From positions 220,389-284,388 of the forward strand of contig JAFGFJ010000006.1 of the NCBI GenBank assembly GCA_016931155.1: a stretch of 64,000 nt of DNA, written 5' to 3'. The translations under genes were made by a program, and so were the position numbers. Source of the DNA: Candidatus Dojkabacteria bacterium (lineage in GTDB: Bacteria > Patescibacteriota > Dojkabacteria > B142 > JAFGFJ01). Positions 1-64,000 of this stretch are shown piece by piece (positions within the stretch are counted from its first letter, which is position 1; each line of letters starts with the position of its first letter). A model generated the notes under the pieces. That model had not been told where the DNA came from. It searched no databases and was given only the letters and a program-made list of their open reading frames with translations.

Positions 1-2
1 CC

Positions 3-449
3 AGTCCGGTTCTAGAAGATAGAGTACTTACTGCGGTAGAATTGTATAAAGCAGGGAAGGTAGAAAAGATAATTATGTCAGGTGACAATCGAACGCTTGA
101 TTATGATGAGCCGTCTGCAATGATTTCTCTAGCTATCCAGAATGGGGTAAAAGCTGAGGATCTCCAGCCTGATTATGCTGGGAGAAGAACTTATGACTCG
201 TGTTATAGGGCAAGAAATATATTCTCTCTTTCAGAGGTGATTGTGGTCACTCAAAAATTTCATCTTGACAGGGCGATGTACACCTGTGGGGCACTTGGTA
301 TAAAAACTTATGGAATGACTGCGGACAAGCGTGAGTACCTGGATCAGGAGTATGTTTATGTAAGAGACACATATGCTTTTTTATTAGCAATCTGGGATGT
401 CAATTTCCGCAGACCAGAGGTGGTTCTGGGAGACAAGATAGAAATATGA
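3..449 (+). CDS. DUF218 / SanA-YdcF-ElyC family protein, 5'-partial (frame is open to the window edge)
   Basis: Translation upstream of the listed ATG stays open to nt 3 (PVLEDRVLTAVELYKAGKVEKIIMSGDN...). The GKxxKIIMSGDN block and length fit the DUF218 fold. Confidence 0.55.
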   Translation, partial: SPVLEDRVLTAVELYKAGKVEKIIMSGDNRTLDYDEPSAMISLAIQNGVKAEDLQPDYAGRRTYDSCYRARNIFSLSEVIVVTQKFHLDRAMYTCGALGIKTYGMTADKREYLDQEYVYVRDTYAFLLAIWDVNFRRPEVVLGDKIEI

Positions 450-629
450 GTTATTATACTATTAAGACGAAGGTTATTCTTGTTGTTTGATGAGTATATC
501 AGGTGCATGATGGTTGGAGTGGTTTGTAATAATGGGGATACTTCTGACTGTGGTTTAGTGATGGGGTTAATTTTATCGACAAGGCAATCAAATGAAGGAC
601 AATATTTCTCTTATCCTTTATAATGCAAT

Positions 630-2066
630 ATGTCTATATACGAACCAGTAATCGGTCTTGAGGTTCATCTTCAGACTAAGACAAAATCGAAAATGTTCTG
701 CGGTTGTTCCTCAAACTATTTTGGAAGTGAGCCGAATACCAGGACTTGTCCAGTCTGTTTGGGTTTGCCTGGAGCTCTTCCCGTACCAAATGAAAAAGCG
801 ATTGAACATACTCTCAAACTTGCTCTTGCACTCAATTGTTCTATTAACAAAAAGAGTAAATTTGACAGAAAGAATTATTTTTTCCATGACCTACCAAAGG
901 GCTATCAGATTTCGCAGTATGACCTTCCAATAGGTTACGATGGCTGGGTGGAAATTGAGGTCAGAGATGACAGCAAAAGGATCAGGATAAAAAGGGTTCA
1001 TCAGGAAGAAGATACAGCGAAGACAATTAATGAAGGGGAAAATTTGCTGATCGATTTTAACAAGTCAGGTGTACCTCTTACTGAAATAGTAACAAAGACC
1101 GATTTTGAATCGATTGAAGAAGTTATAAAATTTGCCAAAAGAATGAGGCAAATAGTTCGCTATCTTGATGTAAGCGATGCTGACATGGAAAAAGGCCAGA
1201 TGAGATTTGAACTGAATATGAGTTTGAGAAAACAAGGAGAGAAGCAATTGCCCTCATATAAAGTGGAAGTAAAAAATATTGGATCAATTAGTGTTCTCGA
1301 AAAAGTAATTATTAGGGAAGTAGAAAGACAGACAAAGATTTTGGACGAGGGAGAAATACCTGACCAGGAAACCAGAGGATTGAAAGACATGACTGGAGAG
1401 ACTGTGTCTCAGAGAGTGAAAGAAGACTCTGATGATTACAGATACTTTCCCGAGCCGGACATTCCACCACTTGAATTTAGTGATAATTATATTTCTGAAA
1501 TTAGAAAAACAATCCCTGAACTTCCTCACGAAAAGAAAATGAGATTTGAGGAAGAATATGGACTTGATGGGGGAATGGCTGAGGTACTGATCAGTACAAA
1601 GGACTTTGCTGATTGGTATGAGATGGCATCTGAAGGGAAAAAGAAAGAACAGGCGATTGATATTGCAAGCTGGATAATTGGAGACCTGAAAAAACTTATG
1701 ACGGCAAAAAAAGTCAGTTTGAAAAAATTGAAAATAAAACCTGTTCATATTTCGAAAATTTCAGAAATGGTCTCTTCCGGCATAATCTCAGGTACGACAG
1801 GTAAACAAATACTTGAAGAAAGCTTTGATACAGGAAAAGATCCTGAGATAATTGTAAAAGAAAGAAATCTCGGACAGATAGGCGATAAAGAGGAAATTGA
1901 GGAAGTAGCAAGTAGAATAATAGAGAAAAATCCGAAAGTTGTCAGTGATTATAAAAACAAAAATGAAAATGCGTTAAAATATCTTGTCGGGCAAGTTATG
2001 AGGGAGACGAAAGGAAGGGCAAACCCGAAATTAACAGAAGAAATTTTAAAAAGCATATTAGAGTAA
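630..2066 (+). CDS. gatB: Asp-tRNA(Asn)/Glu-tRNA(Gln) amidotransferase subunit B
   Basis: N-terminus MSIYEPVIGLEVHLQTKTKSKMFCGCS...CPVCLGLPGALP and C-terminal GatB/YqeY-like tail. 478 aa is typical for GatB. Confidence 0.95.
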   Translation: MSIYEPVIGLEVHLQTKTKSKMFCGCSSNYFGSEPNTRTCPVCLGLPGALPVPNEKAIEHTLKLALALNCSINKKSKFDRKNYFFHDLPKGYQISQYDLPIGYDGWVEIEVRDDSKRIRIKRVHQEEDTAKTINEGENLLIDFNKSGVPLTEIVTKTDFESIEEVIKFAKRMRQIVRYLDVSDADMEKGQMRFELNMSLRKQGEKQLPSYKVEVKNIGSISVLEKVIIREVERQTKILDEGEIPDQETRGLKDMTGETVSQRVKEDSDDYRYFPEPDIPPLEFSDNYISEIRKTIPELPHEKKMRFEEEYGLDGGMAEVLISTKDFADWYEMASEGKKKEQAIDIASWIIGDLKKLMTAKKVSLKKLKIKPVHISKISEMVSSGIISGTTGKQILEESFDTGKDPEIIVKERNLGQIGDKEEIEEVASRIIEKNPKVVSDYKNKNENALKYLVGQVMRETKGRANPKLTEEILKSILE

Positions 2067-2669
2067 ATGCATAAAAATTTTAGACTTCTTACTACAATAA
2101 CTTTATTAGTAATACTGTTAAGTATTATGATTATATGGCTTTTTTCTGGAAACTTGAGGCTAAAAGCTAAAGAACAGGAGACCATATCGGTGGGAGGAGA
2201 AACGACACTTTCTTTGAGTATAAAACAGCTTACTCAGGATCCGAAAACAAAAGAGATTCCCCTTGCCCTTTCTATTGTTTCAACAAAAGACTCAGACAGA
2301 GTACAGGTCACATGGGAAGTTCCAAAAGAAATGGAAATTATTGGAGAAAGTTCATTTTTTACAACAGTTAAAGTTGGTACTCCGAGAGTTATTCAGACAA
2401 ATTTCCTCGTTCATAGTGCAGGAAGATTTGAAGTAAAGGCAAAGGTTCAGATTTTTGGTGCAGATGTAAATTATGTAAGCTCAACAAGTTATACAGTTCC
2501 TGTCGGGAATACACTTGAAGTATTACCACTCAGTGATGAATATCTTGCAGCAAAGAGGAGTTATCAGACACAGGAAGTACTGAAGTATCTTGGAATTGGT
2601 TCAGTTATTTTGGCTGTGGTAGTGGTAGGGGGAATTGTATTTGTAAAATGGTTAAATGCTGAAGATTAA
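2067..2669 (+). CDS. hypothetical membrane-anchored protein (N- and C-terminal TM segments)
   Basis: ATG abuts the gatB stop. Hydrophobic N-terminal helix and a C-terminal helix. No recognisable motif. Confidence 0.4.
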   Translation: MHKNFRLLTTITLLVILLSIMIIWLFSGNLRLKAKEQETISVGGETTLSLSIKQLTQDPKTKEIPLALSIVSTKDSDRVQVTWEVPKEMEIIGESSFFTTVKVGTPRVIQTNFLVHSAGRFEVKAKVQIFGADVNYVSSTSYTVPVGNTLEVLPLSDEYLAAKRSYQTQEVLKYLGIGSVILAVVVVGGIVFVKWLNAED

Positions 2670-3024
2670 ATTATTAATATTTTTTATGGCAATGGAAGTA
2701 AAACCAATAACAGAAGCAAAAGTGAAAACAAAAAAACAAACTGCTGCTGCAAAACAGCCTTTCGATGCAGTTGCTGAAGCGAAAGAAACTGCAACAACCA
2801 CCCTGAAACTTATTATTTCTTCTCTTACTCTTGTTGCAGGTCTTGCATGGAATCAGGTGATAAAAAAATTTGCTGAAGTATACATTGCGAGTTGGTTCAA
2901 AGACTTCGGTGAGCTTGTTGGACTTTTAATTTACGCTATTGTTTTGACTGTTGTAACAGTGCTTGTGATAGGAAGATTGAGGGTAGTAGACTCAAGAATC
3001 AAAGCTAAGAAAGAAGAGAAATGA
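2656..3024 (+). CDS. small hypothetical membrane protein
   Basis: 122-aa ORF with two hydrophobic stretches. Overlaps neighbours by a few nt (operon-like packing). Confidence 0.35.
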   Translation: MLKIKLLIFFMAMEVKPITEAKVKTKKQTAAAKQPFDAVAEAKETATTTLKLIISSLTLVAGLAWNQVIKKFAEVYIASWFKDFGELVGLLIYAIVLTVVTVLVIGRLRVVDSRIKAKKEEK

Positions 3025-3515
3025 TCATACTTTCTTTTTCAAGTATTAAGGAAACAGAGGAGCTCGCTGGTCAGTTGGCTTCAAAACTCGATGGCGGGGA
3101 AGTGATATTTCTTGAAGGAGAATTGGGTGCAGGAAAAACACTTTTTGTTAAATTTCTGGCAAAACATCTTGGTGTAAGTGAAACAGTAAAAAGTCCTACT
3201 TTTGTATTGTTCCAGAAATATGAGGGCGAAAAGCTGGGCATTTATCATTTCGACCTTTACAGGCTGGAAGATCAGCTCAAGAAAAAATCCATTACTATGG
3301 AGGAGATAGGAATTAGTGAGGCTTTGAATGATACAAGCGGAGTCGTGGTAATAGAGTGGGCGGATCTCTTGGGGGAGAATGGTTGTGAGAGCAAGATAGG
3401 GTCTTATTTACAGATAAGATTTAACATAAAGGATTATCAGAAAAGAGAAGTTGAAATAATTGGCAAAGGTGAGAAATATATTGGTCTTATGGAGAGCCTG
3501 AAAAACAAATTGTAA
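3021..3515 (+). CDS. tsaE: tRNA threonylcarbamoyladenosine biosynthesis ATPase TsaE (YjeE)
   Basis: Walker A GELGAGKT followed by the SPTFVL motif characteristic of TsaE. Adjacent to tsaB. Confidence 0.85.
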   Translation: MIILSFSSIKETEELAGQLASKLDGGEVIFLEGELGAGKTLFVKFLAKHLGVSETVKSPTFVLFQKYEGEKLGIYHFDLYRLEDQLKKKSITMEEIGISEALNDTSGVVVIEWADLLGENGCESKIGSYLQIRFNIKDYQKREVEIIGKGEKYIGLMESLKNKL

Positions 3516-3525
3516 ATTATTTTTT

Positions 3526-4257
3526 ATGATCCTTAATATTAAATACTTGCTCGCAATACAAACAGCAGAGTTCCCCAATTCTGTAGCGCTTTTTAATGAG
3601 AAAGGAGGTCTTGTTGATGAAAGGGTTATTGAGGTGAAGGGAAAAAGTGAAAAACTTCTTGGTGAAATGACAAAGGATCTGATAAAAAAGAATGGAATCA
3701 CTTTTGATTCCATTCAGACTCTGGCAGTCTGTCTCGGACCGGGTTCTTACACCGGTCTTCGGGCGGGAGTCGCTTTTGCGAAAGGGCTTTGTCAATTTAG
3801 CGGAATAAGACTTGTCGGCGTTGATATTTTTGAGGCCTTTGACGAAAAGGGGATAAAAGACGGAATATTTTTACTTGATGCAAAGAACAGGAGGGTCTAT
3901 TACAAAATCGGTGACAAAATAAAAGTCAATAATATTGAAAAGGCCTTAGTTGACCTGGAGGTTTTGAATGAACCGAAGACGTTGGATGAAGCGAAGGCTT
4001 TGAATGAACCGAAGACCCTGGACGAACCGAAGGTAAACAAAACAAAACTCTTCGGGAACGGAGCGAAAGAAAACGAGAGTTTTATAGCTGGGAAGCTGGG
4101 AAAAGATATTGTCTCAAATATTTCTGATGAGAATCTGGTGAACGCAGAATTTATAGGTCGAGCGGCGTTGAAGAAGAAAAGACCTGATTCGGTTTTTGAG
4201 TTGAAACCCATATATGTTCAGGAGGCAAATATTACAATAAAAAATAATGCAGATTAA
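3526..4257 (+). CDS. tsaB: tRNA t6A biosynthesis protein TsaB (YeaZ, inactive Kae1 paralogue)
   Basis: Conserved CLGPGSYTGLRAGVAFAKGL block. Located between tsaE and recJ. Contains an in-frame 36-bp duplication (LNEPKTLDEAKA / LNEPKTLDEPKV). Confidence 0.8.
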   Translation: MILNIKYLLAIQTAEFPNSVALFNEKGGLVDERVIEVKGKSEKLLGEMTKDLIKKNGITFDSIQTLAVCLGPGSYTGLRAGVAFAKGLCQFSGIRLVGVDIFEAFDEKGIKDGIFLLDAKNRRVYYKIGDKIKVNNIEKALVDLEVLNEPKTLDEAKALNEPKTLDEPKVNKTKLFGNGAKENESFIAGKLGKDIVSNISDENLVNAEFIGRAALKKKRPDSVFELKPIYVQEANITIKNNAD

Positions 4258-5947
4258 TCTTGCTCCAGAAATTTCTTCAAATGTATCGAAGAATCTCTCG
4301 ATGTATCCAGAGATTATAAGGCAACTTTTGTTCAATAGAGGAATTGAGAATGAGCAAAGTGCAAAAGTATTTTTCGATCCAAAGAAAGAATTTGGTGATC
4401 CTTTTTTGCTTTACGGAATGGACAGGGCGGTAGAAGCTATTTTGAAAGCGGTCAGGGAAAAAAAGAAAATTTTTATTCACGGTGATTATGATGTCGATGG
4501 AGTTTGTGCAACTTCGCTGATCTGGGATTATCTTTATCGCGAACTAAAGGCTGATGTCCTTCCTTACATCCCCAGCCGTTTTGAGGAAGGTTATGGTATG
4601 ACAGATTCGAGCATTAACCAGATTGTGGAAAATGGTGGACAACTTATCATTTCTGTCGATTGCGGAGTGAAAGATATAGAGCTGGTGAGGAAATTTAAAA
4701 AGGGAAAAGGATTGGAATTCATTATTACAGATCATCATACCCTGCTTCAGGACAAGAAAGGCAATAGTGTTGTTTCAGAAGGAGCAATTGCAGTAATACA
4801 TCCGAGCCATCCAAAGAGTAAATATAAGTTTAAAGAGCTTTGCGGAACTGCAGTTGCCTGGAAATTGGTGTGTGCAATTTCGAGTAATCTTGGAAAAAGT
4901 GTTTTGAAAAATGATAAATATCTTGAGCTTGTTGCACTTGCGACATCCTGTGATGTTATGCCCCTTGTTGGAGAAAATAGAGCAATTGTAAAATTTGGGC
5001 TTGAAAAACTCAAAGATACAGATATTATAGGACTTAGAATTCTTATGCTTGAGGCAGGGATAGACCTTCAAAAAATTGAAGCATATCATTTAGGTTTTGT
5101 AATTGGACCAAGAATAAATGCGGCAGGAAGAATTGAACATGCAATGGATGCTCTCCGTCTGCTTACAACGACTGATACAGAGAAAGCAAGAGAATATGCG
5201 GAAAAACTCTCAAAATTGAATCTTAAAAGACAGGAGATAACTCAAGAGTTGATTGCCAAAGCTGAAGAGCAGATTCTCGCAAAAGGAAAAGAGAAAAAAT
5301 TGTATTTTGTGTGGGGCGTGGAATGGCCAGAAGGGGTAGTTGGTCTCGTTGCCGGAAAGCTTACCGAGAAATATAGCAGACCTGTGATTGTTGCTACAAA
5401 AAACAGAGAAGAAGTGAAAGGATCTGCCAGAAGTACAAGTGCTCTAAATATTGTGGAAGCAATAGGAAATTACTCCCATATTTTGGAAAGGTTTGGCGGG
5501 CACTCACAGGCTGCAGGATTTTCTTTGAAACCTGAGCATTTAGAATTATTTATTGAGAATCTTGAAAAATATGCGGAGGAGACTCTGACGGAAGAAGACG
5601 TGGCAGGTTCGGTAAATGTTGATATGAGCTTAGACCTTTCCGATATTACGATTGAACTTGCTGAGTGGCTTGAGAAGTTTAAGCCTTTCGGGTTTGAAAA
5701 TATTACTCCGTCATTTCTGCTGGAAAATGTCCGATTGGTTGAGAAGATGGAAGTTGGGAAGGATGGCGCTCATACACGAGCTGTAGTTGAGCAGGATGGC
5801 AAAAGGCTTGTCGGCATAGGTTTCTTTATGTCAGAGAAGTTTAAAAATATCGAAGTTGGAGATGAAATATCGCTTTGCAGTACCATTGAGCTGGATGAGT
5901 GGAATGAACAGAGAAGAGTGCAGATGAAGATTAAAAATATAGTATAA
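4247..5947 (+). CDS. recJ: single-stranded-DNA-specific exonuclease RecJ
   Basis: DHH motifs (IHGDYDVDG, ITDHH) and a DHHA1-like C-terminal region (GGHSQAAGF). 566 aa. Confidence 0.9.
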   Translation: MQINLAPEISSNVSKNLSMYPEIIRQLLFNRGIENEQSAKVFFDPKKEFGDPFLLYGMDRAVEAILKAVREKKKIFIHGDYDVDGVCATSLIWDYLYRELKADVLPYIPSRFEEGYGMTDSSINQIVENGGQLIISVDCGVKDIELVRKFKKGKGLEFIITDHHTLLQDKKGNSVVSEGAIAVIHPSHPKSKYKFKELCGTAVAWKLVCAISSNLGKSVLKNDKYLELVALATSCDVMPLVGENRAIVKFGLEKLKDTDIIGLRILMLEAGIDLQKIEAYHLGFVIGPRINAAGRIEHAMDALRLLTTTDTEKAREYAEKLSKLNLKRQEITQELIAKAEEQILAKGKEKKLYFVWGVEWPEGVVGLVAGKLTEKYSRPVIVATKNREEVKGSARSTSALNIVEAIGNYSHILERFGGHSQAAGFSLKPEHLELFIENLEKYAEETLTEEDVAGSVNVDMSLDLSDITIELAEWLEKFKPFGFENITPSFLLENVRLVEKMEVGKDGAHTRAVVEQDGKRLVGIGFFMSEKFKNIEVGDEISLCSTIELDEWNEQRRVQMKIKNIV

Positions 5948-6000
5948 TGGAATAATTATGGTAGAATCAGTCAATTAACTTCGACTTATGGTCATACGGA

Positions 6001-6492
6001 GTGCCTATGAAATTTCTCCAGAAAAACGCTTACAATATATTTTTATTTATCATTCTACTTCTCAATGTAGTTCCCTGGCTTGCTCCGATTTTTCTACATT
6101 TCGGATGGCATGATCCAGCGAAAATAGTATATAGAATTTACTCCTTTTTTTGTCATCAAATAGCGTGGAGATCATTGCATGTCTACGATCATCAGTGCGC
6201 CTGGTGCACTCGTGATACAGCAATATGGGGTGCTTTTCTGCTGGTAGCATTACTTGTTAAGTTTAGAAAAACAAAGGGACTCAAATGGTACTGGATTATT
6301 CCATTTATTATTCCTATTGCTCTTGATGGGGGAATTCAAACAATTGCTACCGTTTTAGGTTATGAAAGTGAGGAGCCGTTTTATACAAGTACTAATTTTG
6401 TGAGAGCTACCACAGGTGCGATTTTTGGTATTGGACTTGGAATGACTCTTTTGCCGACTTTAAAAAATGACATGGAATATGAAGAAGCATAG
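6001..6492 (+). CDS. DUF2085-family membrane protein
   Basis: CHQxxxRS ... CxWCTRD cysteine/histidine pattern embedded in TM helices, typical of DUF2085. Confidence 0.55.
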   Translation: MPMKFLQKNAYNIFLFIILLLNVVPWLAPIFLHFGWHDPAKIVYRIYSFFCHQIAWRSLHVYDHQCAWCTRDTAIWGAFLLVALLVKFRKTKGLKWYWIIPFIIPIALDGGIQTIATVLGYESEEPFYTSTNFVRATTGAIFGIGLGMTLLPTLKNDMEYEEA

Positions 6493-6751
6493 AGCAATTA
6501 AAAAACTTTTAGAAAATGATTGGACATGGGTCGTGATAATTTTTATTGTAACTATGATGGGTTACATCTTTCTGGTGCAAGTCTGGAAAAATACTTCGTC
6601 ACTTTATCCACCTGCGAATTCTTTGGATCATGAAATCAGACTTCCAGAAAATAGGGGGGACTGGCTTGTTCGTAGAGAGAATGGAGTATGCCCATTTGAT
6701 GCAGGAAAGTTCAATTTGAAAGATCCTTTCGCAGGTTTTCGAAATTGTTGA
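6467..6751 (+). CDS. small hypothetical protein with one TM helix
   Basis: 94-aa ORF. Followed by the conserved hairpin element L1. No homology recognisable. Confidence 0.3.
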   Translation: MTWNMKKHRAIKKLLENDWTWVVIIFIVTMMGYIFLVQVWKNTSSLYPPANSLDHEIRLPENRGDWLVRRENGVCPFDAGKFNLKDPFAGFRNC

Positions 6752-7044
6752 TTTTTATATGAGGAGGAATTTTATTGTTTCTTTTTAGTATAATCGATCT
6801 TAAATCTACGGGCGAAGCCTGTAGAGTCTCAGTATAACCCGCGAGTTCACCAGAAATTTTTTGTCAACTATCAAACCAACCCGCCCCACGTCATACTATA
6901 ATCTAATGTCTATACCATAAGAAAATCATCTTCGGATGCAAATAAACACAAGCAAATTCAATAAATTCAAATAAACTCTCTTCTTTTTAGTGGAGGAATA
7001 GGGTATCTTGTATTTATTCTCTGATTAATTTTTATACTTCACTT

Positions 7045-9354
7045 ATGGCCACACCAGAAAAAATACCTGACCCAATAAAAAAATCCAAAAGTAAATCTGT
7101 TCTTCCCGCTGTATTATTAATTCTTGTGTTTTCAGCCGGACTTGTTTTTGCCATATATTACTTTTTCATTAAGGGTGAGGCAGAACAAAGTAGTATCTCA
7201 GACACACAGGAAACACCCGGGGTGTTGGATGTGAGTTATTTAAAGTTTGGGGATTATAATCTACCCGATATTGATGTAACTCCCAACGTAAAAAATTACG
7301 AAGTAAAGGAAGATTTGTCGAATGTTTTCTATAACAAAAAGGATGATCCGGCAGGAAATTATAAGGCGGTTTTAAACAAAGAGCTGACTTCGAATTTGAA
7401 AATTGAACTTGCTAGAGATAATTTCATTATTACTCCGGGGAAAAATAAAGAATTCTTCAGTGTTTATGAGCAAAACAGATATGACTTTGTGCCAAACTTT
7501 GTGACTACGGATGCGATTTTGCACACATATCATTTGATATTTGACTCCAGTTTAAAAAATTTGGAGGAAGAGTATCTGTATGAGAACTCAGTCAAACTTT
7601 CAGAGAATGCTGTCCAAAAGTCTTTAGAGCAGTACAACAGTTTTGATGCGGGAGAATTGAAGGACGCAGCAAGAAGAAATGTCGCTTTCTTTTCTGTGGG
7701 TGCAAAACTGTTGAATCCCGAATTTAAAATACCTGCCGAGGTTGCTACAGAAGTCAATAAAGAGCTTGAGATGATAACGGAGCATACCGAAACTGCAGAA
7801 ATTTCTGAGGTTATGGCAATAGGGTTCAGTAATCCGGATTTACTGAACAATCTAAAAGAGGATTACACGCAGTATATCCCGCGTGGTCACTATACAAAAT
7901 CCGAAGATCTTAAGAGATATTTCAATGGCATGATGTGGTTTGGAAGGATGACTTTCTTAACAAAAGATAAATCAACAACAATGTCTGCATTTTTGATTGT
8001 GGAGGGATTGAAAGACAATGAATCTGAATTCAAAATCTGGGAAAGCATCTTCTCTGTTGTAAATTTCTTTGTAGGGAAAGCGGATGATTTGACGTACTAT
8101 GAATATGAAAAGATTTATAAGGATAATCTTGGAGGAAGGAAAATATCAGAGGCAACTGCTGAAGATTTGGATAAGCTTTGGGAGGAAGCAAAAAAGCTTG
8201 AACCTCCTCAGATAAATTCTATCCCAATATTTGATGCAAGTATTCAACCGGACAGGGACAAAGAAATAAAAGGCTTCCGTTTTTTCGGACAGAGATTTAC
8301 TGTCGATGCGATGATATTTCAAAGACTTATGTATCGGGATGTTGAGGAAAAGGAAACCGGTGAGAGGAAAATGCTTCCCAGCTCAATTGAAATTCCAGCT
8401 GCAATGGGTGATGAAACAGCGAGGGATATTATTAAGAGTGATACTGATTTTTATACTTATCCGAATTATGAATCGCAATTGAAGAAATTGAATGAAAAGA
8501 TTGTTGCCTATCCTCAGGATCAGTGGACGCAAAATCTTTACTGGAGCTGGATGTACACATTAAATGGTTTTGTCGGATCGATAAATGAGGGTTATCCTCA
8601 GTTTATGAATTCAACTAAATGGGAAAAGAAAGAATTGAATACTTATGTAGGAAGCTGGACTGAGCTGAAGCACGATACCATCCTCTACAGCAAACAAGCT
8701 TATGCTGAGATGGGAGATGCAGGACCGGTGAGTGCTCCTGATGACCGGGGCTATGTTGAGCCAAATATTGATGTATGGGGAAGATTGCTAGCTCTAACCG
8801 GGATGACAAAGGACGGGTTGGAGAAGAGAGGTCTTGTTACACGTCTTCAGATAGATGAAGACAGCTATGGGACTTGCTCATATAACGATGACTATAAGAA
8901 AAGGATTTATTGTAGTCTCTCAGAAATGGAGTATGTTCTGGATAATCTGTTGAACATTTCGGTGAAGGAACTTGAAGAAACGGAATTGACAAATGAGGAA
9001 TATCATTTTATTAGGAATGTGGGAGGATTTTTGGAAGACATGTTTATGTCAACCCTTAATCCGTCTTCTGACAAGTGGACAGCAGTCACTGACAATCCTG
9101 CCATGCTTGTCGCGGACGTCGCCAGTGATTCAGGTGGTAGTGTGTTGGAGGAAGCAACTGGATACATCTACAACATCTATGTGATTGTTCCGGTGGATGG
9201 CAGTTTAAGAATTACAAAAGGAGGTGTGTACTCTCAGTATGAATTTGTACATCCGGCAAGTGACAGGCTTACTGATGAGAAATGGAGGGAAATACTTGAG
9301 GACGGCAAAGCTCCTGAAATGAAGAAATGGCAGAAATCATTAATAACTGAATAG
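7045..9354 (+). CDS. large secreted/membrane-anchored hypothetical protein (769 aa)
   Basis: Lys-rich N-terminus then TM/signal anchor (VLPAVLLILVFSAGLVFAIYYFFI). Long hydrophilic ectodomain. No motif I can name with confidence. Confidence 0.6.
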   Translation: MATPEKIPDPIKKSKSKSVLPAVLLILVFSAGLVFAIYYFFIKGEAEQSSISDTQETPGVLDVSYLKFGDYNLPDIDVTPNVKNYEVKEDLSNVFYNKKDDPAGNYKAVLNKELTSNLKIELARDNFIITPGKNKEFFSVYEQNRYDFVPNFVTTDAILHTYHLIFDSSLKNLEEEYLYENSVKLSENAVQKSLEQYNSFDAGELKDAARRNVAFFSVGAKLLNPEFKIPAEVATEVNKELEMITEHTETAEISEVMAIGFSNPDLLNNLKEDYTQYIPRGHYTKSEDLKRYFNGMMWFGRMTFLTKDKSTTMSAFLIVEGLKDNESEFKIWESIFSVVNFFVGKADDLTYYEYEKIYKDNLGGRKISEATAEDLDKLWEEAKKLEPPQINSIPIFDASIQPDRDKEIKGFRFFGQRFTVDAMIFQRLMYRDVEEKETGERKMLPSSIEIPAAMGDETARDIIKSDTDFYTYPNYESQLKKLNEKIVAYPQDQWTQNLYWSWMYTLNGFVGSINEGYPQFMNSTKWEKKELNTYVGSWTELKHDTILYSKQAYAEMGDAGPVSAPDDRGYVEPNIDVWGRLLALTGMTKDGLEKRGLVTRLQIDEDSYGTCSYNDDYKKRIYCSLSEMEYVLDNLLNISVKELEETELTNEEYHFIRNVGGFLEDMFMSTLNPSSDKWTAVTDNPAMLVADVASDSGGSVLEEATGYIYNIYVIVPVDGSLRITKGGVYSQYEFVHPASDRLTDEKWREILEDGKAPEMKKWQKSLITE

Positions 9355-9428
9355 ATTGAACAGATAAATGAAAAAGTTGAATGAGGTTGCTGAAATGTCT
9401 GAATAATCTGAATAAATAGAACAGATAA

Positions 9429-10022
9429 ATGAGAAAGTGGCTGGTTCCGATAATCCTGATTACGATGATCGGTGTTTTGTCGTTTCTTGCCCTGTTCCTC
9501 CCAAAACTTACCGGGTCGCTTTTTGGCTCCTGGCCAAGTAAATCCCAGGTCTACGATTTCGACTCTGATGGTGTTGTAGAAAAAGTGATAATGGAGGCGG
9601 GTCGTTTATATGTTGAGTCGGAAGGGGTGAGAATATTTTCTTCGTCAAGTGAGCAGAAGGTAAATGATTTTGAGATTGGGGATATCAATAATGATGGCAA
9701 AGATGAGCTTTGTTTCGGTTTTTGGAGAGTTGGGGATTATGGCAAGAATAGACCTTACGCAAAAGCCAGAAGAGATCCACTAAAATCCTATCATTTGTAT
9801 CTTTATGAGTACCTTAAAGAGCAAAAAGTCTTCCACCTTTTGTGGGGATCCTCAACTTTGCCTGAGCCAATTTATGATATGGAAATAGTAAATAACGGGC
9901 AAGAAAATTTTCTCAAAGTCAGCGAGGGGACTTATGAAGATTATGATAGAGATGGTTTTATCAGGCCAGTAAAAACTACTGAGTGGGTTTGGAACGAATG
10001 GTGGTTTGAGGAGGCGGAATAG
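9429..10022 (+). CDS. membrane-anchored hypothetical protein with FG-GAP/VCBS-like Asp-rich repeats
   Basis: N-terminal TM. DFDSDGVVEKV and GDINNDGKDEL calcium-binding-like repeat motifs. Confidence 0.4.
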   Translation: MRKWLVPIILITMIGVLSFLALFLPKLTGSLFGSWPSKSQVYDFDSDGVVEKVIMEAGRLYVESEGVRIFSSSSEQKVNDFEIGDINNDGKDELCFGFWRVGDYGKNRPYAKARRDPLKSYHLYLYEYLKEQKVFHLLWGSSTLPEPIYDMEIVNNGQENFLKVSEGTYEDYDRDGFIRPVKTTEWVWNEWWFEEAE

Positions 10023-10096
10023 TATACTAATCCTAAAATCGCTGATTATACTTATTATTATCTTGGATTAATATACAATTTGATTCATTTGTTTGA

Positions 10097-11443
10097 TTAA
10101 TCTTTAAAGGGGAAGTGACGACAGAGTGATATGACCCCTCTGCAAATCTCTTTTATTCTTCCATCATTTTTTACTTTCTGCTGGAATTTCTCAAAATCGA
10201 GCTGGGTATACTTCTTTGCTATCTCTGTTACCTCAGCTATCCATCCTGCAATTATTTTCATTTCTTTTTCTTTCATTCCTCTCGTCGTGAGGGTAGGGGT
10301 GCCAAGTCTCAGCCCGGAAGGATCAGCTGGCGATCTTTGTTCACCTGGGATTGTGTTCATATTTGCAACAATTCCGGCAATGTCCAGGGCACGGGCAAGA
10401 TATTTTCCAAAAATTCCTTTACCAGTAAGATTGATTAGAATAAGGTGTTTGTCTGTTCCTCCAGACACCAGCTCAAATCCGTATTTTTTTAATTCTCCTG
10501 CCATGTACTTAGCATTTTTCACTACCTGTTTTGCGTACATTTTAAAGGAAGGTTTCAGCGCTTCCCCGATCCCAACAGTAATTCCTGCAATGTTGTTGTT
10601 GAATGGTCCTCCTTGAAGGCCTGGCAGAACCGCTCTATTTATTTTTTTAATAATGTCTTTATGTGCAAGAATTATCGCTCCTCTTCCAGACCTCAAAGTC
10701 TTATGAGTTGTCATCGTTACGATATCGGCAATTCCTACTGGAGATCTATTTACTCCTGCCGCGATTAACCCTGCCTCGTGAGCGATATCTGCCATGTAGA
10801 GTGCTCCAACTTTTTTTGCAATTGTTTTCATTCTCTTGTAATCTATCTCCCGAGGATAAGCAGTCCCCCCGGTAATTATTAGATTGGGCTTATATTTGTT
10901 TGCGATTTTTTCTATTTCTTTATAATCAAAAACTTGTGTTTCAGGATTCGTCTTGTATTGTACAGTCTTAAAAATTTTTGAGGTGATATTTACTTTTTTC
11001 TTACCTCCAAGATACACTGGATTATCCGGGTCAGGTTTTTTGTCTGTATCATAAGACCACCCGTGAGAAAGATGTCCTCCATCGGGAAGGTACATCCCCA
11101 TCATGGTATCGCCGGGACTCAAAACTGCGAGATAAACTGAAAGGTTTGCATTGCTCCCAGCAAGAGCTTGAACATTTACATCCCAGTCTCCCGGCAGTTT
11201 GAATAGTTTTTTAATTCTATTGATGGCAAGAGATTCAAGTTCGTCCACATGCTGATTTCCTTCATAATAGCGTGCATTTATATTTCCCTCGGCGTACTTG
11301 TGCATAAAAACTGAACCGACTGCTTCTCTTACAGCTATAGAGAAGAAATTTTCGGAAGGTATCATGGAAAGTTTGCTTTGCTGTCTTCTTTCCTCTTTTT
11401 TTATTATTTTAAAAACCTGCGGGTCACTTTGTTTCAGTTTCAT
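10097..11443 (-). CDS. glyA: serine hydroxymethyltransferase
   Basis: SENF motif (MIPSENFFS) and PLP-lysine block TTHKTLRSGRGAII. 448 aa. Confidence 0.95.
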   Translation of the reverse strand: MKLKQSDPQVFKIIKKEERRQQSKLSMIPSENFFSIAVREAVGSVFMHKYAEGNINARYYEGNQHVDELESLAINRIKKLFKLPGDWDVNVQALAGSNANLSVYLAVLSPGDTMMGMYLPDGGHLSHGWSYDTDKKPDPDNPVYLGGKKKVNITSKIFKTVQYKTNPETQVFDYKEIEKIANKYKPNLIITGGTAYPREIDYKRMKTIAKKVGALYMADIAHEAGLIAAGVNRSPVGIADIVTMTTHKTLRSGRGAIILAHKDIIKKINRAVLPGLQGGPFNNNIAGITVGIGEALKPSFKMYAKQVVKNAKYMAGELKKYGFELVSGGTDKHLILINLTGKGIFGKYLARALDIAGIVANMNTIPGEQRSPADPSGLRLGTPTLTTRGMKEKEMKIIAGWIAEVTEIAKKYTQLDFEKFQQKVKNDGRIKEICRGVISLCRHFPFKD

Positions 11444-11486
11444 TGGGGTAATGAATTTAAAAACATAAATGTATAAGTTTGTTTTT

Positions 11487-12452
11487 TCATACTTTTGGTC
11501 TCCAGCTTTCCCTGCTTTTTTCCAATGTTAGCAAATTTTTGAAAAGCATTGCGACTGTGAGTGGTCCGATTCCGCCAGGGACTGGAGTGAGCCAACTGGC
11601 TTTTCCTATAACTGATTCCTTCTCAATATCACCAGCAACTCCTTCAGCTGTTTTGTTTATTCCTATATCGATTACAATTGCTCCCTTTTTTATCATATCT
11701 CCTTTTAGGAATTTCTGTACTCCCGTTCCGGAAATAACAATGTCTGCTCCTTCCGTAACCTTCTTAATATCTCTCGTTTTTGAGTGAGCGACAGTTATGG
11801 TTGCATCAAGATTTATCAATGCGGCAGCTAGAGGTTTCCCGACAATATCTGATCTGTTTACTATTGTAATGTTTTTACCGCAAAGGGCTTTCTTTAAATT
11901 CTTTGTTTGAAAAATCTCTTCCAAAGAAGCAAGTACGGCTTTGGGTGTTGCCGAAAGCAAGGACTTTGGAGAATCGTGAAAAACCATTCCTAGGGTAGCA
12001 GAGGAAAGACCATCAGCGTCTTTGCCTGGATCAATTTTTGAAAAAATTTCTTTTATTGTCATCCAGTAAAGATTATCTTTCTTGACTGAGCTATCTTTTT
12101 TGAAATCAACTGGTCTGACATCTTTTAGAGTATCCAACTCAAGTGATTCTTTGGGTATTGGCATTTGGATAATGTAGCCTGTTGTCTTGTTATCCTTATT
12201 AAGGTTATTGATAAGCATGAACAACTGACTTGTCTTGATCTGTGGGAATCTATGGACTTTAACAGGTACCCCGATTTCTTCACCCTTCTTCTTTTTCAAG
12301 TCAACGTAGAGATGACTGCTTTTGACATTCCCAATAATGATAATGTCAAGATGAGGTTTGTAATTGTTCTCTGAAAGTTCAACTTTTAATTCCTTAAAAA
12401 TTGCTTCAGAAAGAGCTTTCCCATCTAATATCTTTGTCTCCATTCGTTGCAA
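11487..12452 (-). CDS. folD: bifunctional 5,10-methylene-THF dehydrogenase / methenyl-THF cyclohydrolase
   Basis: N-terminal ILDGKALSEAI...IIIGNVKSSHLYVDLKKKKGEEIGV and the NAD(P)-binding region ITIVNRSDIVGKPLAAAL...ATITVAHSKT. Carries an internal insertion relative to typical FolD. Confidence 0.85.
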   Translation of the reverse strand: MQRMETKILDGKALSEAIFKELKVELSENNYKPHLDIIIIGNVKSSHLYVDLKKKKGEEIGVPVKVHRFPQIKTSQLFMLINNLNKDNKTTGYIIQMPIPKESLELDTLKDVRPVDFKKDSSVKKDNLYWMTIKEIFSKIDPGKDADGLSSATLGMVFHDSPKSLLSATPKAVLASLEEIFQTKNLKKALCGKNITIVNRSDIVGKPLAAALINLDATITVAHSKTRDIKKVTEGADIVISGTGVQKFLKGDMIKKGAIVIDIGINKTAEGVAGDIEKESVIGKASWLTPVPGGIGPLTVAMLFKNLLTLEKSRESWRPKV

Positions 12453-12510
12453 AGGATACTTGATTAAACTAGAATGGATTTTAACTTAACGCATAAATAC
12501 TTGCAAAGGG

Positions 12511-13959
12511 ATGAAAAAAACTTTTGACATAAAGTTGAGTAAATCAGATTGTTTTAGTTTCAATGTTATTTATCCCAACTTTAATAGGGAGGGGTTGGCG
12601 GCACTTTTTCCGATTCTTGACTGGATCGTGTGGGTTGCCTCTTTTTTATTCTTTTTGAAACTTTTTGGGACTCAGAATTATGCATTCAGCATAATAAATG
12701 AGCAATCAACTCTTTCAAATCTTTACACATTTGTAGTGGTTTTGTTTGCTGTGCAGCTTGTGAGATTTATTATTGGAGGAATTGGTCATTATCCTAAAAC
12801 AGCTTTTGATGTTGCCGTTCTTGTCTTTGTTGCGGCTGTTGTGATTTCAATATTGCTCTCAAGTTCCCAAAGCAGTTCAGTCTTTGGGGTAGAAGGAGTT
12901 AAGATTTTCAGTGGGGTCAGTAATTTTGCATTATTACTTCTCTACTACCTGCTTGTTTCCCAGACAATAACTTCAACTTTTATCTCCTTGAGGAGTATTT
13001 TGTTTTTTACAATTATTCCATTTTTGTTATCTTCACTCAATATTGTGGGGTACTCACTTCAGGGGATAGAGTTGGGTCAGAATGCGAATTATGTCCTCTT
13101 TCTGTTTCCTTTATTTTTTCTTATCTTTCTATCTTCGAAAAGTGCGATTTTAAAAACTATTTCTTTTGTAGTAACAGCTGCTGCGATATTGATTGTTAAT
13201 TTCAATTCGTACTATATTTCTCTTTCGCTATTCATATCTATTTTTATTTCCACGATAATTTTTCTTGGGCTGAGAAGTGATTATGTATTTACTTATCTTG
13301 TTTCATTATGTAAGGATTTGAAGGGTTTATTTAAGAATAAGGGAGTTGTTTTTAGTACTTTTTTAAAAAGAAATTGGAAAATTCTTCTGTTTGTTCCTGT
13401 CTATTTGTACCTTTTTATTGGGAGTACAGTGAATACTGTTGAATTTTACACTCTAGTTTATTTTGAAAAATTTAAGAGTAATTTTAATTCTGTGAAGATA
13501 AGTCTTTCTGGAATAAAAGAATTGCTATTTGGAGTTGGTCTTACTGAGCCTTCCGAAGCCTTCGTTCCCAGGATCTTTGTCAGTTATGGTCTTTTGGGGG
13601 TAGTGGGTTTGGTTCTATTGGTTTCTCTGTTTGCATACTATTCGGTCAGAGCAATCAGGGCATTGAAAACAGACTTCGAACAAATTGCGATTCTGGCTGG
13701 TTCTTTCACTGGAGTTTTGATGATTATTATTTTCGGTATTTTTGTGGAGCTTCCTGCTCCACTTTATATTCTTTTTTGGTTGTTTATAGGTATTGGAGGT
13801 ATTGTTTCGACCAAAGCTTTATACAAACAAAAATATAAATATGACTCTGTCACTGTGATAAAAAGAGGAAAGTATAAAAATATATTAAATGAGCTTCGCT
13901 ATATTGGTTTGATAATTATTCTAGCAGGATCCGTTTTTTTAATTCAGTCTTTATCTTAG
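12511..13959 (+). CDS. polytopic integral membrane protein (>=10 TM), possibly an O-antigen ligase/polymerase-like protein
   Basis: Almost entirely hydrophobic helices with one larger loop. Functional guess from topology only. Confidence 0.35.
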   Translation: MKKTFDIKLSKSDCFSFNVIYPNFNREGLAALFPILDWIVWVASFLFFLKLFGTQNYAFSIINEQSTLSNLYTFVVVLFAVQLVRFIIGGIGHYPKTAFDVAVLVFVAAVVISILLSSSQSSSVFGVEGVKIFSGVSNFALLLLYYLLVSQTITSTFISLRSILFFTIIPFLLSSLNIVGYSLQGIELGQNANYVLFLFPLFFLIFLSSKSAILKTISFVVTAAAILIVNFNSYYISLSLFISIFISTIIFLGLRSDYVFTYLVSLCKDLKGLFKNKGVVFSTFLKRNWKILLFVPVYLYLFIGSTVNTVEFYTLVYFEKFKSNFNSVKISLSGIKELLFGVGLTEPSEAFVPRIFVSYGLLGVVGLVLLVSLFAYYSVRAIRALKTDFEQIAILAGSFTGVLMIIIFGIFVELPAPLYILFWLFIGIGGIVSTKALYKQKYKYDSVTVIKRGKYKNILNELRYIGLIIILAGSVFLIQSLS

Positions 13960-14088
13960 ATAAACTATAGTCCTTTTTTATTCTTTAATAATACCGAAAC
14001 GTTGTAGAAATGTGGTTGAATTATTTGGCTGATTGAAAAATTATTTAGTTATATCTATACTATTTGTGCTTATTATTCTTTTAGCTTT

Positions 14089-14709
14089 ATGAAATTTGCA
14101 GATGTAGTTATCGTAATTCTTTCTATTGCTATTGTAATTGTTGTTGGATATGTTGGATGGACATTTCTGACATTGCCTGATTCTGCAACTATTGCAAATA
14201 CAAATCCTATTGAAGAGGAAAACTCTGGTGAGCCAGAGAAGTTTGATTTTGAAGAGTGCAATGTCTCTCTGTTAAAAAATAAACTATGGACTCCACAATA
14301 TGAGAATAAAACAAAATTAATACTTGCGAGGGGTGATTATAGTTTGGTGATAACATGTAATCAGGAAATAATTTCTGGAGGATCAATAGAATACTACGAT
14401 CTTCAGGATATCATAATAGGAGAAGAAACATACCAAAAGATTACAGTTTATACAGATGAGAAAAAAGATTTTATTAGAGAAGTACGTTTCACCGATAAAT
14501 TAGAAAGCAATGATGTGTTAACTGGTACGAATAATGCAATATCTAGCAAAGACATATTAGGAATTAAGGTTAATGATAATAAATACTATATATATTATGA
14601 GTTTGTTGATTATATGAAGGATAAGGTTTATGTAAAGAGTGAAATGGTCATAAGTATTATTAATGAGATGGATGAGATAGTAAAAAGTATAAATTTTATA
14701 AACAGATAG
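14089..14709 (+). CDS. membrane-anchored hypothetical protein
   Basis: N-terminal TM (VVIVILSIAIVIVVGYVGWTFL). Stop abuts the start of the next surface-protein gene. Confidence 0.45.
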   Translation: MKFADVVIVILSIAIVIVVGYVGWTFLTLPDSATIANTNPIEEENSGEPEKFDFEECNVSLLKNKLWTPQYENKTKLILARGDYSLVITCNQEIISGGSIEYYDLQDIIIGEETYQKITVYTDEKKDFIREVRFTDKLESNDVLTGTNNAISSKDILGIKVNDNKYYIYYEFVDYMKDKVYVKSEMVISIINEMDEIVKSINFINR

Positions 14710-17127
14710 GTGAAAAAAGGTAGAATTATTGCAGCACAGATAGTGATATTGTTTTTGGGGGTTTCCATGGCAATAATAGGACATAGTATGAGGACGAGTC
14801 TGGCTCCTGGAGCCGGTAAAGCTCAGACATGTGGTGCTGGTTGTTGTCCGGATGGTTGGTGTTATGGGGAGGATACAAATTATCCAGATTGGAGTGATTG
14901 CAGTGCCAGGGCATGGGATGCCTGCAGGAATCATCAGGGCAGTTGTTTATGCGATGGATGGGCTGCATGTGGAAGCACACATTGCAATACGGATCAGGGA
15001 GTAAAGTATTATTGCAATAATCGTTCCTGGCAGAATACAGGTCAACCCTGTGGTAGCCCTAGTAGTAGTAGCAGCAGCAGTAGTAGTAGCAGCAGTAGTG
15101 GAGGAGAATCGTGTAGGTATTATTCGTGCAATTTTCAGATAGTAAATGGACAGATTGTACCGGGATTTTGTGGTACTGATTATCCTGCAAAAGATCCTTG
15201 TTCGTTAAATCAGACAATATATTGTAGCAACAATACGGATTGTGGCACTGGTTGCTGTAAAGACGGAGTATGTGGAGTTGGCTGTACTTCTACCTGTAGT
15301 AAAAAAAGTGACTGCTGTATTGGTTTGGATTTGTCGAGTTGTACAGTGGAATGCACAAATGGTGTATGTATCGGTTCTGGAGGTCAGGAGCCTACTCCTA
15401 GATGTGGGGATGGAGTATGTGGTAGTACAGAAAGTGCGGCAACATGTCCTTCAGATTGTCCTGGAACTCCGGGGACACCGGGGGGTGAAGATGGAGGAAC
15501 ACAAACGGGAACTGTGATAGCTTGTAGTTCAAACAGTCAGTGTCCAGCAGCTGCTCCAACATGTAAAAATGGTGTTTGTGTTCTAAATATTACTGGAGAT
15601 GCCGATGGAGTTTGTCCGGCAGGTTATACAAATCTGCCAAAATCTGCTGATGTAGTCAATGGAAACTGGGACATTATCTGTATTTTGGGAGTTCCTGGGG
15701 TTATATCAGGTTTTCAACCTGAAAATTCTGCTTGTGTGCTGGGTACTAGGACTGCCTGCGGCTCTGGGTGCAACTCGTCGAAACAGCAACAGATATGTTA
15801 TGTAACAGGTTGGAGTGAATGTGTGGGTACTGATGCTTGTGCTCCAACAATACAGCCGGGAATTCCTTGTGATAATCTTTCTCGATATAGCGAAGGGGAA
15901 CCAAGCAAAGGAGCATTTGTGGGATGTCAGGGAACAAAGAATTGTTTTTGCCAGGTAAATAGCACATTAGGTCAGGCTGGAGGACTGACAGGTAATGTTG
16001 TTTGCTATGACGATCCTGGAAATGATTCCTGTGGTATATCTGTCCCTGCTGAAGTTGTACCTTCAACCTCTCCTTCACCATCTGTAGTTCCTTCTGGTCC
16101 GGTTCCACCACCGACTATTCCTCCCTCACCTCCACCGGGTGGTGATGCATATTGTGAAAGACTTGATGATAGTCAGACAGAAGACGGGAGCAGGGTGTTT
16201 GCCGTAGTTAGAGGGGAGGACTTTAGTGTAAGACTTTATACAGATGTTGCAACGAGAAGCGGAGGATCTGTTACAAATTACAGGTACAATGCAAGTGACG
16301 GGAGTGTGGATCCAGTAGGAAATACAAGTCAGAGTTATACGGACTACACAATTTCCGGCACGATAACAGCTGCGCTTCCTCTTGGTCTGATAGATGCTGC
16401 TGATGTAATAGTAACAGATAACAATGGGAGAACATCAGGTGGGATAGGAACGCTCTGTTCAGTGAGACTTTATGTTACGGATACACCAGTGGAAGGTCCC
16501 TTCTTTATAATTGAGAAGCTTGCAGGCAGTGTCTGTATAGATGAGCCTCAGAGAGCACTTGTTGGCTATACGATTACTCTGACAAATATTGGAGATACTG
16601 CGGGAACTGTTAATGAAGTTGTTGATACACTTGATAGCAGAATTACTACAAGTATGATATCAAATATAAGTCAGGGGGGGACTTTCAATAGTTCGACGCA
16701 TCAGATCACATGGAATAATAATGGGGCAGGTTTTACGCTTGATCCGGGGGAAGAGATGACGTTTACTTATGAGGTGACCTTTGCTGCAAGTCAGTTCGGA
16801 ACTTATACTAATACTGTAGAAGCTGTTGTTCCGCCTGATATACCGCCGCCTTCTCCGGCAACTGTTACAATTACGACAATTTGTTCAGGTCTTCCGGGGA
16901 CTGCAATCTTCGGTGATTCGATGGATAGAATACTTCTGGGTCTGGTACTTGTTACATTTGGGGCACTAGTCTATAGGCTGGGTATTCACAATCTTCTTGG
17001 TGAGAAATTCAGTATGTCTGAAGTGGGTTTCTTTCTTTCAGGATTAAGCAGGAGGGATAGAGAAGACATAATGAGAAGAAGAAAAGAGAGTCTTGAAAGC
17101 AATCTTTTGAGGAGAAAAAGAAAGTAA
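14710..17127 (+). CDS. Cys-rich cell-surface protein with poly-Ser tract, DUF11 (conserved repeat) domain and a C-terminal LPxTG-like (LPGTA) / hydrophobic / basic-tail sorting-type signal
   Basis: Signal anchor. Repeated CGxGCCxDGxCG modules. S13 tract encoded by (AGY)13. DUF11-like block VGYTITLTNIGDTAGTVNEVVD...TFTYEVTF. C-terminus ...GLPGTAIFG..ILLGLVLVTFGALVY..RRRKESLESNLLRRKRK. Confidence 0.6.
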   Translation: MKKGRIIAAQIVILFLGVSMAIIGHSMRTSLAPGAGKAQTCGAGCCPDGWCYGEDTNYPDWSDCSARAWDACRNHQGSCLCDGWAACGSTHCNTDQGVKYYCNNRSWQNTGQPCGSPSSSSSSSSSSSSSGGESCRYYSCNFQIVNGQIVPGFCGTDYPAKDPCSLNQTIYCSNNTDCGTGCCKDGVCGVGCTSTCSKKSDCCIGLDLSSCTVECTNGVCIGSGGQEPTPRCGDGVCGSTESAATCPSDCPGTPGTPGGEDGGTQTGTVIACSSNSQCPAAAPTCKNGVCVLNITGDADGVCPAGYTNLPKSADVVNGNWDIICILGVPGVISGFQPENSACVLGTRTACGSGCNSSKQQQICYVTGWSECVGTDACAPTIQPGIPCDNLSRYSEGEPSKGAFVGCQGTKNCFCQVNSTLGQAGGLTGNVVCYDDPGNDSCGISVPAEVVPSTSPSPSVVPSGPVPPPTIPPSPPPGGDAYCERLDDSQTEDGSRVFAVVRGEDFSVRLYTDVATRSGGSVTNYRYNASDGSVDPVGNTSQSYTDYTISGTITAALPLGLIDAADVIVTDNNGRTSGGIGTLCSVRLYVTDTPVEGPFFIIEKLAGSVCIDEPQRALVGYTITLTNIGDTAGTVNEVVDTLDSRITTSMISNISQGGTFNSSTHQITWNNNGAGFTLDPGEEMTFTYEVTFAASQFGTYTNTVEAVVPPDIPPPSPATVTITTICSGLPGTAIFGDSMDRILLGLVLVTFGALVYRLGIHNLLGEKFSMSEVGFFLSGLSRRDREDIMRRRKESLESNLLRRKRK

Positions 17128-17164
17128 ATGAGTATGCGGATACAGGAGGTAACCTGGAAGACTA

Positions 17165-17848
17165 CTACAAAAGATAATCCTTCGCAAAATTAAGAATCTC
17201 GGCTATTATAGATACTTTAATTTTCTTATCCTCTTTTATTGGTATCTCAAAATTTAATATCCTGTCAGAAATTTTATTTTCTAATATCCAGTCCCAGAAA
17301 CATCCTCTTTCGGGGATTACCTCGTCTTTCAGTGAAGCATATCCTTCTTTGAGTTGATAACCAAGATACTTGTCCTTTGTATCATCCACTCCTGAGTATA
17401 GCCTTGTGCCTGTGGAAGATAATTTGTTTTTAAAAAACTTTAATTCTCCTTCACTCAAAGATCCGCTGTCATAAAAGTAAAAAGAATTGATGTATTTATC
17501 TTCATGAAAATCAAGGCAAAGTTTAAGATTAAAATCTTTGAGAAATTTCATAATTACGACTGCTTCATTATCGGTTGTGCCTTCAAAAAACTGTCTATTT
17601 AAATCGTTTTTATTTTTATTAATTCTTGTTTTTGCTGTCAGTGCACTTGGGCTTATTGTGGGGATAAATAAAAAAGAGGGTAGTATAGTAAAATTGTTTT
17701 TCAGATAAAATTGCAATAGTTCTATTATTTTATATTCGTCTCCGTGTATTCCTGAGATTATGAGAAGTTTAGGATTTTCCCCGCTCAGGAAATATTTTAC
17801 GGAAGTATTTTTATACTTGAATTTTTTTTGTAGTAGTCTTTTTTGCAT
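17165..17848 (-). CDS. M14-like zinc hydrolase (succinylglutamate desuccinylase / aspartoacylase / MpaA-type) family protein
   Basis: LLIISGIHGDEY (HGxE zinc motif) and a downstream DFHED block. 227 aa. Confidence 0.4.
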   Translation of the reverse strand: MQKRLLQKKFKYKNTSVKYFLSGENPKLLIISGIHGDEYKIIELLQFYLKNNFTILPSFLFIPTISPSALTAKTRINKNKNDLNRQFFEGTTDNEAVVIMKFLKDFNLKLCLDFHEDKYINSFYFYDSGSLSEGELKFFKNKLSSTGTRLYSGVDDTKDKYLGYQLKEGYASLKDEVIPERGCFWDWILENKISDRILNFEIPIKEDKKIKVSIIAEILNFAKDYLL

Positions 17849-17851
17849 AGA

Positions 17852-18036
17852 GGTTTACAATAGAATCTTTTGTGTAAAAATTACGACAGTTTTTTTGTGT
17901 ACTAATTGTCATTAGTTTTTTTGGATAAAAATTTATGATAGTCTCTTTTGTGTAAAAATTTGCAATAGTCTTTTTGCGTGAAAATTTACGTTAATTTTTT
18001 TGCATAAAAGTTTACGATTTTTTCGTTGAGTATAAC
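17852..18036. repeat. seven degenerate head-to-tail ~26-29-bp direct repeats (iteron-like), consensus roughly TTTACnATAGTnTTTTTGTGTAAAAA
   Basis: Units start at 17852, 17881, 17906, 17932, 17959, 17985 and 18011. AT-rich, no intervening spacers. Lies between the M14-like gene and the tRNA-Arg/tRNA-His pair. Confidence 0.7.
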
Positions 18037-18220
18037 ACTTCGAGTATTTTACTATAAAATATCACCAGACTTTCTGTAGTTCGTAAATAATATTTATATG
18101 ATGCACTGTTGCTGAATCTGAATATCCTACTTCGGGACTTCCTTTGAAGCTGAAACCTACAATAATTCGCTCTATTTGTGATAAAATCTCCTTGTTCTTT
18201 GAGAGTAATGGGAGTATAAA

Positions 18221-18293
18221 GCGTGAGTAGCTCAATGGATAGAGCAACTGCCTTCTAAGCAGTAGGTTGTGGGTTCGAGTCCCGCCTCGCGCA
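18221..18293 (+). tRNA. tRNA-Arg (anticodon TCT)
   Basis: Manual fold. Acceptor GCGTGAG/CTCGCGC, D-arm AGCTCAATGGATAGAGC, anticodon stem ACTGC/GCAGT with loop CTTCTAA, T-arm GTGGGTTCGAGTCCCGC. No encoded CCA. Confidence 0.85.
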
Positions 18294-18359
18294 CTTTGTT
18301 TTCTGATCTTTGGAAATAGAAAGTAAGAAAATCCATCTACTTGACGATCTCTTAGAGAT

Positions 18360-18437
18360 GGTGGCTGTAGCTCAGTTGGTTAGAGCTTCGGTTTGTGGAA
18401 CCGAGTGTCGTGGGTTCGAGTCCCACCAGCCACCCCA
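18360..18437 (+). tRNA. tRNA-His (anticodon GTG) with encoded G-1 and encoded CCA
   Basis: G-1 (18360) pairs with discriminator C. Acceptor GTGGCTG/CAGCCAC. Anticodon loop TTGTGGA. T-arm GTGGGTTCGAGTCCCAC. The 3' end is followed by CCA. Confidence 0.85.
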
Positions 18438-19919
18438 ATTTAGACTGCTACTCGTTTCAAAGATGCTATCAAAAGGCTTTTGCATTGTGTAGATTATCTT
18501 TCCAGCTTTATATGACAGGTTCTGAAGTGTAAGTTGAATAATTTCCCTTTTTTCTTCTGGTTCTGAACCTGTAAATAGCTCAAAACTCTTGGAAGCCAAT
18601 TCCAGTAAATAAGAAGCATTTATATAATATTCTTCATCTGCCTGTTCCAAGCGAGCTAATTTATCCTTAAATTCCTGCTGTTCCTGTCTAAAGCGTTTAC
18701 GCAAATTGTCATATTCTTCCTGAGTAATACTACCATCAAGCTTATCTATATAGAGCCTTTCTATTCTACCTTCGAGTTTCTTTATCTGGTTATTATATTC
18801 ATCGAACATTTCGGTATTGAAATTGATTTTACCTTCATGTGCTTCTTTGAGTGTACCAACCATATGCTGTAAATAAGTTTTGGGAATATGCATCTTCTTA
18901 TATATTTCAGAAAACTGCTTAGTAAGGCTCTTTTCTTCTATCCAGATGTCCTCGTGTTTTCCTCTCGCACCTGTGCAGTGATAGTAGATATAAGAATGGA
19001 TGTTCCCGTTTTTTTGCTTCTTGGTGTGTAATTCAGGGGTCATACTGCAACCACACTCTTTGCAGTATATTAAGCCCCTGTAGCTACCATGTTTACCTAC
19101 GAACTTACCTTTGCGATTATTTTTATATCGTCTATTTCTGACACTTTCACACATTTGCCAGACATCTTTAGTAACTAATGTCGCATACTTATGTGGACCG
19201 ATTTCACCATTTAGTTCCCGCATTCCATAATAGAAAGGGTTCTTAAGAATTTTTTCAACTTTACTTTTGTAAATATCTGCATTTATGTCTAACTTAAGTT
19301 TTTGTGATATTTGTAAATAAGAGTAAGAACCAGAGGAGTACCAATCAAATATTTTTTTAACAATCCCAGATTCAAAAGGAAGCACCATAACCCCTGCTTT
19401 TTTAGTATTTTCATCCCTGCAATTCTTATACCCATAGGGTACTCGACCATATACTTCATGAGTTCTTAATTTACTTTGTATAGTATTATGAGTATCTTCC
19501 TGACATCTATTAATATGTTGCTTTGCAAGAAACACTTTCATATCCCAGTCTACTATATCTCTTCCGAAGCTCTTTGAAGTAAGGACAAGCCTATCATCAA
19601 CAAAATGGAGTTCTTTATCAAAATCGATTCTTAGAGAGTCCATTTCAACTGCATCCCTGTAGTTTCTTGTTAATCTATCAACTCGAAAGCCTATGATGGC
19701 TTTTATTTCACTATCAGTCTTAATAAAATCAATCATTTCATCGAATTTCTTTCTCAGTTTCTGACTGGCAGTTTCCTGAAAAACAAACTCCTTTATTACT
19801 TCAAGGTTATTGTCCATGGCGTACTGTCTTAGCTTGGGCAACTGAATTTCCTCGATTGACAATCCCTGTTTTTGTTGTTCTGGGGTAGATACTCTAGCCA
19901 GAATTATTGCTTTTTTCAT
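18372..19919 (-). CDS. large serine recombinase (phage-type serine integrase); last ~22 codons of the ORF are antisense to tRNA-His
   Basis: Resolvase N-domain AIILARVSTPEQ (Ser nucleophile) ... RVDRLTRN. Recombinase domain. Zn-ribbon CKECGCSM...YYHC. Coiled-coil C-region. The ORF stop is supplied from inside the tRNA-His gene. Confidence 0.85.
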   Translation of the reverse strand: MKKAIILARVSTPEQQKQGLSIEEIQLPKLRQYAMDNNLEVIKEFVFQETASQKLRKKFDEMIDFIKTDSEIKAIIGFRVDRLTRNYRDAVEMDSLRIDFDKELHFVDDRLVLTSKSFGRDIVDWDMKVFLAKQHINRCQEDTHNTIQSKLRTHEVYGRVPYGYKNCRDENTKKAGVMVLPFESGIVKKIFDWYSSGSYSYLQISQKLKLDINADIYKSKVEKILKNPFYYGMRELNGEIGPHKYATLVTKDVWQMCESVRNRRYKNNRKGKFVGKHGSYRGLIYCKECGCSMTPELHTKKQKNGNIHSYIYYHCTGARGKHEDIWIEEKSLTKQFSEIYKKMHIPKTYLQHMVGTLKEAHEGKINFNTEMFDEYNNQIKKLEGRIERLYIDKLDGSITQEEYDNLRKRFRQEQQEFKDKLARLEQADEEYYINASYLLELASKSFELFTGSEPEEKREIIQLTLQNLSYKAGKIIYTMQKPFDSIFETSSSLNWGGWWDSNPRHSVPQTEALTN

Positions 19920-20319
19920 TTAAAAAATTTAATATTTTCTCTACAGAATCACTCAGACTCTTTTCAATTTCGCATTCCCAAATATACAAGGTATTCCATC
20001 CCTGTGACTCCAGAATTTCCTTTACTTTTTTATCTCTAGCAATATTGCTATCGAGTTTTGTATTCCAGAATTTTTTATTAGTTTTAGGTCTATAAGTATT
20101 GCTGCAACCATGTTGATGCCAGAAACAACCATGAACAAAAACCACACTCTTCTGCTTCAGAAATACAAGGTCAGGTTTACCAGTGAGTTTATATTTCAGT
20201 CTATATCGAAACCCTTTCCTGTGAAGTTCTTTTCTAATAAGTATTTCTGGCTTTGTATCATTGCCTGTTATTCTGGACATGTTCCAGCTTCTTCTTGTTT
20301 TCGTCAGTTTGTCTGTCAT
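19894..20319 (-). CDS. vsr: very-short-patch-repair (T:G mismatch) endonuclease Vsr
   Basis: DTKPEILIRKELHRKGFRYRL...KPDLVFLKQKSVVFVHGCFWHQH...LYIWECEI. Near-canonical Vsr signature. Confidence 0.9.
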   Translation of the reverse strand: MTDKLTKTRRSWNMSRITGNDTKPEILIRKELHRKGFRYRLKYKLTGKPDLVFLKQKSVVFVHGCFWHQHGCSNTYRPKTNKKFWNTKLDSNIARDKKVKEILESQGWNTLYIWECEIEKSLSDSVEKILNFLNEKSNNSG

Positions 20320-21497
20320 TATTTCTGTACATAATCAACGTATTTAATGAAAGTTCCGAGAGAGTAAATCTTTCTTTGATATTCTTTAGGGTAAGCAGAA
20401 ATATAATCTTTAGGGACAACCAGTTTTACATCGTTTTCGTACATCTCTTTCAATTGATTAGATGAGATACCCTGTTGTAAGGTGAACAGATGTTTAACTC
20501 TTATTCTGTCTGCCTCATTAAGAATCTGTCTCCATCTATCTTTACAGGTAGTTTTTGCAGCTAGAAATATGAGTTTGTCTGTCTTAAAACTGCCGTTTCT
20601 GTATGATTCTATATCTGGAAAAATAAAATCAGGTTTTTTATTCCCTTCAGTCACTGGTTGTTCGTCAAATTTTAATTCGAAGATATTGAACATTTTAGAT
20701 AGATGATGTTCAAGTGATTTCCCAGCCCTGCTTTTTCTTCTCTGTAAAACTGAATTTGCAGATTTTATGAAATCGTCAATACTTTTGAATGGGTTCTTTA
20801 TTAAAGGCGCATATCTATCATTTTCTATAGCTTTGAACAATTGATACTCTGTATCCAGCCATCTTAAAAGTTCTCTATCTGGCATCTTTTTTATCTCAGG
20901 AGTATTTATATTTTGTGCTTTGATAATAATTCCCCTTGCATTATCGGCAAGTTCCGTAGAGGTAGGAAAATCTACTTTTAAGGTTTCAATATAACTTTGG
21001 AATAAGTCTTCAAGTTTTGCATCAATATCTATAACATTACTCTTTGGTATTATCCTATTTGTTTCACTTGGACTTAAACCGAAAGCGCTTAAGAAATCTT
21101 CTGTATCATCATCTGAAGAGAGAACAAACGCTTCATAATAATCATCAGTAATTCTGCCTATAACTATAAGATTTCCTATATTATTCTCTTGCAGAAAAGG
21201 AAAATTTCTTCCAAATCTTGTCAACCTGTATTCATTTCTAGTTCCTGTCCCATAATAAATGAATCTGCTTTCTGTTTCGAAATCTCCTTGCCATTTAATT
21301 TTTACAAATTTATCTTTATTGCTTCCCTTGACACCTGCCTTATCGAAGAATAAAGGATAGGAATTTCTATGAAGGTAAAAGCCGCTTTGATGAGCCCCTG
21401 TGGCTACGGTGTCGTTAGCAGTAATGAACTTGGTAAATGCAATATCACTTTTATTAACAAGATTTATTGCGTTATTTACAAGATTATTTTCTGTCAT
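20319..21497 (-). CDS. EcoRII-family type IIE restriction endonuclease (expected specificity CCWGG-like)
   Basis: N-terminal effector block FITANDTVATGAHQSGFYL (EcoRII: LSANDTGATGGHQVGLYI). C-terminal catalytic region ANSVLQRRKSRAGKSLEHHL...TEGNKKPDFIFP...AAKTTCKDRWRQILNEADRI...HLFTLQQG is almost colinear with EcoRII. Confidence 0.85.
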   Translation of the reverse strand: MTENNLVNNAINLVNKSDIAFTKFITANDTVATGAHQSGFYLHRNSYPLFFDKAGVKGSNKDKFVKIKWQGDFETESRFIYYGTGTRNEYRLTRFGRNFPFLQENNIGNLIVIGRITDDYYEAFVLSSDDDTEDFLSAFGLSPSETNRIIPKSNVIDIDAKLEDLFQSYIETLKVDFPTSTELADNARGIIIKAQNINTPEIKKMPDRELLRWLDTEYQLFKAIENDRYAPLIKNPFKSIDDFIKSANSVLQRRKSRAGKSLEHHLSKMFNIFELKFDEQPVTEGNKKPDFIFPDIESYRNGSFKTDKLIFLAAKTTCKDRWRQILNEADRIRVKHLFTLQQGISSNQLKEMYENDVKLVVPKDYISAYPKEYQRKIYSLGTFIKYVDYVQK

Positions 21498-22717
21498 TAC
21501 AAGTATTTAATAACTGATTTTGCCAGATGTTCCATTAGTGGAACAACTACTGAGTTGCCAAACTGCTTATAGGCTTGAGTATCTGAAACAGGAATGATGA
21601 AATTTTCTGGAAAACCCTGCAGCCTTGCACATTCCCGTGGGGTTAATTTTCGTGGATTTTTACCTTCCTGTGGAATCAGTATTTCTGAACCATCCTTGTA
21701 ATATCTGGCACTAAGTGTTCTAGTTACCCCGTTAAAATCAGCGAGTCCAAAACCAAATCCATTGCCCTTTTCTCTATGTTTTTTTGCATAGCTTTGAAGA
21801 TATTCCCATAGCTTGTCTGAGAGAGTGTATTTTTCATCGATATCCTTATCCAGAATATCAGAGAGTTTAGTCTTATTTAGTGGTACTTCAGGGAAACTGA
21901 AATTTTCTTCATTATTAAAAATGTCATTATTGAAGGCTACTACTATCGTTCTTTCTCGATGTTGAGGGACAAAATGTTTGCCATCAAAAACCTGAAAGTA
22001 TGGTGTGTAGTTCAAATCAGTAAGAGTGTTAAGTATGACTTTAAAGGTATTTCCTTTATCGTGAGACATGAGGTTTTTTACATTCTCTAAAAAAAGTATT
22101 TTAGGTCTCTTTTCTTTTACAATTCTTGCTATATCAAAGAATAATGTTCCCTTTGTACCATCAAGAAATCCATGATTAACTCCCATGCTTATCTTTTTGG
22201 ATACACCAGCGATTGAAAAAGGTTGACATGGAAATCCTGCAAGTAAGATATCATGATCTGGAATATCTTTTTCATCAATCTTTGTAATGTCACCTGCAGG
22301 AGTTTCTTTGAAGTTTGCTTCGTAAGTTTTACAAGCATAAGTGTCAATTTCAGAAGAAAAGACAGAAATACCCCCCTGTTTTTCAAATCCGATTCTTATA
22401 CCGCCAATTCCTGCGAACAGGTCTATGAATTTGAACTTGCCTGTTTTCTTCTCAGGTTTAATATCGTTGGGAAATATACCTGAGTTATCAAAACCCAGTT
22501 GAGGTTCAATAAGTGTATCTATTCTTACATCAAGTGCATTTGCAATTCTGACTACAGTTTCTATAGTTGGATTATGTTGAACCCCGCTTTCCAGTTTTGT
22601 AATAGTAGAGTAGGTAACACCCGATCGTTCAGCCAGGTCTTTTTGGGTCAGACCTCGAATTTTTCTCTCCCTTTCTATCTTTAATGCTATGTTTGACATA
22701 TGTGTTAATAATTTCAT
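21497..22717 (-). CDS. DNA (cytosine-5)-methyltransferase (Dcm/M.EcoRII-like) with fused N-terminal XRE-type HTH domain
   Basis: HTH (LTQKDLAERSGVTYSTITKLESG). C5-MTase motifs FDLFAGIGGIRIGF (I), GFPCQPFS (IV), ENV (VI). TAATG overlap with the REase start. Confidence 0.9.
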   Translation of the reverse strand: MKLLTHMSNIALKIERERKIRGLTQKDLAERSGVTYSTITKLESGVQHNPTIETVVRIANALDVRIDTLIEPQLGFDNSGIFPNDIKPEKKTGKFKFIDLFAGIGGIRIGFEKQGGISVFSSEIDTYACKTYEANFKETPAGDITKIDEKDIPDHDILLAGFPCQPFSIAGVSKKISMGVNHGFLDGTKGTLFFDIARIVKEKRPKILFLENVKNLMSHDKGNTFKVILNTLTDLNYTPYFQVFDGKHFVPQHRERTIVVAFNNDIFNNEENFSFPEVPLNKTKLSDILDKDIDEKYTLSDKLWEYLQSYAKKHREKGNGFGFGLADFNGVTRTLSARYYKDGSEILIPQEGKNPRKLTPRECARLQGFPENFIIPVSDTQAYKQFGNSVVVPLMEHLAKSVIKYL

Positions 22718-22741
22718 TCTATTGATATATTATACCCAGTG

Positions 22742-23887
22742 TTAATTCATATCAAGTTTATTTAACTTAACTTTTTCAAACTTACTTAATTTACTTAGTA
22801 ACGACTTGAAAGGACTCTTTGTTTTACTTACAACAAGCTGTTTCATTTCCTTATTTAGTCTATACCAGCTTGTTTTTCCAAACCTGTCTGTCACCTTCCT
22901 AAACTTTCTAACACCTATTTCCTCAAGTGCTACTTTTGCTCCAAAATAGACGAGTAACTTTCTGTAGCCAAGCTTTGGATTATTCAGTTGCAGTTCGGTT
23001 AAGATTCCTTCAAATGTCTCAGTTTCAACCATTAGTAGCTTTGGATAAGAAGATTCTATCTCTTTAATTATAGCAAGTAGTAGCTTCTTAGATAGTTTTT
23101 TGCTGTAGAGGTCTGTAAAAATGAGCTGTTTATTCTTAAAGGAGTATTTTTCAAGCAATTGCTTCATCTTTCTTCTGCTTCCTATCCTTACTTCGACTCG
23201 TAGGACTTCGAAAGGCTTCTTTGACTGTGGTTGGTCAAATAAACTCAATTGTGTGTAGTTATCCTTCTCTATAGCACGTTTTTCAGATAGTTTTGCCTGT
23301 TTTAGGTCTTTTAACTTGTCGTATAGAATAACTTCAAAATCATTACTGTGATATTTAATTGAGTGACCTTCATTTCTGAAGTCTGTACTATTCATGTCTA
23401 ATAGTCTATTTACGTTTATTTTACTTACCTCTTTCAGGATGGAGTAGGGCGTAGAATAGTCTGTAAGTACAATATTCTTTGAATAATGGACAGTAGATAC
23501 ATCTGCATTTGCTAGAATTTGTATATCCTCGATCTTTACTCCCATAATAAACAGTAAATCCTTTAGTTTCCAGCATATTTCACCGAAGTCTGATTCTTCT
23601 ACTTCATCAAAGTTGTTTCCATGAAGCAGTTTGGGGATGGAGAACTCAACCTTGAGGAATATAGTAAAACCACCTCTTCTAAGAGCTTTAAATATGGTTA
23701 GACGGGGTAAGTAGCCATGTTGCTGTTTGTCTGCCTTCGTGGGGTTATTTGTAGCCTTAAAAGGTGCTCTGGCAGTGACTTTAATGAAGGGGGGTACAAA
23801 TAGGTTTTCTGTTGAAGGTGAAAACTTATTATGGTCTAGAATCTTGAAGTCTTTTTCTTCAATTGTCAGTGAAATTGTATCTATCAT
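22742..23887 (-). CDS. hypothetical protein, possibly a Rep_trans-type (rolling-circle) replication initiation factor
   Basis: 381 aa. Blocks such as EVILYDKLKDL and VRIGSRRK resemble the conserved G-S-R...Y-D-K region of phage/plasmid Rep_trans proteins. Not verifiable without a profile search. Confidence 0.3.
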   Translation of the reverse strand: MIDTISLTIEEKDFKILDHNKFSPSTENLFVPPFIKVTARAPFKATNNPTKADKQQHGYLPRLTIFKALRRGGFTIFLKVEFSIPKLLHGNNFDEVEESDFGEICWKLKDLLFIMGVKIEDIQILANADVSTVHYSKNIVLTDYSTPYSILKEVSKINVNRLLDMNSTDFRNEGHSIKYHSNDFEVILYDKLKDLKQAKLSEKRAIEKDNYTQLSLFDQPQSKKPFEVLRVEVRIGSRRKMKQLLEKYSFKNKQLIFTDLYSKKLSKKLLLAIIKEIESSYPKLLMVETETFEGILTELQLNNPKLGYRKLLVYFGAKVALEEIGVRKFRKVTDRFGKTSWYRLNKEMKQLVVSKTKSPFKSLLSKLSKFEKVKLNKLDMN

Positions 23888-24146
23888 TGTTCATTACGTT
23901 TTTTAAGTAATTATTTACTTCCTCCTCAATCAGGCTACCTGTCTGTTTGTTTATTGGATGAAAAAGATTCATATCCCTGTTCCCAATGTGTTTGGTAGGG
24001 TAAACAAGCCTGTAATCCCTATCGGGCTTGGTAAAGATAGCCACAGAACTGCAATAAATAGCTTCAAATAAGACAAAGCTACAAAACGCAATTAAGCCAT
24101 TGTTTGGTTTCACTGGAATTACTTGTATTTCACTTATTATTTTCAT
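23859..24146 (-). CDS. SpoVG-family nucleic-acid-binding protein
   Basis: 95 aa. IQVIPVKPNNGLIAFCSFVLFEAIYCSSVAIFTKPDRDYRLVYPTK...FHPINKQTGSLIEEEVNNYL matches the SpoVG pattern (V.P....GL.A.ASI.LD..F.VH.IRVI....G.FVA.PS......DIAHPIN...R..I...V...Y). Confidence 0.55.
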   Translation of the reverse strand: MKIISEIQVIPVKPNNGLIAFCSFVLFEAIYCSSVAIFTKPDRDYRLVYPTKHIGNRDMNLFHPINKQTGSLIEEEVNNYLKNVMNNDRYNFTDN

Positions 24147-24341
24147 TGCTTTGTCTTTTTGAGTCTTTTGTCTATATCAATAAATATCTGAAATAGTTTT
24201 AGAACTCGCTCTTGTTCTTCAGAGGTTTTACAAACAGAACAATTGTCAGGTAAAGGCACCTGATCCTTGTTGTATATAGTTTGTAAATGCTTATCCTCAG
24301 TTTGCATATACTGAGGATACAGAGTGGGTAGTTACGTAAAG

Positions 24342-24962
24342 TTACGTGACAAGTGAAGGATTTACCTGAATAGTCTTAGTTTTTACAATTAGAAACTTTT
24401 TAACGTCAGTTTTCTTAGCAACTTTCTCATTAACTCTCTTTCCTGCTCTGTAAACTACTTTGTTATCGATATTTTCTGTTGATTCACCCCATTCCTCAAC
24501 GATTTCATCCCATGACCATTCTTTTTTCATGGACTCTGTGTCTTTGAGGATAACCTTTAGAAGCTTATTTTCTAGGGAATCGGAGGGAAAATCCCTAATT
24601 AGTTCATTCTGAAGTAAAAGTGCTGGAATGTCGGGGTAATACTTTGGGATACTCTTTCTCTTTGACCTTCTTAGATTCTCCTTCATTTCCTTAAGCTCGA
24701 TTCGGAGTTTTTCATATTGTAAGTGCTTCGTCCTGTCTTCTTCTGTGTCGTAAGTATACATTCCGTCAGCGCTACCGTGTAGTAGAAATTCTGCTATACG
24801 CCTTAATTGCTGAACAACTGGGTCTTCTCCTATTGTTGGAGTTCTTTTACCAACAAACCCAATTTGGAACTCTATTTTGCCCAATATTTTATTTAGTTGA
24901 ACAAGTTCTTCTTTGATTTCGTTTAGTGAGGAAGTTATGTTTTCATTTGAATCATTTTTCAT
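24342..24962 (-). CDS. hypothetical protein (charged, coiled-coil-like)
   Basis: 206-aa ORF co-directional with the integrase / R-M / Rep-like genes. No recognisable motif. Confidence 0.4.
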   Translation of the reverse strand: MKNDSNENITSSLNEIKEELVQLNKILGKIEFQIGFVGKRTPTIGEDPVVQQLRRIAEFLLHGSADGMYTYDTEEDRTKHLQYEKLRIELKEMKENLRRSKRKSIPKYYPDIPALLLQNELIRDFPSDSLENKLLKVILKDTESMKKEWSWDEIVEEWGESTENIDNKVVYRAGKRVNEKVAKKTDVKKFLIVKTKTIQVNPSLVT

Positions 24963-24999
24963 TACGTCTTCGTTCTACTACTCTACAATAAGTTATGGA

Positions 25000-25731
25000 C
25001 TATTTACATTCTTCATCCTTGTTCTTATCAAGAATATAGTCCTTTATCTTCCAGTAATTATCTACTATTTTTTGATAGTTGTTAGCAAATATCTCCTGTA
25101 AATTACTGTCAGTTCTTAACTTTTCTTTAAGGTCTTGTAGATAGTTAATTAAATCAAAAAATAAGCAGAAGTTATTAACCAAAATCTCGTTCCTATGATA
25201 CCTTAAATGGCAATAACCTTTCCTGTTTTTTGCGATTTTGAAGTACTCAGATAGTTCCTCTAATGATTTAGGAGCATCGTGTTTTAAGTAATTAGACTGA
25301 AAGAACCACGACTCCTGTCTATCTTTCCTAGTTGCTCCTTTTCTTATAGTATCAATTATATGGGGTAGGGGACGGACATTATGGACTAGATCATGCCTAT
25401 AGACCTGCACAAGATAGCTCCTGTACCTTTTGTATTTTGAATTTACATATTTATCGTAAGGCATAAAGTCATTAAGTACTATTTTTATTCTTTCTGTTTG
25501 TTTTTTCCCTGTGTGAATATACATTAGAGAAGCAATGTGATCTGTAAAACAAAAAATATTCCTTGCTATAGTAAAAAGGCCTATTTGACTTTCTAATAAA
25601 GGGAAAATATCTCCTTTTAGTTGGTCTATTAAATCAGATACATATTCATAAGGTTGGAAACTTTTTCCTGGAAGAACGGCTAAATGAAATAGACCTTTAT
25701 CTTTGTTCACTACTGTAAGGTGTGTGGTCAT
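25000..25731 (-). CDS. hypothetical protein
   Basis: 243-aa ORF, first gene of the minus-strand string. No recognisable motif. Confidence 0.4.
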   Translation of the reverse strand: MTTHLTVVNKDKGLFHLAVLPGKSFQPYEYVSDLIDQLKGDIFPLLESQIGLFTIARNIFCFTDHIASLMYIHTGKKQTERIKIVLNDFMPYDKYVNSKYKRYRSYLVQVYRHDLVHNVRPLPHIIDTIRKGATRKDRQESWFFQSNYLKHDAPKSLEELSEYFKIAKNRKGYCHLRYHRNEILVNNFCLFFDLINYLQDLKEKLRTDSNLQEIFANNYQKIVDNYWKIKDYILDKNKDEECK

Positions 25732-25953
25732 GAAAAGGTGGAATAACTATAGAATTATACTCTAATGTACAAGCCTATAATTGAAGAGCAATGTTTTCCA
25801 TATATGAACTTTCTATGAGCCTTTTTATATTGTTTACGTTTATAGTAATCTCAGTAGATTGGTTCATGAACGAGTCTAATAAGTGACCCCACTACCAGGA
25901 AACTCGCCCTAAAAGACGCTTGCACTCCATAAATACTCGTGTTATTATCGATT

Positions 25954-27207
25954 ATGGTAATAAAAAGAGCAATCGAAAAAGAAATAGTCGAGCATCTCTC
26001 CTCACCAGAAATAACTCTCATAGTCGGGCCAAGGCAGGTTGGTAAAACTACATTGATAAATAAAATAGCCGAATCACTGAAGAACAAAGGGGAAAGTGTC
26101 TTTACACTCAACCTGGATATAGAAGATGATTTTGGTTTGCTTGAAAGTCAGTCAAGGCTTGTGAGTCAAATTGGACTCAATATAGGAAAGGATAAGGGAT
26201 ATGTATTCATAGATGAAGTGCAACGGAAAGAAGACGCAGGAAGGTTTTTCAAGGGAATTTATGACATGAAACTTCCTTACAAGTTTATCTTAACAGGTTC
26301 CGGAAGTGTAGAGTTAAAGGAAAAGGTTTCGGAATCGCTTACTGGGAGAAAAAAGATTTTTGAAATGAGGCCGATAAGTTTTTTCGAATTTATAGACTAC
26401 AAAACTCAATATCAGTATTCGGATAGATTGGCTTCCTTTTTCTCTCTCAAAGATCCAAGACTTGAACCTTTGTTTAATGAGTACATGCAGTTTGGCGGAT
26501 ATCCACGCGTTATGCTTGCGGACAGACTAGAGACAAAGCGTGCGGAAATGCAGGAAATATATAAAAGTTATCTAGAGAAGGACATTACGCAACTTCTGAA
26601 TATTCAAAAAGCAGAATCATTTAGCAAATTAATTACTTTACTATCAAGTCAGGCAGGTAAGCAGATAAATATAGAAGAATTAAGTACTACTCTCTCTCTC
26701 GATTCAAAAACAATAAAAAACTATTTGTGGTATTTAGAAAAGACTTACATAATAAAAGTCTGCAGACCGTATTTTACGAACCCAAGAAGCGAACTTGTTA
26801 AATCGTCAGTTTACTACTTTCTTGACCTTGGAATGAGTAACTATGCACTCAATAGATTTAGTAATTTTGATCTTACTTTACATGGAGGACAATTGTTCGA
26901 GAACTTTATATTTAACCACTTGATCAATAAATACTACAAAACTGATCCTACAATCAATTTCTGGAGAACAAAAGATGGAGCAGAAGTTGATTTTATCTTT
27001 AGGGTGGGAGCACAGGTAATACCGATCGAAGTAAAGTATAAGAAACTCTTAAAACCCACCGCAGGGCGCTCTTTGTATAATTATTTAGAAAAATACAAAT
27101 CTGCTGAAGCTCATATAGTAAACTTAACGCTGGATGAGGAAATAAAATCTAGGAAATCAAAACTCATATTCAGTAGTTATCCAAAATTTCTGTCTATGGA
27201 TATATAA
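25954..27207 (+). CDS. AAA+ ATPase of the AAA_14 / DUF4143 family
   Basis: Walker A GPRQVGKTTL, Walker B VFIDEVQ, and the typical ~400-aa architecture. The ATG at 25954 is preferred over the upstream GTG at 25939. Confidence 0.75.
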   Translation: MVIKRAIEKEIVEHLSSPEITLIVGPRQVGKTTLINKIAESLKNKGESVFTLNLDIEDDFGLLESQSRLVSQIGLNIGKDKGYVFIDEVQRKEDAGRFFKGIYDMKLPYKFILTGSGSVELKEKVSESLTGRKKIFEMRPISFFEFIDYKTQYQYSDRLASFFSLKDPRLEPLFNEYMQFGGYPRVMLADRLETKRAEMQEIYKSYLEKDITQLLNIQKAESFSKLITLLSSQAGKQINIEELSTTLSLDSKTIKNYLWYLEKTYIIKVCRPYFTNPRSELVKSSVYYFLDLGMSNYALNRFSNFDLTLHGGQLFENFIFNHLINKYYKTDPTINFWRTKDGAEVDFIFRVGAQVIPIEVKYKKLLKPTAGRSLYNYLEKYKSAEAHIVNLTLDEEIKSRKSKLIFSSYPKFLSMDI

Positions 27208-27210
27208 TAG

Positions 27211-27239
27211 TACCAAAATTCCTTCCACCAGCCACCCCA
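27211..27239 (+). repeat. att-like direct repeat copy A (TACCAAAATTCCTTCCACCAGCCACCCCA); last 15 nt identical to the 3' end of tRNA-His including CCA
   Basis: CCACCAGCCACCCCA at 27225-27239 equals 18423-18437. Lies 4 nt after the ATPase stop. Confidence 0.8.
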
Positions 27240-27404
27240 GACGCAATAAAACATAACAAACCTTCCAGAACGCTCTCCTGTTAATAGAATTCGAGGTTCG
27301 AATTTATAAAAAATCAAATATAAAAACACTTCTGTTAGTAATATTGCATTTAAAGACTGTTTAGAATATAATACGGAAGTGTATGTTATCTTAAGTAGTC
27401 AGAA

Positions 27405-28019
27405 ATGAGAAGAAAAACACTTTTTACAAATTTTATAAACACACCCTACTTTACAAAGCAGGATCTATTGGTTTTGGCTGATAAATTCAATATCTCTGAG
27501 ACAAGTATTAACACGTTAATTCAGAGATCTATCAAAAGCAAGGAAATCATCTCATTAAAAAGAAATTGTTATGTTAATAGAGAATTTTTTCTTAAGAATA
27601 GAGATAATCTAGAGTATAAGTTCTTTGTTGCCAATATATTGATAAAATCCTCGTATATTAGCCGAGAAACCGCTCTACAGTATTACGGACTACTTTCCGA
27701 AGCATCACTGAACTATTTTACTTCTACTACTATCAAGCTACCTAGAAAATTTGAGAAATCACTCGGTATTTTTGAATACAGAAATATTAAGGATGAACTT
27801 TTTAATGGATATAAGAGTGTAAGATTTTCGATTGGTGGAAATGAATATTCGTACCTAATAGCAGAACCCTACAAAGCAATATTTGATTATATATATTATC
27901 GTACAAGTAAAAGGTCAATATCTGAAGGATTACTTATGTCAGTAATGAATGAGCTCAGAATAAATTACCATGACCTTGAAAAGGATCAGCTAGATAAATT
28001 AATTAATTCTTTTAAATAA
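27405..28019 (+). CDS. AbiEi-like antitoxin / transcriptional regulator (type IV TA system), putative
   Basis: 204-aa protein immediately upstream of, and abutting, an AbiEii-type nucleotidyltransferase gene (stop at 28017-28019, ATG at 28020). N-terminal wHTH-like region. Assignment is mainly by synteny. Confidence 0.45.
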   Translation: MRRKTLFTNFINTPYFTKQDLLVLADKFNISETSINTLIQRSIKSKEIISLKRNCYVNREFFLKNRDNLEYKFFVANILIKSSYISRETALQYYGLLSEASLNYFTSTTIKLPRKFEKSLGIFEYRNIKDELFNGYKSVRFSIGGNEYSYLIAEPYKAIFDYIYYRTSKRSISEGLLMSVMNELRINYHDLEKDQLDKLINSFK

Positions 28020-29285
28020 ATGTTAATAGATAAATTAAAACTAAAATTTAAAGAACTTAAAGAGGAAGGTAAAACGGAAGATTCAATATTAATAGCCTTA
28101 AAGGAAATTTTGCAGCACTATATATTGAACTTCATTTACACAAGCAAAAATTATTCTTATTTGACAATGTATGGTGGGACTGTTTTAAGAATAGGATATA
28201 ACCTTCCTAGAATGTCTGAAGACTTAGATTTTCAGACACATAAGAAATTAGATTTAGAGAAATTTACCGAGGAAATAAAGAGGTATTTTAAGGATAATTA
28301 CGCATTTGATATAGAAGTAAAGCACAAAAGCTCACCAGAGAATAATACAAGCACATTATTTATAAAGTTCTTCACGTTAAAAGAACTAGGTTTTAAAAAA
28401 TTAAAGCTTGAAAGACTTCATGTCAAAGTAGATGTAAACTACTTTGAAACGGCAAATAAATTTGTAAACGATACTGTACCAGGTGGTAAAGGCACGGAGT
28501 TAGCCTATACAATTAAAACTTATCCCCTTTCTACTCTAATGGCGAGTAAGGCTGTTGCATTCCTAAAGAGAGATGCCAGAGGTATAGGTGATATTTTAAC
28601 GAATGTAAAATCAAGAGATGTATACGATATGATGTGGTATATGAATCGAGGAACTATGCCTGATTTGGAATATCTTAAAGCAAAAGATATAAGCTTTGAC
28701 ACATTTTTAGATTTTAGAGATAAAGTCAAGATTAGAGCAAACAAGATTGAAGACAACGCCTTTAGAAATGATTTATCTCAGTTCTTTTATGATAGAAATG
28801 AACTTGAAAACTGGCTATCTAGCTGGAGACCAAAATTTATGCAGTTATTAGATTCATATAAAGTATATGAAGTTGGGGAATTAGAGAGGATTTATGGGCA
28901 TGTAGATTTCAGTACAGATAATAGATCTATTTCTTATACATTTAATGCTTTAGACAATCAAAATCAGAATGTGATCTTTAGTGTGACACTTACAGATTAC
29001 TGGTTCGAGTTTAGAGATATAAAAATAAATAGAGGTCACAGAGTAGCAGAGATTGAAGATAAGGCTGAGAAAGGAAGAGGTGAAATGACTGAGTTAGACT
29101 ATGAGTATATTGGACTCTTCTACACAAAGATTAAAGATTACTTAAAGCGAAATAAGAACGTGGTTTTCCAGAATGAATTTGAAACTAAAGTAATACGGGC
29201 TTCAGCAGACAATTTAGATCCAAAAAAGCAGATTTATCTTGATAAAAGGCTTTTGGAGAAGATAGATTTTGAAGAATTATTGTGA
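28020..29285 (+). CDS. AbiEii-family nucleotidyltransferase toxin (DUF1814) with a long C-terminal extension
   Basis: LTMYGGTVLRIGYNLPRMSEDLDFQ matches the (K)GGTAL...R.SEDIDF signature of AbiEii/DUF1814. 421 aa versus ~300 aa typical. Confidence 0.6.
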   Translation: MLIDKLKLKFKELKEEGKTEDSILIALKEILQHYILNFIYTSKNYSYLTMYGGTVLRIGYNLPRMSEDLDFQTHKKLDLEKFTEEIKRYFKDNYAFDIEVKHKSSPENNTSTLFIKFFTLKELGFKKLKLERLHVKVDVNYFETANKFVNDTVPGGKGTELAYTIKTYPLSTLMASKAVAFLKRDARGIGDILTNVKSRDVYDMMWYMNRGTMPDLEYLKAKDISFDTFLDFRDKVKIRANKIEDNAFRNDLSQFFYDRNELENWLSSWRPKFMQLLDSYKVYEVGELERIYGHVDFSTDNRSISYTFNALDNQNQNVIFSVTLTDYWFEFRDIKINRGHRVAEIEDKAEKGRGEMTELDYEYIGLFYTKIKDYLKRNKNVVFQNEFETKVIRASADNLDPKKQIYLDKRLLEKIDFEELL

Positions 29286-29326
29286 ATATTAATGAACAAC
29301 TCTCAAGAGAATACGGTTTAACCAAC

Positions 29327-29349
29327 GTTCCAAAATTCCTTCCACCATT
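29327..29349 (+). repeat. att-like direct repeat copy C (GTTCCAAAATTCCTTCCACCATTA), degenerate
   Basis: Shares GTTCCAAAATTCCTTCCACCA with copies A and B. Sits 42 nt after the AbiEii stop. Confidence 0.6.
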
Positions 29350-29437
29350 AAGCCTAAATTTCCCTTTAGTTGTAGCAGAAGCTTTTCAATTTTACTGAGA
29401 ATTGATAATCTACTGATGAATATGTCGATCAAACAGA

Positions 29438-30598
29438 ATGAATGAAACTGAATCAGGTATAAAAATAAGTACGGCTGATTTCAGACTACTCCAACCCTAT
29501 TCAGACTATTTAACGAAAGCTGTGAGTCCTTTGTGGGGAGAAGTTTCTTCATCTAAACCTGGAGATTCGCTTTTCGAACTTGGGCGGATCGCGTTATCCA
29601 ATAAGGCTTTAGTCGAAGATATCCATGTTTCTCACTTGAGAGATACAATTATAGAGAATGAAGTCAATCCATACCTGGTCAAGTTAGTCTCCAATTTTGA
29701 CAAGTACAGTGAATTGATAGACAAGATCCAGAGAAAAAAAACTGACTTAACTTGGGATGATGAGCGACTTCATGAGGATGGATTACCTGAGAATCTTTTT
29801 GAAGAACACAGGGCATATCAGAAGGAACTGTATCATCCAACACCAGTATGCTTACGAGATTTACATATAGAGAGTTTGGACATTCTGTGTGAATATGAGG
29901 TTAATCCCAAATTAAGAAAATTTATCAATAAAATTGGTGGGATTGCTCTGTTCGAAGAACTAATTGCTCTTGCAACTAAGCAAGACTCTGTGGACTTGGA
30001 TAGAGTAGTCCCCTTTACTGACCTCGCCTACCAAGGACTAAATAAATGGTCAGTCCTATTAGAGCCTGTTTCGCCACCTCTTTTTTGTTTGCTCAGTAAA
30101 GATAATAGATTACTTCTGAAAGAACAGAATCCCAAGTTGCTAGAAATTCTTGAAAGATTTTTTCTACTAGAATTTGGACCTCATAATTCATCAGTGTATG
30201 TTGTTCCTTCGGTCGAAAATCCAACAGGATCTTTGTCAAGGGAGTACGAATTAGATTTATTATATTTAGAGCAACATAAAATGAAAGAAGAGGAATATAT
30301 TAACCTTCTTGGTGAATTATGTATGAGTTTTCATAAAGTTAAAGAAGGGACGCGAAGTTACACCTTTAAGGGAGTAGAATTTAGAAAATTGTCTATTTCT
30401 CATTATGATGAGAGATCCCCATTCACTGGGGAAATACCAGAACAGGAAGATTTTGATTTGGTTCTATACAAGGGAGGGAAAGAGGTTGGGGTAATTCCGA
30501 GTTGCTGGAAATACTTTGCGAGTGAGGGTATTTATGAGTCACCTGGTGCAAGATTCTCTTTTAGCCCTAGAAAGATTCTCCCCTTATTTGCTAAATGA
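29438..30598 (+). CDS. hypothetical protein (386 aa), single-gene module between two att-like repeats
   Basis: Good-length ORF. No motif recognised. Flanked by repeat C upstream and repeat B downstream. Confidence 0.45.
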   Translation: MNETESGIKISTADFRLLQPYSDYLTKAVSPLWGEVSSSKPGDSLFELGRIALSNKALVEDIHVSHLRDTIIENEVNPYLVKLVSNFDKYSELIDKIQRKKTDLTWDDERLHEDGLPENLFEEHRAYQKELYHPTPVCLRDLHIESLDILCEYEVNPKLRKFINKIGGIALFEELIALATKQDSVDLDRVVPFTDLAYQGLNKWSVLLEPVSPPLFCLLSKDNRLLLKEQNPKLLEILERFFLLEFGPHNSSVYVVPSVENPTGSLSREYELDLLYLEQHKMKEEEYINLLGELCMSFHKVKEGTRSYTFKGVEFRKLSISHYDERSPFTGEIPEQEDFDLVLYKGGKEVGVIPSCWKYFASEGIYESPGARFSFSPRKILPLFAK

Positions 30599-30616
30599 GA
30601 AGTTCAAGGGAAATAG

Positions 30617-30644
30617 TTCCAAAATTTCTCCCACCAGCCACCCC
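30617..30644 (+). repeat. att-like direct repeat copy B (GTTCCAAAATTTCTCCCACCAGCCACCCC); 16 nt identical to the tRNA-His 3' end
   Basis: TCCCACCAGCCACCCC at 30629-30644 equals 18421-18436. Lies 19 nt after the 386-aa gene stop. Confidence 0.8.
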
Positions 30645-30684
30645 GCAAAATTTCTAGGTCCATTATCAATAAAGGCCTTCTTGT

Positions 30685-31611
30685 TCATTTTGTTATTTGC
30701 TTCGAGTTCTGTAACATACTTTTTACTTTAGCGAGAGCAGAAGAATCGGATTTGCATTTGATAAGGTAACTATATGCTGAAAACAAATGAAAAATGTAAT
30801 ATCCTCGCACTTTTTCCATTGTTACTGGTACATTCATAATTTTTTCATATTGTTTAACAAAAGTGATGAAGTTCTCAGAAATGTCATAGAAATTAAACCA
30901 ATACATGATTATCCCCAGTTCTGCATGATTGTCTCCAATACGATGACTTTCAAAATCCAGTACAGCAGTTACATTAGTGTCCTTTACCAATATATTCTGA
31001 GGATTGTAATCCCAATGCAACGGGCATAACATCGGAAGTGAATTTGAGATTAAGCCAACTAATTCTTGAATTTTACTGTCAAAATATTTATGTGCATTTG
31101 AATCTATAATGCCCTGTCTTGTGAGTAACATTAGGTCTGGGCGCCATTTTTTTACTGCAGATATCCAGTCTGAATTGTTGTTGCATGGAGCATTCTCATT
31201 TTGCCATATCTCTTTGTTGGGTAGTTTGTGAAGTCCAGCAAGATTTCCAGCAATACTGTGAAGTAATTTCTTAGAGACAGTCTTATCAATTATTCTATAA
31301 TAGAAGGTCTCTCCTTCCAGGTACTCCTGGATTAACAAACTAAACTCAGTAGTAAAACAGAAATCAAGGAATAATGTTTTGGGAACAGGATACTTATATC
31401 GAATGAGCAAATCATCAATGTCGGTTGATCTTTTAATTCTCTCCTTGTAACTGATGGGAAAGATTTTACAGATGTACTTTTTGCCAGTACTTAATGCTGC
31501 AACTTTAAATACTTGACTTTTTGAGAGACCAGTATCGAATTTGTTTATTGAAAGGGGAGGCGAGGGGCTCTTCAAAAACTTACTAAAACCTTCAGTAATG
31601 ATATCTTCCAT
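30685..31611 (-). CDS. protein-kinase-like phosphotransferase (APH / choline-kinase fold)
   Basis: Brenner/catalytic-loop motif HWDYNPQNILV and DFE(S) in place of DFG. N-terminal ATP-binding lobe. 308 aa. Confidence 0.55.
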   Translation of the reverse strand: MEDIITEGFSKFLKSPSPPLSINKFDTGLSKSQVFKVAALSTGKKYICKIFPISYKERIKRSTDIDDLLIRYKYPVPKTLFLDFCFTTEFSLLIQEYLEGETFYYRIIDKTVSKKLLHSIAGNLAGLHKLPNKEIWQNENAPCNNNSDWISAVKKWRPDLMLLTRQGIIDSNAHKYFDSKIQELVGLISNSLPMLCPLHWDYNPQNILVKDTNVTAVLDFESHRIGDNHAELGIIMYWFNFYDISENFITFVKQYEKIMNVPVTMEKVRGYYIFHLFSAYSYLIKCKSDSSALAKVKSMLQNSKQITK

Positions 31612-31652
31612 AAACTATTATAGCGAATATTCTGTAGAGGAATGCAGGATTA

Positions 31653-31677
31653 GTTCCAAAACTCTTTCAAGGAGGGC
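31653..31677 (+). repeat. possible degenerate att-like repeat copy E (GTTCCAAAACTCTTTCAAGGAGGGC)
   Basis: About 17 of 23 positions match the repeat consensus. Sits just upstream of the kinase-like gene start. Confidence 0.3.
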
Positions 31678-31943
31678 TAAGGTTTATGAGAGTGGCAAGA
31701 TGACCCTAAAGTTCCGCAAACTTCACGAAATTCGTTCATAACACCTGTACCAAATTTGGGGGTCTTGACATACTTAAAGCCGAGGCTATAAAAAGCAATA
31801 CAAAACGTATATAATCAAATTATCAAAAGGGACTGCTTGATTGTTTTACCGACAAAACCTGATCATTACTGTCACAAAGTACCTAGACAAAATTTGTACC
31901 GAAAAACTGTGATTGATCCCTAGCTAACTCTTTAAAATGCTTT

Positions 31944-32519
31944 ATGGGTAAATATATTATTCCATTCTACTTCTTTTTCCTATTTATAACCGGAATACTC
32001 GTTGGTCCACAGATGGTCTTTTTGTTGGTCGGCTGGGTCGGTATATTTGCTTTCATTAAAATTAAAGGTTTTGATAGTGGTCTTCCTTCCAGATATGAAA
32101 AAGTATTTACTGCCACCGCATTGCTCTATCCACTTATAGAAACAGCAATAAAATTTGTAATTGAAAGGGATTTGATTCCTTATTCATGGATCTGGCTTAA
32201 TAGGATCGAACATTTTGGTTTCAGTGCTTTTCTTGTAATACTTATCTTTCCTGTTATTAGACGATTCTATATAAAGCTGGACTTGATCGGTCAGATAGTA
32301 TTTGTAGTTGGAATTATTGTGTTTCTTGGAAATATTAATGAATTTGTTGAATACCTGGTACGTTTAATGCTTAATCTTCGCTCAAAATTTGGACATTACT
32401 ATGAAGATACTATTATTGACTTGTTTGTAAATATGTTGGGAGCATTTGCGGGTTTTGGCCTGTTAAAACTTGTACTCGATAAAAAGAGAAAGAATAAGGA
32501 GAGAAATAATCTAAGATAA
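31944..32519 (+). CDS. hypothetical integral membrane protein (about 5 TM)
   Basis: 191-aa hydrophobic ORF with a basic C-terminal tail. Confidence 0.45.
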   Translation: MGKYIIPFYFFFLFITGILVGPQMVFLLVGWVGIFAFIKIKGFDSGLPSRYEKVFTATALLYPLIETAIKFVIERDLIPYSWIWLNRIEHFGFSAFLVILIFPVIRRFYIKLDLIGQIVFVVGIIVFLGNINEFVEYLVRLMLNLRSKFGHYYEDTIIDLFVNMLGAFAGFGLLKLVLDKKRKNKERNNLR

Positions 32520-33096
32520 TTTCTTTTAGAAGACCTATCAATTTAGGAGCATTTTTAAATGCGTAGTGGCGTGTGAGTTATTTTTGTCGTAATGCACTTT
32601 ATATTATTTTTTGAAGTAGCTTTGAAGTAGCTTTGAAGTAGCAAGTTATTCCATCAATAGAATATATCTTTAATGAAAGAAGGTGAGGAAACGCTTTTAC
32701 TATAAAAGTGTTTAAAGCTTGAATGTTTAGAGGTAGTGGGGGGAATGTATTGATATGGCAGTGTTTTGTATTATAATCACTCATACAATTCCAATTATAA
32801 TGCCATCGGAAGTTGATAGACAAAATAATACTGATGAAATAAGTGAATTCATGAATCAACGGGCGGGGGAGTTTTCTCATTTAGGTTCAGATCATACAAG
32901 AGAAGGATATATTCGCTTATCAGAAGATATGTTTATTGGTATATGTAGGTTATGTCCTGATTCACCAAAAATTCCTCCTGGAACTCTTCGTTATTTAGGG
33001 CAGGATTTAGGTAACAGCTGCTTAAGCAGTATTACCCATAGTGAAGAATTTTAGGCTAATAAACCTGAAAGCTATGATAGGATTGATATTTCTTAT

Positions 33097-33948
33097 GTGA
33101 GGAATGGAAATGGCTATTACTTTTTTTATAGGGGAGCTTTTCATGATGCTTATGACAGATATATTGAAGCTCAAGTGGTAACAATGGATACTTCTTCACC
33201 AATTACTCAGGAGGAGATGTTACATGCAGGAGAAGAAATTCTCAGAGAAAACGTATTGGATCTGGAGACAGTTGAGCCACATTTGGATAGAGCAGCAATA
33301 CTGGCAGTACACAGCTCGATAGTTTTAGATTCGATTTTGACGATGGCTGCAGTTGAAATGGGTGAGGAAGAATATTTGTATTGGCATGATAGAGCAAAAG
33401 AACAAACGGTGAAAGATGCTTTGGAGATAAGTGCAAAGAAAAGGGAGTCGCTTACTTTAATGGGGAAAAAGGTAAATGAAAGATTTATTTATCCATTTAT
33501 CACCAGAGAATACTTAGAAATTATATTGAATAACTTTCAAGAAATGTACATTGATTTAATGTTTTGCGGGAATATGAATCGAGAGAAGACAAGAGTTAGC
33601 GAGGATATGGCAAGTATGCTTGAGCTCGTATTGCTATCTTATGGTGAAGAACATAGAGGATTGCTACAGCAACTATTACATATTGAAGATGAGGTCAATG
33701 GGAAAATTGTTAATGTTGCGGATCAAGCAATAGAATTTGGCAAAAGATTGCTTCAATATGCCAAGGGAACCGCCCTTGAGGTAGCCATAGTAAGGCATCA
33801 TAAGCCTTTAACTAGACCACTAAAAGAACTTAGCTTAGACTACAAGATAGGGGACTTATGTGCAGTATCAGATATTGACAAGTTATCCAATTTGGGACTG
33901 CCTGCAATGTTAACCTTGAGAGATCTTAAAAGAATAGGTTCTTTATAA
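33097..33948 (+). CDS. hypothetical protein (GTG start)
   Basis: 283-aa ORF. No recognisable motif. Abuts the next gene. Confidence 0.4.
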   Translation: MRNGNGYYFFYRGAFHDAYDRYIEAQVVTMDTSSPITQEEMLHAGEEILRENVLDLETVEPHLDRAAILAVHSSIVLDSILTMAAVEMGEEEYLYWHDRAKEQTVKDALEISAKKRESLTLMGKKVNERFIYPFITREYLEIILNNFQEMYIDLMFCGNMNREKTRVSEDMASMLELVLLSYGEEHRGLLQQLLHIEDEVNGKIVNVADQAIEFGKRLLQYAKGTALEVAIVRHHKPLTRPLKELSLDYKIGDLCAVSDIDKLSNLGLPAMLTLRDLKRIGSL

Positions 33949-33957
33949 TTTCTTTTT

Positions 33958-35544
33958 ATGGTGAGTTCTATTTTGAAGGAAAAAGTAAGAATGATACTTA
34001 AGAACAAAATGCTTCTTATCTTAATCATATCTGCCCTGGTTTTAATTCCCCTTGTGACGGCAATCTCTGTTTATGCAATTTATAAGAATAATGAACGGAA
34101 ACAAAATAAAGAGAAGATTGAACAACAGGTATCACAAAATGAAACAACAAATGAGGAAGTAGAAGTGTTTACAGTACCTACTCCTCCCGGCATATGCGAA
34201 TTAGCAGTTAATAAGCTCTCAACAACAGTATCCCAAAAAATTGATGATAAAAGTAGAAAAGTATCAGTTGATTATTCATTTAAACAGGATGAGGAAGTCG
34301 ATTGTTTAGATCCAATAAAGGCCATGATAGATTCACTTACCTCCTTCAAGTATGATAACGGCTCTGAAGTGAATTTCCCGGGACCGGAAATAACGAAAGA
34401 TAAGATAATATTTGACCTATCAGAAGTGAAAAAACTTGGTAAAGGCAAGCTTTATTGGTTAGTTCAGTATGATGACAATTCGAATTCAATCGAAATTGGA
34501 AGCGTGGAAATTTTGGGTGCTGAGATCAGACAACCAACTACTACACCGACACCAACAACTGCACCATCATTAACAAAGGTGAAATACGAAGTTAAGGTTT
34601 TGTCGCTTTCATATTTCCCGATAAAGGAGGGGAAACTTGATACTACTATCTTGAATAATTCCTGGGGTGAGTACAATATGACGCTAGCACAAGTAAGACA
34701 AAAAGTTAGTGCAACTCAAAGCGAACTTATTTCTACTTTGGAAGAGGGCAGTAGATATAGGGCATATAAAGATGTTTCTGCTCCAATTGTAGTGGACTAC
34801 AATATACATAGTGCCAAAGAATATCTTGCCGCTGTACCTATTTCTACAAAGCCTAATCCATGGGATGGAAGTGTGTACATGACTGACTACAGGAAAATTC
34901 TTGAGGATCACGGGATATGCAACCTTGTTGAAAATCAGGGGGTTAAAGAGGTGTGGCTTTGGAGTTATACAGGTATTGGAAAATCCGGATGGGAATCCAA
35001 CTTTGCAGGGAAGAATGGCAGAGATATAAGTAATAGTGACAGAGATCCAGGTGATATGCCTATATGTGGGAAGAGCTACACAGTATACGAGTATAATTAC
35101 GGACGTGGTACCTCAGAAGCAACCGAAGATCACATGCATCAGTTTGAAGCAATATTTAATTTCGTAGATAGTAACCTGTTTTGGAATAAATTTGTGGGGT
35201 ATCACCCTTCAAATGGATCATATTCAGGGGATTCCAATAGAAGATGTGGATGGGCTCATTATCCGCCAAATGGAAGGCATGATTACGATTGGACTAATCA
35301 GAATTATGTTCAAAGCGATTGTATGGACTGGAATCCGGACTCTTTAGGTAAAACAACAACAATGAATTGCTCCAGGTGGAATTGTGATAGCAGAAGATTT
35401 TTCATATTCTGGATGCAAAGCCTGCCGGGTTATGGAAATACTATTACTTACCAGGGCAAGCAATTTAAGAATTGGTGGGGCTTCATTGCAGATTTTGATA
35501 ATGAAATGAATAAAGGACAAAGCCTAACGTTCCAGCAGAATTAA
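33958..35544 (+). CDS. secreted/membrane-anchored hypothetical protein (528 aa) rich in Trp/Asn/Cys in the C-terminal region
   Basis: N-terminal TM (MLLILIISALVLIPLVTAISVYAIY). PTTTPTPTT linker. C-terminal Trp/Cys-rich domain. Confidence 0.5.
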   Translation: MVSSILKEKVRMILKNKMLLILIISALVLIPLVTAISVYAIYKNNERKQNKEKIEQQVSQNETTNEEVEVFTVPTPPGICELAVNKLSTTVSQKIDDKSRKVSVDYSFKQDEEVDCLDPIKAMIDSLTSFKYDNGSEVNFPGPEITKDKIIFDLSEVKKLGKGKLYWLVQYDDNSNSIEIGSVEILGAEIRQPTTTPTPTTAPSLTKVKYEVKVLSLSYFPIKEGKLDTTILNNSWGEYNMTLAQVRQKVSATQSELISTLEEGSRYRAYKDVSAPIVVDYNIHSAKEYLAAVPISTKPNPWDGSVYMTDYRKILEDHGICNLVENQGVKEVWLWSYTGIGKSGWESNFAGKNGRDISNSDRDPGDMPICGKSYTVYEYNYGRGTSEATEDHMHQFEAIFNFVDSNLFWNKFVGYHPSNGSYSGDSNRRCGWAHYPPNGRHDYDWTNQNYVQSDCMDWNPDSLGKTTTMNCSRWNCDSRRFFIFWMQSLPGYGNTITYQGKQFKNWWGFIADFDNEMNKGQSLTFQQN

Positions 35545-35563
35545 TAGGTTTGTGTACAAATTT

Positions 35564-35613
35564 GTATAATCGATCTTGACTCTTCGGGCCTTGCCCCTAG
35601 AGTCTGAGTAAAT
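35564..35613 (+). ncRNA. conserved hairpin element L2 (GTATAATCGATCTT - GACTCTtcGGGCcttGCCCctAGAGTC - TGAGTAAATA); homologous to 6783-6837 and 40206-40260
   Basis: Perfect nested stem (outer 6 bp, inner 4 bp). Flanks are about 75% identical to element L1. Directly downstream of the 528-aa gene and directly upstream of repeat copy D. Could be a terminator-like RNA element or a small repeat family. Confidence 0.45.
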
Positions 35614-35618
35614 ATTGA

Positions 35619-35647
35619 TTTCCAAAATTCTTCCCACCATCCGCCCG
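35619..35647 (+). repeat. att-like direct repeat copy D (TTTCCAAAATTCTTCCCACCATCCGCCCG), degenerate
   Basis: Shares TTCCAAAATTCTTCCCACCA with copies A, B and C. The 3' part has diverged from the tRNA-His sequence. Confidence 0.55.
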
Positions 35648-35752
35648 ATTTATAATAGCTTCCAGTTGGGATGTTGAGTGAAATATTTTGATTATTAATC
35701 TTTCCATTATTTTATCTTATTGCTAAGCTTTGGCAGAAATTATTACTGAATT

Positions 35753-36199
35753 ATGAGCGACAAAAGAAATAGTCCTATGGACATTGTAAACGAGCTAGAA
35801 CGTTTGTATGGAACAAAAGAACACCCCAAAGTATCAGCTGTAGAAAATGTTCGAGAGTTAATGAATAGTGGAGTGGAGGCATTGACGATTGAAGGTCTGG
35901 ATAAGGAAAAGTATCTTGTTCCTGAGGCAGTTGGTGGAGATGAAAGACTTATAGATCCGAATTTTGAAATTACTCAAGATCTTTTTAAACAAAGAGTAAG
36001 GGAAGCTTGCCATGAAGTATATCCTGGCTATCCGCCTCTTGATGCAAGGTTGAAATTATCAAAGAAGGATGCGCACGACTTATCTGAAAGGGCAAAGACA
36101 GGAGAATTATCTATTCAAGCTATTCATAATGGAACAAATGCATGCTATGAACACCCAAATAGAGACTCAGGTAATGTTTATTTTGAATTTGAAATGTAA
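35753..36199 (+). CDS. hypothetical soluble protein (148 aa)
   Basis: ORF with no TM segment and no recognised motif. Followed at 36219-36245 by a weak, interrupted att-like repeat (GAGAAAATTTCATAAACCTCCCAATCA). Confidence 0.4.
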   Translation: MSDKRNSPMDIVNELERLYGTKEHPKVSAVENVRELMNSGVEALTIEGLDKEKYLVPEAVGGDERLIDPNFEITQDLFKQRVREACHEVYPGYPPLDARLKLSKKDAHDLSERAKTGELSIQAIHNGTNACYEHPNRDSGNVYFEFEM

Positions 36200-36277
36200 C
36201 AGATCCTTTTCCAGATGTGAGAAAATTTCATAAACCTCCCAATCAATATGACTTTTTGTGTCCCTAAAGAATATTTA

Positions 36278-37228
36278 CTAGAACTTTTTAATCAGCAGGA
36301 TTACTTCAGATATAATCCACAGAACATAAATACCAAGAAGAAAAAAACCTTCTTTTCTTGTTATTTCTCTTCCGGAAAAAGCTATCAGGGCAAATACAAT
36401 CAGGGTCAAAGCTAAAACCGCCATTGCCGGAACAAGAACTTGAAAATATTCAATCTTGTGAGGACTCAAAAGTGAAAGCAATCCAAGTGTTGGGACATTG
36501 ATCATCGCGCTCCCTATGAAATTTCCGACGGCAAGTTTTTCTTTTTCCAGGGTATTACTTCTAATAAGTAGTGTCAGTTCGGGGATGTTTGTTCCAATAC
36601 CAAGCATTAATAAGCCAATAACTGCATTAGGTATTCCAAAGAAAAGGGCGATGCCTACAGTTTTTTCTACAAGAAGATGCGAAGAAATAATTAGTCCTGC
36701 AAGACCAAGCAAACCTCCGGCATAAAGCTTCCAGTTCTGCTTTTTTCTGTATTTCTTTGTTTTGTGATGAGAGACAACATTTTTTACAATAAATAGTATG
36801 AGCAAAATGTAGCTGGTTATCAGAATCAATCCATCAGTAGGCACGAGTTCTCCATCTGCAGTGAGAATAACCATCAAACCAATAAGAATAAGTGATAGTA
36901 GAAGAAAAGAAAAAGAATAGCTTCCTTTAAAGGGAATACTTTTATGCTTTATTGCATTCAATCCTATTATCAAACTTAGGATTACAATTGTTGCACCAAA
37001 GAGGTTGCCTATCGAAATACCCGGTACACCCTCAAGAGAAGAGTTTACTGCCACTGACATTTCAGGCAATGAAGAAGCGATTGCCAAAACTAAAAATCCG
37101 ATCAGGAAAGGACTCAGTCTTGCTTTTTGTGCGATTTGTACAAAGGTGTCTTCCAATAGATCTGCTGATTTTATCAGCAGGTAAAGAAGACCAAAAGACA
37201 ATAATATATCAAGTGCAATTCTTTCCAT
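36278..37228 (-). CDS. Ca2+/cation antiporter (CaCA / YrbG family)
   Basis: Two alpha-repeat signatures GNLFGATIVILSLIIGL and GNFIGSAMINVPTLGLL in a 10-TM protein. Confidence 0.75.
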   Translation of the reverse strand: MERIALDILLSFGLLYLLIKSADLLEDTFVQIAQKARLSPFLIGFLVLAIASSLPEMSVAVNSSLEGVPGISIGNLFGATIVILSLIIGLNAIKHKSIPFKGSYSFSFLLLSLILIGLMVILTADGELVPTDGLILITSYILLILFIVKNVVSHHKTKKYRKKQNWKLYAGGLLGLAGLIISSHLLVEKTVGIALFFGIPNAVIGLLMLGIGTNIPELTLLIRSNTLEKEKLAVGNFIGSAMINVPTLGLLSLLSPHKIEYFQVLVPAMAVLALTLIVFALIAFSGREITRKEGFFLLGIYVLWIISEVILLIKKF

Positions 37229-37497
37229 CGCTCATTATAACAACAAATACAGAATTGAGAGAAGGGGAATTACTCAACTTCTCTTGGAATAAGTAGAGTT
37301 GGAAGAATAATTGTTCTAGATAACGTTTACTAAATCGTATCTAAACAGGTTCTTAAGAAATTCTTTCAGTTATATACCAACTAATTCTCAGTAAATGAGT
37401 GAACAATTTGTAAAGAAATACCGTAATATCTATACTGTTAGCATAATTGTTTCCAGGTGTCTTATAACTTAAAAGAAAAAATGAGTAATAATTTGAG

Positions 37498-40212
37498 ATG
37501 AAGGATTTGTCGAAGGCGAAATTAATTATTATTGTTTTCATACTCGGTCTTTTTGGGCTTGCACTTTATTCTATTCCTGCGATAAAGGATGCAGAAAGAA
37601 ACTATGGATTTGGAATAAAACCAGTAGGAACAAAGGTACTTAGTGCATTTAGTTGGCCGACAGATATGCAGTGGTCCGTTTTGACCAGGAATGGAGCGGT
37701 TCTTGTAGATCATGAGGATAGGGCAAGCTGTGAGGATCCGACAAGAAATACCGCAATCTCAGGTAGTCTCGATATTGGTTCGCAGTCACAATGTTCTTCA
37801 GGACAGTACAATCCTGGCAATAATGGGCAGCCTGGAGCAAAAGCAAAAAATACTTATAGTGCAGGTTTTTATTACGATGACCCAAATAGAGATTCTATTG
37901 GCTACTCAAATTTGGCTGATGACTCTGCATATTTTCGGTTTAGGCTTGCTGGAAACCCGATGCAGACAAACCAAAATCTGGGGCTTCAGAATTACTACTG
38001 GTGGATCGTATTAGATGACGATGGAAATGGAACACCCGATTTTTATATAGTTTTAGATGGAAATGGTCCCAGACCTGTAGAAACTCTCACTTTGAAATAC
38101 GAAACAACTGGAGACAGTAGTCCAACTGGTGAACCTGATATTGTTTCTTACGGGAATCCGATTGGAAATGGACTTGTGAGATCTGTTCTGACACCGGACA
38201 ATGGATCCATCGGAGATACGACTGAGTACTTTCTCGATATTCAATTACCACTTGGAGATTTTGATGATATAAACGGAATTCAGCAAATCTATCAAGGAAC
38301 TAAAACATATTTGAAGTATTCTACTTCCGCCAGCGAAGATGATCCAGTTCAGGGGGATTATATATTACCAGGTAATGCTTTTGCTGATCCTGTTGTTTTT
38401 TCCTTAAGTAATTATTATGCGGTAAAGAGTGTCGATGATATAAATGGTGGGTCATTTGAACCTGGCGATATAGTTGAGTATACAGTGACAGTAAATAATT
38501 CCGGGAACAACTTAACAGATATTAATCTTTCAGATGTAATTCACGAAGAAGGGGTTTTTGAAGAAAATGCATACGGTTCTGGCTCAGGAATCCAGGCAGT
38601 AATCAATGGGAATACTTATAATTTGAGCAATATTTTTGATCAGCCTGATGCGGGAGGCTGTTATGTATACTCTAACTGTAGAGCAGATTTCTCTAATAAC
38701 ACAATCAATTTTTATAGCGAAATTATCAATATTGCTGGTTTGGGAGTACAGTCTTTTGATTCCTTCTCGATAAAGTATCGGGTTACATATTTATCTGAAG
38801 GAAACTATTCAAATCAGGCTATACTGAAAAGTAATGAAATAAATGGACAGAGGTATAGTGATGATCCTTCAGTTGATGATTCTGTAGATTGTATTGTTGC
38901 AGGTGTGATAAATTGCAATGATGGAATAACGGGAAATGATGATCCAGTGGTCATTAATAATGTACCAACGCCAACGCCAACGCCAACGCCAACGCCAACG
39001 CCAACGCCAACGCCAACGCCAACACCAACGCCAACACCAACACCAACACCAACGCCAACACCTAAAGCTGACTCTGGATCAACTTCCAAATCTACCACCA
39101 CCCTCGTAATTAGTGAAATGCCAGAGACACATAAAGGCTATTATGATGGAGAGCTTATAGTTAGTTTGAAAGCCGATCCACCTCCTGATTTGACACTTTC
39201 GTTTGGGGATGTTGTGACCTATACCTTGATAATAAAGAATACTTCAAGTTCAGCAATTACAGGTGTTACTGCAATAAACCAGATCCAACAGGGTCTTTTA
39301 TACGTTCCCGGGAGTTCGATTTTAAATGGAGTACTACTAACAGATAAGGAAGACAAGGATTCAGGTTATTACGATAAGGAGAATAGTATCTTCCAGGTTA
39401 TGGTTGGAGACATAGCTGGGGAATCTGAAATTAGTCTGGTGTTTAAGTTGGAGCTTGATGATCTGGAACTTACAGGTAAAGAAGTATTAAAAAAGGTAAT
39501 GATAAAGACAGAAAAACTCGGTTTTATCTACTCAAATGAAATCAAACACTTAGTTGATCTATCAACTATTTCTAAAGGAATTGATGAAACATCAATAAGC
39601 ACAAAAGATATTATAAAGTGGATGGCAGATATTAAGAACATGGGGTTACTATTAATCATTCTTTTTTCCCCGGTTCTAATTGTATTGCTCCTGTACAATC
39701 GCAAACGTGGTTTTCTTTACTTGACAGCTCCAAACCCAAAGGGAATTAACACGCCGATTGAGTCTTTCAACTTCATGGGGGTGAATTCTGAATCTGACAT
39801 TCAAATAACTGAGTGTCTTGAGTATTCTTTGTGTTCTCTTGTTGAGATGGATTCATCCTGGGGTCGAATCATAAAGTATGACAATAGCCCATGGATAGTT
39901 GTTATTAGCAATAAAACGCAATATAAGAAAAATGATAATGGAGGAACTCTCTTTATCTTATCCAAGAAAGATTTTAATTATAAGAGTGGTATATGGACAA
40001 CTAACAAGGAGGTGAAGCCAATTGAAAAATTATTTTTTCATACTGGTCTTGAAGCTTTGATGAGTAATAAAATCCAGGTATTTTTTGTGAATAAAGCAGA
40101 CTTTGATGTTGTGATCAAGGATGACGAAAAAGCTATTTGCAAGCTAAAGGAGCTTAAATCAGAAAATGAAAAAGAGGGGATCAATTCAATAAACCTGAAA
40201 TCACTTTTTTAG
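37498..40212 (+). CDS. large cell-surface protein with two DUF11 (conserved repeat) domains, a (PT)16 linker, a TM segment and a C-terminal cytoplasmic domain
   Basis: Signal anchor. DUF11-like GDIVEYTVTVNNSGNNLTDINLSD and GDVVTYTLIIKNTSSSAITGV. The (PT)n linker is encoded by a CCAACG microsatellite. Hydrophobic MGLLLIILFSPVLIVLLLY followed by NRKRG. Confidence 0.65.
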   Translation: MKDLSKAKLIIIVFILGLFGLALYSIPAIKDAERNYGFGIKPVGTKVLSAFSWPTDMQWSVLTRNGAVLVDHEDRASCEDPTRNTAISGSLDIGSQSQCSSGQYNPGNNGQPGAKAKNTYSAGFYYDDPNRDSIGYSNLADDSAYFRFRLAGNPMQTNQNLGLQNYYWWIVLDDDGNGTPDFYIVLDGNGPRPVETLTLKYETTGDSSPTGEPDIVSYGNPIGNGLVRSVLTPDNGSIGDTTEYFLDIQLPLGDFDDINGIQQIYQGTKTYLKYSTSASEDDPVQGDYILPGNAFADPVVFSLSNYYAVKSVDDINGGSFEPGDIVEYTVTVNNSGNNLTDINLSDVIHEEGVFEENAYGSGSGIQAVINGNTYNLSNIFDQPDAGGCYVYSNCRADFSNNTINFYSEIINIAGLGVQSFDSFSIKYRVTYLSEGNYSNQAILKSNEINGQRYSDDPSVDDSVDCIVAGVINCNDGITGNDDPVVINNVPTPTPTPTPTPTPTPTPTPTPTPTPTPTPTPTPKADSGSTSKSTTTLVISEMPETHKGYYDGELIVSLKADPPPDLTLSFGDVVTYTLIIKNTSSSAITGVTAINQIQQGLLYVPGSSILNGVLLTDKEDKDSGYYDKENSIFQVMVGDIAGESEISLVFKLELDDLELTGKEVLKKVMIKTEKLGFIYSNEIKHLVDLSTISKGIDETSISTKDIIKWMADIKNMGLLLIILFSPVLIVLLLYNRKRGFLYLTAPNPKGINTPIESFNFMGVNSESDIQITECLEYSLCSLVEMDSSWGRIIKYDNSPWIVVISNKTQYKKNDNGGTLFILSKKDFNYKSGIWTTNKEVKPIEKLFFHTGLEALMSNKIQVFFVNKADFDVVIKDDEKAICKLKELKSENEKEGINSINLKSLF

Positions 40213-40272
40213 TATAAACAATCTTAAACCTACGGCTGAGACATGGCACCTCAGTTATTATATTTATTCCGA

Positions 40273-40764
40273 TCACTCTTGTTCCTGTACATTTTTGAGA
40301 TTAAAATCTTGAAGACCTTTTTGTCCGAAGACACTTACAATTTCCGATTTTATAAAATCAATCGCAGAGGTAAGATTACTTCTTTCTGTAAGGCTTAAAG
40401 TATGATTCTTTTCCTGTTTTATTTTCGCTACAGAGTGTAGCATTCTAATAAGTAAAACTGCATCCTCTGTTGCACCTGTAGCGAGTTTCTCTTTTGAAAT
40501 ATCTGCAAGATTACTCATTGTTTCATCTTCTATATTGATTTTTTTATTCAAGTCTTTCAGTACTTTTGCTAGATCTTTTTTTGAAAGAGGATGTCTCATG
40601 CCGAGCTTATTTGCCTGGTCTGTAGGAACGGAAACGTAGAGACCATTTTCGAAAGCTATTTCGTAGTATTCTTTGTCTACTCCTTCAACCTTTTCTTTAT
40701 AAATTCTTTTAATTTTACTTATTCCATAAAGAGGGTAGATGATTGTCTCGCCTTTTTTGTACAT
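40273..40764 (-). CDS. CarD / CdnL-family RNA-polymerase-binding transcription regulator
   Basis: N-terminal Tudor-like block MYKKGETIIYPLYGISKIKRI...YYEI. ATG at 40764 preceded by an AGGA Shine-Dalgarno-like motif. The longer listed ORF starts with TTG. Confidence 0.7.
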   Translation of the reverse strand: MYKKGETIIYPLYGISKIKRIYKEKVEGVDKEYYEIAFENGLYVSVPTDQANKLGMRHPLSKKDLAKVLKDLNKKINIEDETMSNLADISKEKLATGATEDAVLLIRMLHSVAKIKQEKNHTLSLTERSNLTSAIDFIKSEIVSVFGQKGLQDFNLKNVQEQE

Positions 40765-40791
40765 AAAATTTATCCTAATGAATAAACTCAA

Positions 40792-41985
40792 TTAAACAAA
40801 CGTAAGTGCTTTACCAGTATTATTCGCTCTTCCGGTTCTTCCTATCCGATGAACGTAGTCCTCATAAGTCTTTGGTAATTCGTAGTTAATCACATGACTT
40901 ACTTGTGGAATATCAAGACCTCTTGCGGCTACATCAGTTGCTACCAGAATGTCAATCTTTCCCTCTTTGAACAAGCTAAGAGCTCTCTGCCGCTGTGACT
41001 GACTTTTGTTTCCGTGGATGCATTCAGCTCTTAAACCTCCTTTGTTGAGTTCAACCATAAGTCTTTGAACACCATGTTTTGTCTGTCCAAAAATTAGTGT
41101 TCTAGTAAAGTCTTTCCTTATAAGTAACTCACGGAGAGTATCAAGCTTTTTGGACTTGTCCAATACACGCACAATATCCTGATCAACATTTTCTGCAGTA
41201 TCCCTTGTCTTTACGGAAACTGTTACTGGCTGGTTTGAGTGCTCCCTTATAAGTGTTTTGATTTTTTCATCAACTGTTGCCGAAAAAAACAATGACTGTC
41301 TTTGTTTTGGAAGCGAGCCTATAAGGAATTTGATGTCTTTTGAAAAACCCATATCAAGCATTCTATCAACCTCATCAAGAACAATACTACGGAAAGTTGT
41401 CAAATTTATTGCTCCTCTGTTTATTAGGTCAACGAGTCTTCCTGGTGTTCCTATCACGAAATTACAATTTCTTCTCAGATTCGAAAGTTGTTTCCAAATG
41501 CTCGTCCCTCCAATACAAATAGCTGAAAATATACCAAGTTGAGTTGTAAGTCCTTTTAGTTCTGAGTCAATCTGTAAAGCAAGTTCTCGAGTTGGAGCAA
41601 TGATCAAAACTTTTTCTGATTTGTTATTAATTATTTTATTGATTAAGGGAATCAAAAATGCCAGTGTTTTTCCCATTCCTGTATTTGCAATTCCGATTAA
41701 ATCTTTCCCTTCAAGCAAATAGGGAATTGATTGATCCTGAATTGGCATAGGCTCCTCAAAATTCTTTTTTTTAATATTTACCTTGAGAGTTTCGCTTATG
41801 TTGAAATCATCAAATTTATGCTGAGCAATATATTTTTCAGTCGTGACCGGGGAAGCCCTATTGATAAATCTGGCTATGTCTATCTTGCTCTCCCCTGACT
41901 GTCTACGTTTAGGTCTCCGTCCATAACTGCTCCTGTTGCGACCATATACACCTGAACCCCTGTGATTGTAAGCACGTTGATACAC
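40792..41985 (-). CDS. DEAD-box ATP-dependent RNA helicase
   Basis: Q-motif F...PMPIQ, motif I ANTGMGKT, motif II DEVD, motif III SAT, motif VI HRIGRTGRA. Arg/Gly-rich N-terminal tail. Confidence 0.9.
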   Translation of the reverse strand: MYQRAYNHRGSGVYGRNRSSYGRRPKRRQSGESKIDIARFINRASPVTTEKYIAQHKFDDFNISETLKVNIKKKNFEEPMPIQDQSIPYLLEGKDLIGIANTGMGKTLAFLIPLINKIINNKSEKVLIIAPTRELALQIDSELKGLTTQLGIFSAICIGGTSIWKQLSNLRRNCNFVIGTPGRLVDLINRGAINLTTFRSIVLDEVDRMLDMGFSKDIKFLIGSLPKQRQSLFFSATVDEKIKTLIREHSNQPVTVSVKTRDTAENVDQDIVRVLDKSKKLDTLRELLIRKDFTRTLIFGQTKHGVQRLMVELNKGGLRAECIHGNKSQSQRQRALSLFKEGKIDILVATDVAARGLDIPQVSHVINYELPKTYEDYVHRIGRTGRANNTGKALTFV

Positions 41986-42240
41986 AAAAAAATGTTAACA
42001 GATATTATTTCAATGGAATAAGAGGATCTTATACTTTTGAAGAAACTTTTACACCAGCTCGTATTTTGATTGGAGCATTCGATTATAACACAGAGGAACA
42101 AGCTCACTATGTTTCTGAGTTCTAAAACGAATTGCAACGGTATAATTCTAAACTATGAAAAAACAAGAATTAACCGCTGCAAATCGTGGAGCAATAGAAA
42201 TATTGCTTAAAGACAATCTTACACCAGGTGAGATTGACTT

Positions 42241-43110
42241 TTAGTTTATGTATAATGAAATTCCAAGGATTATTGAAAAAGAATAAAGAAGTGGATCATA
42301 AATAAGTCTGTTGTCAAAATGGAGAAGAGATTTTTTAGTCTTTAGTCTGTTATAGAGTATGACAGCTATTATTACTATGGGGATAATAAGTAAGGAGGGA
42401 AGATAGATTCTTTTATATGCTATAGAGAAAAGAACGAACAGTATTATTACACTTGTAGCAGCCATAACATTTTTAAGTATTGTAGTTATTTTGATTCCAA
42501 GAATAGAAACTGTATTTTTGAGTCCTGATTTTCTATCAACCTCATAGTCCCTAAGTTCGTTATAGAGGTCACCTGACATTGAGAAAAGTCCTACTCCAAT
42601 AAAAGCCGGAATGATCTCGATATCAAAATGCTTGAAACTGAGATAACTTGAGAGAAGTATCCCGGCCGCAAGAAAGTATCCGTGCGAGAGGAAATCCGCC
42701 CATGCTATGCCTTTAAACCTGACTTGTTTCCATGAATAAAAAAAACCACAGACAAGGAGGCTGATTCCTACTCCCAGTGCTGAAAAATTGACTAGAGCAA
42801 ATAAGATAAGGGATATTCCTGCTACAACAAATGAAGCTGCGTATGCATCTTTCTTTGATAGAATGCCAGCTGAAACAGGATTTCTGTGTATCTTTTTTGG
42901 ATCCATTGCATCATCATCCGCATCTTCTGTATCATTTATCATAAATGCGAAAGATACAGAAGAAAGATTTGCCATAAAGATCAGAAAAAGTTTAACAGGG
43001 GTTATATCCTTGCCGGCCATGAAGGCTCCAAGTATTGAGAGGAATATGACAAAAGAGGTAAATGTCTCCAGTCGAGTAAGTTTATAAATATTCTTGAACT
43101 TTTTAATCAT
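42241..43110 (-). CDS. UbiA-family aromatic/isoprenoid prenyltransferase (integral membrane)
   Basis: NDTEDADDD (NDxxDxxxD) motif in the first cytoplasmic loop. About 8 TM helices. 289 aa. Confidence 0.7.
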   Translation of the reverse strand: MIKKFKNIYKLTRLETFTSFVIFLSILGAFMAGKDITPVKLFLIFMANLSSVSFAFMINDTEDADDDAMDPKKIHRNPVSAGILSKKDAYAASFVVAGISLILFALVNFSALGVGISLLVCGFFYSWKQVRFKGIAWADFLSHGYFLAAGILLSSYLSFKHFDIEIIPAFIGVGLFSMSGDLYNELRDYEVDRKSGLKNTVSILGIKITTILKNVMAATSVIILFVLFSIAYKRIYLPSLLIIPIVIIAVILYNRLKTKKSLLHFDNRLIYDPLLYSFSIILGISLYIN

Positions 43111-43124
43111 TCGGAATTATACAG

Positions 43125-43838
43125 TTAAAACTCTTTATTTGAAACTAAATATGCACCAATGGATTTGCCAGTATAACCTTCAGGATTGCTTTCTGATGTT
43201 GTCATTACAATTCTTAATCTTAGATCAGACAGATCGATATTATTTTTAATTTCAGGATTAACGGTAAAACTGTAGTCTTGCACATGGTTTCCTGTCCTGA
43301 GAATTGCATAACCATAGCCATTGTTACTGGTTGTATATGTTTTGGCAGGTTTGTTGTGGGGCACTCTGTCTCCAAAATTAAAAACAAATAGTGGTAACCC
43401 ATACTTTCGGGAAAAATTTATATTTGCCTCATCCATAAGTTTCCCAAGCGTACTTGTGCTCCAGCAAACTCCTGAAGCGTAATAAAAGGGTTTTTCTGCT
43501 TTGACGTAACCAGCATTTTTCGAGAAAGTAATATATCCATCGGCAATTACTCTTATTCTGTCTCCCGGCGTGAGAACAGGTATTTTATTTAATTGGTACG
43601 CTCCTGCAGCTGCATTAATAAATTTCCCTGTGTAGTAGTCATTTCTGACAAGCGGTAGTTCAACTAGTATATTATTAAATTCTCTACATTGTGAATTTTT
43701 CGCATCAAGGCAGATGAAGTGATCATTTTTTCTAAAAATTTTATTTTCGTCTGTTTCATTTCCGGCAGAATTCAAAGAGACTGTCCCGGAAATTATAATC
43801 ACAATTATAATTGTGGTGATTTTTCTGTAGCTTCCCAA
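43125..43838 (-). CDS. secreted protein, possibly VanW-like
   Basis: N-terminal signal/TM. YASGVCWSTSTLGKLM resembles the GGGVCQVSSTLYNA core of VanW domains. Weak. Confidence 0.35.
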   Translation of the reverse strand: MGSYRKITTIIIVIIISGTVSLNSAGNETDENKIFRKNDHFICLDAKNSQCREFNNILVELPLVRNDYYTGKFINAAAGAYQLNKIPVLTPGDRIRVIADGYITFSKNAGYVKAEKPFYYASGVCWSTSTLGKLMDEANINFSRKYGLPLFVFNFGDRVPHNKPAKTYTTSNNGYGYAILRTGNHVQDYSFTVNPEIKNNIDLSDLRLRIVMTTSESNPEGYTGKSIGAYLVSNKEF

Positions 43839-43984
43839 CTATTTCTAGAAATCTCAATAATGTTATTGGATAGGCTATTCTATTACTAACGGTTCCTCTT
43901 TGGTAGATTACTATTGAGAAATATCCGTAAAGGGTAGCGAAGTTTGTTGTTTTATTGATATTATTGTCAATCTCGAAAAATAAT

Positions 43985-44551
43985 ATGTCTTTAGAAGAAG
44001 AATTGGCATTAGTGGCAAAAGCCAAAAAAGATATCAGATCATTTGATAAACTCTATGAGTATTATCTCCCGAGGATTTTTGCTTATTGTCTTAACCGTCT
44101 GGCAAATCGAGAGACTGCTGAAGATATTACCAGTCAAGTCTTCGTTGGGGCAGTAGAGGGAATAAAGAGATTTGATCTTAAAAAGAGAAATAAGTTTGGT
44201 ACGTGGCTTTACAGGGTTGCACACAATAAGATTGTTGACTATTACAGAAAGAAAAAACCAAAGTTTTTTGGTCTTTTCGGGAATGAAGTAGAAGAAGATT
44301 CTGATCCTGATGAAAAAATGGATATGTCACAGAGGCAGAAACAGATTGTGATTGTTTTGAAAAAATTGAAACCTCGTTATCAGCAGATTATTTCGCTAAG
44401 ATTTTATTCCGAAATGAAGAATGAGGAGATTGCTCAGACAATGCGAATGAAGAAATCGAATGTAGCTCTGGTATTGCATCGTGCACTTCGTGCGTTTAGA
44501 TCTCAATATACAAAAATGCATCCAGAAAGTGAAATTTTTAACCTAGGTTAA
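43985..44551 (+). CDS. ECF-type RNA polymerase sigma-70 family factor
   Basis: Region 2 (YEYYLPRIFAYCLNRL...DITSQVFVGAVEGIKRFD) and region 4 HTH (IISLRFYSEMKNEEIAQTMRMKKSNVALVLHRALRAFR). ATG at 43985 preferred to the TTG at 43955. Confidence 0.8.
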   Translation: MSLEEELALVAKAKKDIRSFDKLYEYYLPRIFAYCLNRLANRETAEDITSQVFVGAVEGIKRFDLKKRNKFGTWLYRVAHNKIVDYYRKKKPKFFGLFGNEVEEDSDPDEKMDMSQRQKQIVIVLKKLKPRYQQIISLRFYSEMKNEEIAQTMRMKKSNVALVLHRALRAFRSQYTKMHPESEIFNLG

Positions 44552-44567
44552 CGAAGAACTAAGTGCA

Positions 44568-45758
44568 ATGAAAACTAATATTAAGGAGAAAAATATAAGT
44601 GTGGAAGAGTTTTTCAAAGGGCAAGGGATCCAGCCCGGCGATAAGCTTCTCAGCTCTAACTTTTCAAATTCTCTTAGAGAAAAGGTTCATTCATTGTATT
44701 TAGTTTTTACAGATCAAAAAATGAAGTGGTTAATTGCGAAAAAGAAACTTCTTCTTTTCGGAGGAGGTTTACTTGCTTTTATTTTTGTTGCGACTGCTTT
44801 AGTTACTCTTACGGTTCCTTCAGTGCGAGATCAGGTTACTTCCACTGCTGCTAATCTTTTTGGGATTGGGGACAAGAATCAGGAAGATAATTCAGAAAGA
44901 CCAGAAAAAGAGGAGACTGACACAGAAGCCCCGGAACTATCCATTACTTCGCCTGAAGATGGGGCAAGTATAGTTGAGGCAAAGATTACTATTTCCGGGA
45001 AGACTGAGCCTGGAGCAACAGTTTTTGTTGGTGAAAGTGAGGTTGAGAATGTTGAGGGTGAGTTTAGTAAAGAAGTGGAGCTTGCAATAGGTGAAAATAA
45101 GATAGTTGTAAGAGTAAAGGATGAGGCTGGAAATGAAAATGTTAAGACCTTAACCATAATAAAGGCAGAGGTTACACCGGAGCCGACTCCAGTACCTGCG
45201 AAGATATCTTTATCAGGAGTCGCAGTTGAAAATGGAATCAAACTGACTTGGGGTGTGACAAATGTAAATACAAGTAGTGGATTTAAGATATTGAAGGGTT
45301 CAACTCCAAATCTAACCTATCCTGCTAATGGATACTATAAGTACATAAGTACTGGATCAACAAGAGCATATGTCGCTCCTATTACAAATGGAGAAACATA
45401 TTACTTTAGGGTCTGTCAGTACCAAAACAATGGGACTTGCGGTGTATACAGTAACAGCGTAAAAGTTACGGCACCGAAAAAATCGGGAGGTGCCGTGAGT
45501 TCGATATCACTTAGTGCAGGTGCTGAGTCAGTTAGTTGGAGTGTGAATGGATACTCTGATATGGGTTTCAAAATAGTATGGTCAAAGACATCTGGACCGA
45601 CTTATCCTACAAGGGGTACTGACCAGTATCAGTATAATTCAAGTCCTGAGGCAAGAAGCTACTCTTTTGGTGATGGTGAGGCATTCGATGGACCTGGCAC
45701 TTATTATGTGAGAGTATGTGAGTATCTTGGAGGAAAGTGTGGAGTCTACTCGAACTAG
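44568..45758 (+). CDS. single-pass membrane protein with two homologous Cys-containing beta-rich extracytoplasmic domains; putative anti-sigma factor / sigma-factor-coupled sensor
   Basis: Cytoplasmic N-region, TM (LLLFGGGLLAFIFVATALVTL). Duplicated modules ending YYFRVCQYQNNGTCGVYSN and YYVRVCEYLGGKCGVYSN. Immediately downstream of the ECF sigma gene. Confidence 0.5.
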   Translation: MKTNIKEKNISVEEFFKGQGIQPGDKLLSSNFSNSLREKVHSLYLVFTDQKMKWLIAKKKLLLFGGGLLAFIFVATALVTLTVPSVRDQVTSTAANLFGIGDKNQEDNSERPEKEETDTEAPELSITSPEDGASIVEAKITISGKTEPGATVFVGESEVENVEGEFSKEVELAIGENKIVVRVKDEAGNENVKTLTIIKAEVTPEPTPVPAKISLSGVAVENGIKLTWGVTNVNTSSGFKILKGSTPNLTYPANGYYKYISTGSTRAYVAPITNGETYYFRVCQYQNNGTCGVYSNSVKVTAPKKSGGAVSSISLSAGAESVSWSVNGYSDMGFKIVWSKTSGPTYPTRGTDQYQYNSSPEARSYSFGDGEAFDGPGTYYVRVCEYLGGKCGVYSN

Positions 45759-45892
45759 GTACAAGTCACTTTAAATTAGATGAGTATGGATTTGAATCAG
45801 GAATAAGGTCGTAGACAAGAGTGAAGAGTGAAGAGTGAAGAGTGAAGAGTGAGAGTCAAGAATAGGGATGAAAGTAAGAATAAGGATGAGAA

Positions 45893-45927
45893 GGGCGAGT
45901 CCCTGAAAGGGACTCGCCCTTTGTTTT
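45893..45927 (+). terminator. Rho-independent terminator (perfect 11-bp stem GGGCGAGTCCC / GGGACTCGCCC, loop TGAAA, then TTTGTTTT)
   Basis: Direct reading of the sequence. Downstream of the sigma/anti-sigma operon and convergent with the minus-strand tRNA pair. Confidence 0.8.
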
Positions 45928-46058
45928 CCTGATTAAACTCTTAACCATTGGTACAACCAATCAAGAGAGACAGGAGAAAAAAAGATATTAGAAATAATGC
46001 CTTTGTACGGAGTTGATTTATAGGAAAAGTTAAACTGAGACAGGATATAAGGATACTG

Positions 46059-46130
46059 TGAGCGCGAGAGGATTCGAACCTCCGACCAATCGGTTAAGAG
46101 CCGAGTGCTCTACCACTGAGCTACGCGCCC
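46059..46130 (-). tRNA. tRNA-Lys (anticodon CTT)
   Basis: Reverse complement folds with acceptor GGGCGCG/CGCGCTC, anticodon loop CTCTTAA, T-arm GGAGGTTCGAATCCTCT. One mismatch at the top of the anticodon stem. No encoded CCA. Confidence 0.75.
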
Positions 46131-46173
46131 GCTTCAAGGCTTTTGATTTTACTACAAAAACAATAATAATTCA

Positions 46174-46249
46174 TGGTGCACCCGGAGGGAGTCGAACCCA
46201 CAACAACTTGTTCCGAAGACAAGTGCTCTATCCATTGAGCTACGGGTGC
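46174..46249 (-). tRNA. tRNA-Arg (anticodon TCG), CCA encoded
   Basis: Reverse complement GCACCCG TA GCTCAATGGATAGAGC A CTTGT CTTCGGA ACAAG ... TTCGACT ... CGGGTGC A CCA. One T:T mismatch in the T-stem. Confidence 0.75.
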
Positions 46250-46317
46250 TCCTTTGAATTATACATTATTGTTCCATTTTTATTGACAATTTTGCTATTA
46301 TTAATTTAATTATTATC

Positions 46318-47172
46318 TTGATACCCATGTCATCTATTAATTTTAATTCAGCCTCATTTCTCAAAAGAATTTGGCTGATAGTTTTCGTTGTTTTTGTTTT
46401 TGCCTCACTCAGTTCCACACTTGTTTCTGTTCAGTACGGAACGGTTGCGGTTGTTACGAGGTTTGGACAGGTTACCGATCGTGTTCTTCAGCCTGGTCTG
46501 AATTTTAAGATTCCATTTGTTGAAAGAACGGTAGTATACAGAACTCAAAAGGTTGTTTATGAAACGAGTGATAATCCTCAATCTTCGCAAGCTGCTTATA
46601 CTGACTACCCAGTTGATACAACGACAAAAGACGGGCAGGTAATAGGAGTAAGATATTCGGTGAGATTCTCTATTGATCCCAAACAAGCTGCCTGGATTGC
46701 AAATAACCTTGGGACGGAAGAGGATGTCGTTTATAAGATAGTTCAGACAGACTCACGAATTCACACAAGAAATATTCCAAAGGAATTTAATGCAGCGGAT
46801 CTCTACACAGGAAATATTCAAGATGTTCAACAGAAGATTGATGATGAGTTGAGACCAATTTTTGAACAGAATGGGCTAATTCTTGATGAATTTGGAATTA
46901 GAAATATCTCGTTTAGCGAAGAGTATGTCCAGGCAGTTGAAGCAAAGCAAATAGCAAAAGAGGTAGTTACAACGGAGCAGTATATTGCAGAGCAGGAGCA
47001 ATACAAGAAAGAAGCGGCAATAACAAAGGCAGAAGGAGAGGCACAAGCTCAAAGACTTCAGCAACAGACATTGAGCAACGAGCTTCTTTCAAAACTTTGG
47101 ATAGAGAAATGGGATGGAAGACTACCTACATATATGGGGCAGGGAACTCCGCTCATACAGTTTCCAAAGTAG
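46318..47172 (+). CDS. SPFH / band-7 (prohibitin/HflC-like) domain membrane protein
   Basis: N-terminal TM, then the VQYGTVAVVTRFGQV...LQPGLNFKIPFVE SPFH core and a coiled-coil C-region. Confidence 0.75.
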   Translation: MIPMSSINFNSASFLKRIWLIVFVVFVFASLSSTLVSVQYGTVAVVTRFGQVTDRVLQPGLNFKIPFVERTVVYRTQKVVYETSDNPQSSQAAYTDYPVDTTTKDGQVIGVRYSVRFSIDPKQAAWIANNLGTEEDVVYKIVQTDSRIHTRNIPKEFNAADLYTGNIQDVQQKIDDELRPIFEQNGLILDEFGIRNISFSEEYVQAVEAKQIAKEVVTTEQYIAEQEQYKKEAAITKAEGEAQAQRLQQQTLSNELLSKLWIEKWDGRLPTYMGQGTPLIQFPK

Positions 47173-47206
47173 GCTGATAAACAACCTAACAAGTTAGTTA
47201 TTTAAT

Positions 47207-48112
47207 ATGAGTAGAAGGCTTGTTTTTGGACTGGTAATACTGTTTTCTGTCTTGTTTATGACGTCGGTTTTTCTTTACACGGGAAGCAGAAGTGACTTGG
47301 ATGAAAGAGGGAAGCTAAAAATAGCTGCGAGTATTTTTCCACTCTATGATTTCACAAGAGAAATTGCCGGTGATAAGGCTGAGGTGATCCTTATTCTTCC
47401 TTCAGGATCGAGCCCTCATACTTTTGAGCCTACTCCCAGGGATCAGGAAAAGCTCATTGGTACGGATGCAGTATTTGTAATAGGTCATGGTCTCGACGGC
47501 TGGGCAGAATATCTTGCAACTTCGATATCAGTAAATACGAAAGTGGTACCGGTAGATAGAGGAATTGCTCTTCTTGAGAGTAGAGATGAGGATGCCGGGG
47601 ATTTTTTCGATCCTCATTACTGGCTATCTTTGACCAATGCGGGAATAATTGTTGATAATATCACAGAGGAGCTTACTTTGCTCGATCCAGCAAATTCGTA
47701 TTTCTATACAAGGAATGCAATCAAGTATAAGGAAAAACTTTTTACACTCAGAGAAAATTCTCTTGGCGAATTATCCTCTATAAGAACAAATAAGATAATT
47801 ACTTTTCACAGCGCTTTTAGTTATTTCGCTCAAGATTTTGGTCTGGAAGTAGTTGCTACTATAGAGGAATATCCCGGGAAAGAACCTACAATTCAGTACA
47901 TTGCTAGTGTTCGTGAAATTATGGGACAACACGAGACAGATGTTTTGTTTAGAGAACCTCAGTTGTCTGACAGTGTAGTCATGGCCTTATCGGAAGATAC
48001 AGGTGCACAAATATATACAATTGATCCGGAAGGTGGAGGAATTGCAGGTATTGAGAGCTACATAGAGCTTATTGAGTACAACGTAAGTACAATTAAGAAA
48101 GCATTGAAATGA
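47207..48112 (+). CDS. metal (Zn/Mn) ABC transporter substrate-binding protein (ZnuA/TroA family)
   Basis: Signal anchor. IFPLYDF...ILPSGSSPHTFEPTPRD...HYWLS motifs typical of cluster-9 metal-binding SBPs. Confidence 0.8.
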   Translation: MSRRLVFGLVILFSVLFMTSVFLYTGSRSDLDERGKLKIAASIFPLYDFTREIAGDKAEVILILPSGSSPHTFEPTPRDQEKLIGTDAVFVIGHGLDGWAEYLATSISVNTKVVPVDRGIALLESRDEDAGDFFDPHYWLSLTNAGIIVDNITEELTLLDPANSYFYTRNAIKYKEKLFTLRENSLGELSSIRTNKIITFHSAFSYFAQDFGLEVVATIEEYPGKEPTIQYIASVREIMGQHETDVLFREPQLSDSVVMALSEDTGAQIYTIDPEGGGIAGIESYIELIEYNVSTIKKALK

Positions 48113-48113
48113 A

Positions 48114-48872
48114 ATGGATAAGAAAAATTTTGCGATTGAAACCACAAACTTGACAGTTTCTATTAATGGAAATAGTATTCTTAATTCTGTTAATTTATCC
48201 ATTGATACTGGTGGGTTTGTCTTTGTTGTCGGACCTAATGGTTCCGGAAAGTCGACTTTGGTAAAAGCTATCATGGGGCTTATTGATATTGATGGGGGTG
48301 AAGTAAAAGTATTTGGGGAAAAAAATACGCAGAAGAATATTGCATCCAATATTGGTTATGTTCCACAGTATGTCGGACTGGATCGTGAGTTTCCAATCAC
48401 TGTTGAGGAGATGATTAATCTGGAATGTGAGGACAAAGGTAAATGTCATAAAGAAATTGGCGAGCATTTTGAGTATTTGGATTCCCATTATTTACTTAAA
48501 AGAAAGATCAATCAGCTTTCGGGTGGTGAAATGCAGAAAGTATTGATAGTTAGAGGGCTTGTTAAAAATCCAGAGATACTTATTCTGGACGAGCCAACGA
48601 GCAATCTCGATACTGCGAGTCATAGGGATTTATATTTGTTACTGGAAAATTTGAACGAAAGGGGAAAAACAATCATCTTCATTTCTCACGATCTAAATGT
48701 TGTAAACAAATTTGCATCAAAGGTGTTGTATCTCTATGAGCACGAAGTAGTCACAGGCGACAGGGAGTCAATTCTTTCTCAGTACAGGGATCTTTTTGAT
48801 AATCGAAGCGATAGTAATATTCACGGATCGAATCATATCAACTATAAGAATCACAAAAACACTGATGGATAA
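48114..48872 (+). CDS. metal ABC transporter ATP-binding protein (ZnuC-like)
   Basis: Walker A GPNGSGKST, signature LSGGEMQK, Walker B ILILDEPTSNLD. Confidence 0.85.
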   Translation: MDKKNFAIETTNLTVSINGNSILNSVNLSIDTGGFVFVVGPNGSGKSTLVKAIMGLIDIDGGEVKVFGEKNTQKNIASNIGYVPQYVGLDREFPITVEEMINLECEDKGKCHKEIGEHFEYLDSHYLLKRKINQLSGGEMQKVLIVRGLVKNPEILILDEPTSNLDTASHRDLYLLLENLNERGKTIIFISHDLNVVNKFASKVLYLYEHEVVTGDRESILSQYRDLFDNRSDSNIHGSNHINYKNHKNTDG

Positions 48873-49686
48873 TATAGACATAGTTGAAATACTAAAACTT
48901 GAGTTTATGCAGAGAGCAATTATTGGTGGCTTTGTTGTTGCAATGATTACTGCAATGATAGGGGTGTTTGTTACTCTTAGAAAAGAAGCCTTTATTGGTG
49001 ACGGTATATCACATGCTTCTCTAGCTGGGATAGCTCTGGGCTTTTTTATTTCGGTTGCTCCGTTCTGGATGGCAGTCGCTGTCGCAGTTTTTATGGCGGT
49101 TGGAATTACTTTTTTACAGAAAAGATCTACACTTTCATCGGACTCGATAATAGGGGTATTTTTCACTCTTCTTTTTGCACTTGGTATTGTGATTTTTAAT
49201 CTAACACCAGGCTATAGGCCAGAAATTTCCACTTATCTTTTTGGATCAATTCTCTCCATAACCTGGGCGGATATTTTTTATGCCTTTGGAGTTGCGTTTC
49301 TGGTAATTTTATCCTTTGCGCTATTTTACAGGCAGTTTTTGTATACAACGCTGGATTCTGAGGCGGCTTATTTGAGAAACGTAAAAGTGAGGCTGATGAA
49401 TTATTTAATAAGAATCCTGACCGCTATCGTAATAGTCGTGAGTATAAAAGTCGTAGGCGTGATACTGGTGTCTGCGCTTTTGATAATACCTGCATCAGCT
49501 GTAAAGTTGATAGCGAAAAACTTTGGTCAGATGATTCCGCTCACAGTTACTTTCAGTATCTTCGGGACTATGATAGGTCTTTTTATGTCCTATATACTGA
49601 ATCTTCCATCCGGAGCAACAATTGTTCTTGTATTTGGAATAATATTTATGGTAGTTTTTCTCCTTAAAGGTATTCCCAGGGACTGA
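48865..49686 (+). CDS. metal ABC transporter permease (ZnuB / ABC-3 family)
   Basis: About 8 TM helices. ATG at 48865 overlaps the ATPase stop (ATGGATAA). The longer listed ORF start lies inside znuC. Confidence 0.8.
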   Translation: MDNIDIVEILKLEFMQRAIIGGFVVAMITAMIGVFVTLRKEAFIGDGISHASLAGIALGFFISVAPFWMAVAVAVFMAVGITFLQKRSTLSSDSIIGVFFTLLFALGIVIFNLTPGYRPEISTYLFGSILSITWADIFYAFGVAFLVILSFALFYRQFLYTTLDSEAAYLRNVKVRLMNYLIRILTAIVIVVSIKVVGVILVSALLIIPASAVKLIAKNFGQMIPLTVTFSIFGTMIGLFMSYILNLPSGATIVLVFGIIFMVVFLLKGIPRD

Positions 49687-49754
49687 TATCTCCATTTGGG
49701 TTATTTCTGAAGTTATCGTTATATGTTGTTTGTATCGGGGAAAAAGGAGGCTCT

Positions 49755-49828
49755 GCGGGACCGACCGGATTCGAACCGGCGACCTCTCGCGTGACAGGCG
49801 AGTGCTCTAACCAATTGAGCTACGATCC
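49755..49828 (-). tRNA. tRNA-Asp (anticodon GTC)
   Basis: Reverse complement GGGATCG TA GCTCAATTGGTTAGAGC A CTCGC CTGTCAC GCGAG AGGTC GCCGGTTCGAATCCGGT CGGTCCC G. Confidence 0.8.
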
Positions 49829-50001
49829 CGCAGAGCCTTCAAGAACTTCTTCAAAAGTATACTATTTTTGAAAGACTTTATTTTTCTTTCAAATAGACAA
49901 GCTTCTGATCGAGTTGTGAACCTCCTCTTTAAAAAGAGTGATGAGATTATAACAAAAAGTCATAATAAGTATCCATTTTATTGATGACAAATTGCTTCCG
50001 A

Positions 50002-51303
50002 TTAAATAGTATGATTTTCCTTCTTTTTTTTCTTGAATCCTATTTCCATGGTCAATATCTTTTCCGACGTAAAAATTTTACTGGCAAAGTAAATACAGAT
50101 GCAAACAAGAGCCAGAACATAAATAATCCCATAAATAACCAGGTCGTATCGTTGGAGGAAAATATTGTTTGCTGCAGTAAAGGTATGAGTAAACGGAATA
50201 GCATATATAAAAATTCTCAGTGGGACAGCAAACTGATTGATGTCAAAAAGCATTGTCAGTAAGTAGGGGATTAATACCACTATCATAAGTGGTGTTGTAA
50301 GTGCTTGACTGCTTTTAGTGTCCTCGGCAAAAGATCCAATGATAAAGGCAATCGAAAGTGCTACTAGTATCCCCAAAAATAGACATGCCCCGAGTAGAAC
50401 AAAGTCAGTAAAGCCTAGTGTTAGATTAAGGGATTCGAGAGCCTGCTTTATTCCTTCTGTTTTCACTGAATTCTGCGATTCTCCGGTTATTCCACTTGTG
50501 TAAGATTGAATTCCAATGAGATAAAGAATGGCCATTACTAGAGAAACTGTTCCTGCAGCGAGAAGTTTGGCTGCTACTATCAATTTTCTATTGATAGGTG
50601 TTGATAATAAAGTCTCTAGAGTTTTGTTTTCCTTTTCTGTTGCAATTGCACCTGCAACAAGTTGTGAGGCCAGACTAATAACAAGAAATAATACAATAGG
50701 GATAAAAAGCGTCTGTGAATATAGGTGACTAATAATTGATGTAGGATCAACATTTGTTATCTTGTCTTTGAGAATTACGAAGTTATTTGGTGTAATTGGA
50801 TTTTTTAGAAATATCTGATCAATGCTTGAGACATTTGCCTGAATAAGCTGACTACTGAGATACTCATTGAGAATTGCCGGAATCTGGGTGGTGATTCCTG
50901 AATCTATATTATTGAATAAAGACAAAGAATGGAAAACAGAATATACTTTTATCTCCTGTTGCTTATTCTTTCTGAGATTTTCTTCCGTTGCTTCTGGAAA
51001 GACAATTAAAAACTTTTCTCCATTTTCCTTTATCTGTGTGATTATTTCTTCAGTTGGAGCATCTTTATAATAGTCGACTTTATAATTATTTTGTTTGATG
51101 ATTTCAACAAAGCTGTTAGTAGTCTGACTCTCGTCGAGATCAAGGATAGCTACTGTAACTTCCTTCTCCTGATTTTTTGTTTCGGATCCAATAAATTTTC
51201 CAATGGAAAAAAACAAGAAGGTCATAGCAAAAAAAGGTACTATTACCTGAGGAGACAGCAATTCCCTTAATTCTTTTTTAAATAGCATGAAGAATTTTTT
51301 CAT
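50002..51303 (-). CDS. ABC-2 family transporter permease
   Basis: N-terminal TM, large extracytoplasmic loop, then 5 C-terminal TM helices. Overlaps the upstream ABC ATPase gene by 4 nt. Confidence 0.7.
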   Translation of the reverse strand: MKKFFMLFKKELRELLSPQVIVPFFAMTFLFFSIGKFIGSETKNQEKEVTVAILDLDESQTTNSFVEIIKQNNYKVDYYKDAPTEEIITQIKENGEKFLIVFPEATEENLRKNKQQEIKVYSVFHSLSLFNNIDSGITTQIPAILNEYLSSQLIQANVSSIDQIFLKNPITPNNFVILKDKITNVDPTSIISHLYSQTLFIPIVLFLVISLASQLVAGAIATEKENKTLETLLSTPINRKLIVAAKLLAAGTVSLVMAILYLIGIQSYTSGITGESQNSVKTEGIKQALESLNLTLGFTDFVLLGACLFLGILVALSIAFIIGSFAEDTKSSQALTTPLMIVVLIPYLLTMLFDINQFAVPLRIFIYAIPFTHTFTAANNIFLQRYDLVIYGIIYVLALVCICIYFASKIFTSEKILTMEIGFKKKKKENHTI

Positions 51304-52037
51304 GTCTTATTTGTTTTACTGGTGATTTTTGCAAAGACTTCCTCCAGATTTGCTGCTCTATATTTTTTCTTTAAGAAAACTGGAGTTCCAATTTCAATAA
51401 TTCTTCCTTTGTCAATGATACCAACTTTGTCCGAAAGAAATTCAATTTCAAGCATATTGTGTGATGATAAAAGAACAGACATCCCTATTTTCGACAAGTC
51501 CCTTATCACTTTCCTGATGTAAAGAGCATTGATTACATCAAGTCCGCTTGTAGGTTCATCAAGTATTGCAAGTTTTGGTTTTGTCATTACAGCTCTTGCA
51601 AGTAAAAGTTTACGTGTCATGCCCTTACTGTAAGTTTTAATTTTATCATTAAGTCTCTCTCTTAAATCTGCAATCCCTTCGGCAAATTCCAGGCACTTAT
51701 CTCTCTCCTCCTTTGTGCTTGTGTAAAGAGAGGCCATAAAGTCCAGGTAGTCAATGCCCCGCATGTTCTTATATGCTCCAGCCTCTTCAGGCAAATAAGC
51801 GATTATCTGACGGATTTGACTCGATTGTTTTACCAGATCATTGCCGAAGACAGAAATAGTACCCTCTGTGGGACTGAGTACAGTTGCAACAATTTTTAAA
51901 GTGGTGGATTTTCCTGCTCCATTAGATCCGATAAGGGCAAAGATTTCGTTTTGATTTATTTCAAACTCAATATTGTTTACGGCGATTATTTCTCCGTACT
52001 TTTTTGAAAGATGTTTTACTGATAATGCTTTTTGCAA
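51300..52037 (-). CDS. ABC transporter ATP-binding protein (ABC-2 exporter partner)
   Basis: Walker A GSNGAGKST, Q-loop, LDEPTSGLD Walker B, H-loop SSHNM. Confidence 0.85.
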   Translation of the reverse strand: MQKALSVKHLSKKYGEIIAVNNIEFEINQNEIFALIGSNGAGKSTTLKIVATVLSPTEGTISVFGNDLVKQSSQIRQIIAYLPEEAGAYKNMRGIDYLDFMASLYTSTKEERDKCLEFAEGIADLRERLNDKIKTYSKGMTRKLLLARAVMTKPKLAILDEPTSGLDVINALYIRKVIRDLSKIGMSVLLSSHNMLEIEFLSDKVGIIDKGRIIEIGTPVFLKKKYRAANLEEVFAKITSKTNKT

Positions 52038-52127
52038 TAATTGTGTTTGGTTAAGCAGTAAATTTAAAACTAATAAATATAAAAATCAAAACTGTCTCTT
52101 GAGATTTTCAGCAACAATATAATTGTC

Positions 52128-52214
52128 TGGTGCTCAGAGAGGGAGTTGAACCCTCACGCCCCGAAGGGCACTGCCTCCTGAAGACAGCGTGTCTACCAAT
52201 TCCACCACCTGAGC
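52128..52214 (-). tRNA. tRNA-Leu (anticodon CAG), type II with long variable arm, CCA encoded
   Basis: Reverse complement GCTCAGG TG GTGGAATTGGTAGACAC G CTGTC TTCAGGA GGCAG TGCCCTTCGGGGCGT GAGGGTTCAACTCCCTC TCTGAGC A CCA. Confidence 0.8.
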
Positions 52215-52263
52215 GCAGAAATATCATAATTATTGCCCACCTCCTTTTTCTTATCTCTTTTAT

Positions 52264-53604
52264 TTAGCTACGTTTTGGGGGCAAGTCTGCTAAATACCGG
52301 CCGTCAAAGCGAAACAATTCATTAATCCCGTTATCTTCTGTGGCTACCAGTGTATCATTTTTGTAAATTGAGACCTTTGATCCAAATCTGAGGTAAGACC
52401 CGACAATTTTCCAGGTCAGACCAGCAATAAAATCAAAAATTTTCTGCAGAATCTTTGGATAATTCTCTGTATCAAGTAAAAGCTTTAGAGTCGGTACTGC
52501 TAACCACGTCTTTATATCTTCAACTTTAATCAGATATTTATCTTTACCGACTTTTCCATCTATATAGTATACTTTTGGTCGCTGATTGTGTGTCTCCTTA
52601 CTATATGGATCATCCCCACGGGTAAGAACCCACTCATCAGCGTTGGCGGAAATTACTGTTCCGTCATTCTGAGCAAGAACCATTGTTTGAACAACTGCAT
52701 CTTTGTACTTTCGAGTTCCTACATTGTAACCAAATAACATCATATACTGTCCCAGTTTACAGCTTAACCAGATCCAGTATGAGAATAGCCCAATCGGTTT
52801 TGTCCCGGCACCCATGTCTGCATAACCATCTCCACTGAGATCAATTTTCTCCTTCTGCCAGATCATGTGTCCCTTTACTTTCGAGAATGGTTGGGGAATA
52901 AGCCAGGCAAGGATGTCATTGAATTCAGATCCCCCGCAATAAAAACCAGTTTTAACTCGATGTGGTCTAACAAGTCCCTTATGCTCAACTACCATTTCTT
53001 CAAGACCTATCTCCGGCAATGAAACTCTTGAGTGAACCAAACCCGGGTTGCCGTTAATTGCTTCTATCAATATTTCTCTTTTTAACCATTCCTTACCTTT
53101 TTTAACCTTACCGTTTACTTTTATATATAAAGATTTATTGCTAAAGCTGACTTCTTCCGGCTTAAATTTTACTTCTTTAACAGAACCTCGTTTGTTTTTT
53201 GGATGAATTTCTATGCGAAAGTATGGAGCCCAGTTCTGCAATTTGTATAGAATAAAATTTTTCGTAACAAATCCAAATACTATTGATAGTTTCTCAGTTT
53301 CTATATGGAAATATCTCCACTCGAGATGGCCTTTCTTTCGAGGTGTTCTTTCTGCGTATTCCCAGTCCTGCATTAAACCGTTTTGGTCAACTTCGTCAAG
53401 ACGGTACATTTTCCGCAACTCTGGACTGTCAGGTAGTCCATATACTATTCCAGGTCTTTCAAGTTTTTCAGTTACTTCTGTGTTTTTACCTATAGTAGAT
53501 TCTTGTTGCATTGCTTGAAGATAAAAAATAAGTGTTGAGCGAATTAAATGCTTCAGAGATATTATATATAAACCCAGGAGGTAATCAATTCCCTCAGCAA
53601 ACAA
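52264..53604 (-). CDS. hypothetical protein (446 aa; an alternative start at 53511 would give 415 aa)
   Basis: Long ORF between two tRNA-Leu genes. No motif recognised. Confidence 0.45.
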   Translation of the reverse strand: MFAEGIDYLLGLYIISLKHLIRSTLIFYLQAMQQESTIGKNTEVTEKLERPGIVYGLPDSPELRKMYRLDEVDQNGLMQDWEYAERTPRKKGHLEWRYFHIETEKLSIVFGFVTKNFILYKLQNWAPYFRIEIHPKNKRGSVKEVKFKPEEVSFSNKSLYIKVNGKVKKGKEWLKREILIEAINGNPGLVHSRVSLPEIGLEEMVVEHKGLVRPHRVKTGFYCGGSEFNDILAWLIPQPFSKVKGHMIWQKEKIDLSGDGYADMGAGTKPIGLFSYWIWLSCKLGQYMMLFGYNVGTRKYKDAVVQTMVLAQNDGTVISANADEWVLTRGDDPYSKETHNQRPKVYYIDGKVGKDKYLIKVEDIKTWLAVPTLKLLLDTENYPKILQKIFDFIAGLTWKIVGSYLRFGSKVSIYKNDTLVATEDNGINELFRFDGRYLADLPPKRS

Positions 53605-53658
53605 ATTTTAGTGGAAGTTCAGATTGAATGACTTGTCTGTTAAGTTGAGAAGTGAATT

Positions 53659-53744
53659 TGGTGCTGAGGAGAGGAGTTGAACCTCCACACCCTTGCGGGC
53701 ACTACCACCTCAAGGTAGCGTGTCTACCATTCCACCACCTCAGC
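53659..53744 (-). tRNA. tRNA-Leu (anticodon GAG), type II, CCA encoded
   Basis: Reverse complement GCTGAGG TG GTGGAATGGTAGACAC G CTACC TTGAGGT GGTAG TGCCCGCAAGGGTGT GGAGGTTCAACTCCTCT CCTCAGC A CCA. Confidence 0.8.
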
Positions 53745-53824
53745 ATGGATAATTATATCAAATCAATAAACATTCTTTCATTTCTAAATTCTCCTGTCTA
53801 TAATCTAATATTGAAAATAATAAT

Positions 53825-55414
53825 ATGAAAATCAGAAAACTATTCGCAGATAAATACAAAATTATTTTTATTCTTGCAATTCTTATTCTTATACTTCTGA
53901 GAATTCCGAGTCTTTTTGAGCCTCGCTGGCACGGAGATGAAGGGATTTACGCAGCTGTAGCAAATGAAATGTCTCATGGAGAAAAGCTATATGTTGATGC
54001 GTGGGATCACAAGCCTCCGGCAATCTACGTACTTTACTGGATTGGTAGTCATTTTGGAAATAACAATCTTTTTTTTGTAAAGACATTGAATCTGGTCGCT
54101 GCAATTGGAACTCTTATTTTTATAAAAAAACTGGCAACACAATTTTTCAACAAGAAAGTCAGTTTGATTGTAAGTGCATTGTTTGTACTAATGATTGCTT
54201 CAAAAATATTTGAAGGGAATATTGCAAATGCGGAAAATTTTTTTATGTTTTTCACGACTCTCGGGATGTATCTGTATTTAAATGCCAGGAATTCCAAATC
54301 AAAAGTGTTTTCTGGTCTTTCCTTTTCAGTTGGAGTACTGTTCAAGATCCATCCTCTTTTTGATTTTATTGCTCTGATCTTTTTTATTCTCTTAATTGCA
54401 ATTAGAAAAAAAGAAAAAATTAAGAATCTGGTTTTTGATATGGTCTATGTTGTAACTCCATTTGTGCTGCTTCAACTCTGGACTTTTGTTATTACGGGTC
54501 TTTTAATTGGCAGTTTTTCTGAGTATATATTTACAAATATTACATATAATCTGGGCTATACTGGTTATACTGAAGCAGCAAAGGCTCCATCGATCCTTTC
54601 ATTTGAATCTCTGACCTTCAGAGCAGGACTAACGGTGCTCGTATTTGTGATATCTGGATTTCTCTATTACAGAAAAAAAATCTCGGACAAACTACTTTTG
54701 TTAATTCTCTGGTTTACTGCAGGACTATTTGCCGCATTCCTTTCGGCAAGGGCATATCTTCATTATGCTTTGCAGGTATTGCCTGCCTTTGTTCTTATGG
54801 TTGGTATGATTGTTTACTGGGTAGAAAAGAGCAAGAAGTTGTCAGTAAAGATTCTTCTAGCTCTGGTGCCAATTGTACTATTGATTGGTACATTCTCGGG
54901 CTTTTTCCCAGTAGTAAAAAGCGTTAAAGGTATATTGAAAGAAGACGACCCTGTTTATTATACTAGTTTCTTGAAAAGGGCTATGGGTAAGATTAGCACC
55001 AGAGAATACAACGATGTCTTCGATAAAAAAGTGAATGATATGTACGACCTTATAGAATTTATAAGAGAGTCGGCTGGAGTAGCTGGTAAAGAAAATGACG
55101 GGCAAAGGATATCTGTCTTTCTTTGGGGGAAAAGTGCCTGGTTTTATGACTTAGTGAATGCAGATAATCCAAGCAGATATGTGGTAGATTTCCATATTGG
55201 TTCCAAGCTTGGAAGAAGAAGTGAACTTATGTATGACCTTGAAACTACAAGGCCTGAATTTATTGTTCAGGAAAAGGGAAAGAAGCTTTTTGAAAAAAAG
55301 GGGAATAAACTCAGAGCTGGTCAGAGAAGTCTGGATGAATTTGTAAAAGAAGATTATGAGCTTATTGGAGTTGATATTGGGGGTAGATATATGGTGTACA
55401 GGATAATAAATTAA
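53825..55414 (+). CDS. GT-C-fold membrane glycosyltransferase (ArnT / PMT / GT39-83-like)
   Basis: About 11 TM helices. DE-containing first periplasmic loop (RWHGDEGIYAAVA) typical of undecaprenyl/dolichyl-phosphate-sugar transferases. Soluble C-terminal domain. Confidence 0.55.
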   Translation: MKIRKLFADKYKIIFILAILILILLRIPSLFEPRWHGDEGIYAAVANEMSHGEKLYVDAWDHKPPAIYVLYWIGSHFGNNNLFFVKTLNLVAAIGTLIFIKKLATQFFNKKVSLIVSALFVLMIASKIFEGNIANAENFFMFFTTLGMYLYLNARNSKSKVFSGLSFSVGVLFKIHPLFDFIALIFFILLIAIRKKEKIKNLVFDMVYVVTPFVLLQLWTFVITGLLIGSFSEYIFTNITYNLGYTGYTEAAKAPSILSFESLTFRAGLTVLVFVISGFLYYRKKISDKLLLLILWFTAGLFAAFLSARAYLHYALQVLPAFVLMVGMIVYWVEKSKKLSVKILLALVPIVLLIGTFSGFFPVVKSVKGILKEDDPVYYTSFLKRAMGKISTREYNDVFDKKVNDMYDLIEFIRESAGVAGKENDGQRISVFLWGKSAWFYDLVNADNPSRYVVDFHIGSKLGRRSELMYDLETTRPEFIVQEKGKKLFEKKGNKLRAGQRSLDEFVKEDYELIGVDIGGRYMVYRIIN

Positions 55415-55415
55415 A

Positions 55416-57170
55416 CTATTTTTTCCTTGTGACCCAGTAGCTGAGATACCTTGAAAAAAGTAGTCTGGTATTGGCATCCAGTCCGGGTATTGCCATAAAA
55501 AATATCGCAACAAATGGATTTAAAAGCCACTGAAAAGGGCTTATCAATTTCTTCAGGAGGCTTTCTTTTCCTTCTTTTAATGGCTGAAGAAGGTAGTTTA
55601 TGAGAATGGTGACAGCAAAGGTCAGAAGTGTCAATCTTATTATGAATGATGACACAACAGGTAGTCTTGCTCCCAGAACAGTATTTCTTAAAATTGGATT
55701 TACAAGTGGCGGGATGTTTCCTCCGATCAGAAGAACAAATCCTACTGTACTTCCAAAAACATGATCTAAAAGTGTGTCGAAACTACGATAAAGCACGTAA
55801 GGTGTCAGTTCACCTTTAAACAGAGCTTTGAAAACAGACTTTATAATAAATTTGTCGTCAGATATTCCCCATGCCCACCTTCTTGTCTGCAGGTAATTAT
55901 TTTTTGTTACTGCAAATAATGTATCTCCTTCTGCTGCATCTGACATAACTTTTAAAAATATAGGGACTGTACTTACCTTGTTTTTATATTTAAACAATGC
56001 TCTATGAAATGTATCCCAGTCCTCTCCAGATGAATTCGGATTCCAGAAGTCTATTCCTTTGGCAAGAAATAAAGGGAAGCAGTATGTTGAAAAGGGGATT
56101 AGTTTATCAGTTCTTATTGTGCGGCTTACGCTATTTGTTACATCAATGGTTGCTTTCATTCTAAGAAAGAACGGAAGTTTCCAGATATTTGCATAAAACA
56201 CTATAGGCGCCCAGTAGAACTTGTATAGCCTGTCAGGGTTCTTTACGAATTCGTATGCAATATATGAATAGTATTGAGCAGGTAATTTGGAATCGGAGTC
56301 ACTGTCAGTTATTAGGGTAAGTTTGTCATCCCATCCAAGTCTTTCTGCTTGCTTGCTTACATACCTCGATGCGTAGTTCATGTTTGCAGATTTTCCTCTA
56401 ATTTCGTCTTCTGAAAGTACATGTCTGGTTACCCAAATATTTTCAAAGATTCCTTCGTACTCCTTTTGCAATTTTCTCCCTATTTCATAACCTGCTGGAA
56501 TAGCTGCCTCACTTGCCAGGCAGACCGATATCCGTCTTATTGGAAAAGTCTGTTTTGCAAGGTACTCCATTGTTTTTTTCATCACTTCATAAGGCTCCAT
56601 AACAAAAGGGATGATGAGGACGAATCTCATATCCTTCCAGTTCGGCAGATCTTTTCTTTTTGATAATTTTTCAAGCTCCTTGATTTCGGACTTCAAGAAT
56701 TTTATTTGTTTTCTTTTTTCAAGCAAGAATGCCAGTCTGTGTAGGAAGCTTGGCAGCTTGTCTATTAAGTGAAGAGATCTTATGTCATCTTTGTCTATTT
56801 TTTCCTTTAGTTCAGCTGAATGCTTTAGGTCAATTTTGAATTGTTTGCTCCATTTCTGTTTTTTTATCCTTGCAAGGTCTTTCTCAAGGTGCTTCACAGT
56901 TGCATCAGGATTTATGGTACTCTCCAGCTTCTTCTGCCAGTCTATTTGCTCACTTGCTCTTATTTTCAGGAAGGAAATAATGAAGTATATACCGGTAGTT
57001 GTTGCTCTGTAGAAAAAATATACGTTGTAAAGGATAATAAAATATGCCGTAAAATCAGGCAGAAGGAATCCTCCCCAAATAGGGAGTGTGATAATTAGAT
57101 ACACAGCGATTGGTACAAATTTTTCAACAATCTGATCTGTTTTTGTCGTTCCTGGTGGAGGAGCCATCAA
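55416..57170 (-). CDS. processive family-2 glycosyltransferase (cellulose/chitin-synthase-like) with flanking TM helices
   Basis: DxD-type acidic motifs (LITDSDSDS) and the Q(Q/R)xRW signature QTRRWAWG, within a protein with N- and C-terminal TM bundles. Confidence 0.7.
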   Translation of the reverse strand: MMAPPPGTTKTDQIVEKFVPIAVYLIITLPIWGGFLLPDFTAYFIILYNVYFFYRATTTGIYFIISFLKIRASEQIDWQKKLESTINPDATVKHLEKDLARIKKQKWSKQFKIDLKHSAELKEKIDKDDIRSLHLIDKLPSFLHRLAFLLEKRKQIKFLKSEIKELEKLSKRKDLPNWKDMRFVLIIPFVMEPYEVMKKTMEYLAKQTFPIRRISVCLASEAAIPAGYEIGRKLQKEYEGIFENIWVTRHVLSEDEIRGKSANMNYASRYVSKQAERLGWDDKLTLITDSDSDSKLPAQYYSYIAYEFVKNPDRLYKFYWAPIVFYANIWKLPFFLRMKATIDVTNSVSRTIRTDKLIPFSTYCFPLFLAKGIDFWNPNSSGEDWDTFHRALFKYKNKVSTVPIFLKVMSDAAEGDTLFAVTKNNYLQTRRWAWGISDDKFIIKSVFKALFKGELTPYVLYRSFDTLLDHVFGSTVGFVLLIGGNIPPLVNPILRNTVLGARLPVVSSFIIRLTLLTFAVTILINYLLQPLKEGKESLLKKLISPFQWLLNPFVAIFFMAIPGLDANTRLLFSRYLSYWVTRKK

Positions 57171-59545
57171 TTACTTATTGTCTTTTCAAATAATGGTTTG
57201 TAATTTTTTTCATAAATTTCATCCCACAAAAAATTCTTCACCTTTTTAAAATTGGTATTTTTGATCTTTTCAATTCTTGTTTTTGATTTGAATAATCTTA
57301 CAAATTTTTGTTTCAGTTCCTCTAAATTCCCGAAATCGAATAGATATCCGTTTTCTTCTTCTTTAATTAAAAAATTCCCCCCCTCAGTTCTCGTACTTAT
57401 TATCGCATTCCTCTTTGCCATTGCTTCTACTATGACGATCCCAAATGCTTCCCACTGGCTTGGAAGTATTGAGATGTCGGATCTTTGTACAATTTGGTCT
57501 CTAATTTCATCAGAAGGATTCTCCAGTATTTTTACGTACTTTTTCAATTTGTTTTCTTTTATTATCATTTCATAGACAACCTTTTCTGTAACATCACGAC
57601 CCATAATAAAAAACATAATGTCTTTATACTTTTTAGTCAGTTCAGGAAGTACGTTCAAAACCTGATCAACTCCTTTGTATTTATTAAATCTGCCGACATA
57701 TGAGATTACAGTCTTCCCGGCAAGCCTGTACTGCCTCTCAATTTTTTTTGTATTTAGTTCCTCAAGTAACTCCGTGTCAATTCCGTTTGGGACATATCTG
57801 ATCTTTTTCCGATCCATCCCATAAAGAGAAGACATCCACTCTTTTTGAGTATCATTGTCGTCTATCATTATATTGAAAAGTGAATTCGCATAAAGTCTAA
57901 TGATTGATGAAAATATTTTTTTGATAAGATTTTTAACAATTCCGTAATCTGGTAGCGACATAAAAGGACCGTGCGGTGTATTAATAAATCTGGTGTGTTT
58001 ACTAAATATTTTTTTGATTATCAAACAAAAATCCTGCCACAAAAATCCTATTCCGATCGAGTGCACGTAGTCCAGCTTTGTGTGTAGAAGTTTAAATAGA
58101 AGACCGGGATAAAATAGCAGGTAATATGAATTATTTAATTTTTTGAATCTGTGGATTCTGATTCCTTCATACTCCTCTTCAGCAGGAAGACCTTTGTTTC
58201 CTGAGGTAAAGACTTCAACTTGATAGTTATCCTTTGCAAGCCTTTTCCCAAGGCTGAGAGCATTGTGTTCAGCACCACCTTTTTGAGGATAGAAAAACGG
58301 GATTACTATTCCCACCTTACCTCTGGTGCTGGAGTATAAATTTTCAAATGAGCTTACTGTCATTTCTGTTGTTTTTGTCCAGCTGAATTGTTTTGCTCTT
58401 GCGAGTCCTTTTTTTCTCATTTCTTTTCGGAGACCCTGTTCGATCAGGATACGATTCATTGCCAGAGAAATTTGTTTTTCATTTTTTGGTTCTACAAGGA
58501 TCGCTGCATCACCCAGTACTTCAGGATATGAAGTTTTATTTGCTGCAATGACGGGTGCCCCTGCGGCAAGAGCCTCAAGAACTGATAACCCGAATCCTTC
58601 ATACTCGGAAAGATGAACAAATGCTTCTGCATTTTGAAGCAAGGTGGTCATATGTTTTTCATCTATTCGTCCAGGGAAGTGTACTCTGTGTTCAAGCTGA
58701 AGTTTTTTAATTTTTTCAAAAAGTAGACTTGCAGTTTTAGTTTGGGGGTGTGCTTTGTTGTCCCATCCAAGCTTAAACTCATTCGAAACAATCACCAGTT
58801 TAAGGTCAGGATGTCTTTGTGAGATCCTCTGAAAGGATGATATAAGTGTCTCTATGTTTTTATTTGGTTCCAGTCCACCATAGTATAGGAAATATGGTCT
58901 TGTAATTCGATAAGTCATTAACGTTCTTTTTTTATCTTTTTCTTCTTCCGTGCTTGCGTCATTAAAAAAATTTTCTGAAACGGCGAGTGGGGTAACGACA
59001 ATCTTTTTGGGATCAAATCCTCCTTTGTTTACGAGCTCATTTTTTGAAAATTCAGAGATAGTAATTATTAAATCTGCTTCTCTTGCTCTTATGAGATTAT
59101 TCCGATAGAAGTCTCCTTTGAGCGAATTAAAAATACCTCCTTTACTGGAGTATTTATTGGTTACAAGAGGAACGATGTCGTGGACAACAACTGCTACTCT
59201 AGTTTTTCCAATAGGCAGACCCCTTTCCATGTGGGTTGCAAAATATAAATCGGGTTTCACCTTTTTAATAATTGGAAGGTATTTAAGAGAAAAAAAAAGA
59301 GAATTAAAAACATTTGAAGGTCTGGTTTTTCCTAGTGAATGGAAAACAATTTTATCGCCTTTTCTTGTTTTAAGAAGTCGCAGATTACTTTTTTCATCAT
59401 CAAAACCAAGCAGGTGCCACTCATGGTTTGGAATTTTTACAAGACCGGAAGTAATATTCAGTCCATATCTCCCTATACCTCTTCCGGAATATTGGTCTTT
59501 TAAAAAAGTTATATCAATAGCAATTTTCATTTTTCTCTCTATCAA
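57167..59545 (-). CDS. fused tandem family-4 (GT-B) glycosyltransferase, 792 aa
   Basis: Two copies of the EX7E region (EGFGLSVLEALAAGAPVIA and EAFGIVIVEAMAKRNAIIS), each preceded by a Rossmann-like N-half. Confidence 0.8.
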   Translation of the reverse strand: MIERKMKIAIDITFLKDQYSGRGIGRYGLNITSGLVKIPNHEWHLLGFDDEKSNLRLLKTRKGDKIVFHSLGKTRPSNVFNSLFFSLKYLPIIKKVKPDLYFATHMERGLPIGKTRVAVVVHDIVPLVTNKYSSKGGIFNSLKGDFYRNNLIRAREADLIITISEFSKNELVNKGGFDPKKIVVTPLAVSENFFNDASTEEEKDKKRTLMTYRITRPYFLYYGGLEPNKNIETLISSFQRISQRHPDLKLVIVSNEFKLGWDNKAHPQTKTASLLFEKIKKLQLEHRVHFPGRIDEKHMTTLLQNAEAFVHLSEYEGFGLSVLEALAAGAPVIAANKTSYPEVLGDAAILVEPKNEKQISLAMNRILIEQGLRKEMRKKGLARAKQFSWTKTTEMTVSSFENLYSSTRGKVGIVIPFFYPQKGGAEHNALSLGKRLAKDNYQVEVFTSGNKGLPAEEEYEGIRIHRFKKLNNSYYLLFYPGLLFKLLHTKLDYVHSIGIGFLWQDFCLIIKKIFSKHTRFINTPHGPFMSLPDYGIVKNLIKKIFSSIIRLYANSLFNIMIDDNDTQKEWMSSLYGMDRKKIRYVPNGIDTELLEELNTKKIERQYRLAGKTVISYVGRFNKYKGVDQVLNVLPELTKKYKDIMFFIMGRDVTEKVVYEMIIKENKLKKYVKILENPSDEIRDQIVQRSDISILPSQWEAFGIVIVEAMAKRNAIISTRTEGGNFLIKEEENGYLFDFGNLEELKQKFVRLFKSKTRIEKIKNTNFKKVKNFLWDEIYEKNYKPLFEKTISN

Positions 59546-59640
59546 AAAGACTAATGCTGATTATACCACTTCGTTTATCTAGTTTGGCGAAATGTTCATT
59601 AAAAGATATAATCAGCAATAATACTTCTAATTATTTTCTT

Positions 59641-60618
59641 ATGGATAAAAAAGGATGTTTGATTTTCGGAGGAATTTTCTTTCTGATCTTCGTGATTTGT
59701 TTTTGTTCTTTTTCTTTTTTTCTTGTGAGCATAGGAAGCTCGACCGGTATGACTCAGGAAGGGATAATAGAGACAACACTTAAGGATGGAATCTCAAAAG
59801 AAAAGATTGCTGTAATTGATCTGGAGGGAGTAATTATTTCAGATTCCTCAGGTGTTTACAATGGAGATGATATGGTTCAAAGAGTGGTTAAGAAGCTTAA
59901 AAAAGTGCAGAAAGATGATTCATATAAAGCTGTAATTTTAAGGATAAACACTCCTGGAGGGACGGTCTTTGACAGCGACAAAATCGCAAATGAAGTAATA
60001 AAGACAAAAAATAAGGGGAAAATAGTCGTTGCTCTGATGGAAGAATCAGCGACTTCGGGTGGATACTACGTTGCCTCAGCAGCAAATAAAATAATAGCCT
60101 CTGAGGTTACGGTTACGGGTAGTATAGGTGCTGTCAGCCAGATAATTGAGCTTGGTGGGCTCTATGAGAAACTTGGGGTCGAAGTTATAACTATTACCAA
60201 TACCAGCGGGGATGTCAAAACCTTTGAGAATATTGGGGATCCGGATAGTAAAGATAGAAAAGTATATGAGCAACTTCTTGATGATAATTTCGATGCTTTT
60301 GTGAATATGATTGACGACAACAGGGAGCTTTCAAGAGAGGAAATATTGGAACTCGCTGATGGAAGTATTTACAGTGGGAAAAGAGCATTGGAACTTGGTT
60401 TGGTTGACGAACTTGGTGATATGGACGATGCGCTGGATACGGCTTCATGTGAAGCAGCTCTTTCAAATCCTAAAGTAATTGAGCTTGCTGATCCACAGGA
60501 TTTTTTCTCCAGCTTATTTGGACCTTCCTATATCAAGTCTTTGAAAGTAATTGATAACTTTAACAATAAAACGAATGTGGAACCGGGAATTTATACCTGG
60601 TACATAGCTGTTCCTTAG
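59641..60618 (+). CDS. sppA: signal peptide peptidase SppA (S49 family, 36K type)
   Basis: Signal anchor after MDKKG. ATSGGYYVASAANKIIASEVTVTGSIG catalytic Ser region and the downstream Lys region. ATG at 59641 preferred over 59554. Confidence 0.8.
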   Translation: MDKKGCLIFGGIFFLIFVICFCSFSFFLVSIGSSTGMTQEGIIETTLKDGISKEKIAVIDLEGVIISDSSGVYNGDDMVQRVVKKLKKVQKDDSYKAVILRINTPGGTVFDSDKIANEVIKTKNKGKIVVALMEESATSGGYYVASAANKIIASEVTVTGSIGAVSQIIELGGLYEKLGVEVITITNTSGDVKTFENIGDPDSKDRKVYEQLLDDNFDAFVNMIDDNRELSREEILELADGSIYSGKRALELGLVDELGDMDDALDTASCEAALSNPKVIELADPQDFFSSLFGPSYIKSLKVIDNFNNKTNVEPGIYTWYIAVP

Positions 60619-60632
60619 TTGGACTTAATAAT

Positions 60633-61292
60633 ATGGAAATTACTGCTCTTGTTAGGGGTAAAAGGTCGAGCAGAATAAATGTGTTTGTTGATAAGGAGTA
60701 TTCCTTTTCTGTTGAGGAAACTACCCTTACCAGGGAAAATCTTTTCAGAGGGAAGAAAATTTCAGAAAAAGAAATAGACAAAATTAAAGAAAAGGATTTG
60801 GTTGAAAAACTCATATTCCGGTGCGTTGAGCTGATTGGAAGGAGACCAAGAAGCAGGGGGGAAATTAGGCGTTATGTGGAAGGAAAGCTGAGGAATAAAA
60901 AGTATTATGATTTTTCGAAGGAGGAAATTGAAAATGTTTGCAGCAAGGTCGCTGAAAGAATGGAATCTAAAGGATATGTAGATGATAAAGAATTTGCTGG
61001 GTGGTGGGTGAGAAGTAGAAAGGAACATCGGCCCAGAGGTCAGATTGTTTTGAGGCAGGAGCTCATTAAAAAAGGAATAGAAAAGGAAATAATTGATGAA
61101 GTATTGGAGAATAGTTATGATAAAAGTGTTGAATTAGAAACAGCATTAAGCCTTGTCAAAAGAGAATTGGAAAGTCTCAGGAATAAGGATATAGCAAAAA
61201 TAGAAATCAAATTAAAGCTTTCAAGATTTCTAGGAGGAAAAGGCTATAGATGGGGAATTATCAGCGAAGTATTTAAGCAATTGGGTTTGTGA
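60633..61292 (+). CDS. recX: RecX-family regulatory protein
   Basis: Three-helix-repeat architecture with RINVFVDKEYSFSV...RCVELIGRRPRSRGEIRRYVEGK, typical of RecX. Confidence 0.6.
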   Translation: MEITALVRGKRSSRINVFVDKEYSFSVEETTLTRENLFRGKKISEKEIDKIKEKDLVEKLIFRCVELIGRRPRSRGEIRRYVEGKLRNKKYYDFSKEEIENVCSKVAERMESKGYVDDKEFAGWWVRSRKEHRPRGQIVLRQELIKKGIEKEIIDEVLENSYDKSVELETALSLVKRELESLRNKDIAKIEIKLKLSRFLGGKGYRWGIISEVFKQLGL

Positions 61293-61474
61293 AAAGTACA
61301 GTATTTTTTATTAAGCAATAATAATACTTGACAGGCTTACCGCAGCATTAAGTCTTTTTCAATTCTTATGATGATACTGAAACAGGCAAGGGCTGTAATC
61401 AAATTTTTTGACTATTGTCAAAATAGAGAAGATGTATTATTATCTGTCACATCAAATTTTTTCTGATTATTTTT

Positions 61475-61789
61475 ATGAATACTCTTGGTGAAAGAATAAA
61501 GCAGGCACGTGTTGAAGCAAAACTTTCTCAGCTTGAGGTGGGGGTGGCTCTTGCTGTTTCAGATAAAACAATAAGCGGGTATGAGTCGGGGCGCATTAGT
61601 CCTCCGATCGATAATCTTATGAAGTTAGCTGATCTACTAAAGAAGCCTGTAGGCTATTTTATCGGTGTTGATCCCAGACAATATAGTGTAGGATCAAGAC
61701 TTAGAGGAGTTGAAATAGCACTTCGGGAAATTAGAAAAGAGTTGAGAGAAATTAAAACTGGACTTGGAGGTAGTTATCCAGGTTCGTGA
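61475..61789 (+). CDS. XRE-family helix-turn-helix transcriptional regulator
   Basis: LGERIKQARVEAKLSQLEVGVALAVSDKTISGYESG HTH_3 pattern. Confidence 0.75.
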   Translation: MNTLGERIKQARVEAKLSQLEVGVALAVSDKTISGYESGRISPPIDNLMKLADLLKKPVGYFIGVDPRQYSVGSRLRGVEIALREIRKELREIKTGLGGSYPGS

Positions 61790-61878
61790 ATCTGGGCTGA
61801 GAAATACGTAATTAGTCACTTATTCTTGTTCGATTTACTCTGAGGTGATAAAATCAAACCTGCTATCAATATAAATCA

Positions 61879-62478
61879 ATGAATACAAATGTGCTGGAAA
61901 AAATAGAAAAGGGTCAGAGAAAAGGTAAAATGGTCAGCTTCAATGTGGGTGACAGTATTGCTGTTCATAGTGTTATTGATAAAGATAAAGAAGGGAAAGA
62001 GCGTGTTCAGATCTTTAAAGGTATTGTTCTGAAGGTTAAAGGATCCGGGATTGGAAAGACCTTTGTAGTAAGAAAAATCGCTCATGGGGGGATTGGTGTG
62101 GAAAAGACGATTCTTATGAATTCTCCTCTTATCAAAAAAATAGAATTTATAAAAAAGGGTAAGGTCAGGAAGGCAAAGCTTTATTACATGAGAAAAAGAA
62201 TAGGAAAAGCTGCCTTGAAAATAATGGAGGGGACAATGAGTGAAAAGGAGATGAAAGAGTTGGAGGAGGCTATGGAGGAACAGAAAAAGGAGAGGAAAGA
62301 GGGAACTGAAGAAGAAAATAATTCAGAAATTTCTGAAGGACAAACGAAAAAAGAGGAACAGAATTCTGCTGTAGAGAATATGGAGAAAACAAAGGACAAA
62401 AAGGAAAATCAAATGACTAATGAAAAGGACGGGGAGAAGAAAGATAATAAGAATGTCGAAGAAGAAAATAAAGGATAA
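61879..62478 (+). CDS. rplS: 50S ribosomal protein L19 with a long Lys/Glu-rich C-terminal extension
   Basis: FNVGDSIAVHSVIDKDKEGKERVQIFKGIVLKVKGSGIGKTFVVRKIAHGGIGVEKT...KVRKAKLYYMRKRIGKAA L19 core. About 80 extra KE-rich residues. Confidence 0.9.
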   Translation: MNTNVLEKIEKGQRKGKMVSFNVGDSIAVHSVIDKDKEGKERVQIFKGIVLKVKGSGIGKTFVVRKIAHGGIGVEKTILMNSPLIKKIEFIKKGKVRKAKLYYMRKRIGKAALKIMEGTMSEKEMKELEEAMEEQKKERKEGTEEENNSEISEGQTKKEEQNSAVENMEKTKDKKENQMTNEKDGEKKDNKNVEEENKG

Positions 62479-62586
62479 AGAAAAGATAAAGATAAAGACA
62501 AAGATAAAGACAAAGACAAAGACAAAGACAAAGACTCGAGGCTTTAGTTGCGATGAGTCTACAGAATAACAACTTCTAGAATTACA

Positions 62587-63207
62587 ATGTCCATTAGCTG
62601 TAAGGGTTTAAAGCCAGACTACGAATACGAGTTGTTTGCAAAGGGTTTTAGTCGGGTAGTGGGAATAGATGAAGTTGGGAGAGGGGCATGGGCTGGACCG
62701 CTTGTACTTGCCGCATATATTTTTACCCAGGAAGGAGAATTTGTTGAAGGAGTAAATGACTCGAAGAAAATTTCAAAAAAGAAGAGAAAAATGTTATCGG
62801 TTGACCTCAAAAGCAATTCTTCAATCATTGAGGTAGAGGCTAAAAGAATAGATGATATGGGTGTGGGTGTTGCAACTGAATGGGCAATTTTGGAGCTTAT
62901 TAATAAGTTAAATTCTCCGGATACCTATTTTCTGATTGACGGAAAATTCCCTTCAATTCAATCTGTAAGGACAGAAATAGTAATTGGTGGCGATGCAAGG
63001 TTCTATTCAGTTGCCTGTGCATCAATTATTGCAAAAGTTTACAGAGATAATCTCATGTGTAGTTACTCCGTTAATTTTCCTCAATATGGTTTTGAAAAAC
63101 ATGTTGGTTATGGAACAGAAATGCACCTGAAAGCAATAAGAAGCCTTGGTTTAACTTCCCTACACAGGAAGTCCTACAAGCCAATCCGGGCATTTATTTG
63201 TGATTGA
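62587..63207 (+). CDS. rnhB: ribonuclease HII
   Basis: GIDEVGRGAWAGPLVLAAYI catalytic DE block plus the downstream D and hGYG regions. Confidence 0.85.
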   Translation: MSISCKGLKPDYEYELFAKGFSRVVGIDEVGRGAWAGPLVLAAYIFTQEGEFVEGVNDSKKISKKKRKMLSVDLKSNSSIIEVEAKRIDDMGVGVATEWAILELINKLNSPDTYFLIDGKFPSIQSVRTEIVIGGDARFYSVACASIIAKVYRDNLMCSYSVNFPQYGFEKHVGYGTEMHLKAIRSLGLTSLHRKSYKPIRAFICD

Positions 63208-63289
63208 CGAAGAAAGATGCGAAATTTGTAAGGATTTTGTAAAGTTTTTGTACTCATAATGATAACGTATTACTTTTTACATTATCTAA

Positions 63290-64000
63290 ATGAGCAAATT
63301 AAAGACAGCTCTAGCTAGTTCGTTTGCTGTGCTTATTGCCCTAACTTTGCTTCTTGTGGGCTTCTCTCAAGCCAAGGCGTGCAATGGGAACAATATGGGC
63401 AAGTGGAAGAAGTATCTTTTCTACGATGATTTTGTAGGCAGAACTTTTTTTAAGGATGAGAAAAGCTGGGCGCAGTGGTATAGGTATGAATACAATTTGG
63501 ATGGAGCAGCAAGTTATGTAAAACTACCTAGAGCCAGTGCATTAAGATTGATGGTAGATGAAAAAGCTACAGATGTTTATTACTCCAATGCCGACATATC
63601 TACTTCAGAAATAAACAATTATCAGGGAAGGTTTTTGTTCGGGGAAAATACCAAGGTATCGGTAAGAATGAGGTATAGTCCGAATATAAATGCAGATCCT
63701 GCAACTCCAGCGGGAGCGAAAGGCTCGGCCGGATTACTATTTTGGAACTATTTTCTTGGACCAGTTGATCCTGAACTTAAAGATCTTACAAAAGTTAGGG
63801 ATGCGTTTGGCTTTGTCTGGCAGGATGAAGGTTCTGTTCCCACTCCTGGTTTTTGGGAAATTGCAGTTGCACAAGGAGTTCCAGGTGAGTATCTACCTGA
63901 CTATGATGTAGATCTCTCACAGTATCATGTGTACTCACTGGAAAGAAGACATGATTCAATGAAGTACTTTATTGATGGGCAGCTTGTCCATACTGTACTT
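63290..64000 (+). CDS. secreted hypothetical protein, 3'-partial (runs off the window); possibly a concanavalin-A-like lectin/glucanase fold
   Basis: ATG at 63290 with signal peptide MSKLKTALASSFAVLIALTLLLVGFSQA. Frame remains open to nt 64000. Fold guess is from composition only. Confidence 0.4.
   Translation, partial: MSKLKTALASSFAVLIALTLLLVGFSQAKACNGNNMGKWKKYLFYDDFVGRTFFKDEKSWAQWYRYEYNLDGAASYVKLPRASALRLMVDEKATDVYYSNADISTSEINNYQGRFLFGENTKVSVRMRYSPNINADPATPAGAKGSAGLLFWNYFLGPVDPELKDLTKVRDAFGFVWQDEGSVPTPGFWEIAVAQGVPGEYLPDYDVDLSQYHVYSLERRHDSMKYFIDGQLVHTVL

Follow-up and report, generated by a model that had tools for sequence, protein, structure and literature searches.

A probable replication and control core with two additional defence-type genes in a mobile element inserted at a tRNA-His gene

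Layout of the tRNA-His-inserted element

The window, that is, the whole 64,000-nt stretch of DNA that was analysed, contains a mobile element of 8.8 kb (about 18423-27238) inserted at a tRNA-His gene (Table 1). The 14-nt core from the 3' end of this gene is present in exact copies at 18423-18436, 27225-27238, and 30631-30644, while about 5e-4 occurrences of a given 14-mer are expected by chance over the two strands of the window (128,000 positions; our own arithmetic). The first att-like repeat named in an earlier note on this DNA indeed carries one of these copies, at 27225-27238. The element has the integrase, the flanking direct repeats and the tRNA target of an integrative element, a layout also seen in relatives. 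According to Pfam, the integrase contains Resolvase (PF00239), Recombinase (PF07508), and Zn_ribbon_recom (PF13408) domains, and it is 47-56% identical to the integrases at the same position in three related loci (L001, L005, and L007).

On a single strand, the backbone runs in the order binding protein, repeats and hairpin, small ORF, SpoVG, Rep, HTH, restriction-modification (R-M) cargo, and large serine recombinase; here the HTH is fused to the methyltransferase instead of forming a separate gene. The block at 22742-27207 is not free-standing, but makes up the left two-thirds of the element, and it is the replication and control core of this element together with two extra defence-type genes. 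All five ORFs named in the earlier note (381, 95, 206, and 243 aa on the minus strand, 422 aa on the plus strand) exist where they had been placed; the four genes it described as co-directional are joined by a fifth, a 54-aa ORF. The sole sizeable non-coding stretch, between the 243-aa and ATPase genes, presumably holds promoters, and a promoter scan was uninformative (26 sites seen, 32.7 expected). The integrase-less islands stacked behind the element carry AbiEi/AbiEii and an APH-like kinase.

Table 1. Features of the element and of the adjoining sequence (positions in the window).
Feature	Position	Strand	Remarks
tRNA-His gene	18361-18437	+	ARAGORN; 3' end core CCACCAGCCACCCC at 18423-18436 is attL, the left junction
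Large serine recombinase, 515 aa	18372-19919	-	Element integrase; 3' end overlaps the tRNA gene
Cargo slot	19894-22717	-	Pfam and NCBIfam
Vsr	19894-20319	-	Within cargo slot (Pfam, NCBIfam)
EcoRII-type restriction enzyme	20319-21497	-	Within cargo slot (Pfam, NCBIfam)
C5 cytosine methyltransferase	21497-22717	-	Within cargo slot; HTH_3 fused at N-terminus
381-aa Rep-like protein	22742-23887	-	Predicted rolling-circle initiator/nickase; no profile-library match
95-aa divergent SpoVG-family protein	23859-24146	-	Gene overlaps Rep start by 29 nt
54-aa small ORF	24143-24307	-	From ORF list; between 95-aa and 206-aa genes; overlooked in the earlier note
Hairpin	24292-24319	-	10-bp stem TATCCTCAGT/ACTGAGGATA; 8-nt loop ATATGCAA with the ATG of the small ORF
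Two direct repeats ACGTAAC	24331-24347	-	Iteron-like; 24347-24341 and 24337-24331; span stop codon of 206-aa gene
206-aa protein	24342-24962	-	Short member of putative repeat-binding family; N-terminal part variable, C-terminal ~80 aa conserved
243-aa HEPN-like protein	25000-25731	-	Invariant Y110-R-H-D-L-V-H116, Rx4H motif; occasional cargo
Divergent intergenic region, 207 nt	25732-25938		Separates 243-aa and ATPase genes; imperfect palindrome 25850-25883
422-aa AAA_14 + DUF4143 ATPase	25939-27207	+	Accessory cargo, left end of element
attR, right junction	27206-27238	+	33-nt repeat with exact tRNA-His core (27225-27238) at its end
Further att-like repeats	29323-29355, 30612-30644, 35615-35647	+	Bound integrase-less islands stacked behind the element

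The Rep-like protein and the genes upstream of it

The 381-aa protein is predicted to adopt the fold of a rolling-circle initiator of the Rep_trans or inovirus gene-II type. A crescent-shaped, TBP-like catalytic beta-sheet domain was found in it; the protein begins at the first catalytic strand, and its helical domain is C-terminal, as in RepD and G2P. Foldseek on BFVD gave five full-length matches at E <= 7e-6 and probability 1.0, namely an inovirus G2P at E 2e-6 and four unnamed neighbours from E 5e-9, with TM values of 0.41-0.53. The residues Y189-D190-K191 ("YDK") are invariant in 55 homologues; D3, E81, D194, E227, and E232 are likewise invariant in the family, and Y59 is a second invariant tyrosine. 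Y189 sits near the close of the strand 184-190, ahead of the helix 191-200, the same strand-to-helix position as Y191 of RepDE. Mapped by eye, the RepDE residues D46, Y191, K193, E196, and E214 (PMC4797284) are paralleled in order by D3, Y189, K191, D194, and E232. The YDK block of the earlier note is real, but the profile relationship it implied was undetectable, as neither the window protein nor any of the 55 homologues matched PF02486 at E up to 1. No match to the 381-aa protein was obtained in any profile library (Pfam, NCBIfam, and PHROG among them) or by sequence search of the PDB; the family profile gave nothing meaningful against pT181 RepC (hmmsearch), and hhalign against a 5-sequence Rep_trans alignment yielded a probability of 0.12.

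The Rep_trans proteins of the pT181 family (PF02486; RepC, RepD, RepSTK1; PDB 4CWC, 4CIJ) likewise have a TBP-like catalytic sheet at the N-terminus and, after it, a helical domain at the C-terminus. Their invariant residues come in a similar order: an Asp in strand 1, Y-x-K-x-x-acid where a strand passes into a helix, and R-V-E in the strand after that (PMC4797284). They differ in lacking detectable sequence similarity to the 381-aa protein, in their length of about 314 aa, and in belonging to small free plasmids of Bacillota, whereas here a SpoVG-like gene precedes and overlaps Rep, the element is integrative and encodes a serine recombinase, and most hosts belong to Patescibacteria or other uncultured lineages. 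G2P of the filamentous phages (Inoviridae; Phage_CRI) resembles the 381-aa protein in its full-length BFVD structural matches and in size (about 355-382 aa); however, the gene-II families and Phage_CRI found no match to our protein in Pfam, NCBIfam, or PHROG, the element has no virion genes, and the family is almost absent from IMG/VR. Archaeal viruses and plasmids encode Rep-Arvir (DUF7845, PF25227), another initiator family tied to Rep_trans by structure only and found in integrative elements and plasmids; in SNJ2, excision and circularisation are linked to replication (PMC13107129). While Rep-Arvir is reported to occur only in archaea and contains a wHTH domain at its centre (PMC13107129), the 381-aa family, which has no Pfam match whatever, is bacterial save for one contig from a Promethearchaeota MAG.

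Judged at the level of its family, where the assignment is solid, the 95-aa protein is a divergent SpoVG, as the earlier note had it. By itself it stays below the Pfam threshold (PF04026, E 0.004, 17.7 bits, cut-off 29.6), but all 53 family members match PF04026 over the full length (best 3e-11), and the family profile matches the solved SpoVG structures (PDB 2I9Z, 2I9X, 2IA9) at E 4e-5 to 2e-4. Unlike SpoVG, a chromosomal regulator, this protein is encoded on a mobile element in probable translational coupling to the Rep gene, which it adjoins in 99 of 134 loci. The C-terminal half of the product of the 54-aa ORF is kept in relatives at the same position (blastp, L007 E 4e-10, L003 E 8e-6).

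The 206-aa protein has only 3 close homologues, yet its C-terminal domain aligns with proteins of ~340-570 aa at the same position, and this binding-protein family was found upstream in 57 of 106 loci; a short member of ~214 aa occurs in the related element L089. No Pfam match was obtained for this protein, in which the earlier note saw no recognisable motifs, and the best PDB profile result was E 0.77. By eye only, the C-terminal domain looks winged-helix-like, and neither a profile nor a fold match to wHTH was obtained for it. Across loci, the class of the upstream protein's C-terminal domain tracks the class of the repeats, which indirectly supports a winged-helix DNA-binding domain; the C-terminal domain of the 206-aa protein probably binds the direct-repeat pair just past its own gene. 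The ACGTAAC type of repeat is also present in L015, L089, and L104; in other subgroups, different repeat pairs take this position. The adjacent hairpin has a predicted RNA folding energy of -18.8 kcal/mol (z -4.54). Equivalent hairpins with different stem sequences exist in relatives; 26 of 87 loci have a stem of 9 bp or more, a length reached in 2.2% of shuffles and at 0 of 174 control start codons. G-U wobble pairing gives the sense strand the advantage (26 versus 14 long stems), which suits a structure in the mRNA as well as one in plus-strand DNA; the region of repeats and hairpin may be purely regulatory.

The family of related elements and proposed replication after excision

The conservation of the gene string beside integrases, which the earlier note proposed to look for, was borne out: it was present in all 5 contexts inspected first, and the backbone string recurs in hundreds of genomes. 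The family extends over 381 species-level genomes (1,323 clusters at 50% identity), mostly of Patescibacteria and other uncultured lineages, many being Patescibacteria, Dependentiae or Omnitrophota. String statistics were taken from 154 dereplicated loci. In 53 of 61 loci, a full serine recombinase follows downstream in the same orientation; the median cargo gap is 2,973 nt, and a tRNA gene abuts or overlaps the 3' end of the integrase in 31 of 58. The cargo slot of the relatives is nearly always occupied by R-M systems, unrelated ones in different relatives, which dominate the domain counts (N6_Mtase 17, Eco57I 13, Methylase_S 8, N6_N4_Mtase 7, C5 methylase 5, and others). About 30 relatives have an HTH_17 gene after Rep; as the window element has no such separate gene, it could be less mobile. 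These are compact integrative elements of roughly 6-10 kb, of which we found no description, and this large family ferries R-M systems among ultra-small and other uncultured bacteria.

Two circular assemblies with the full backbone were found among the relatives, one of 7,575 bp, which appears with different break points in L117 and L118, and one of 9,155 bp (L024). In its backbone, the L117 circle shares 88-94% nucleotide identity with integrated copies that hold unrelated cargo, which points to modularity. Circular assemblies can also derive from tandem copies, and the L117 and L118 records may represent two assemblies made from related samples.

We favour the reading of an integrative plasmid that, once excised, replicates by rolling circle, with putative nicking activity, origin, and transfer route (probability about 0.6). 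The circular assemblies fit replication after excision, as proposed in the earlier note, and are indirect evidence that the serine recombinase would excise the element as a circle. Through an invariant tyrosine, of which Y189 in its Y-x-K-x-x-D context is the likeliest, the Rep-like protein would then nick a double-strand origin, and the nick would prime rolling-circle replication by host enzymes; the episome could in this way persist or multiply until it re-integrates or is transferred. The putative repeat-binding protein may, with the hairpin, regulate the rep operon or serve to mark the origin, and the SpoVG-like protein may be an accessory that binds nucleic acid and whose translation is coupled to that of Rep. 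The R-M cargo would benefit the host and stabilise the element.

Alternative readings and the two extra genes

The fold match behind the rolling-circle plasmid reading would equally suit a transfer relaxase, and the two roles can coexist in one protein. The element would then be an integrative mobilizable element (IME), nicked at an oriT and exported via the conjugation pore of another element, as happens with MOBT (Rep_trans-type) relaxases for ICEs and streptococcal IMEs; we consider this unlikely. Proteins of the Rep_trans fold act as relaxases in Tn916, ICEBs1, and ICESt3 and are found in IMEs (PMC6499999); the element also has an integrase and att sites, yet no transfer genes of its own. 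Bacillota IMEs with a serine recombinase and MOBT are similarly small and combine a recombinase, a Rep_trans-fold nickase, and variable cargo (PMC5704250, PMC5357655, PMC6499999). However, 2,016 MOBT-type sequences were gathered by RelSt3's architecture (an HTH at the N-terminus and PF02486), along with NicK-type sequences with PF02486 only (PMC6499999), whereas the 381-aa protein has no N-terminal HTH, does not match PF02486, and, as RepD and G2P do, ends in a helical domain. The present backbone also differs from that of the Bacillota IMEs by its SpoVG-like gene, repeat-binding protein and hairpin, its almost exclusive R-M cargo, and other host phyla, and shows no sign of conjugative mobilisation; moreover, free circles of relatives assemble. 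To our knowledge, conjugative systems are rare in Patescibacteria, Dependentiae, and Omnitrophota, to which many hosts belong. No type IV secretion or coupling-protein domain was found in the ten ORFs between the att cores, nor any conjugation gene in the 7.6-kb and 9.2-kb circles, and the ICE-like element suggested in the earlier note is thereby ruled out.

Very unlikely, in our estimate, is a satellite or remnant of a filamentous (inovirus-like) phage, packaged by a helper like RS1 of Vibrio, that retained a regulator, an initiator of the gene-II type and a small protein that binds nucleic acid and has no coat or morphogenesis genes. By structure, the strongest viral matches are to G2P-like proteins over their full length; the element is small and integrated at a tRNA gene, and its order of regulator, small ORF, nucleic-acid-binding protein, and Rep resembles the rstR-rstA-rstB arrangement. 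Against this, no helper phage was identified, R-M cargo is unusual for inoviruses, a morphogenesis ATPase and coat-like genes are absent from the window element and the circles, and only 2 relatives were present among 2.9 million IMG/VR contigs. There was also no PHROG match of the virion, packaging or capsid-hijacking kind in the element; it is not a recognised virus, and the phage satellite put forward in the earlier note was left unsupported. That the family is mobile while the window copy is a decaying, immobile island, of which only the cargo matters to the host, seems quite improbable. The missing HTH_17 gene and the degenerate att repeats of the integrase-less islands behind the element speak for decay, but every backbone ORF is intact and full-length, as are the hairpin and the repeats, the copies of the att core match exactly, another family member has an HTH-methyltransferase fusion too, and L089 has a short binding protein.

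The two extra genes look, each taken singly, like defence-type cargo. R111-H-D-L-V-H116 of the 243-aa protein, previously described as motif-free, is invariant in 13 homologues and conforms to the Rx4-6H motif of HEPN proteins; together with the location of homologues within type I R-M operons, it recalls HEPN toxins and Abi proteins (e.g., PDB 7AE2, 5YEP, AbiV 9BJ5), from which the protein differs by extra beta-strand insertions and by matching no HMM of any HEPN family. It is probably an RNase-type defence effector. The earlier assignment of the ATPase was sound (PF13635, DUF4143, E 3e-42; PF13173, AAA_14, E 6e-31), and its residues 6-396 match the PADLOC candidate PDC-S01 (PDLC04789, E 4e-89). 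These likenesses and the adjacent, divergent position of both genes favour the proposal of the earlier note that the 206-aa and 243-aa proteins form one uncharacterised defence system with the ATPase, to which we nevertheless give very little credence. The three genes are never together elsewhere; an ATPase homologue is present in 0 of 87 related loci, PDC-S01 is by definition a single-gene candidate, and the 206-aa protein belongs to a backbone family whose domain class follows the repeats. In the integrative plasmid that we favour, the 243-aa protein and the ATPase would be additional cargo, each independent of the other, within a second slot of variable content. Three contexts of 243-aa homologues contain no DUF4143 gene, and a 206-aa homologue adjoins only in L089, where the 243-aa homologue is again left-arm cargo.

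Boundaries of the element and the islands behind it

All ORFs of the block at 22742-27207, which an earlier note had flagged from sequence alone, were recovered at their positions in the ORF list of the window, together with a co-directional ORF of 54 aa that had been overlooked. A large serine recombinase enters a tRNA-His gene from the opposite strand, and the final 14 nt of this tRNA gene, CCACCAGCCACCCC, recur in exact and degenerate copies, every one of them on the + strand. Exact copies of this core mark both ends of an integrative element of 8.8 kb, bounded by 18423 and 27238, and the flagged block therefore sits within it. Counted from the integrase end, the element carries genes for Vsr, an EcoRII-type restriction enzyme and a C5 methyltransferase, followed by the six ORFs of the block. 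All features are collected in the table.

Features of the tRNA-His element and its surroundings (window coordinates)
Feature	Position	Description
805-aa protein	14710-17127	Cys-, Ser- and Pro-rich; hydrophobic segments at N- and C-terminus
tRNA-His	18361-18437	ARAGORN
14-nt core in tRNA-His	18423-18436	CCACCAGCCACCCC
Large serine recombinase, 515 aa		Resolvase + Recombinase + Zn_ribbon_recom
R-M cargo	19894-22717	EcoRII-type enzyme (EcoRII-N + EcoRII-C), C5 methyltransferase with N-terminal HTH_3, Vsr
54-aa ORF	24143-24307	co-directional with the block
ACGTAAC, two copies	24347-24331	around the stop codon of the 206-aa gene
AATAGT	27206-27211	start of an att-like repeat
14-nt core	27225-27238	exact copy
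AbiEi/AbiEii	27405-29285	island behind the element
att-like repeat	29323-29355	degenerate core at 29342
386-aa unknown	29438-30598	island behind the element
att-like repeat	30612-30644	exact core at 30631-30644
AATAGT	30612-30617	start of an att-like repeat
APH-like kinase	30685-31611	island behind the element
att-like repeat	35615-35647	degenerate core at 35634

Beyond the element, a second integrase is absent from 27239-35647, and three further att-like repeats bound a stack of integrase-less islands, an arrangement suggestive of tandem accretion at tRNA-His. AATAGT, with which two att-like repeats start, also directly follows the nick on its 3' side in the f1 and pT181 origins; in AT-rich DNA the likeness may well be due to chance. 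On the other side of the tRNA gene, the patch that holds the 805-aa protein has a GC content of 0.445, compared to about 0.35 around it.

A conserved backbone with exchangeable cargo

The first five contexts of related loci, from Patescibacteria, Peregrinibacteria and Omnitrophota, all shared a Rep gene, a small ORF and, upstream, a gene that varied; a SpoVG-like gene was present in four of them (locus L001 being without it), and an HTH gene, an R-M system and a serine recombinase followed in all four whose contigs reached far enough downstream. The survey of the backbone was made on 154 dereplicated loci. SpoVG adjoined Rep in 99 of the 134 loci with room for it, and a relative of the 206-aa protein was found upstream in 57 of 106. 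The gene string recurs elsewhere next to integrases, a check that the earlier note had suggested: of 61 loci, 53 have a full-length serine recombinase downstream of Rep and on its strand, and the median distance between the two is 2,973 nt. At 31 of 58 loci the 3' end of the integrase gene was abutted or overlapped by a tRNA gene, which was for Asn in 16 cases, for Gln in 6, for Arg and Asp in 3 each, and for His, Glu and Pro in one each; the contig ended there in 8 more. Of the 86 ORFs that lie in the slot between Rep and integrase and reach 150 aa, the overwhelming majority encode R-M components, which are of many types. Most relatives carry a separate HTH_17/HTH_3 gene of about 60 aa after Rep, which in the window element is fused to the methyltransferase. 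The element is compact, has two cargo slots and appears to serve as a major carrier of R-M systems in its host lineages. To our knowledge, the mobile elements of these host lineages are almost unknown.

Three whole contigs showed terminal direct overlaps. L117 and L118 gave one circle of 7,575 bp (99.99% identical, with different break points) and L024 a circle of 9,155 bp, keeping in mind that tandem copies could mimic such overlaps and that L117 and L118 are perhaps not independent samples. Both circles contain the complete backbone and R-M cargo. When the L117 circle was compared to integrated copies on long contigs (L016, L022, L111 and L116), the Rep block and the integrase were 88-94% identical at the nucleotide level, while the cargo slot between them was unrelated, which indicates that cargo was replaced recently on a near-constant backbone.

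The MAG labels of these contigs differ at the phylum level (Gammaproteobacteria versus Patescibacteria); either the elements were transferred widely and very recently, or the bin labels cannot be trusted. Another relative, L047 (JAHLWS010000050.1), comes from a Promethearchaeota (Asgard) MAG contig, on which its integrase adjoins a tRNA-Gln; this may reflect contamination or a genuine archaeal host. Care is needed with the breadth of the host range, as the taxonomic labels of some of the MAG contigs may not be reliable.

Predicted replication genes and their putative control region

The window belongs to a Candidatus Dojkabacteria (Patescibacteria) genome. With 100% identity, the 381-aa protein matches a "hypothetical protein" from a MAG of this group. 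It had been called Rep_trans-like in the earlier note, a relationship that profile searches did not recover: neither the protein nor 55 homologues matched PF02486 or any other entry in Pfam, PHROGs, NCBIfam, PADLOC or the PDB sequences, and a whole-library profile search gave no bridge to PF02486 among the 150 matches listed, all of them close relatives (E ≤ 1e-87). The family is nevertheless very large, comprising 1,414 clusters at E ≤ 1e-3 in the 90% identity collection, 1,323 clusters at 50% identity, 381 genomes among the GTDB species representatives and more than 473 metagenome contigs.

Structure gave a different picture. A Foldseek search of BFVD found five proteins that match over their full length, each at a probability of 1.0 (E from 5e-9 to 7e-6), of which the only named one is an inovirus "Replication-associated protein G2P". 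In the family alignment Y189-D190-K191 and D194 are invariant, as are R230, E232 and R234 on the strand of the window's R-V-E232, and D3 is kept in at least 90% of the sequences; in the predicted model Y189 is the last residue of strand 184-190, directly ahead of helix 191-200. Mapped by eye, this layout mirrors Y191-x-K193-x-x-E196, D46 and E214 of RepDE, and the motifs also recall IYNKKQE and WRVE of pT181 RepC. Comparing the family with pT181 RepC plus four further Rep_trans proteins of plasmids (PLSDB) by hmmsearch and hhalign detected no similarity, and alignment could therefore not place the catalytic residues. On the basis of the predicted model, the fold is that of the Rep_trans/gene-II superfamily, outside the Pfam family itself; nicking activity and catalytic residue are predictions. 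The family parallels the archaeal Rep-Arvir, described in 2026, which was likewise tied to Rep_trans by structure only (PMC13107129). A very large family that lacked a match in profile libraries thereby gains a specific function that can be tested: it would be a third branch of Rep_trans-type initiators recognised from structure only, beside Rep-Arvir.

The SpoVG-like call for the 95-aa protein fared better. The window protein alone stayed under the gathering threshold of PF04026 (E 0.004), but all 53 orthologues from related loci matched the profile (best 3e-11), and a profile of these orthologues reached solved SpoVG structures with E values of 4e-5 to 2e-4. The gene overlaps the start of Rep by 29 nt in the window and by 28-43 nt in most relatives, which suggests translational coupling; SpoVG might function as a partner of Rep.

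For the 206-aa protein, encoded upstream, only three close homologues were found. Over its C-terminal ~80 residues it aligns with the C-terminal ends of proteins of about 340-570 aa encoded at the same position in other elements. Two copies of ACGTAAC surround the stop codon of its gene, and other subgroups carry different repeat pairs, among them TTAGCTAAC, TACCTAA, CCTAAA and CCGTATACGG. The repeat class tracks the cluster of the C-terminal domain, while one N-terminal cluster covers all major repeat classes; the C-terminal domain would thus behave as expected of a DNA-binding specificity domain. It matched nothing in Pfam or the PDB, so "winged helix" is only an impression.

A hairpin lies 12-45 nt downstream of the repeats, with the ATG of the small ORF in its loop. 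The stem of the window copy is 10 bp long (MFE -18.8 kcal/mol, z -4.54). RNAalifold found no consensus among 16 hairpin regions, as MAFFT had aligned them on the ATG and left the 3' arms out of register; stems were instead searched sequence by sequence, with controls. Those of 9 bp or more occurred in 26 of 87 dereplicated loci, compared to 2.2% of shuffles and 0 of 174 control start codons; they comprise at least 23 different stem sequences, and G-U wobble pairs favour the sense strand (26 versus 14 long stems). Apart from this hairpin, an inverted-repeat scan of the element revealed weak palindromes only, and a promoter and terminator scan gave fewer promoter-like sites than in shuffles. The region could be either a control region of the rep operon or a double-strand origin with a bind locus beside the hairpin; a replication origin on the element is presumed.

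In the TACCTAA subgroup (L114, L109, L117, L019, L042, L075 and others), a stretch CCTACCACAACGACA between repeats and hairpin is conserved in otherwise diverged elements and is a candidate nick region.

Cargo proteins and the nature of the element

The 243-aa protein has thirteen homologues with an invariant YRHDLVH motif, which corresponds to Rx4H, and a confident model (pLDDT 89.1). Its family had no match in Pfam or PADLOC. Two type I R-M operons have a homologue inserted between their hsdM and hsdS genes, and another lies in the left arm of a further element of the family. With moderate confidence, the protein is a HEPN-type RNase effector borne as cargo. The 422-aa ATPase contains AAA_14 and DUF4143 and matched the PADLOC single-gene candidate PDC-S01 (E 4e-89); a literature search on DUF4143 in defence gave nothing on mechanism, and we treated the ATPase as predicted cargo. 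The earlier note had proposed, as an alternative, that the orphan proteins and this ATPase form a joint defence module. The gene distribution contradicts this. No homologue of the 243-aa protein or the ATPase occurred in the 87 loci first examined.

The two type I operons, L090 and L091, also carry genes for NYN or DUF3800 proteins at this place between hsdM and hsdS, and L090 an OLD-like ATPase ahead of hsdR; they are examples of defence genes nested within R-M operons.

The element is best explained as an integrative plasmid. The serine recombinase would excise it from the tRNA gene, the Rep-like protein would drive rolling-circle replication of the excised circle, the repeat-binding protein, hairpin and SpoVG might control or assist the replication step, and R-M and other defence genes would be the payload. 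This accounts for about 9 kb of "hypothetical proteins" in a Dojkabacteria genome and for the islands stacked behind. The fold of the Rep-like protein would also fit an inovirus satellite, but a viral footprint is lacking, with only 2 relatives among 2.9 million IMG/VR contigs. This reading was rejected, as were those of a prophage or other satellite and of an ICE, no ORF of the element having a conjugation domain. A Rep-like protein acting as relaxase in mobilisation would be compatible with an integrative plasmid; the protein architecture speaks against it and makes it less likely. Decay of the window copy was weighed as well.

Beyond the integrative plasmid itself, we consider it possible, with a probability of roughly 0.3, that these elements form a lineage of integrating mini-plasmids that replicate by themselves and are specialised in carrying R-M and other defence genes between ultra-small and host-dependent bacteria (Patescibacteria, Dependentiae, Rickettsiales-like, Omnitrophota). 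Such a lineage would cross phyla without conjugation, the putative transfer routes being for example natural competence or a ride with filamentous phages, and use a new Rep_trans/gene-II branch with a nucleic-acid-binding partner derived from SpoVG. Integrative elements that encode a Rep_trans-type nickase are already known; new are an initiator family outside current profile libraries and hosts centred on poorly studied lineages. Literature searches aimed at this element family, or at Patescibacteria mobile elements with such features, found no description. If the mini-plasmid reading is true, the backbone would supply genetic work on Patescibacteria with both a replicon and an integrase ready for use. 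We know of few genetic tools for this group, and a native circle of 7.6-9.2 kb with replication module, candidate operator/origin sites and tRNA-targeting serine integrase is a practical starting point for a vector.

Several genomes contain two or three Rep copies (L072 and L082 in OY970172.1; L054, L076 and L081 in JARLHJ01; L051 and L060 in CAWEPS01), and one complete chromosome has two copies about 21 kb apart.

Follow-up and report, generated by a model that had tools for sequence, protein, structure and literature searches.

The orphan gene JW796_02710 of Candidatus Dojkabacteria is probably cargo in a recombinase-less segment (~29348-30645) of a composite island that arose by repeated integration at the 3' end of a tRNA-His gene. 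The region 18438-35648 of the window (the whole 64-kb stretch of DNA that was analysed) is most likely a stack of tRNA-His-targeted insertions, because its repeats consist of tRNA ends joined to an arm, a large serine recombinase (LSR) adjoins tRNA-His, and the pairing of the two is conserved (Table 1). Repeats that combine tRNA-His ends with an element arm can be read as the signature of repeated integration by the adjacent LSR, and an apparent repeat-bounded cassette would then be explained as ordinary island biology, that is, by insertions stacking at a tRNA gene. The original prediction had placed a 386-aa ORF exactly between two copies of a repeat. The ORF is present between repeats C and B, and both copies flank it; repeat C proved to be partial, ending at 29347 and not at 29355 as first described.

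Table 1. Positions of the tRNA-His island, its repeats and its genes in the window
Feature	Position	Strand	Content
Probable stack of tRNA-His-targeted insertions, 17 kb	18438-35648		Four units
tRNA-His (GTG), intact	18361..18437	+	ARAGORN and Rfam; putative integration target
Complete element	18438-27239		LSR, R-M module, backbone, two genes of unknown function, PDC-S01 ATPase
LSR, 515 aa	18372..19919	-	Resolvase, Recombinase and Zn_ribbon_recom; at the island end nearest the tRNA
Vsr, EcoRII endonuclease and HTH-Dcm methylase (R-M module)	19894..22717	-	Pfam
Backbone: 381-aa protein without known family and 95-aa protein	22742..24146	-	Identity to L018
AAA_14/DUF4143 ATPase	25939..27207	+	Final gene of the complete element; PDC-S01, a candidate defence family in PADLOC
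Repeat A	27206..27239	+	Arm AATAGTACCAAAATTCCT and tRNA-His 3' end copy, 1 mismatch in 17
Unit 2: AbiEi antitoxin and AbiEii toxin	27405..29285	+	Between repeats A and C
Repeat C	29323..29347	+	Arm and 8 tRNA-derived nt; 0 mismatches in the 20-nt pattern
Orphan unit (unit 3)	~29348-30645		One ORF; left boundary repeat C, right boundary repeat B
Orphan gene	29438..30598	+	ATG start, 386 aa; NCBI JW796_02710, Candidatus Dojkabacteria
Repeat B	30612..30645	+	Arm and tRNA-His 3' end copy, 1 mismatch in 17
Unit 4: APH-family kinase (-) and 191-, 283- and 528-aa proteins	30685..35544	mixed	
Repeat D	35615..35648	+	Arm with 2 mismatches in 20; decayed tRNA-His 3' end copy, 3 mismatches in 17
Chromosomal sequence past repeat D			148-aa protein, Na/Ca exchanger, DUF11 surface protein, CarD, DEAD helicase

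Repeats made of an arm and a tRNA-His 3' end

The repeat of about 30 nt occurs four times, always on the + strand, with starts at 27206, 29323, 30612 and 35615. Its 20-nt core, TTCCAAAATTCCTTCCACCA, has four matches (27211, 29328, 30617 and 35620) in a scan of the 64-kb window that allowed up to three mismatches, against 0.02 expected from dinucleotide-preserving shuffles, and no copies beyond those four are found in the 64 kb. Each copy lies 0-70 nt past the stop of a + strand gene (stop/start pairs 27207/27206, 29285/29323, 30598/30612 and 35544/35615), the genes ending ahead of the repeats being those of the DUF4143/AAA_14 ATPase, AbiEii, the orphan and a 528-aa protein without family match. 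We considered TnpB/IS200-type guide-RNA ends, a reading suggested by ORFs of about 420 aa with repeats after them, and rejected it; these ORFs encode the DUF4143 ATPase and AbiEii.

The two halves of the repeat differ in origin. Its 3' half equals the last 16-17 nt of the intact tRNA-His, whose 3' end reads ...GGGTTCGAGTCCCACCAGCCACCCCA and whose final 17 nt, TCCCACCAGCCACCCCA, are duplicated downstream: the 17-mer recurs at 27223 (one mismatch), 30629 (one mismatch) and 35632 (three mismatches), with 0.04 occurrences expected. The 5' half is a non-tRNA arm, AGTTCCAAAATTYYT, common to all four copies, and its consensus of about 15 nt (A/T-G/T-T-A/T-CCAAAATTYYT) has no match to tRNA-His in an alignment in which identity to the tRNA starts from the last T-loop base. 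Because the arm is non-tRNA and the right half is tRNA-His, the repeats are best described as an arm plus a displaced tRNA 3' end, a structure that corresponds, as far as sequence can tell, to an attR-type junction after integration into a tRNA 3' end. The proposal that the flanking repeats are recombination-site copies bounding a single-gene segment was borne out in this form, as tRNA-His ends with an arm beside an LSR. A reconstructed attP has no clear or convincing dyad symmetry.

Repeat C departs from this scheme. Its tRNA-derived portion is TTCCACCA (29340-29347), after which the sequence is unrelated, the next positions matching the tRNA-His end at four of nine, and the 17-nt tRNA-end search missed this copy. 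A deletion endpoint explains its sequence better than point decay, making repeat C a probable deletion scar, in which case the left boundary of the orphan unit would be a scar and not a functional site.

Outside the window, the repeat left no trace in the collections scanned. An 18-25-nt pattern gave 13 matches in a collection of genome contigs from which the source genome and its close relatives are absent, all in unrelated coding sequence without extended similarity, and 32 chance matches in viral contigs with no similarity outside the pattern. An Rfam scan of the 64-kb window returned seven tRNAs and nothing else. We also rejected the repeat as a conserved small ORF: the differences between copies A and B fall at every third base, yet on both strands the reading frames around the repeat vary from copy to copy, so the repeats hold no conserved peptide. 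Read in the LSR antisense frame, the A/B differences are non-synonymous.

The recombinase, its element family and the layout of the island

The LSR has the full set of domains (PF00239, PF07508 and PF13408) and begins with MKKAIILARVSTPEQ. It combines an N-terminal resolvase catalytic domain carrying the catalytic Ser motif with recombinase and zinc-ribbon domains and a long C-terminal region. Its gene runs 66 nt into tRNA-His, and since its last 22 codons are antisense to the tRNA, the attachment site would lie within the 3' end of the recombinase gene. Homologues number 649 at E<=1e-30, and their source names, where given, are mostly of Patescibacteria/CPR groups. In seven of eight homologue contexts from other metagenomes (57-70% identity), the LSR gene and tRNA-His are convergent, the 3' end of the former touching the tRNA or overlapping it; the pairing is kept in loci L018, L069, L073, L076, L077 and L078-81, with L072 as the exception. 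In L072, a tRNA-His-3'-like fragment lies at the LSR end and a second one past the far end, followed by a truncated second LSR, and the locus is thus a tandem arrangement that still shows recombinase debris.

Locus L018 shares a backbone with the window. Its counterparts of the 381-aa and 95-aa proteins are 54% and 58% identical, respectively, and the latter (112 aa) matches Pfam SpoVG; the window's own 95-aa protein has no Pfam match. In the position of the window's Vsr/EcoRII/Dcm genes, L018 has a type ISP R-M gene. Because the two loci share the backbone and differ in R-M cargo, we consider the LSR element to be a real mobile family with interchangeable defence cargo, carried in mostly Patescibacteria/CPR sources where these are named. 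The related loci fetched contain, within range, no second 17-nt tRNA-His end at <=4 mismatches, so that a long duplicated core and an array of several units are documented so far only in this genome. The LSR has no relatives in the viral contig collection. The full-text literature searched yielded no description of an LSR/tRNA-His element family, and the tRNA-His-targeting LSR elements are apparently an undescribed family of integrative elements. The genomes of CPR bacteria are tiny, and few of their mobile elements are, to our knowledge, characterised; for these reasons a defined att site with its recombinase should be useful for tracing CPR gene flow. The LSR and its att site are possibly usable as an integration tool as well.

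Within the island, repeat A is the right junction of the complete element, and we infer from the sequence that repeat D is the outermost junction and the right end of the island. The sequence ...ATTTATAATAGCTTCC is what would be expected right after the tRNA-Arg(TCT)-tRNA-His pair in an island-free site, ahead of the genes for the 148-aa protein and the Na/Ca exchanger. The orphan unit holds no recombinase domain and no LSR or backbone remnant. More generally, units 2-4 are free of recombinases, and when the LSR and backbone proteins served as tblastn queries, no convincing remnant turned up there; the one similarity seen, weak and 37 aa long, overlaps repeat D (E 0.006) and is probably due to chance. 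The island's sole recombinase is of the serine type, and none of the ORFs scanned in the 12.5-47 kb interval encodes a tyrosine recombinase (Phage_integrase). In unit 4, the 191-, 283- and 528-aa proteins have no family match of any kind; the 191-aa translation is strongly hydrophobic and the 528-aa protein has a hydrophobic N-terminal segment. The GC content of the orphan unit (0.371) equals that of the host flanks (0.369-0.378), so composition is no independent sign of foreign origin for this unit; the AbiE unit stands at 0.304. Scans for promoters and terminators showed no enrichment over shuffles. The Logan assembly of run SRR13394437 is 100% identical across positions 25753-38993 of the window; a different assembler thus reproduces the array layout, though the reads used were probably those behind the MAG. 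The region as a whole is rich in defence genes (EcoRII/Dcm/Vsr, the PDC-S01 ATPase and AbiEi/AbiEii).

Probable stacked integration, its precedents and alternative readings

A model consistent with these features is that each integration would replace the terminal ~17 nt of tRNA-His by the copy that the element carries, while the original tRNA end would stay at the far side of the insert, fused to the element arm as an attR-type junction. The regenerated tRNA-His could be targeted again, and newer elements would push older ones outward, leaving the newest nearest the tRNA. The units after repeat A would have lost recombinase and backbone by deletion, repeat C resembling one deletion endpoint, and what was left of each older element would be its arm-proximal cargo: AbiE, then the orphan, then APH and three genes of unknown function. 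Such CIME-like units could remain mobile in cis, provided that the resident recombinase paired the tRNA junction with a distal repeat. Features by which a tRNA-targeted accretion island is recognised are present, namely an intact target tRNA with same-strand downstream repeats of its 3' end, and a recombinase that adjoins the target gene in an association kept in relatives. The model has a cost: because units 2-4 show no recombinase or backbone pseudogene debris, it needs clean deletions from or within the junctions. On balance, a remnant of a larger element is favoured for the orphan unit over an independently captured cassette.

The closest precedent is found in the ssrA islands of Dehalococcoides. 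There, a reverse-strand serine recombinase of ~500-540 aa adjoins attL, and direct repeats of ~20 bp of the ssrA 3' end delimit tandem islands. Every repeat has a conserved non-ssrA motif of ~15 bp directly upstream, and insertion was inferred to occur in or at the T-loop; 15 islands without integration module were read as possible cis-mobilizable elements/CIMEs (McMurdie et al. 2011, PMC3146451). The window shares with these islands the LSR by the target RNA, the tandem 3'-end repeats, the upstream arm and the integrase-less units. Unlike them, it has tRNA-His and not tmRNA as the target, a CPR host (Dojkabacteria), no second small serine recombinase (DsiA-like) nor the other five genes of the integration module, a backbone of the 381-aa protein and a small protein with a SpoVG-matching L018 homologue, and defence genes in place of dehalogenases as cargo.

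Two further kinds of array are comparable. CIME and accretion were defined for streptococcal ICE/IME arrays (Pavlovic 2004 and Bellanger 2011, cited through PMC5704250), where, as here, such a unit and a complete element stand one behind the other at a target gene's 3' end. The segment 29348-30645 is likewise att-bounded and free of integration and transfer genes, as a CIME is defined, its left att copy being truncated. Unlike the window, in which no conjugation or mobilisation genes were identified, the streptococcal elements are conjugative or mobilizable and mostly use tyrosine integrases. The tycheposons of Prochlorococcus are tRNA-targeted elements with variable cargo in which older elements are pushed inward, their islands contain scattered partial tRNAs and degraded remnants, and a minority use large serine recombinases (Hackl et al., bioRxiv 10.1101/2020.12.28.424599). 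They resemble the present array in tRNA targeting, variable cargo, successive integration, partial tRNA copies and LSR use; host phylum and backbone differ, and most tycheposons have tyrosine recombinases and replication modules. By analogy, the array would work like an ssrA-GI or CIME array and would be a known kind of structure, and the case differs from its precedents in target (tRNA-His), host (CPR), backbone and cargo.

The leading alternative, which we consider unlikely, is true cassette capture, in which the 1.3-kb unit was once a small circle with an attP-like site that the resident LSR inserted in trans, the array being an integron-like gene-capture platform run by a serine recombinase. 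LSR att sites span 40-50 bp, and the arm with its tRNA-like 17 nt would supply most of one. The uniform ends of all four units, each with a + strand gene stop 0-70 nt before the arm, fit this reading, as does their compactness, free of recombinase and backbone debris. Against it stands repeat C, which lacks the tRNA-like half: had the unit carried this as its own half-site, integration would have destroyed tRNA-His. Unit 4 consists of four genes in mixed orientation, and known precedents read such units as decayed elements (PMC5704250). The expectation that the same gene would turn up in other repeat-flanked contexts also failed among the homologue contigs (1.4-5.3 kb) and the viral contigs. 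A broader version, to which we likewise give little credence, would make tRNA-His and the resident LSR a cassette-capture platform in CPR, with mini-circles of arm and half-site inserted and shuffled in trans. If true, the platform would be a serine-recombinase analogue of the integron, supplying bacteria of small genome size with defence genes, among them the orphan as a captured effector.

Local amplification is a distinctly improbable source of the repeats. It would have duplicated a junction by unequal crossing-over or slippage within one island, with genes shuffled later and no separate integrations. The copies are few, lie within 8.5 kb and share a single orientation, and repeats A and B are 91% identical in a match that takes in 6 nt upstream of the arm. 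Unequal crossing-over would, however, have copied the intervening genes too, and the sequences between the repeats are mutually unrelated and differ in gene content and GC (0.30-0.37).

That the repeats are a regulatory or terminator motif, or arose by chance, with the orphan an ordinary chromosomal gene, seems very unlikely. The copies are intergenic and downstream of genes, and three of the four lie 90-170 nt upstream of the next + strand gene; but an identity of 16-17 nt to the tRNA-His 3' end is unexpected for a terminator or operator, the copies form no stable hairpin and have no others in the 64 kb, and the region scanned has no terminator-like site on the + strand. When 91-nt windows at all four repeats were folded as ssDNA, MFE values of -1.7 to -5.4 kcal/mol and z-scores of -0.37 to +0.92 against shuffles were obtained, and none formed an attC-type hairpin. 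These results bear equally on the integron-like model implied by the original reading of the orphan as a captured cassette, which they do not support. The array resembles integron cassettes superficially, in that one ORF precedes a recombination-site-like repeat and the units are arrayed; unlike integrons, it has neither attC structure nor IntI, its repeat is a tRNA end with an arm, and unit 4 is of mixed orientation. Since two defining features of integrons were tested and neither was found, the orphan unit is not an integron cassette, and a classical cassette array or integrase-less attC cluster (CALIN) can be dismissed for repeats that are tRNA-derived, conserved in sequence and not in structure as imperfect palindromes, and have no tyrosine recombinase nearby.

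The orphan gene and its protein

The orphan had been described as having no recognisable family, and this held for Pfam, NCBIfam, PADLOC and PHROGs, where its protein has zero matches. In a collection of 5.8 billion clusters, the self-match alone was recovered, as hypothetical protein JW796_02710 on a contig of 559,650 bp. A word-index protein search with the single sequence likewise returned only the protein itself, and with the family profile, itself and one other protein (P0004). Exhaustive HMMER across 1.84 billion protein representatives, on the other hand, revealed four distant homologues (E 4e-12 to 1e-7), and the orphan is on this account not a strict ORFan. The homologues share 32-35% identity with it across the C-terminal ~170 residues. 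Three of the four are ~410 aa long; the fourth is a partial 1146-aa protein from an Omnitrophica MAG with additional N- and C-terminal regions, the C-terminal part being weakly aminotransferase-like. The contexts of the four homologues, on contigs of 1.4-5.3 kb, hold no tRNA, repeat copy or common neighbours, and PADLOC has no match for the homologues either. No relatives of the family were found in the viral contig collection, nor any tblastn match of the orphan protein in plasmid and phage collections. With five members in unrelated phyla (Dojkabacteria and Omnitrophota), this is a real, very rare and patchily distributed family. A conserved core gene standing without flanking repeats in related genomes would have spoken against a mobile cassette; the gene is extremely rare and not core.

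Structure prediction, also suggested for this protein, gave no significant fold match. With the orphan sequence alone as input, AF2 returned an unusable model (pLDDT 38). The five-sequence alignment raised the mean pLDDT to 53, with residues ~214-386 at 60-92, giving a C-terminal domain of moderate confidence that is modelled as helices followed by a small beta-sheet; the N-terminal two-thirds are poorly modelled and mainly helical. The protein is soluble. Foldseek searches of the model found nothing significant in PDB (best E 0.56) or BFVD (best E 0.077), nor did a PDB profile search (best E 0.008, with inconsistent targets).

The surroundings of the gene give a tentative hint of function. 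Its location amid R-M, PDC-S01 and AbiE genes makes a defence-type role plausible through guilt by association, and a stand-alone defence or accessory role is a doubtful best guess drawn from the neighbours only; the protein is a reasonable, unproven candidate for a new function of this kind. The family alignment (n=5 sequences) has 28 invariant columns, among them H322, Y323, P328, F329, E337, D340, I353-P354-S355 and W357 and further F373, F375, P377, L381 and P382, and the C-terminal domain carries the conserved pattern H-Y-D..PF..E..D...IPSxW...FxFxP..LP.

Recombinase 3' end and attachment site

The open reading frame of the large serine recombinase (LSR) of the window overlaps tRNA-His in the antisense direction by 66 nt, and an overlap of equal length was found again in several homologues (metagenome loci L069, L077 and L078-L081). 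Because of this overlap the attachment site lies inside the 3' end of the recombinase gene, and the C-terminal ~20 residues of the LSR must differ between the integrated and the excised form. Built with the element arm of repeat A, the predicted C-terminus of the excised form would read ...NWGGWWKEFWYYYISIDRNFG*.

Locations of the features discussed
Feature	Location	Remark
LSR/tRNA-His overlap	window 18372-18437	antisense
Complete element	window 18438-27239
50-nt repeat, copy	window 6785-6834
50-nt repeat, copy	window 35561-35610	5 nt left of repeat D
50-nt repeat, copy	window 40209-40258
Antisense translation with weak LSR likeness	window 35547-35657
AbiEii homologue	window 28020-29285	421 aa
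CCAACG/CCAACA array	window 38953-39084
Regions compared at the two P0022 recombinase loci	L078 5825-9143; L081 1622-1943
Truncated second recombinase and tRNA-His-3'-like fragment	L072 428-1255 and 1240-1300

Constant and variable parts of the elements

The complete LSR elements, in the window and at L018, L072, L073 and L077, have a common backbone, which comprises a protein of unknown family (~380 aa), a second, small protein with relationship to a SpoVG-matching one and, in some of them only, DUF3800. The restriction-modification system adjoining the recombinase differs from one complete element to the next (EcoRII/Dcm/Vsr, type ISP, type III, type I or ApaLI-like), and this position looks like a swappable defence slot. 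Comparison of L078 with L081, in which the recombinase (P0022) and tRNA-His are identical, suggests that the upstream side of the tRNA is variable too: beyond tRNA-His, L078 carries a ~2.9-kb block encoding EamA, flavokinase and a 255-aa protein, whereas L081 continues directly with a GIY-YIG gene.

Recombinase debris and the 50-nt repeats

Just past the far end of the complete element at L072 lies a second serine recombinase, truncated to 275 aa and 25% identical to the window LSR, which is preceded by a tRNA-His-3'-like fragment (...CTGACCCCA). Judged from this arrangement, L072 is a tandem accretion with recombinase debris still visible. In a tblastn search of 9 kb, an antisense translation at repeat D of the window showed weak likeness (E 0.006) to residues 431-467 of the LSR; this could be due to chance or could be the final remnant of the end of an old recombinase gene. 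In the 50-nt repeat family, three copies of which are listed in the table, a promoter-like box (TAGTATAAT) precedes a short hairpin. Near 6880, after the first copy, a CCAACCCGCCCCA stretch vaguely resembles a tRNA-His 3' end.

An orphan-family protein and other window genes

One distant homologue of the orphan protein, on an Omnitrophica contig (L002, VGKN01000233.1), is a partial protein of 1146 aa, in which the ~410-aa orphan-family module has a 270-aa extension on its N-terminal side and, on its C-terminal side, a region weakly similar to class I/II aminotransferases. This architecture may be a clue to function or a fusion made in gene calling. In the AbiEii homologue of the window, the Pfam AbiEii match stops at about residue 271, leaving the C-terminal ~150 residues as an uncharacterised extension. 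The hexanucleotide tandem array lies within a 904-aa DUF11-domain ORF and, judged from the repeat unit, encodes a Pro-Thr run that looks like a surface-protein linker.

Follow-up and report, generated by a model that had tools for sequence, protein, structure and literature searches.

What is the short hairpin sequence that closes several transcription units in this Dojkabacteria genome, and do its copies belong to one family? The window, by which the whole 64-kb stretch of DNA analysed here is meant, was initially annotated with three such elements of about 50 nt, which were proposed to represent a small structured RNA or attenuator, a REP/MITE-like repeat, or a part of a cassette boundary signal. 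To our knowledge, almost nothing is known about transcript ends and about non-coding or repeated DNA in the ultra-small genomes of the CPR/Patescibacteria. If the element marks the ends of transcription units and supplies stop codons, it provides a handle on both transcript ends and repeated DNA; if it is merely a decaying selfish repeat, its value is confined to annotation. The DNA covered comprises the window plus 5.5 kb upstream and 5.2 kb downstream, out of a contig of 559,650 bp. The same DNA has also been assembled in the Logan run SRR13394437.

A family of four repeats

Four homologous copies of a hairpin repeat of about 60 nt, hereafter called L, are found in the approximately 75 kb made up by the 64-kb window and the flanking contig sequence:

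L1, 6781 to 6838, + strand: full-length copy; repeat-family core 6785-6834; 78.7 bits with the covariance model R1
L2, 35557 to 35614, + strand: repeat-family core 35561-35610, 80% identity ungapped over 50 nt; 68.1 bits with R1
L3, 40205 to 40262, + strand: degenerate copy; repeat-family core 40209-40258, 62% identity; 60.8 bits with R1
L4, L027:4809-4866, on the downstream Logan contig, at a distance of about 3.3 kb from the last base of the window: sequence TGTTTTAGTATAACCGATCCTAAGCCTACGGGTGAAACCCGTAGAGTCTCTGT

L1 and L2 are identical at 40 of 50 positions without any gap, which bears out, at 80%, the colinear alignment of about 75% identity that had been described. This is also the best ungapped match of L1 elsewhere in the window, against a mean of 27.5 and a maximum of 30 in 100 dinucleotide-preserving shuffles; the alignment signal thus stays when the control proposed for it is applied. 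When L1 alone was used as an nhmmer query, L2 was recovered with E=1.1e-5 and L3 with E=0.0041. A profile built from L1 and L2 only recovers L3 independently (E=0.0099), by means of its left half only. In that half, 27 of 30 positions are shared between L1 and L3 (TTTTTAGTATAAnCnATCTTAAAyCTACGG), and past it L3 diverges, CTCAGT excepted. Both flanks had been considered as common to all three elements: the left one is, but the right half of L3 has been replaced, save for the same CTCAGT.

The homology of the three elements of the window is established by the repeat grouping, the shuffle control and nhmmer, and the family extends beyond them. The fourth copy, L4, matches the profile of L1 and L2 with E=3e-9 and scores 75.1 bits with the covariance model, L4 itself being among the model sequences. 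Neither nhmmer nor the covariance model detected a fifth copy inside the window. The identity among the copies ranges from 57 to 76%, and they are spaced 4.6-29 kb apart. The family is genuine, and L3 is a true but half-degenerate relative.

In the alignment of the four copies, the unit is composed, in this order, of a T-run, TAGTATAA, yCGATCyTAA, a GC-rich stem-loop and the right flank, and it starts about 12 nt further left than was first stated. The TAGTATAA segment places stop codons in two reading frames; its TAG position reads TTG in L2, and a stop follows four codons later in all four copies. The stem has the consensus CTACGGGy / rCCyGTAG, with 8-9 bp and a GAA loop (CTT in L2), and is followed by AGAGTCTCAGT as the right flank, for which the alignment gives the consensus AGAGTCTCwGT. 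The best conserved part is formed by the unpaired flanks, which exceed the stem in conservation. The unit is also sharply bounded: in the alignment, the neighbouring sequence on either side is unrelated between copies. Terminal inverted repeats are absent; within 40 nt on either side only the arms of the central hairpin form inverted repeats, and no dyad symmetry was found in L outside its small stem. No target-site duplication differing between copies was found, and in L2-L4 the left end does not recur at the right. L1 carries AGTATAA at both ends, in direct and not in inverted orientation. The left AGTATAA is invariant in all four elements, and therefore belongs to the unit and is not a target duplication. 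The unit contains, in addition, a -10-like hexamer (6789-6794, 35565-35570, 40213-40218 and L027:4817-4822).

The hairpins of the three window copies are the following:

L1 hairpin, 6805 to 6825, + strand: TCTACGGGC-GAA-GCCTGTAGA, 9 bp including one G.U pair, GAA triloop
L2 hairpin, 35578 to 35604, + strand: GACTCT-TC-GGGC-CTT-GCCC-CT-AGAGTC, 6+4 bp
L3 substitute hairpin, 40234 to 40256, + strand: GGCTGAG-N9-CTCAGTT, a weak hairpin of 7 bp, -7.1 kcal/mol

Folding confirmed the perfect nested 6+4-bp hairpin that had been noticed in L2, and corrected the stem of L1, taken to be of 8 bp, to 9 bp including one G.U. The L2 stem lies in the register of that of L1; two middle pairs are lost, and the base has been extended by two changes on the 5' side. 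L4 possesses a perfect stem of 8 bp with a GAA loop. In L3 the family stem is lost, and the substitute hairpin re-uses the conserved CTCAGT of the right flank, with an A/T-rich tail behind. The position is occupied by a hairpin in every one of the four copies, L3 achieving this by a different pairing. In L1 and L4 the stem itself has CTAC...GTAG at its foot; at these positions L2 reads CTTC...CTAG, and L3 has only the left CTAC. The tails after the stem are GTCTCAGT in L1 (no T-run), TGAGTAAA in L2 and AGTCTCTG in L4.

When the folds were compared with those of shuffled sequences, only L2 appeared unusual (z of -4.0, against -0.5 for L1, -0.15 for L3 and -1.3 for L4). Across the four copies, 72% of the cells pair in register, and 17-48% do so when the partner is slid. 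A single pair is compensatory, C-G to U-A, another changes from G.U to G-C, and the covariation is not significant in comparison with shuffles (30/500 and 69/500). The proposal that the stems differ while base-pairing is kept is thus weakly supported, with pairing in register but one compensatory pair and no significance. A conserved structure is plausible, but the covariation does not demonstrate it. The majority of the gene ends in the region have no strong hairpin, and those of L1 and L2 are among the strongest 3' hairpins.

The L patterns were also searched in other genomes. In viral contigs, two patterns gave no matches and a looser one gave 5 chance matches. The GTDB species representatives, which do not include the source genome, yielded 8 single matches in unrelated organisms, without extended similarity. 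In JGI metagenomes, where the source genome is not included either, 13 matches were obtained, 11 of them corresponding to one unrelated coding region, and none was L-like. This absence elsewhere is weak evidence, because the exact patterns would miss even L4 (ATCCT for ATCTT). Four loci of other Dojkabacteria-like genomes (L024, L025, L028 and L029; 65 kb in total), to which homologues of the proteins flanking L gave access, contain no L-like sequence according to model R1; nhmmer was also negative in L024 and L025, and no comparable dispersed repeat was found in L024, L025 and L028. The nearest homologues of the DUF3160 and 528-aa proteins encoded beside L are 45-60% identical, and the upstream synteny is not conserved. 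The family looks restricted to a lineage, a view that is weakly established.

Other repeats occur in the window. An intergenic pair of direct repeats of 44 nt, with a spacing of 78 nt, is located at 17839-17960, upstream of a tRNA-Arg/tRNA-His pair; another, of 31 nt with a spacing of 61 nt, is located at 9347-9438, after the DUF3160 gene. Directly behind the L19 ribosomal protein ORF (61879-62478), a hexamer AAAGAC/AAAGAT is repeated (62486-62533).

Position at gene ends

In the gene map, all four copies are sense-oriented relative to the upstream gene, and each of them closes a transcription unit. The chance of a shared sense orientation is about 1 in 4, because the orientation is informative for L1 and L2 only. 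L1 is located 29 nt past the stop codon of a 94-aa ORF, the last in a long co-directional run (630-6751) which includes GatB, TsaE, TsaD, RecJ, DUF2085 and the 94-aa ORF itself, and the DUF3160 gene starts 207 nt after L1. L2 is located 12 nt past the stop codon of the 528-aa gene, which is the last in the run 31944-35544 and also the last of a tRNA-His island. As first reported, it is immediately followed by an att-like repeat, D, whose fourth copy (35615-35647) it adjoins within about 5 nt. L3 lies between convergent genes, one encoding a 904-aa surface protein and the other a CarD-like protein (40273-40791, - strand). L4 also lies between convergent genes, after the gene of a 1019-aa protein. 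The location downstream of genes for membrane or secreted proteins, emphasized initially, holds for the three window copies and not for L4, whose gene encodes no hydrophobic segment.

Two observations concern the surroundings of these genes. At a distance of 30 nt after L4, between the convergent genes, a far stronger hairpin follows, CATGGGGGTCTGTCTGAAGACCCCCATG, with -24.6 kcal/mol. The end of the RecJ gene (5940-5948) reads TAGTATAAT, the octamer-plus that opens L, with no L behind it; this may represent a target-like site left empty, or simply the -10 box of the following gene.

The relation of the repeat to the coding sequence is closer in L3 and L4, where the TAG of the unit ends the upstream gene:

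TAG in L3, 40210 to 40212, + strand: stop codon of the 904-aa gene (37498-40212)

The TAG of L4 is likewise the stop codon of the 1019-aa protein gene. The last codons of the 904-aa gene, AAA TCA CTT TTT (KSLF), are also included in the stretch common to L3 and L4. No relationship between the 904-aa and the 1019-aa protein was seen by BLASTP (E=0.82), and yet both end in KSLF, encoded by the common AAATCnCTnTTTTAG. This common stretch implies that the element extends about 12 nt to the left and overlaps coding sequence. Gene calling demands caution, since the final codons of two proteins are here derived from a repeat. Within the same 904-aa gene, which encodes a DUF11 surface protein, a hexamer CCAACG/CCAACA is present about 20 times at 38953-39084 and gives rise to a (Pro-Thr)n linker.

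Possible functions and origins

Most likely, L is an ordinary lineage-specific repeat or transcript-end signal, and no new kind of system. The reading preferred here, tentatively, is that of a lineage-specific dispersed repeat of the REP type whose hairpin marks or protects the 3' ends of mRNAs. The copies would have spread from one sequence, either by transposition in trans or by illegitimate recombination, and not by descent together with the genes. Through transcription, the upstream mRNA would carry the hairpin at its 3' end, as a structure that may block 3' exonucleases and/or bring about weak, factor-dependent termination. REP sequences in enterobacteria serve as 3' exonuclease barriers and/or in weak factor-dependent termination. 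The L hairpin probably does not act as a canonical intrinsic terminator, and the stop codons in two frames would make its insertion at gene ends tolerable. A function that any hairpin could fulfil leaves, by itself, the better conservation of the unpaired flanks unexplained, and the window ORFs that were compared with Pfam include no mobilising enzyme.

The conservation of the flanks above the stem would be explained if L were a selfish or neutral small mobile element, or a recombination scar, with no function for the cell. This is possible but rather unlikely. In such a case, an enzyme acting in trans and encoded at another place in the genome, e.g., a Y1/HUH transposase of the IS200/IS605 or RAYT type, would recognise the hairpin and the conserved single-stranded 5' flank. 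Copies inserted at gene ends would persist there, being harmless thanks to the stop codons at their 5' edge. Transposases of the Y1/HUH class (IS200/IS605, RAYT type) act on single-stranded DNA hairpins, and GAA triloop hairpins are very stable in DNA; GCGAAGC and T-GAA-A are GAA triloop hairpins of this kind, and the CTAC...GTAG stem foot of L1 and L4 also fits. The sharp boundary of the unit against unrelated sequence, its overlap with the ends of two unrelated ORFs, whose C-termini were rewritten to KSLF*, and the location of L2 inside horizontally acquired DNA point in the same direction. Against this, no transposase or RAYT-like gene is present among the Pfam-scanned ORFs of the window, terminal inverted repeats and a variable target duplication are lacking, and the identity of 57-76% between copies argues against recent activity. 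Even the degenerate L3 still has a hairpin, a hint that the structure is under selection.

An unlikely variant combines mobility with a contribution to the host gene: L would be a mobile, non-autonomous "gene-end cassette" of about 60 nt, of a kind not described before, which targets gene 3' ends in a CPR bacterium, brings stop codons and an RNA/DNA hairpin, replaces the C-terminus (KSLF*) and 3' end of unrelated genes and is mobilised in trans. Within this variant the mobiliser could be, e.g., a single-stranded DNA HUH transposase recognising the GAA-loop hairpin and the conserved 5' flank.

The -10-like hexamer raises the question of whether L is a portable promoter, with a TATAAT as -10 box and a hairpin stabilising the 5' end of the transcript, which would drive the downstream gene or a small RNA. 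A perfect TATAAT follows a T-rich tract in L1 and L2, and L2 scores 10/12 as a sigma-70-type site (TTAATA, 18 nt, TATAAT). Moreover, the two copies with TATAAT (L1, L2) are followed by a co-directional gene, and those with TATAAA or TATAAC (L3, L4) by a convergent one. This match between hexamer and orientation, with n=4, could be due to chance or to selection against antisense transcription. However, half of the copies, L3 and L4, run towards the 3' end of a convergent gene, no -35 box is common to the copies (L2 only), and TATAAT is common by chance at 36% G+C. The -10-like hexamers of this DNA typically start 9-15 nt before the start codon, and the DUF3160 gene has its own TATACT at -12, while L1 is more than 200 nt upstream of it. 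No terminator is located behind L to delimit a small RNA. The promoter function is consequently improbable. As a separate observation, a TATAAT-like hexamer begins only 9-15 nt ahead of the start codon in many genes that are the first of their unit (e.g., 619-624, 7033-7038, 31617-31622, 37234-37239). Such a spacing suggests that this Dojkabacteria genome produces many leaderless or near-leaderless mRNAs.

The proximity of L2 to repeat D led to the proposal that L belongs to a cassette boundary signal. The island concerned, a composite defence island of about 17 kb, extends from the tRNA-His gene (18361-18437) to the last copy of D (18361-35647). At its proximal edge the following gene is located:

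Large serine recombinase, 18372 to 19919, - strand: 3' end overlapping the tRNA-His gene

Other genes of the island are those of Vsr, EcoRII, an HTH-Dcm methylase, an AAA/DUF4143 ATPase and an APH kinase, as well as an AbiEii gene (a 421-aa ORF, with a 204-aa partner without Pfam match). Repeat D occurs as four direct repeats, at 27206, 29323, 30612 and 35615, which cut the island into four segments. It reads TTCCAAAATTCyTyCCACCA, followed by the sequence of the 3' end of tRNA-His; its core is the full CCCACCAGCCACCCC in two copies and degenerate in the two others (at 35615, CCCACCATCCGCCC). Repeat D corresponds to a tRNA-His 3' end that has been displaced, and it bounds the segments of the island, which looks like a composite of defence genes that arose through repeated integration at one tRNA.

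That L is a site-specific recombination or cassette-boundary site tied to repeat D and the serine recombinase is very improbable. L2 adjoins the fourth D copy at the distal edge of the island, as no more than the 3' flank of its last gene, with the recombinase at the proximal edge. Nevertheless, D copies 1-3 have no neighbouring L, and L1, L3 and L4 are located outside the island, among core genes. A search with a D profile recovered its own four copies and weak unrelated positions, none of them beside L1, L3 or L4, and an extension of L into repeat D was ruled out by the same search. The absence of dyad symmetry outside the small stem and of integron attC core sites argues in the same sense. 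Since repeat D accompanies L2 only, L is not a cassette-boundary signal; the check that had been proposed, on whether other copies neighbour att-like repeats, leaves L2 alone. A false lead is thereby removed: the L hairpins are not part of the boundary of the tRNA-His island.

It is hardly credible that L encodes or recodes a short peptide, either as a mini-ORF or because translation passes the TAG and stops at the in-frame TAA/TGA four codons further on. All copies do share one uninterrupted frame, with GAGGAGG 7 nt before an in-frame TTG in L1 and a stop four codons past the TAG (TTG in L2) position in 4/4 copies, but L2 and L3 have no start codon in this frame, non-synonymous codon differences exceed synonymous ones in every frame, and the predicted peptides have no recognisable feature.

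The suggestion of a small structured RNA or attenuator was not upheld either. There is no Rfam match, the covariation consists of one pair, and two of the four copies are unable to attenuate anything downstream because they face a convergent gene. Among the Rfam models, only tRNAs reach the gathering threshold, and permissive scans around L1, L2 and L4 stayed at chance level, with E above 0.5. The right flank, in which GTAG...CTCAGT resembles a D-arm, was considered as tRNA-like or as a pseudo-tRNA and rejected, as no tRNA model matches even at E up to 10. Further candidates were discarded: the stem motif is not comparable to a DNA uptake sequence (CTACGGG is not enriched); the target or IMH hairpin of a DGR does not fit, as the similarity does not reach further than about 12 nt ahead of the stop codon, and neither a variable/template repeat nor a reverse transcriptase was seen; and in a dif/Xer-type site the putative arms would be inverted partners, which they are not.

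Comparison with known systems

L shares with intrinsic terminators a GC-rich hairpin 0-50 nt from the stop codon, at the end of a unit and in sense orientation. It differs from them in that no U-tract is found behind the stem (tails AGUCUCAGUA and UGAGUAAAUA) and in its conserved flanks. A scan of 33000-41000 with the terminator consensus called neither L2 nor L3. Canonical terminators with hairpin and T-run do exist in this genome (45890-45922; after a 295-aa gene). The canonical intrinsic terminator was therefore rejected, on account of the missing U-tract, the negative consensus scan and the conserved flanks; the initial impression that L is more than a plain terminator was correct, given its lack of a T-tail and its conserved flanks.

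L resembles integron attC sites in that it is found where genes of unknown function end, and in having conserved flanks with a more variable stem. L has no inverted core sites (RYYYAAC / GTTRRRY) and forms no arrays, and its neighbour, repeat D, is a tRNA-His 3' end and no attC site. The large serine recombinase is the one recombinase observed, and an integron integrase was not seen. The palindromic elements of Rickettsia and the Correia elements of Neisseria are 100-150 bp in length, with terminal inverted repeats; a TA target duplication is produced by the Correia elements, and those of Rickettsia insert in-frame inside genes. L likewise is a small, non-autonomous repeat of a reduced genome, and it is joined to the ends of unrelated ORFs, whose C-termini it changes, but it comprises about 60 nt, has no terminal inverted repeats, and terminates the ORF instead of extending it in-frame.

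Of all the options initially considered, the REP/MITE-like repeat is the best fit in kind, as L is a short dispersed hairpin repeat. The features that define MITEs, terminal inverted repeats and target duplication, are absent, which separates L from MITEs. REP/BIME sequences are the repetitive extragenic palindromes of proteobacteria, which are mobilised by RAYT and stabilise the upstream mRNA; REP elements have a conserved GTAG/CTAC tetranucleotide next to the hairpin and occur in tens to hundreds of copies per genome. Like them, L is short, contains a small GC-rich imperfect palindrome and is dispersed at the 3' ends of transcription units. The palindrome is represented by stems of 9 bp (L1), 6+4 bp (L2) and 8 bp (L4), the stem of L3 being lost. 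The likeness extends to the lack of terminal inverted repeats and target duplication and, ambiguously, to CTAC/GTAG, which lies at the stem foot of L1 and L4, and a role of the 3' hairpin on the mRNA is plausible for L as well. The differences are also clear. L has long conserved non-palindromic flanks and occurs as singletons in one orientation, not as inverted pairs. It overlaps coding sequence and gives the stop codons in L3 and L4, so that it is not strictly extragenic. Only four copies are known, within about 75 kb; a RAYT gene was not observed, the scan of the window ORFs against Pfam revealed no Y1_Tnp-type gene, and the host is a member of the CPR and not a proteobacterium. L therefore resembles REP in anatomy and position without being a demonstrated member, and its unusual twist is that stop codons and C-terminal residues are supplied to unrelated genes.
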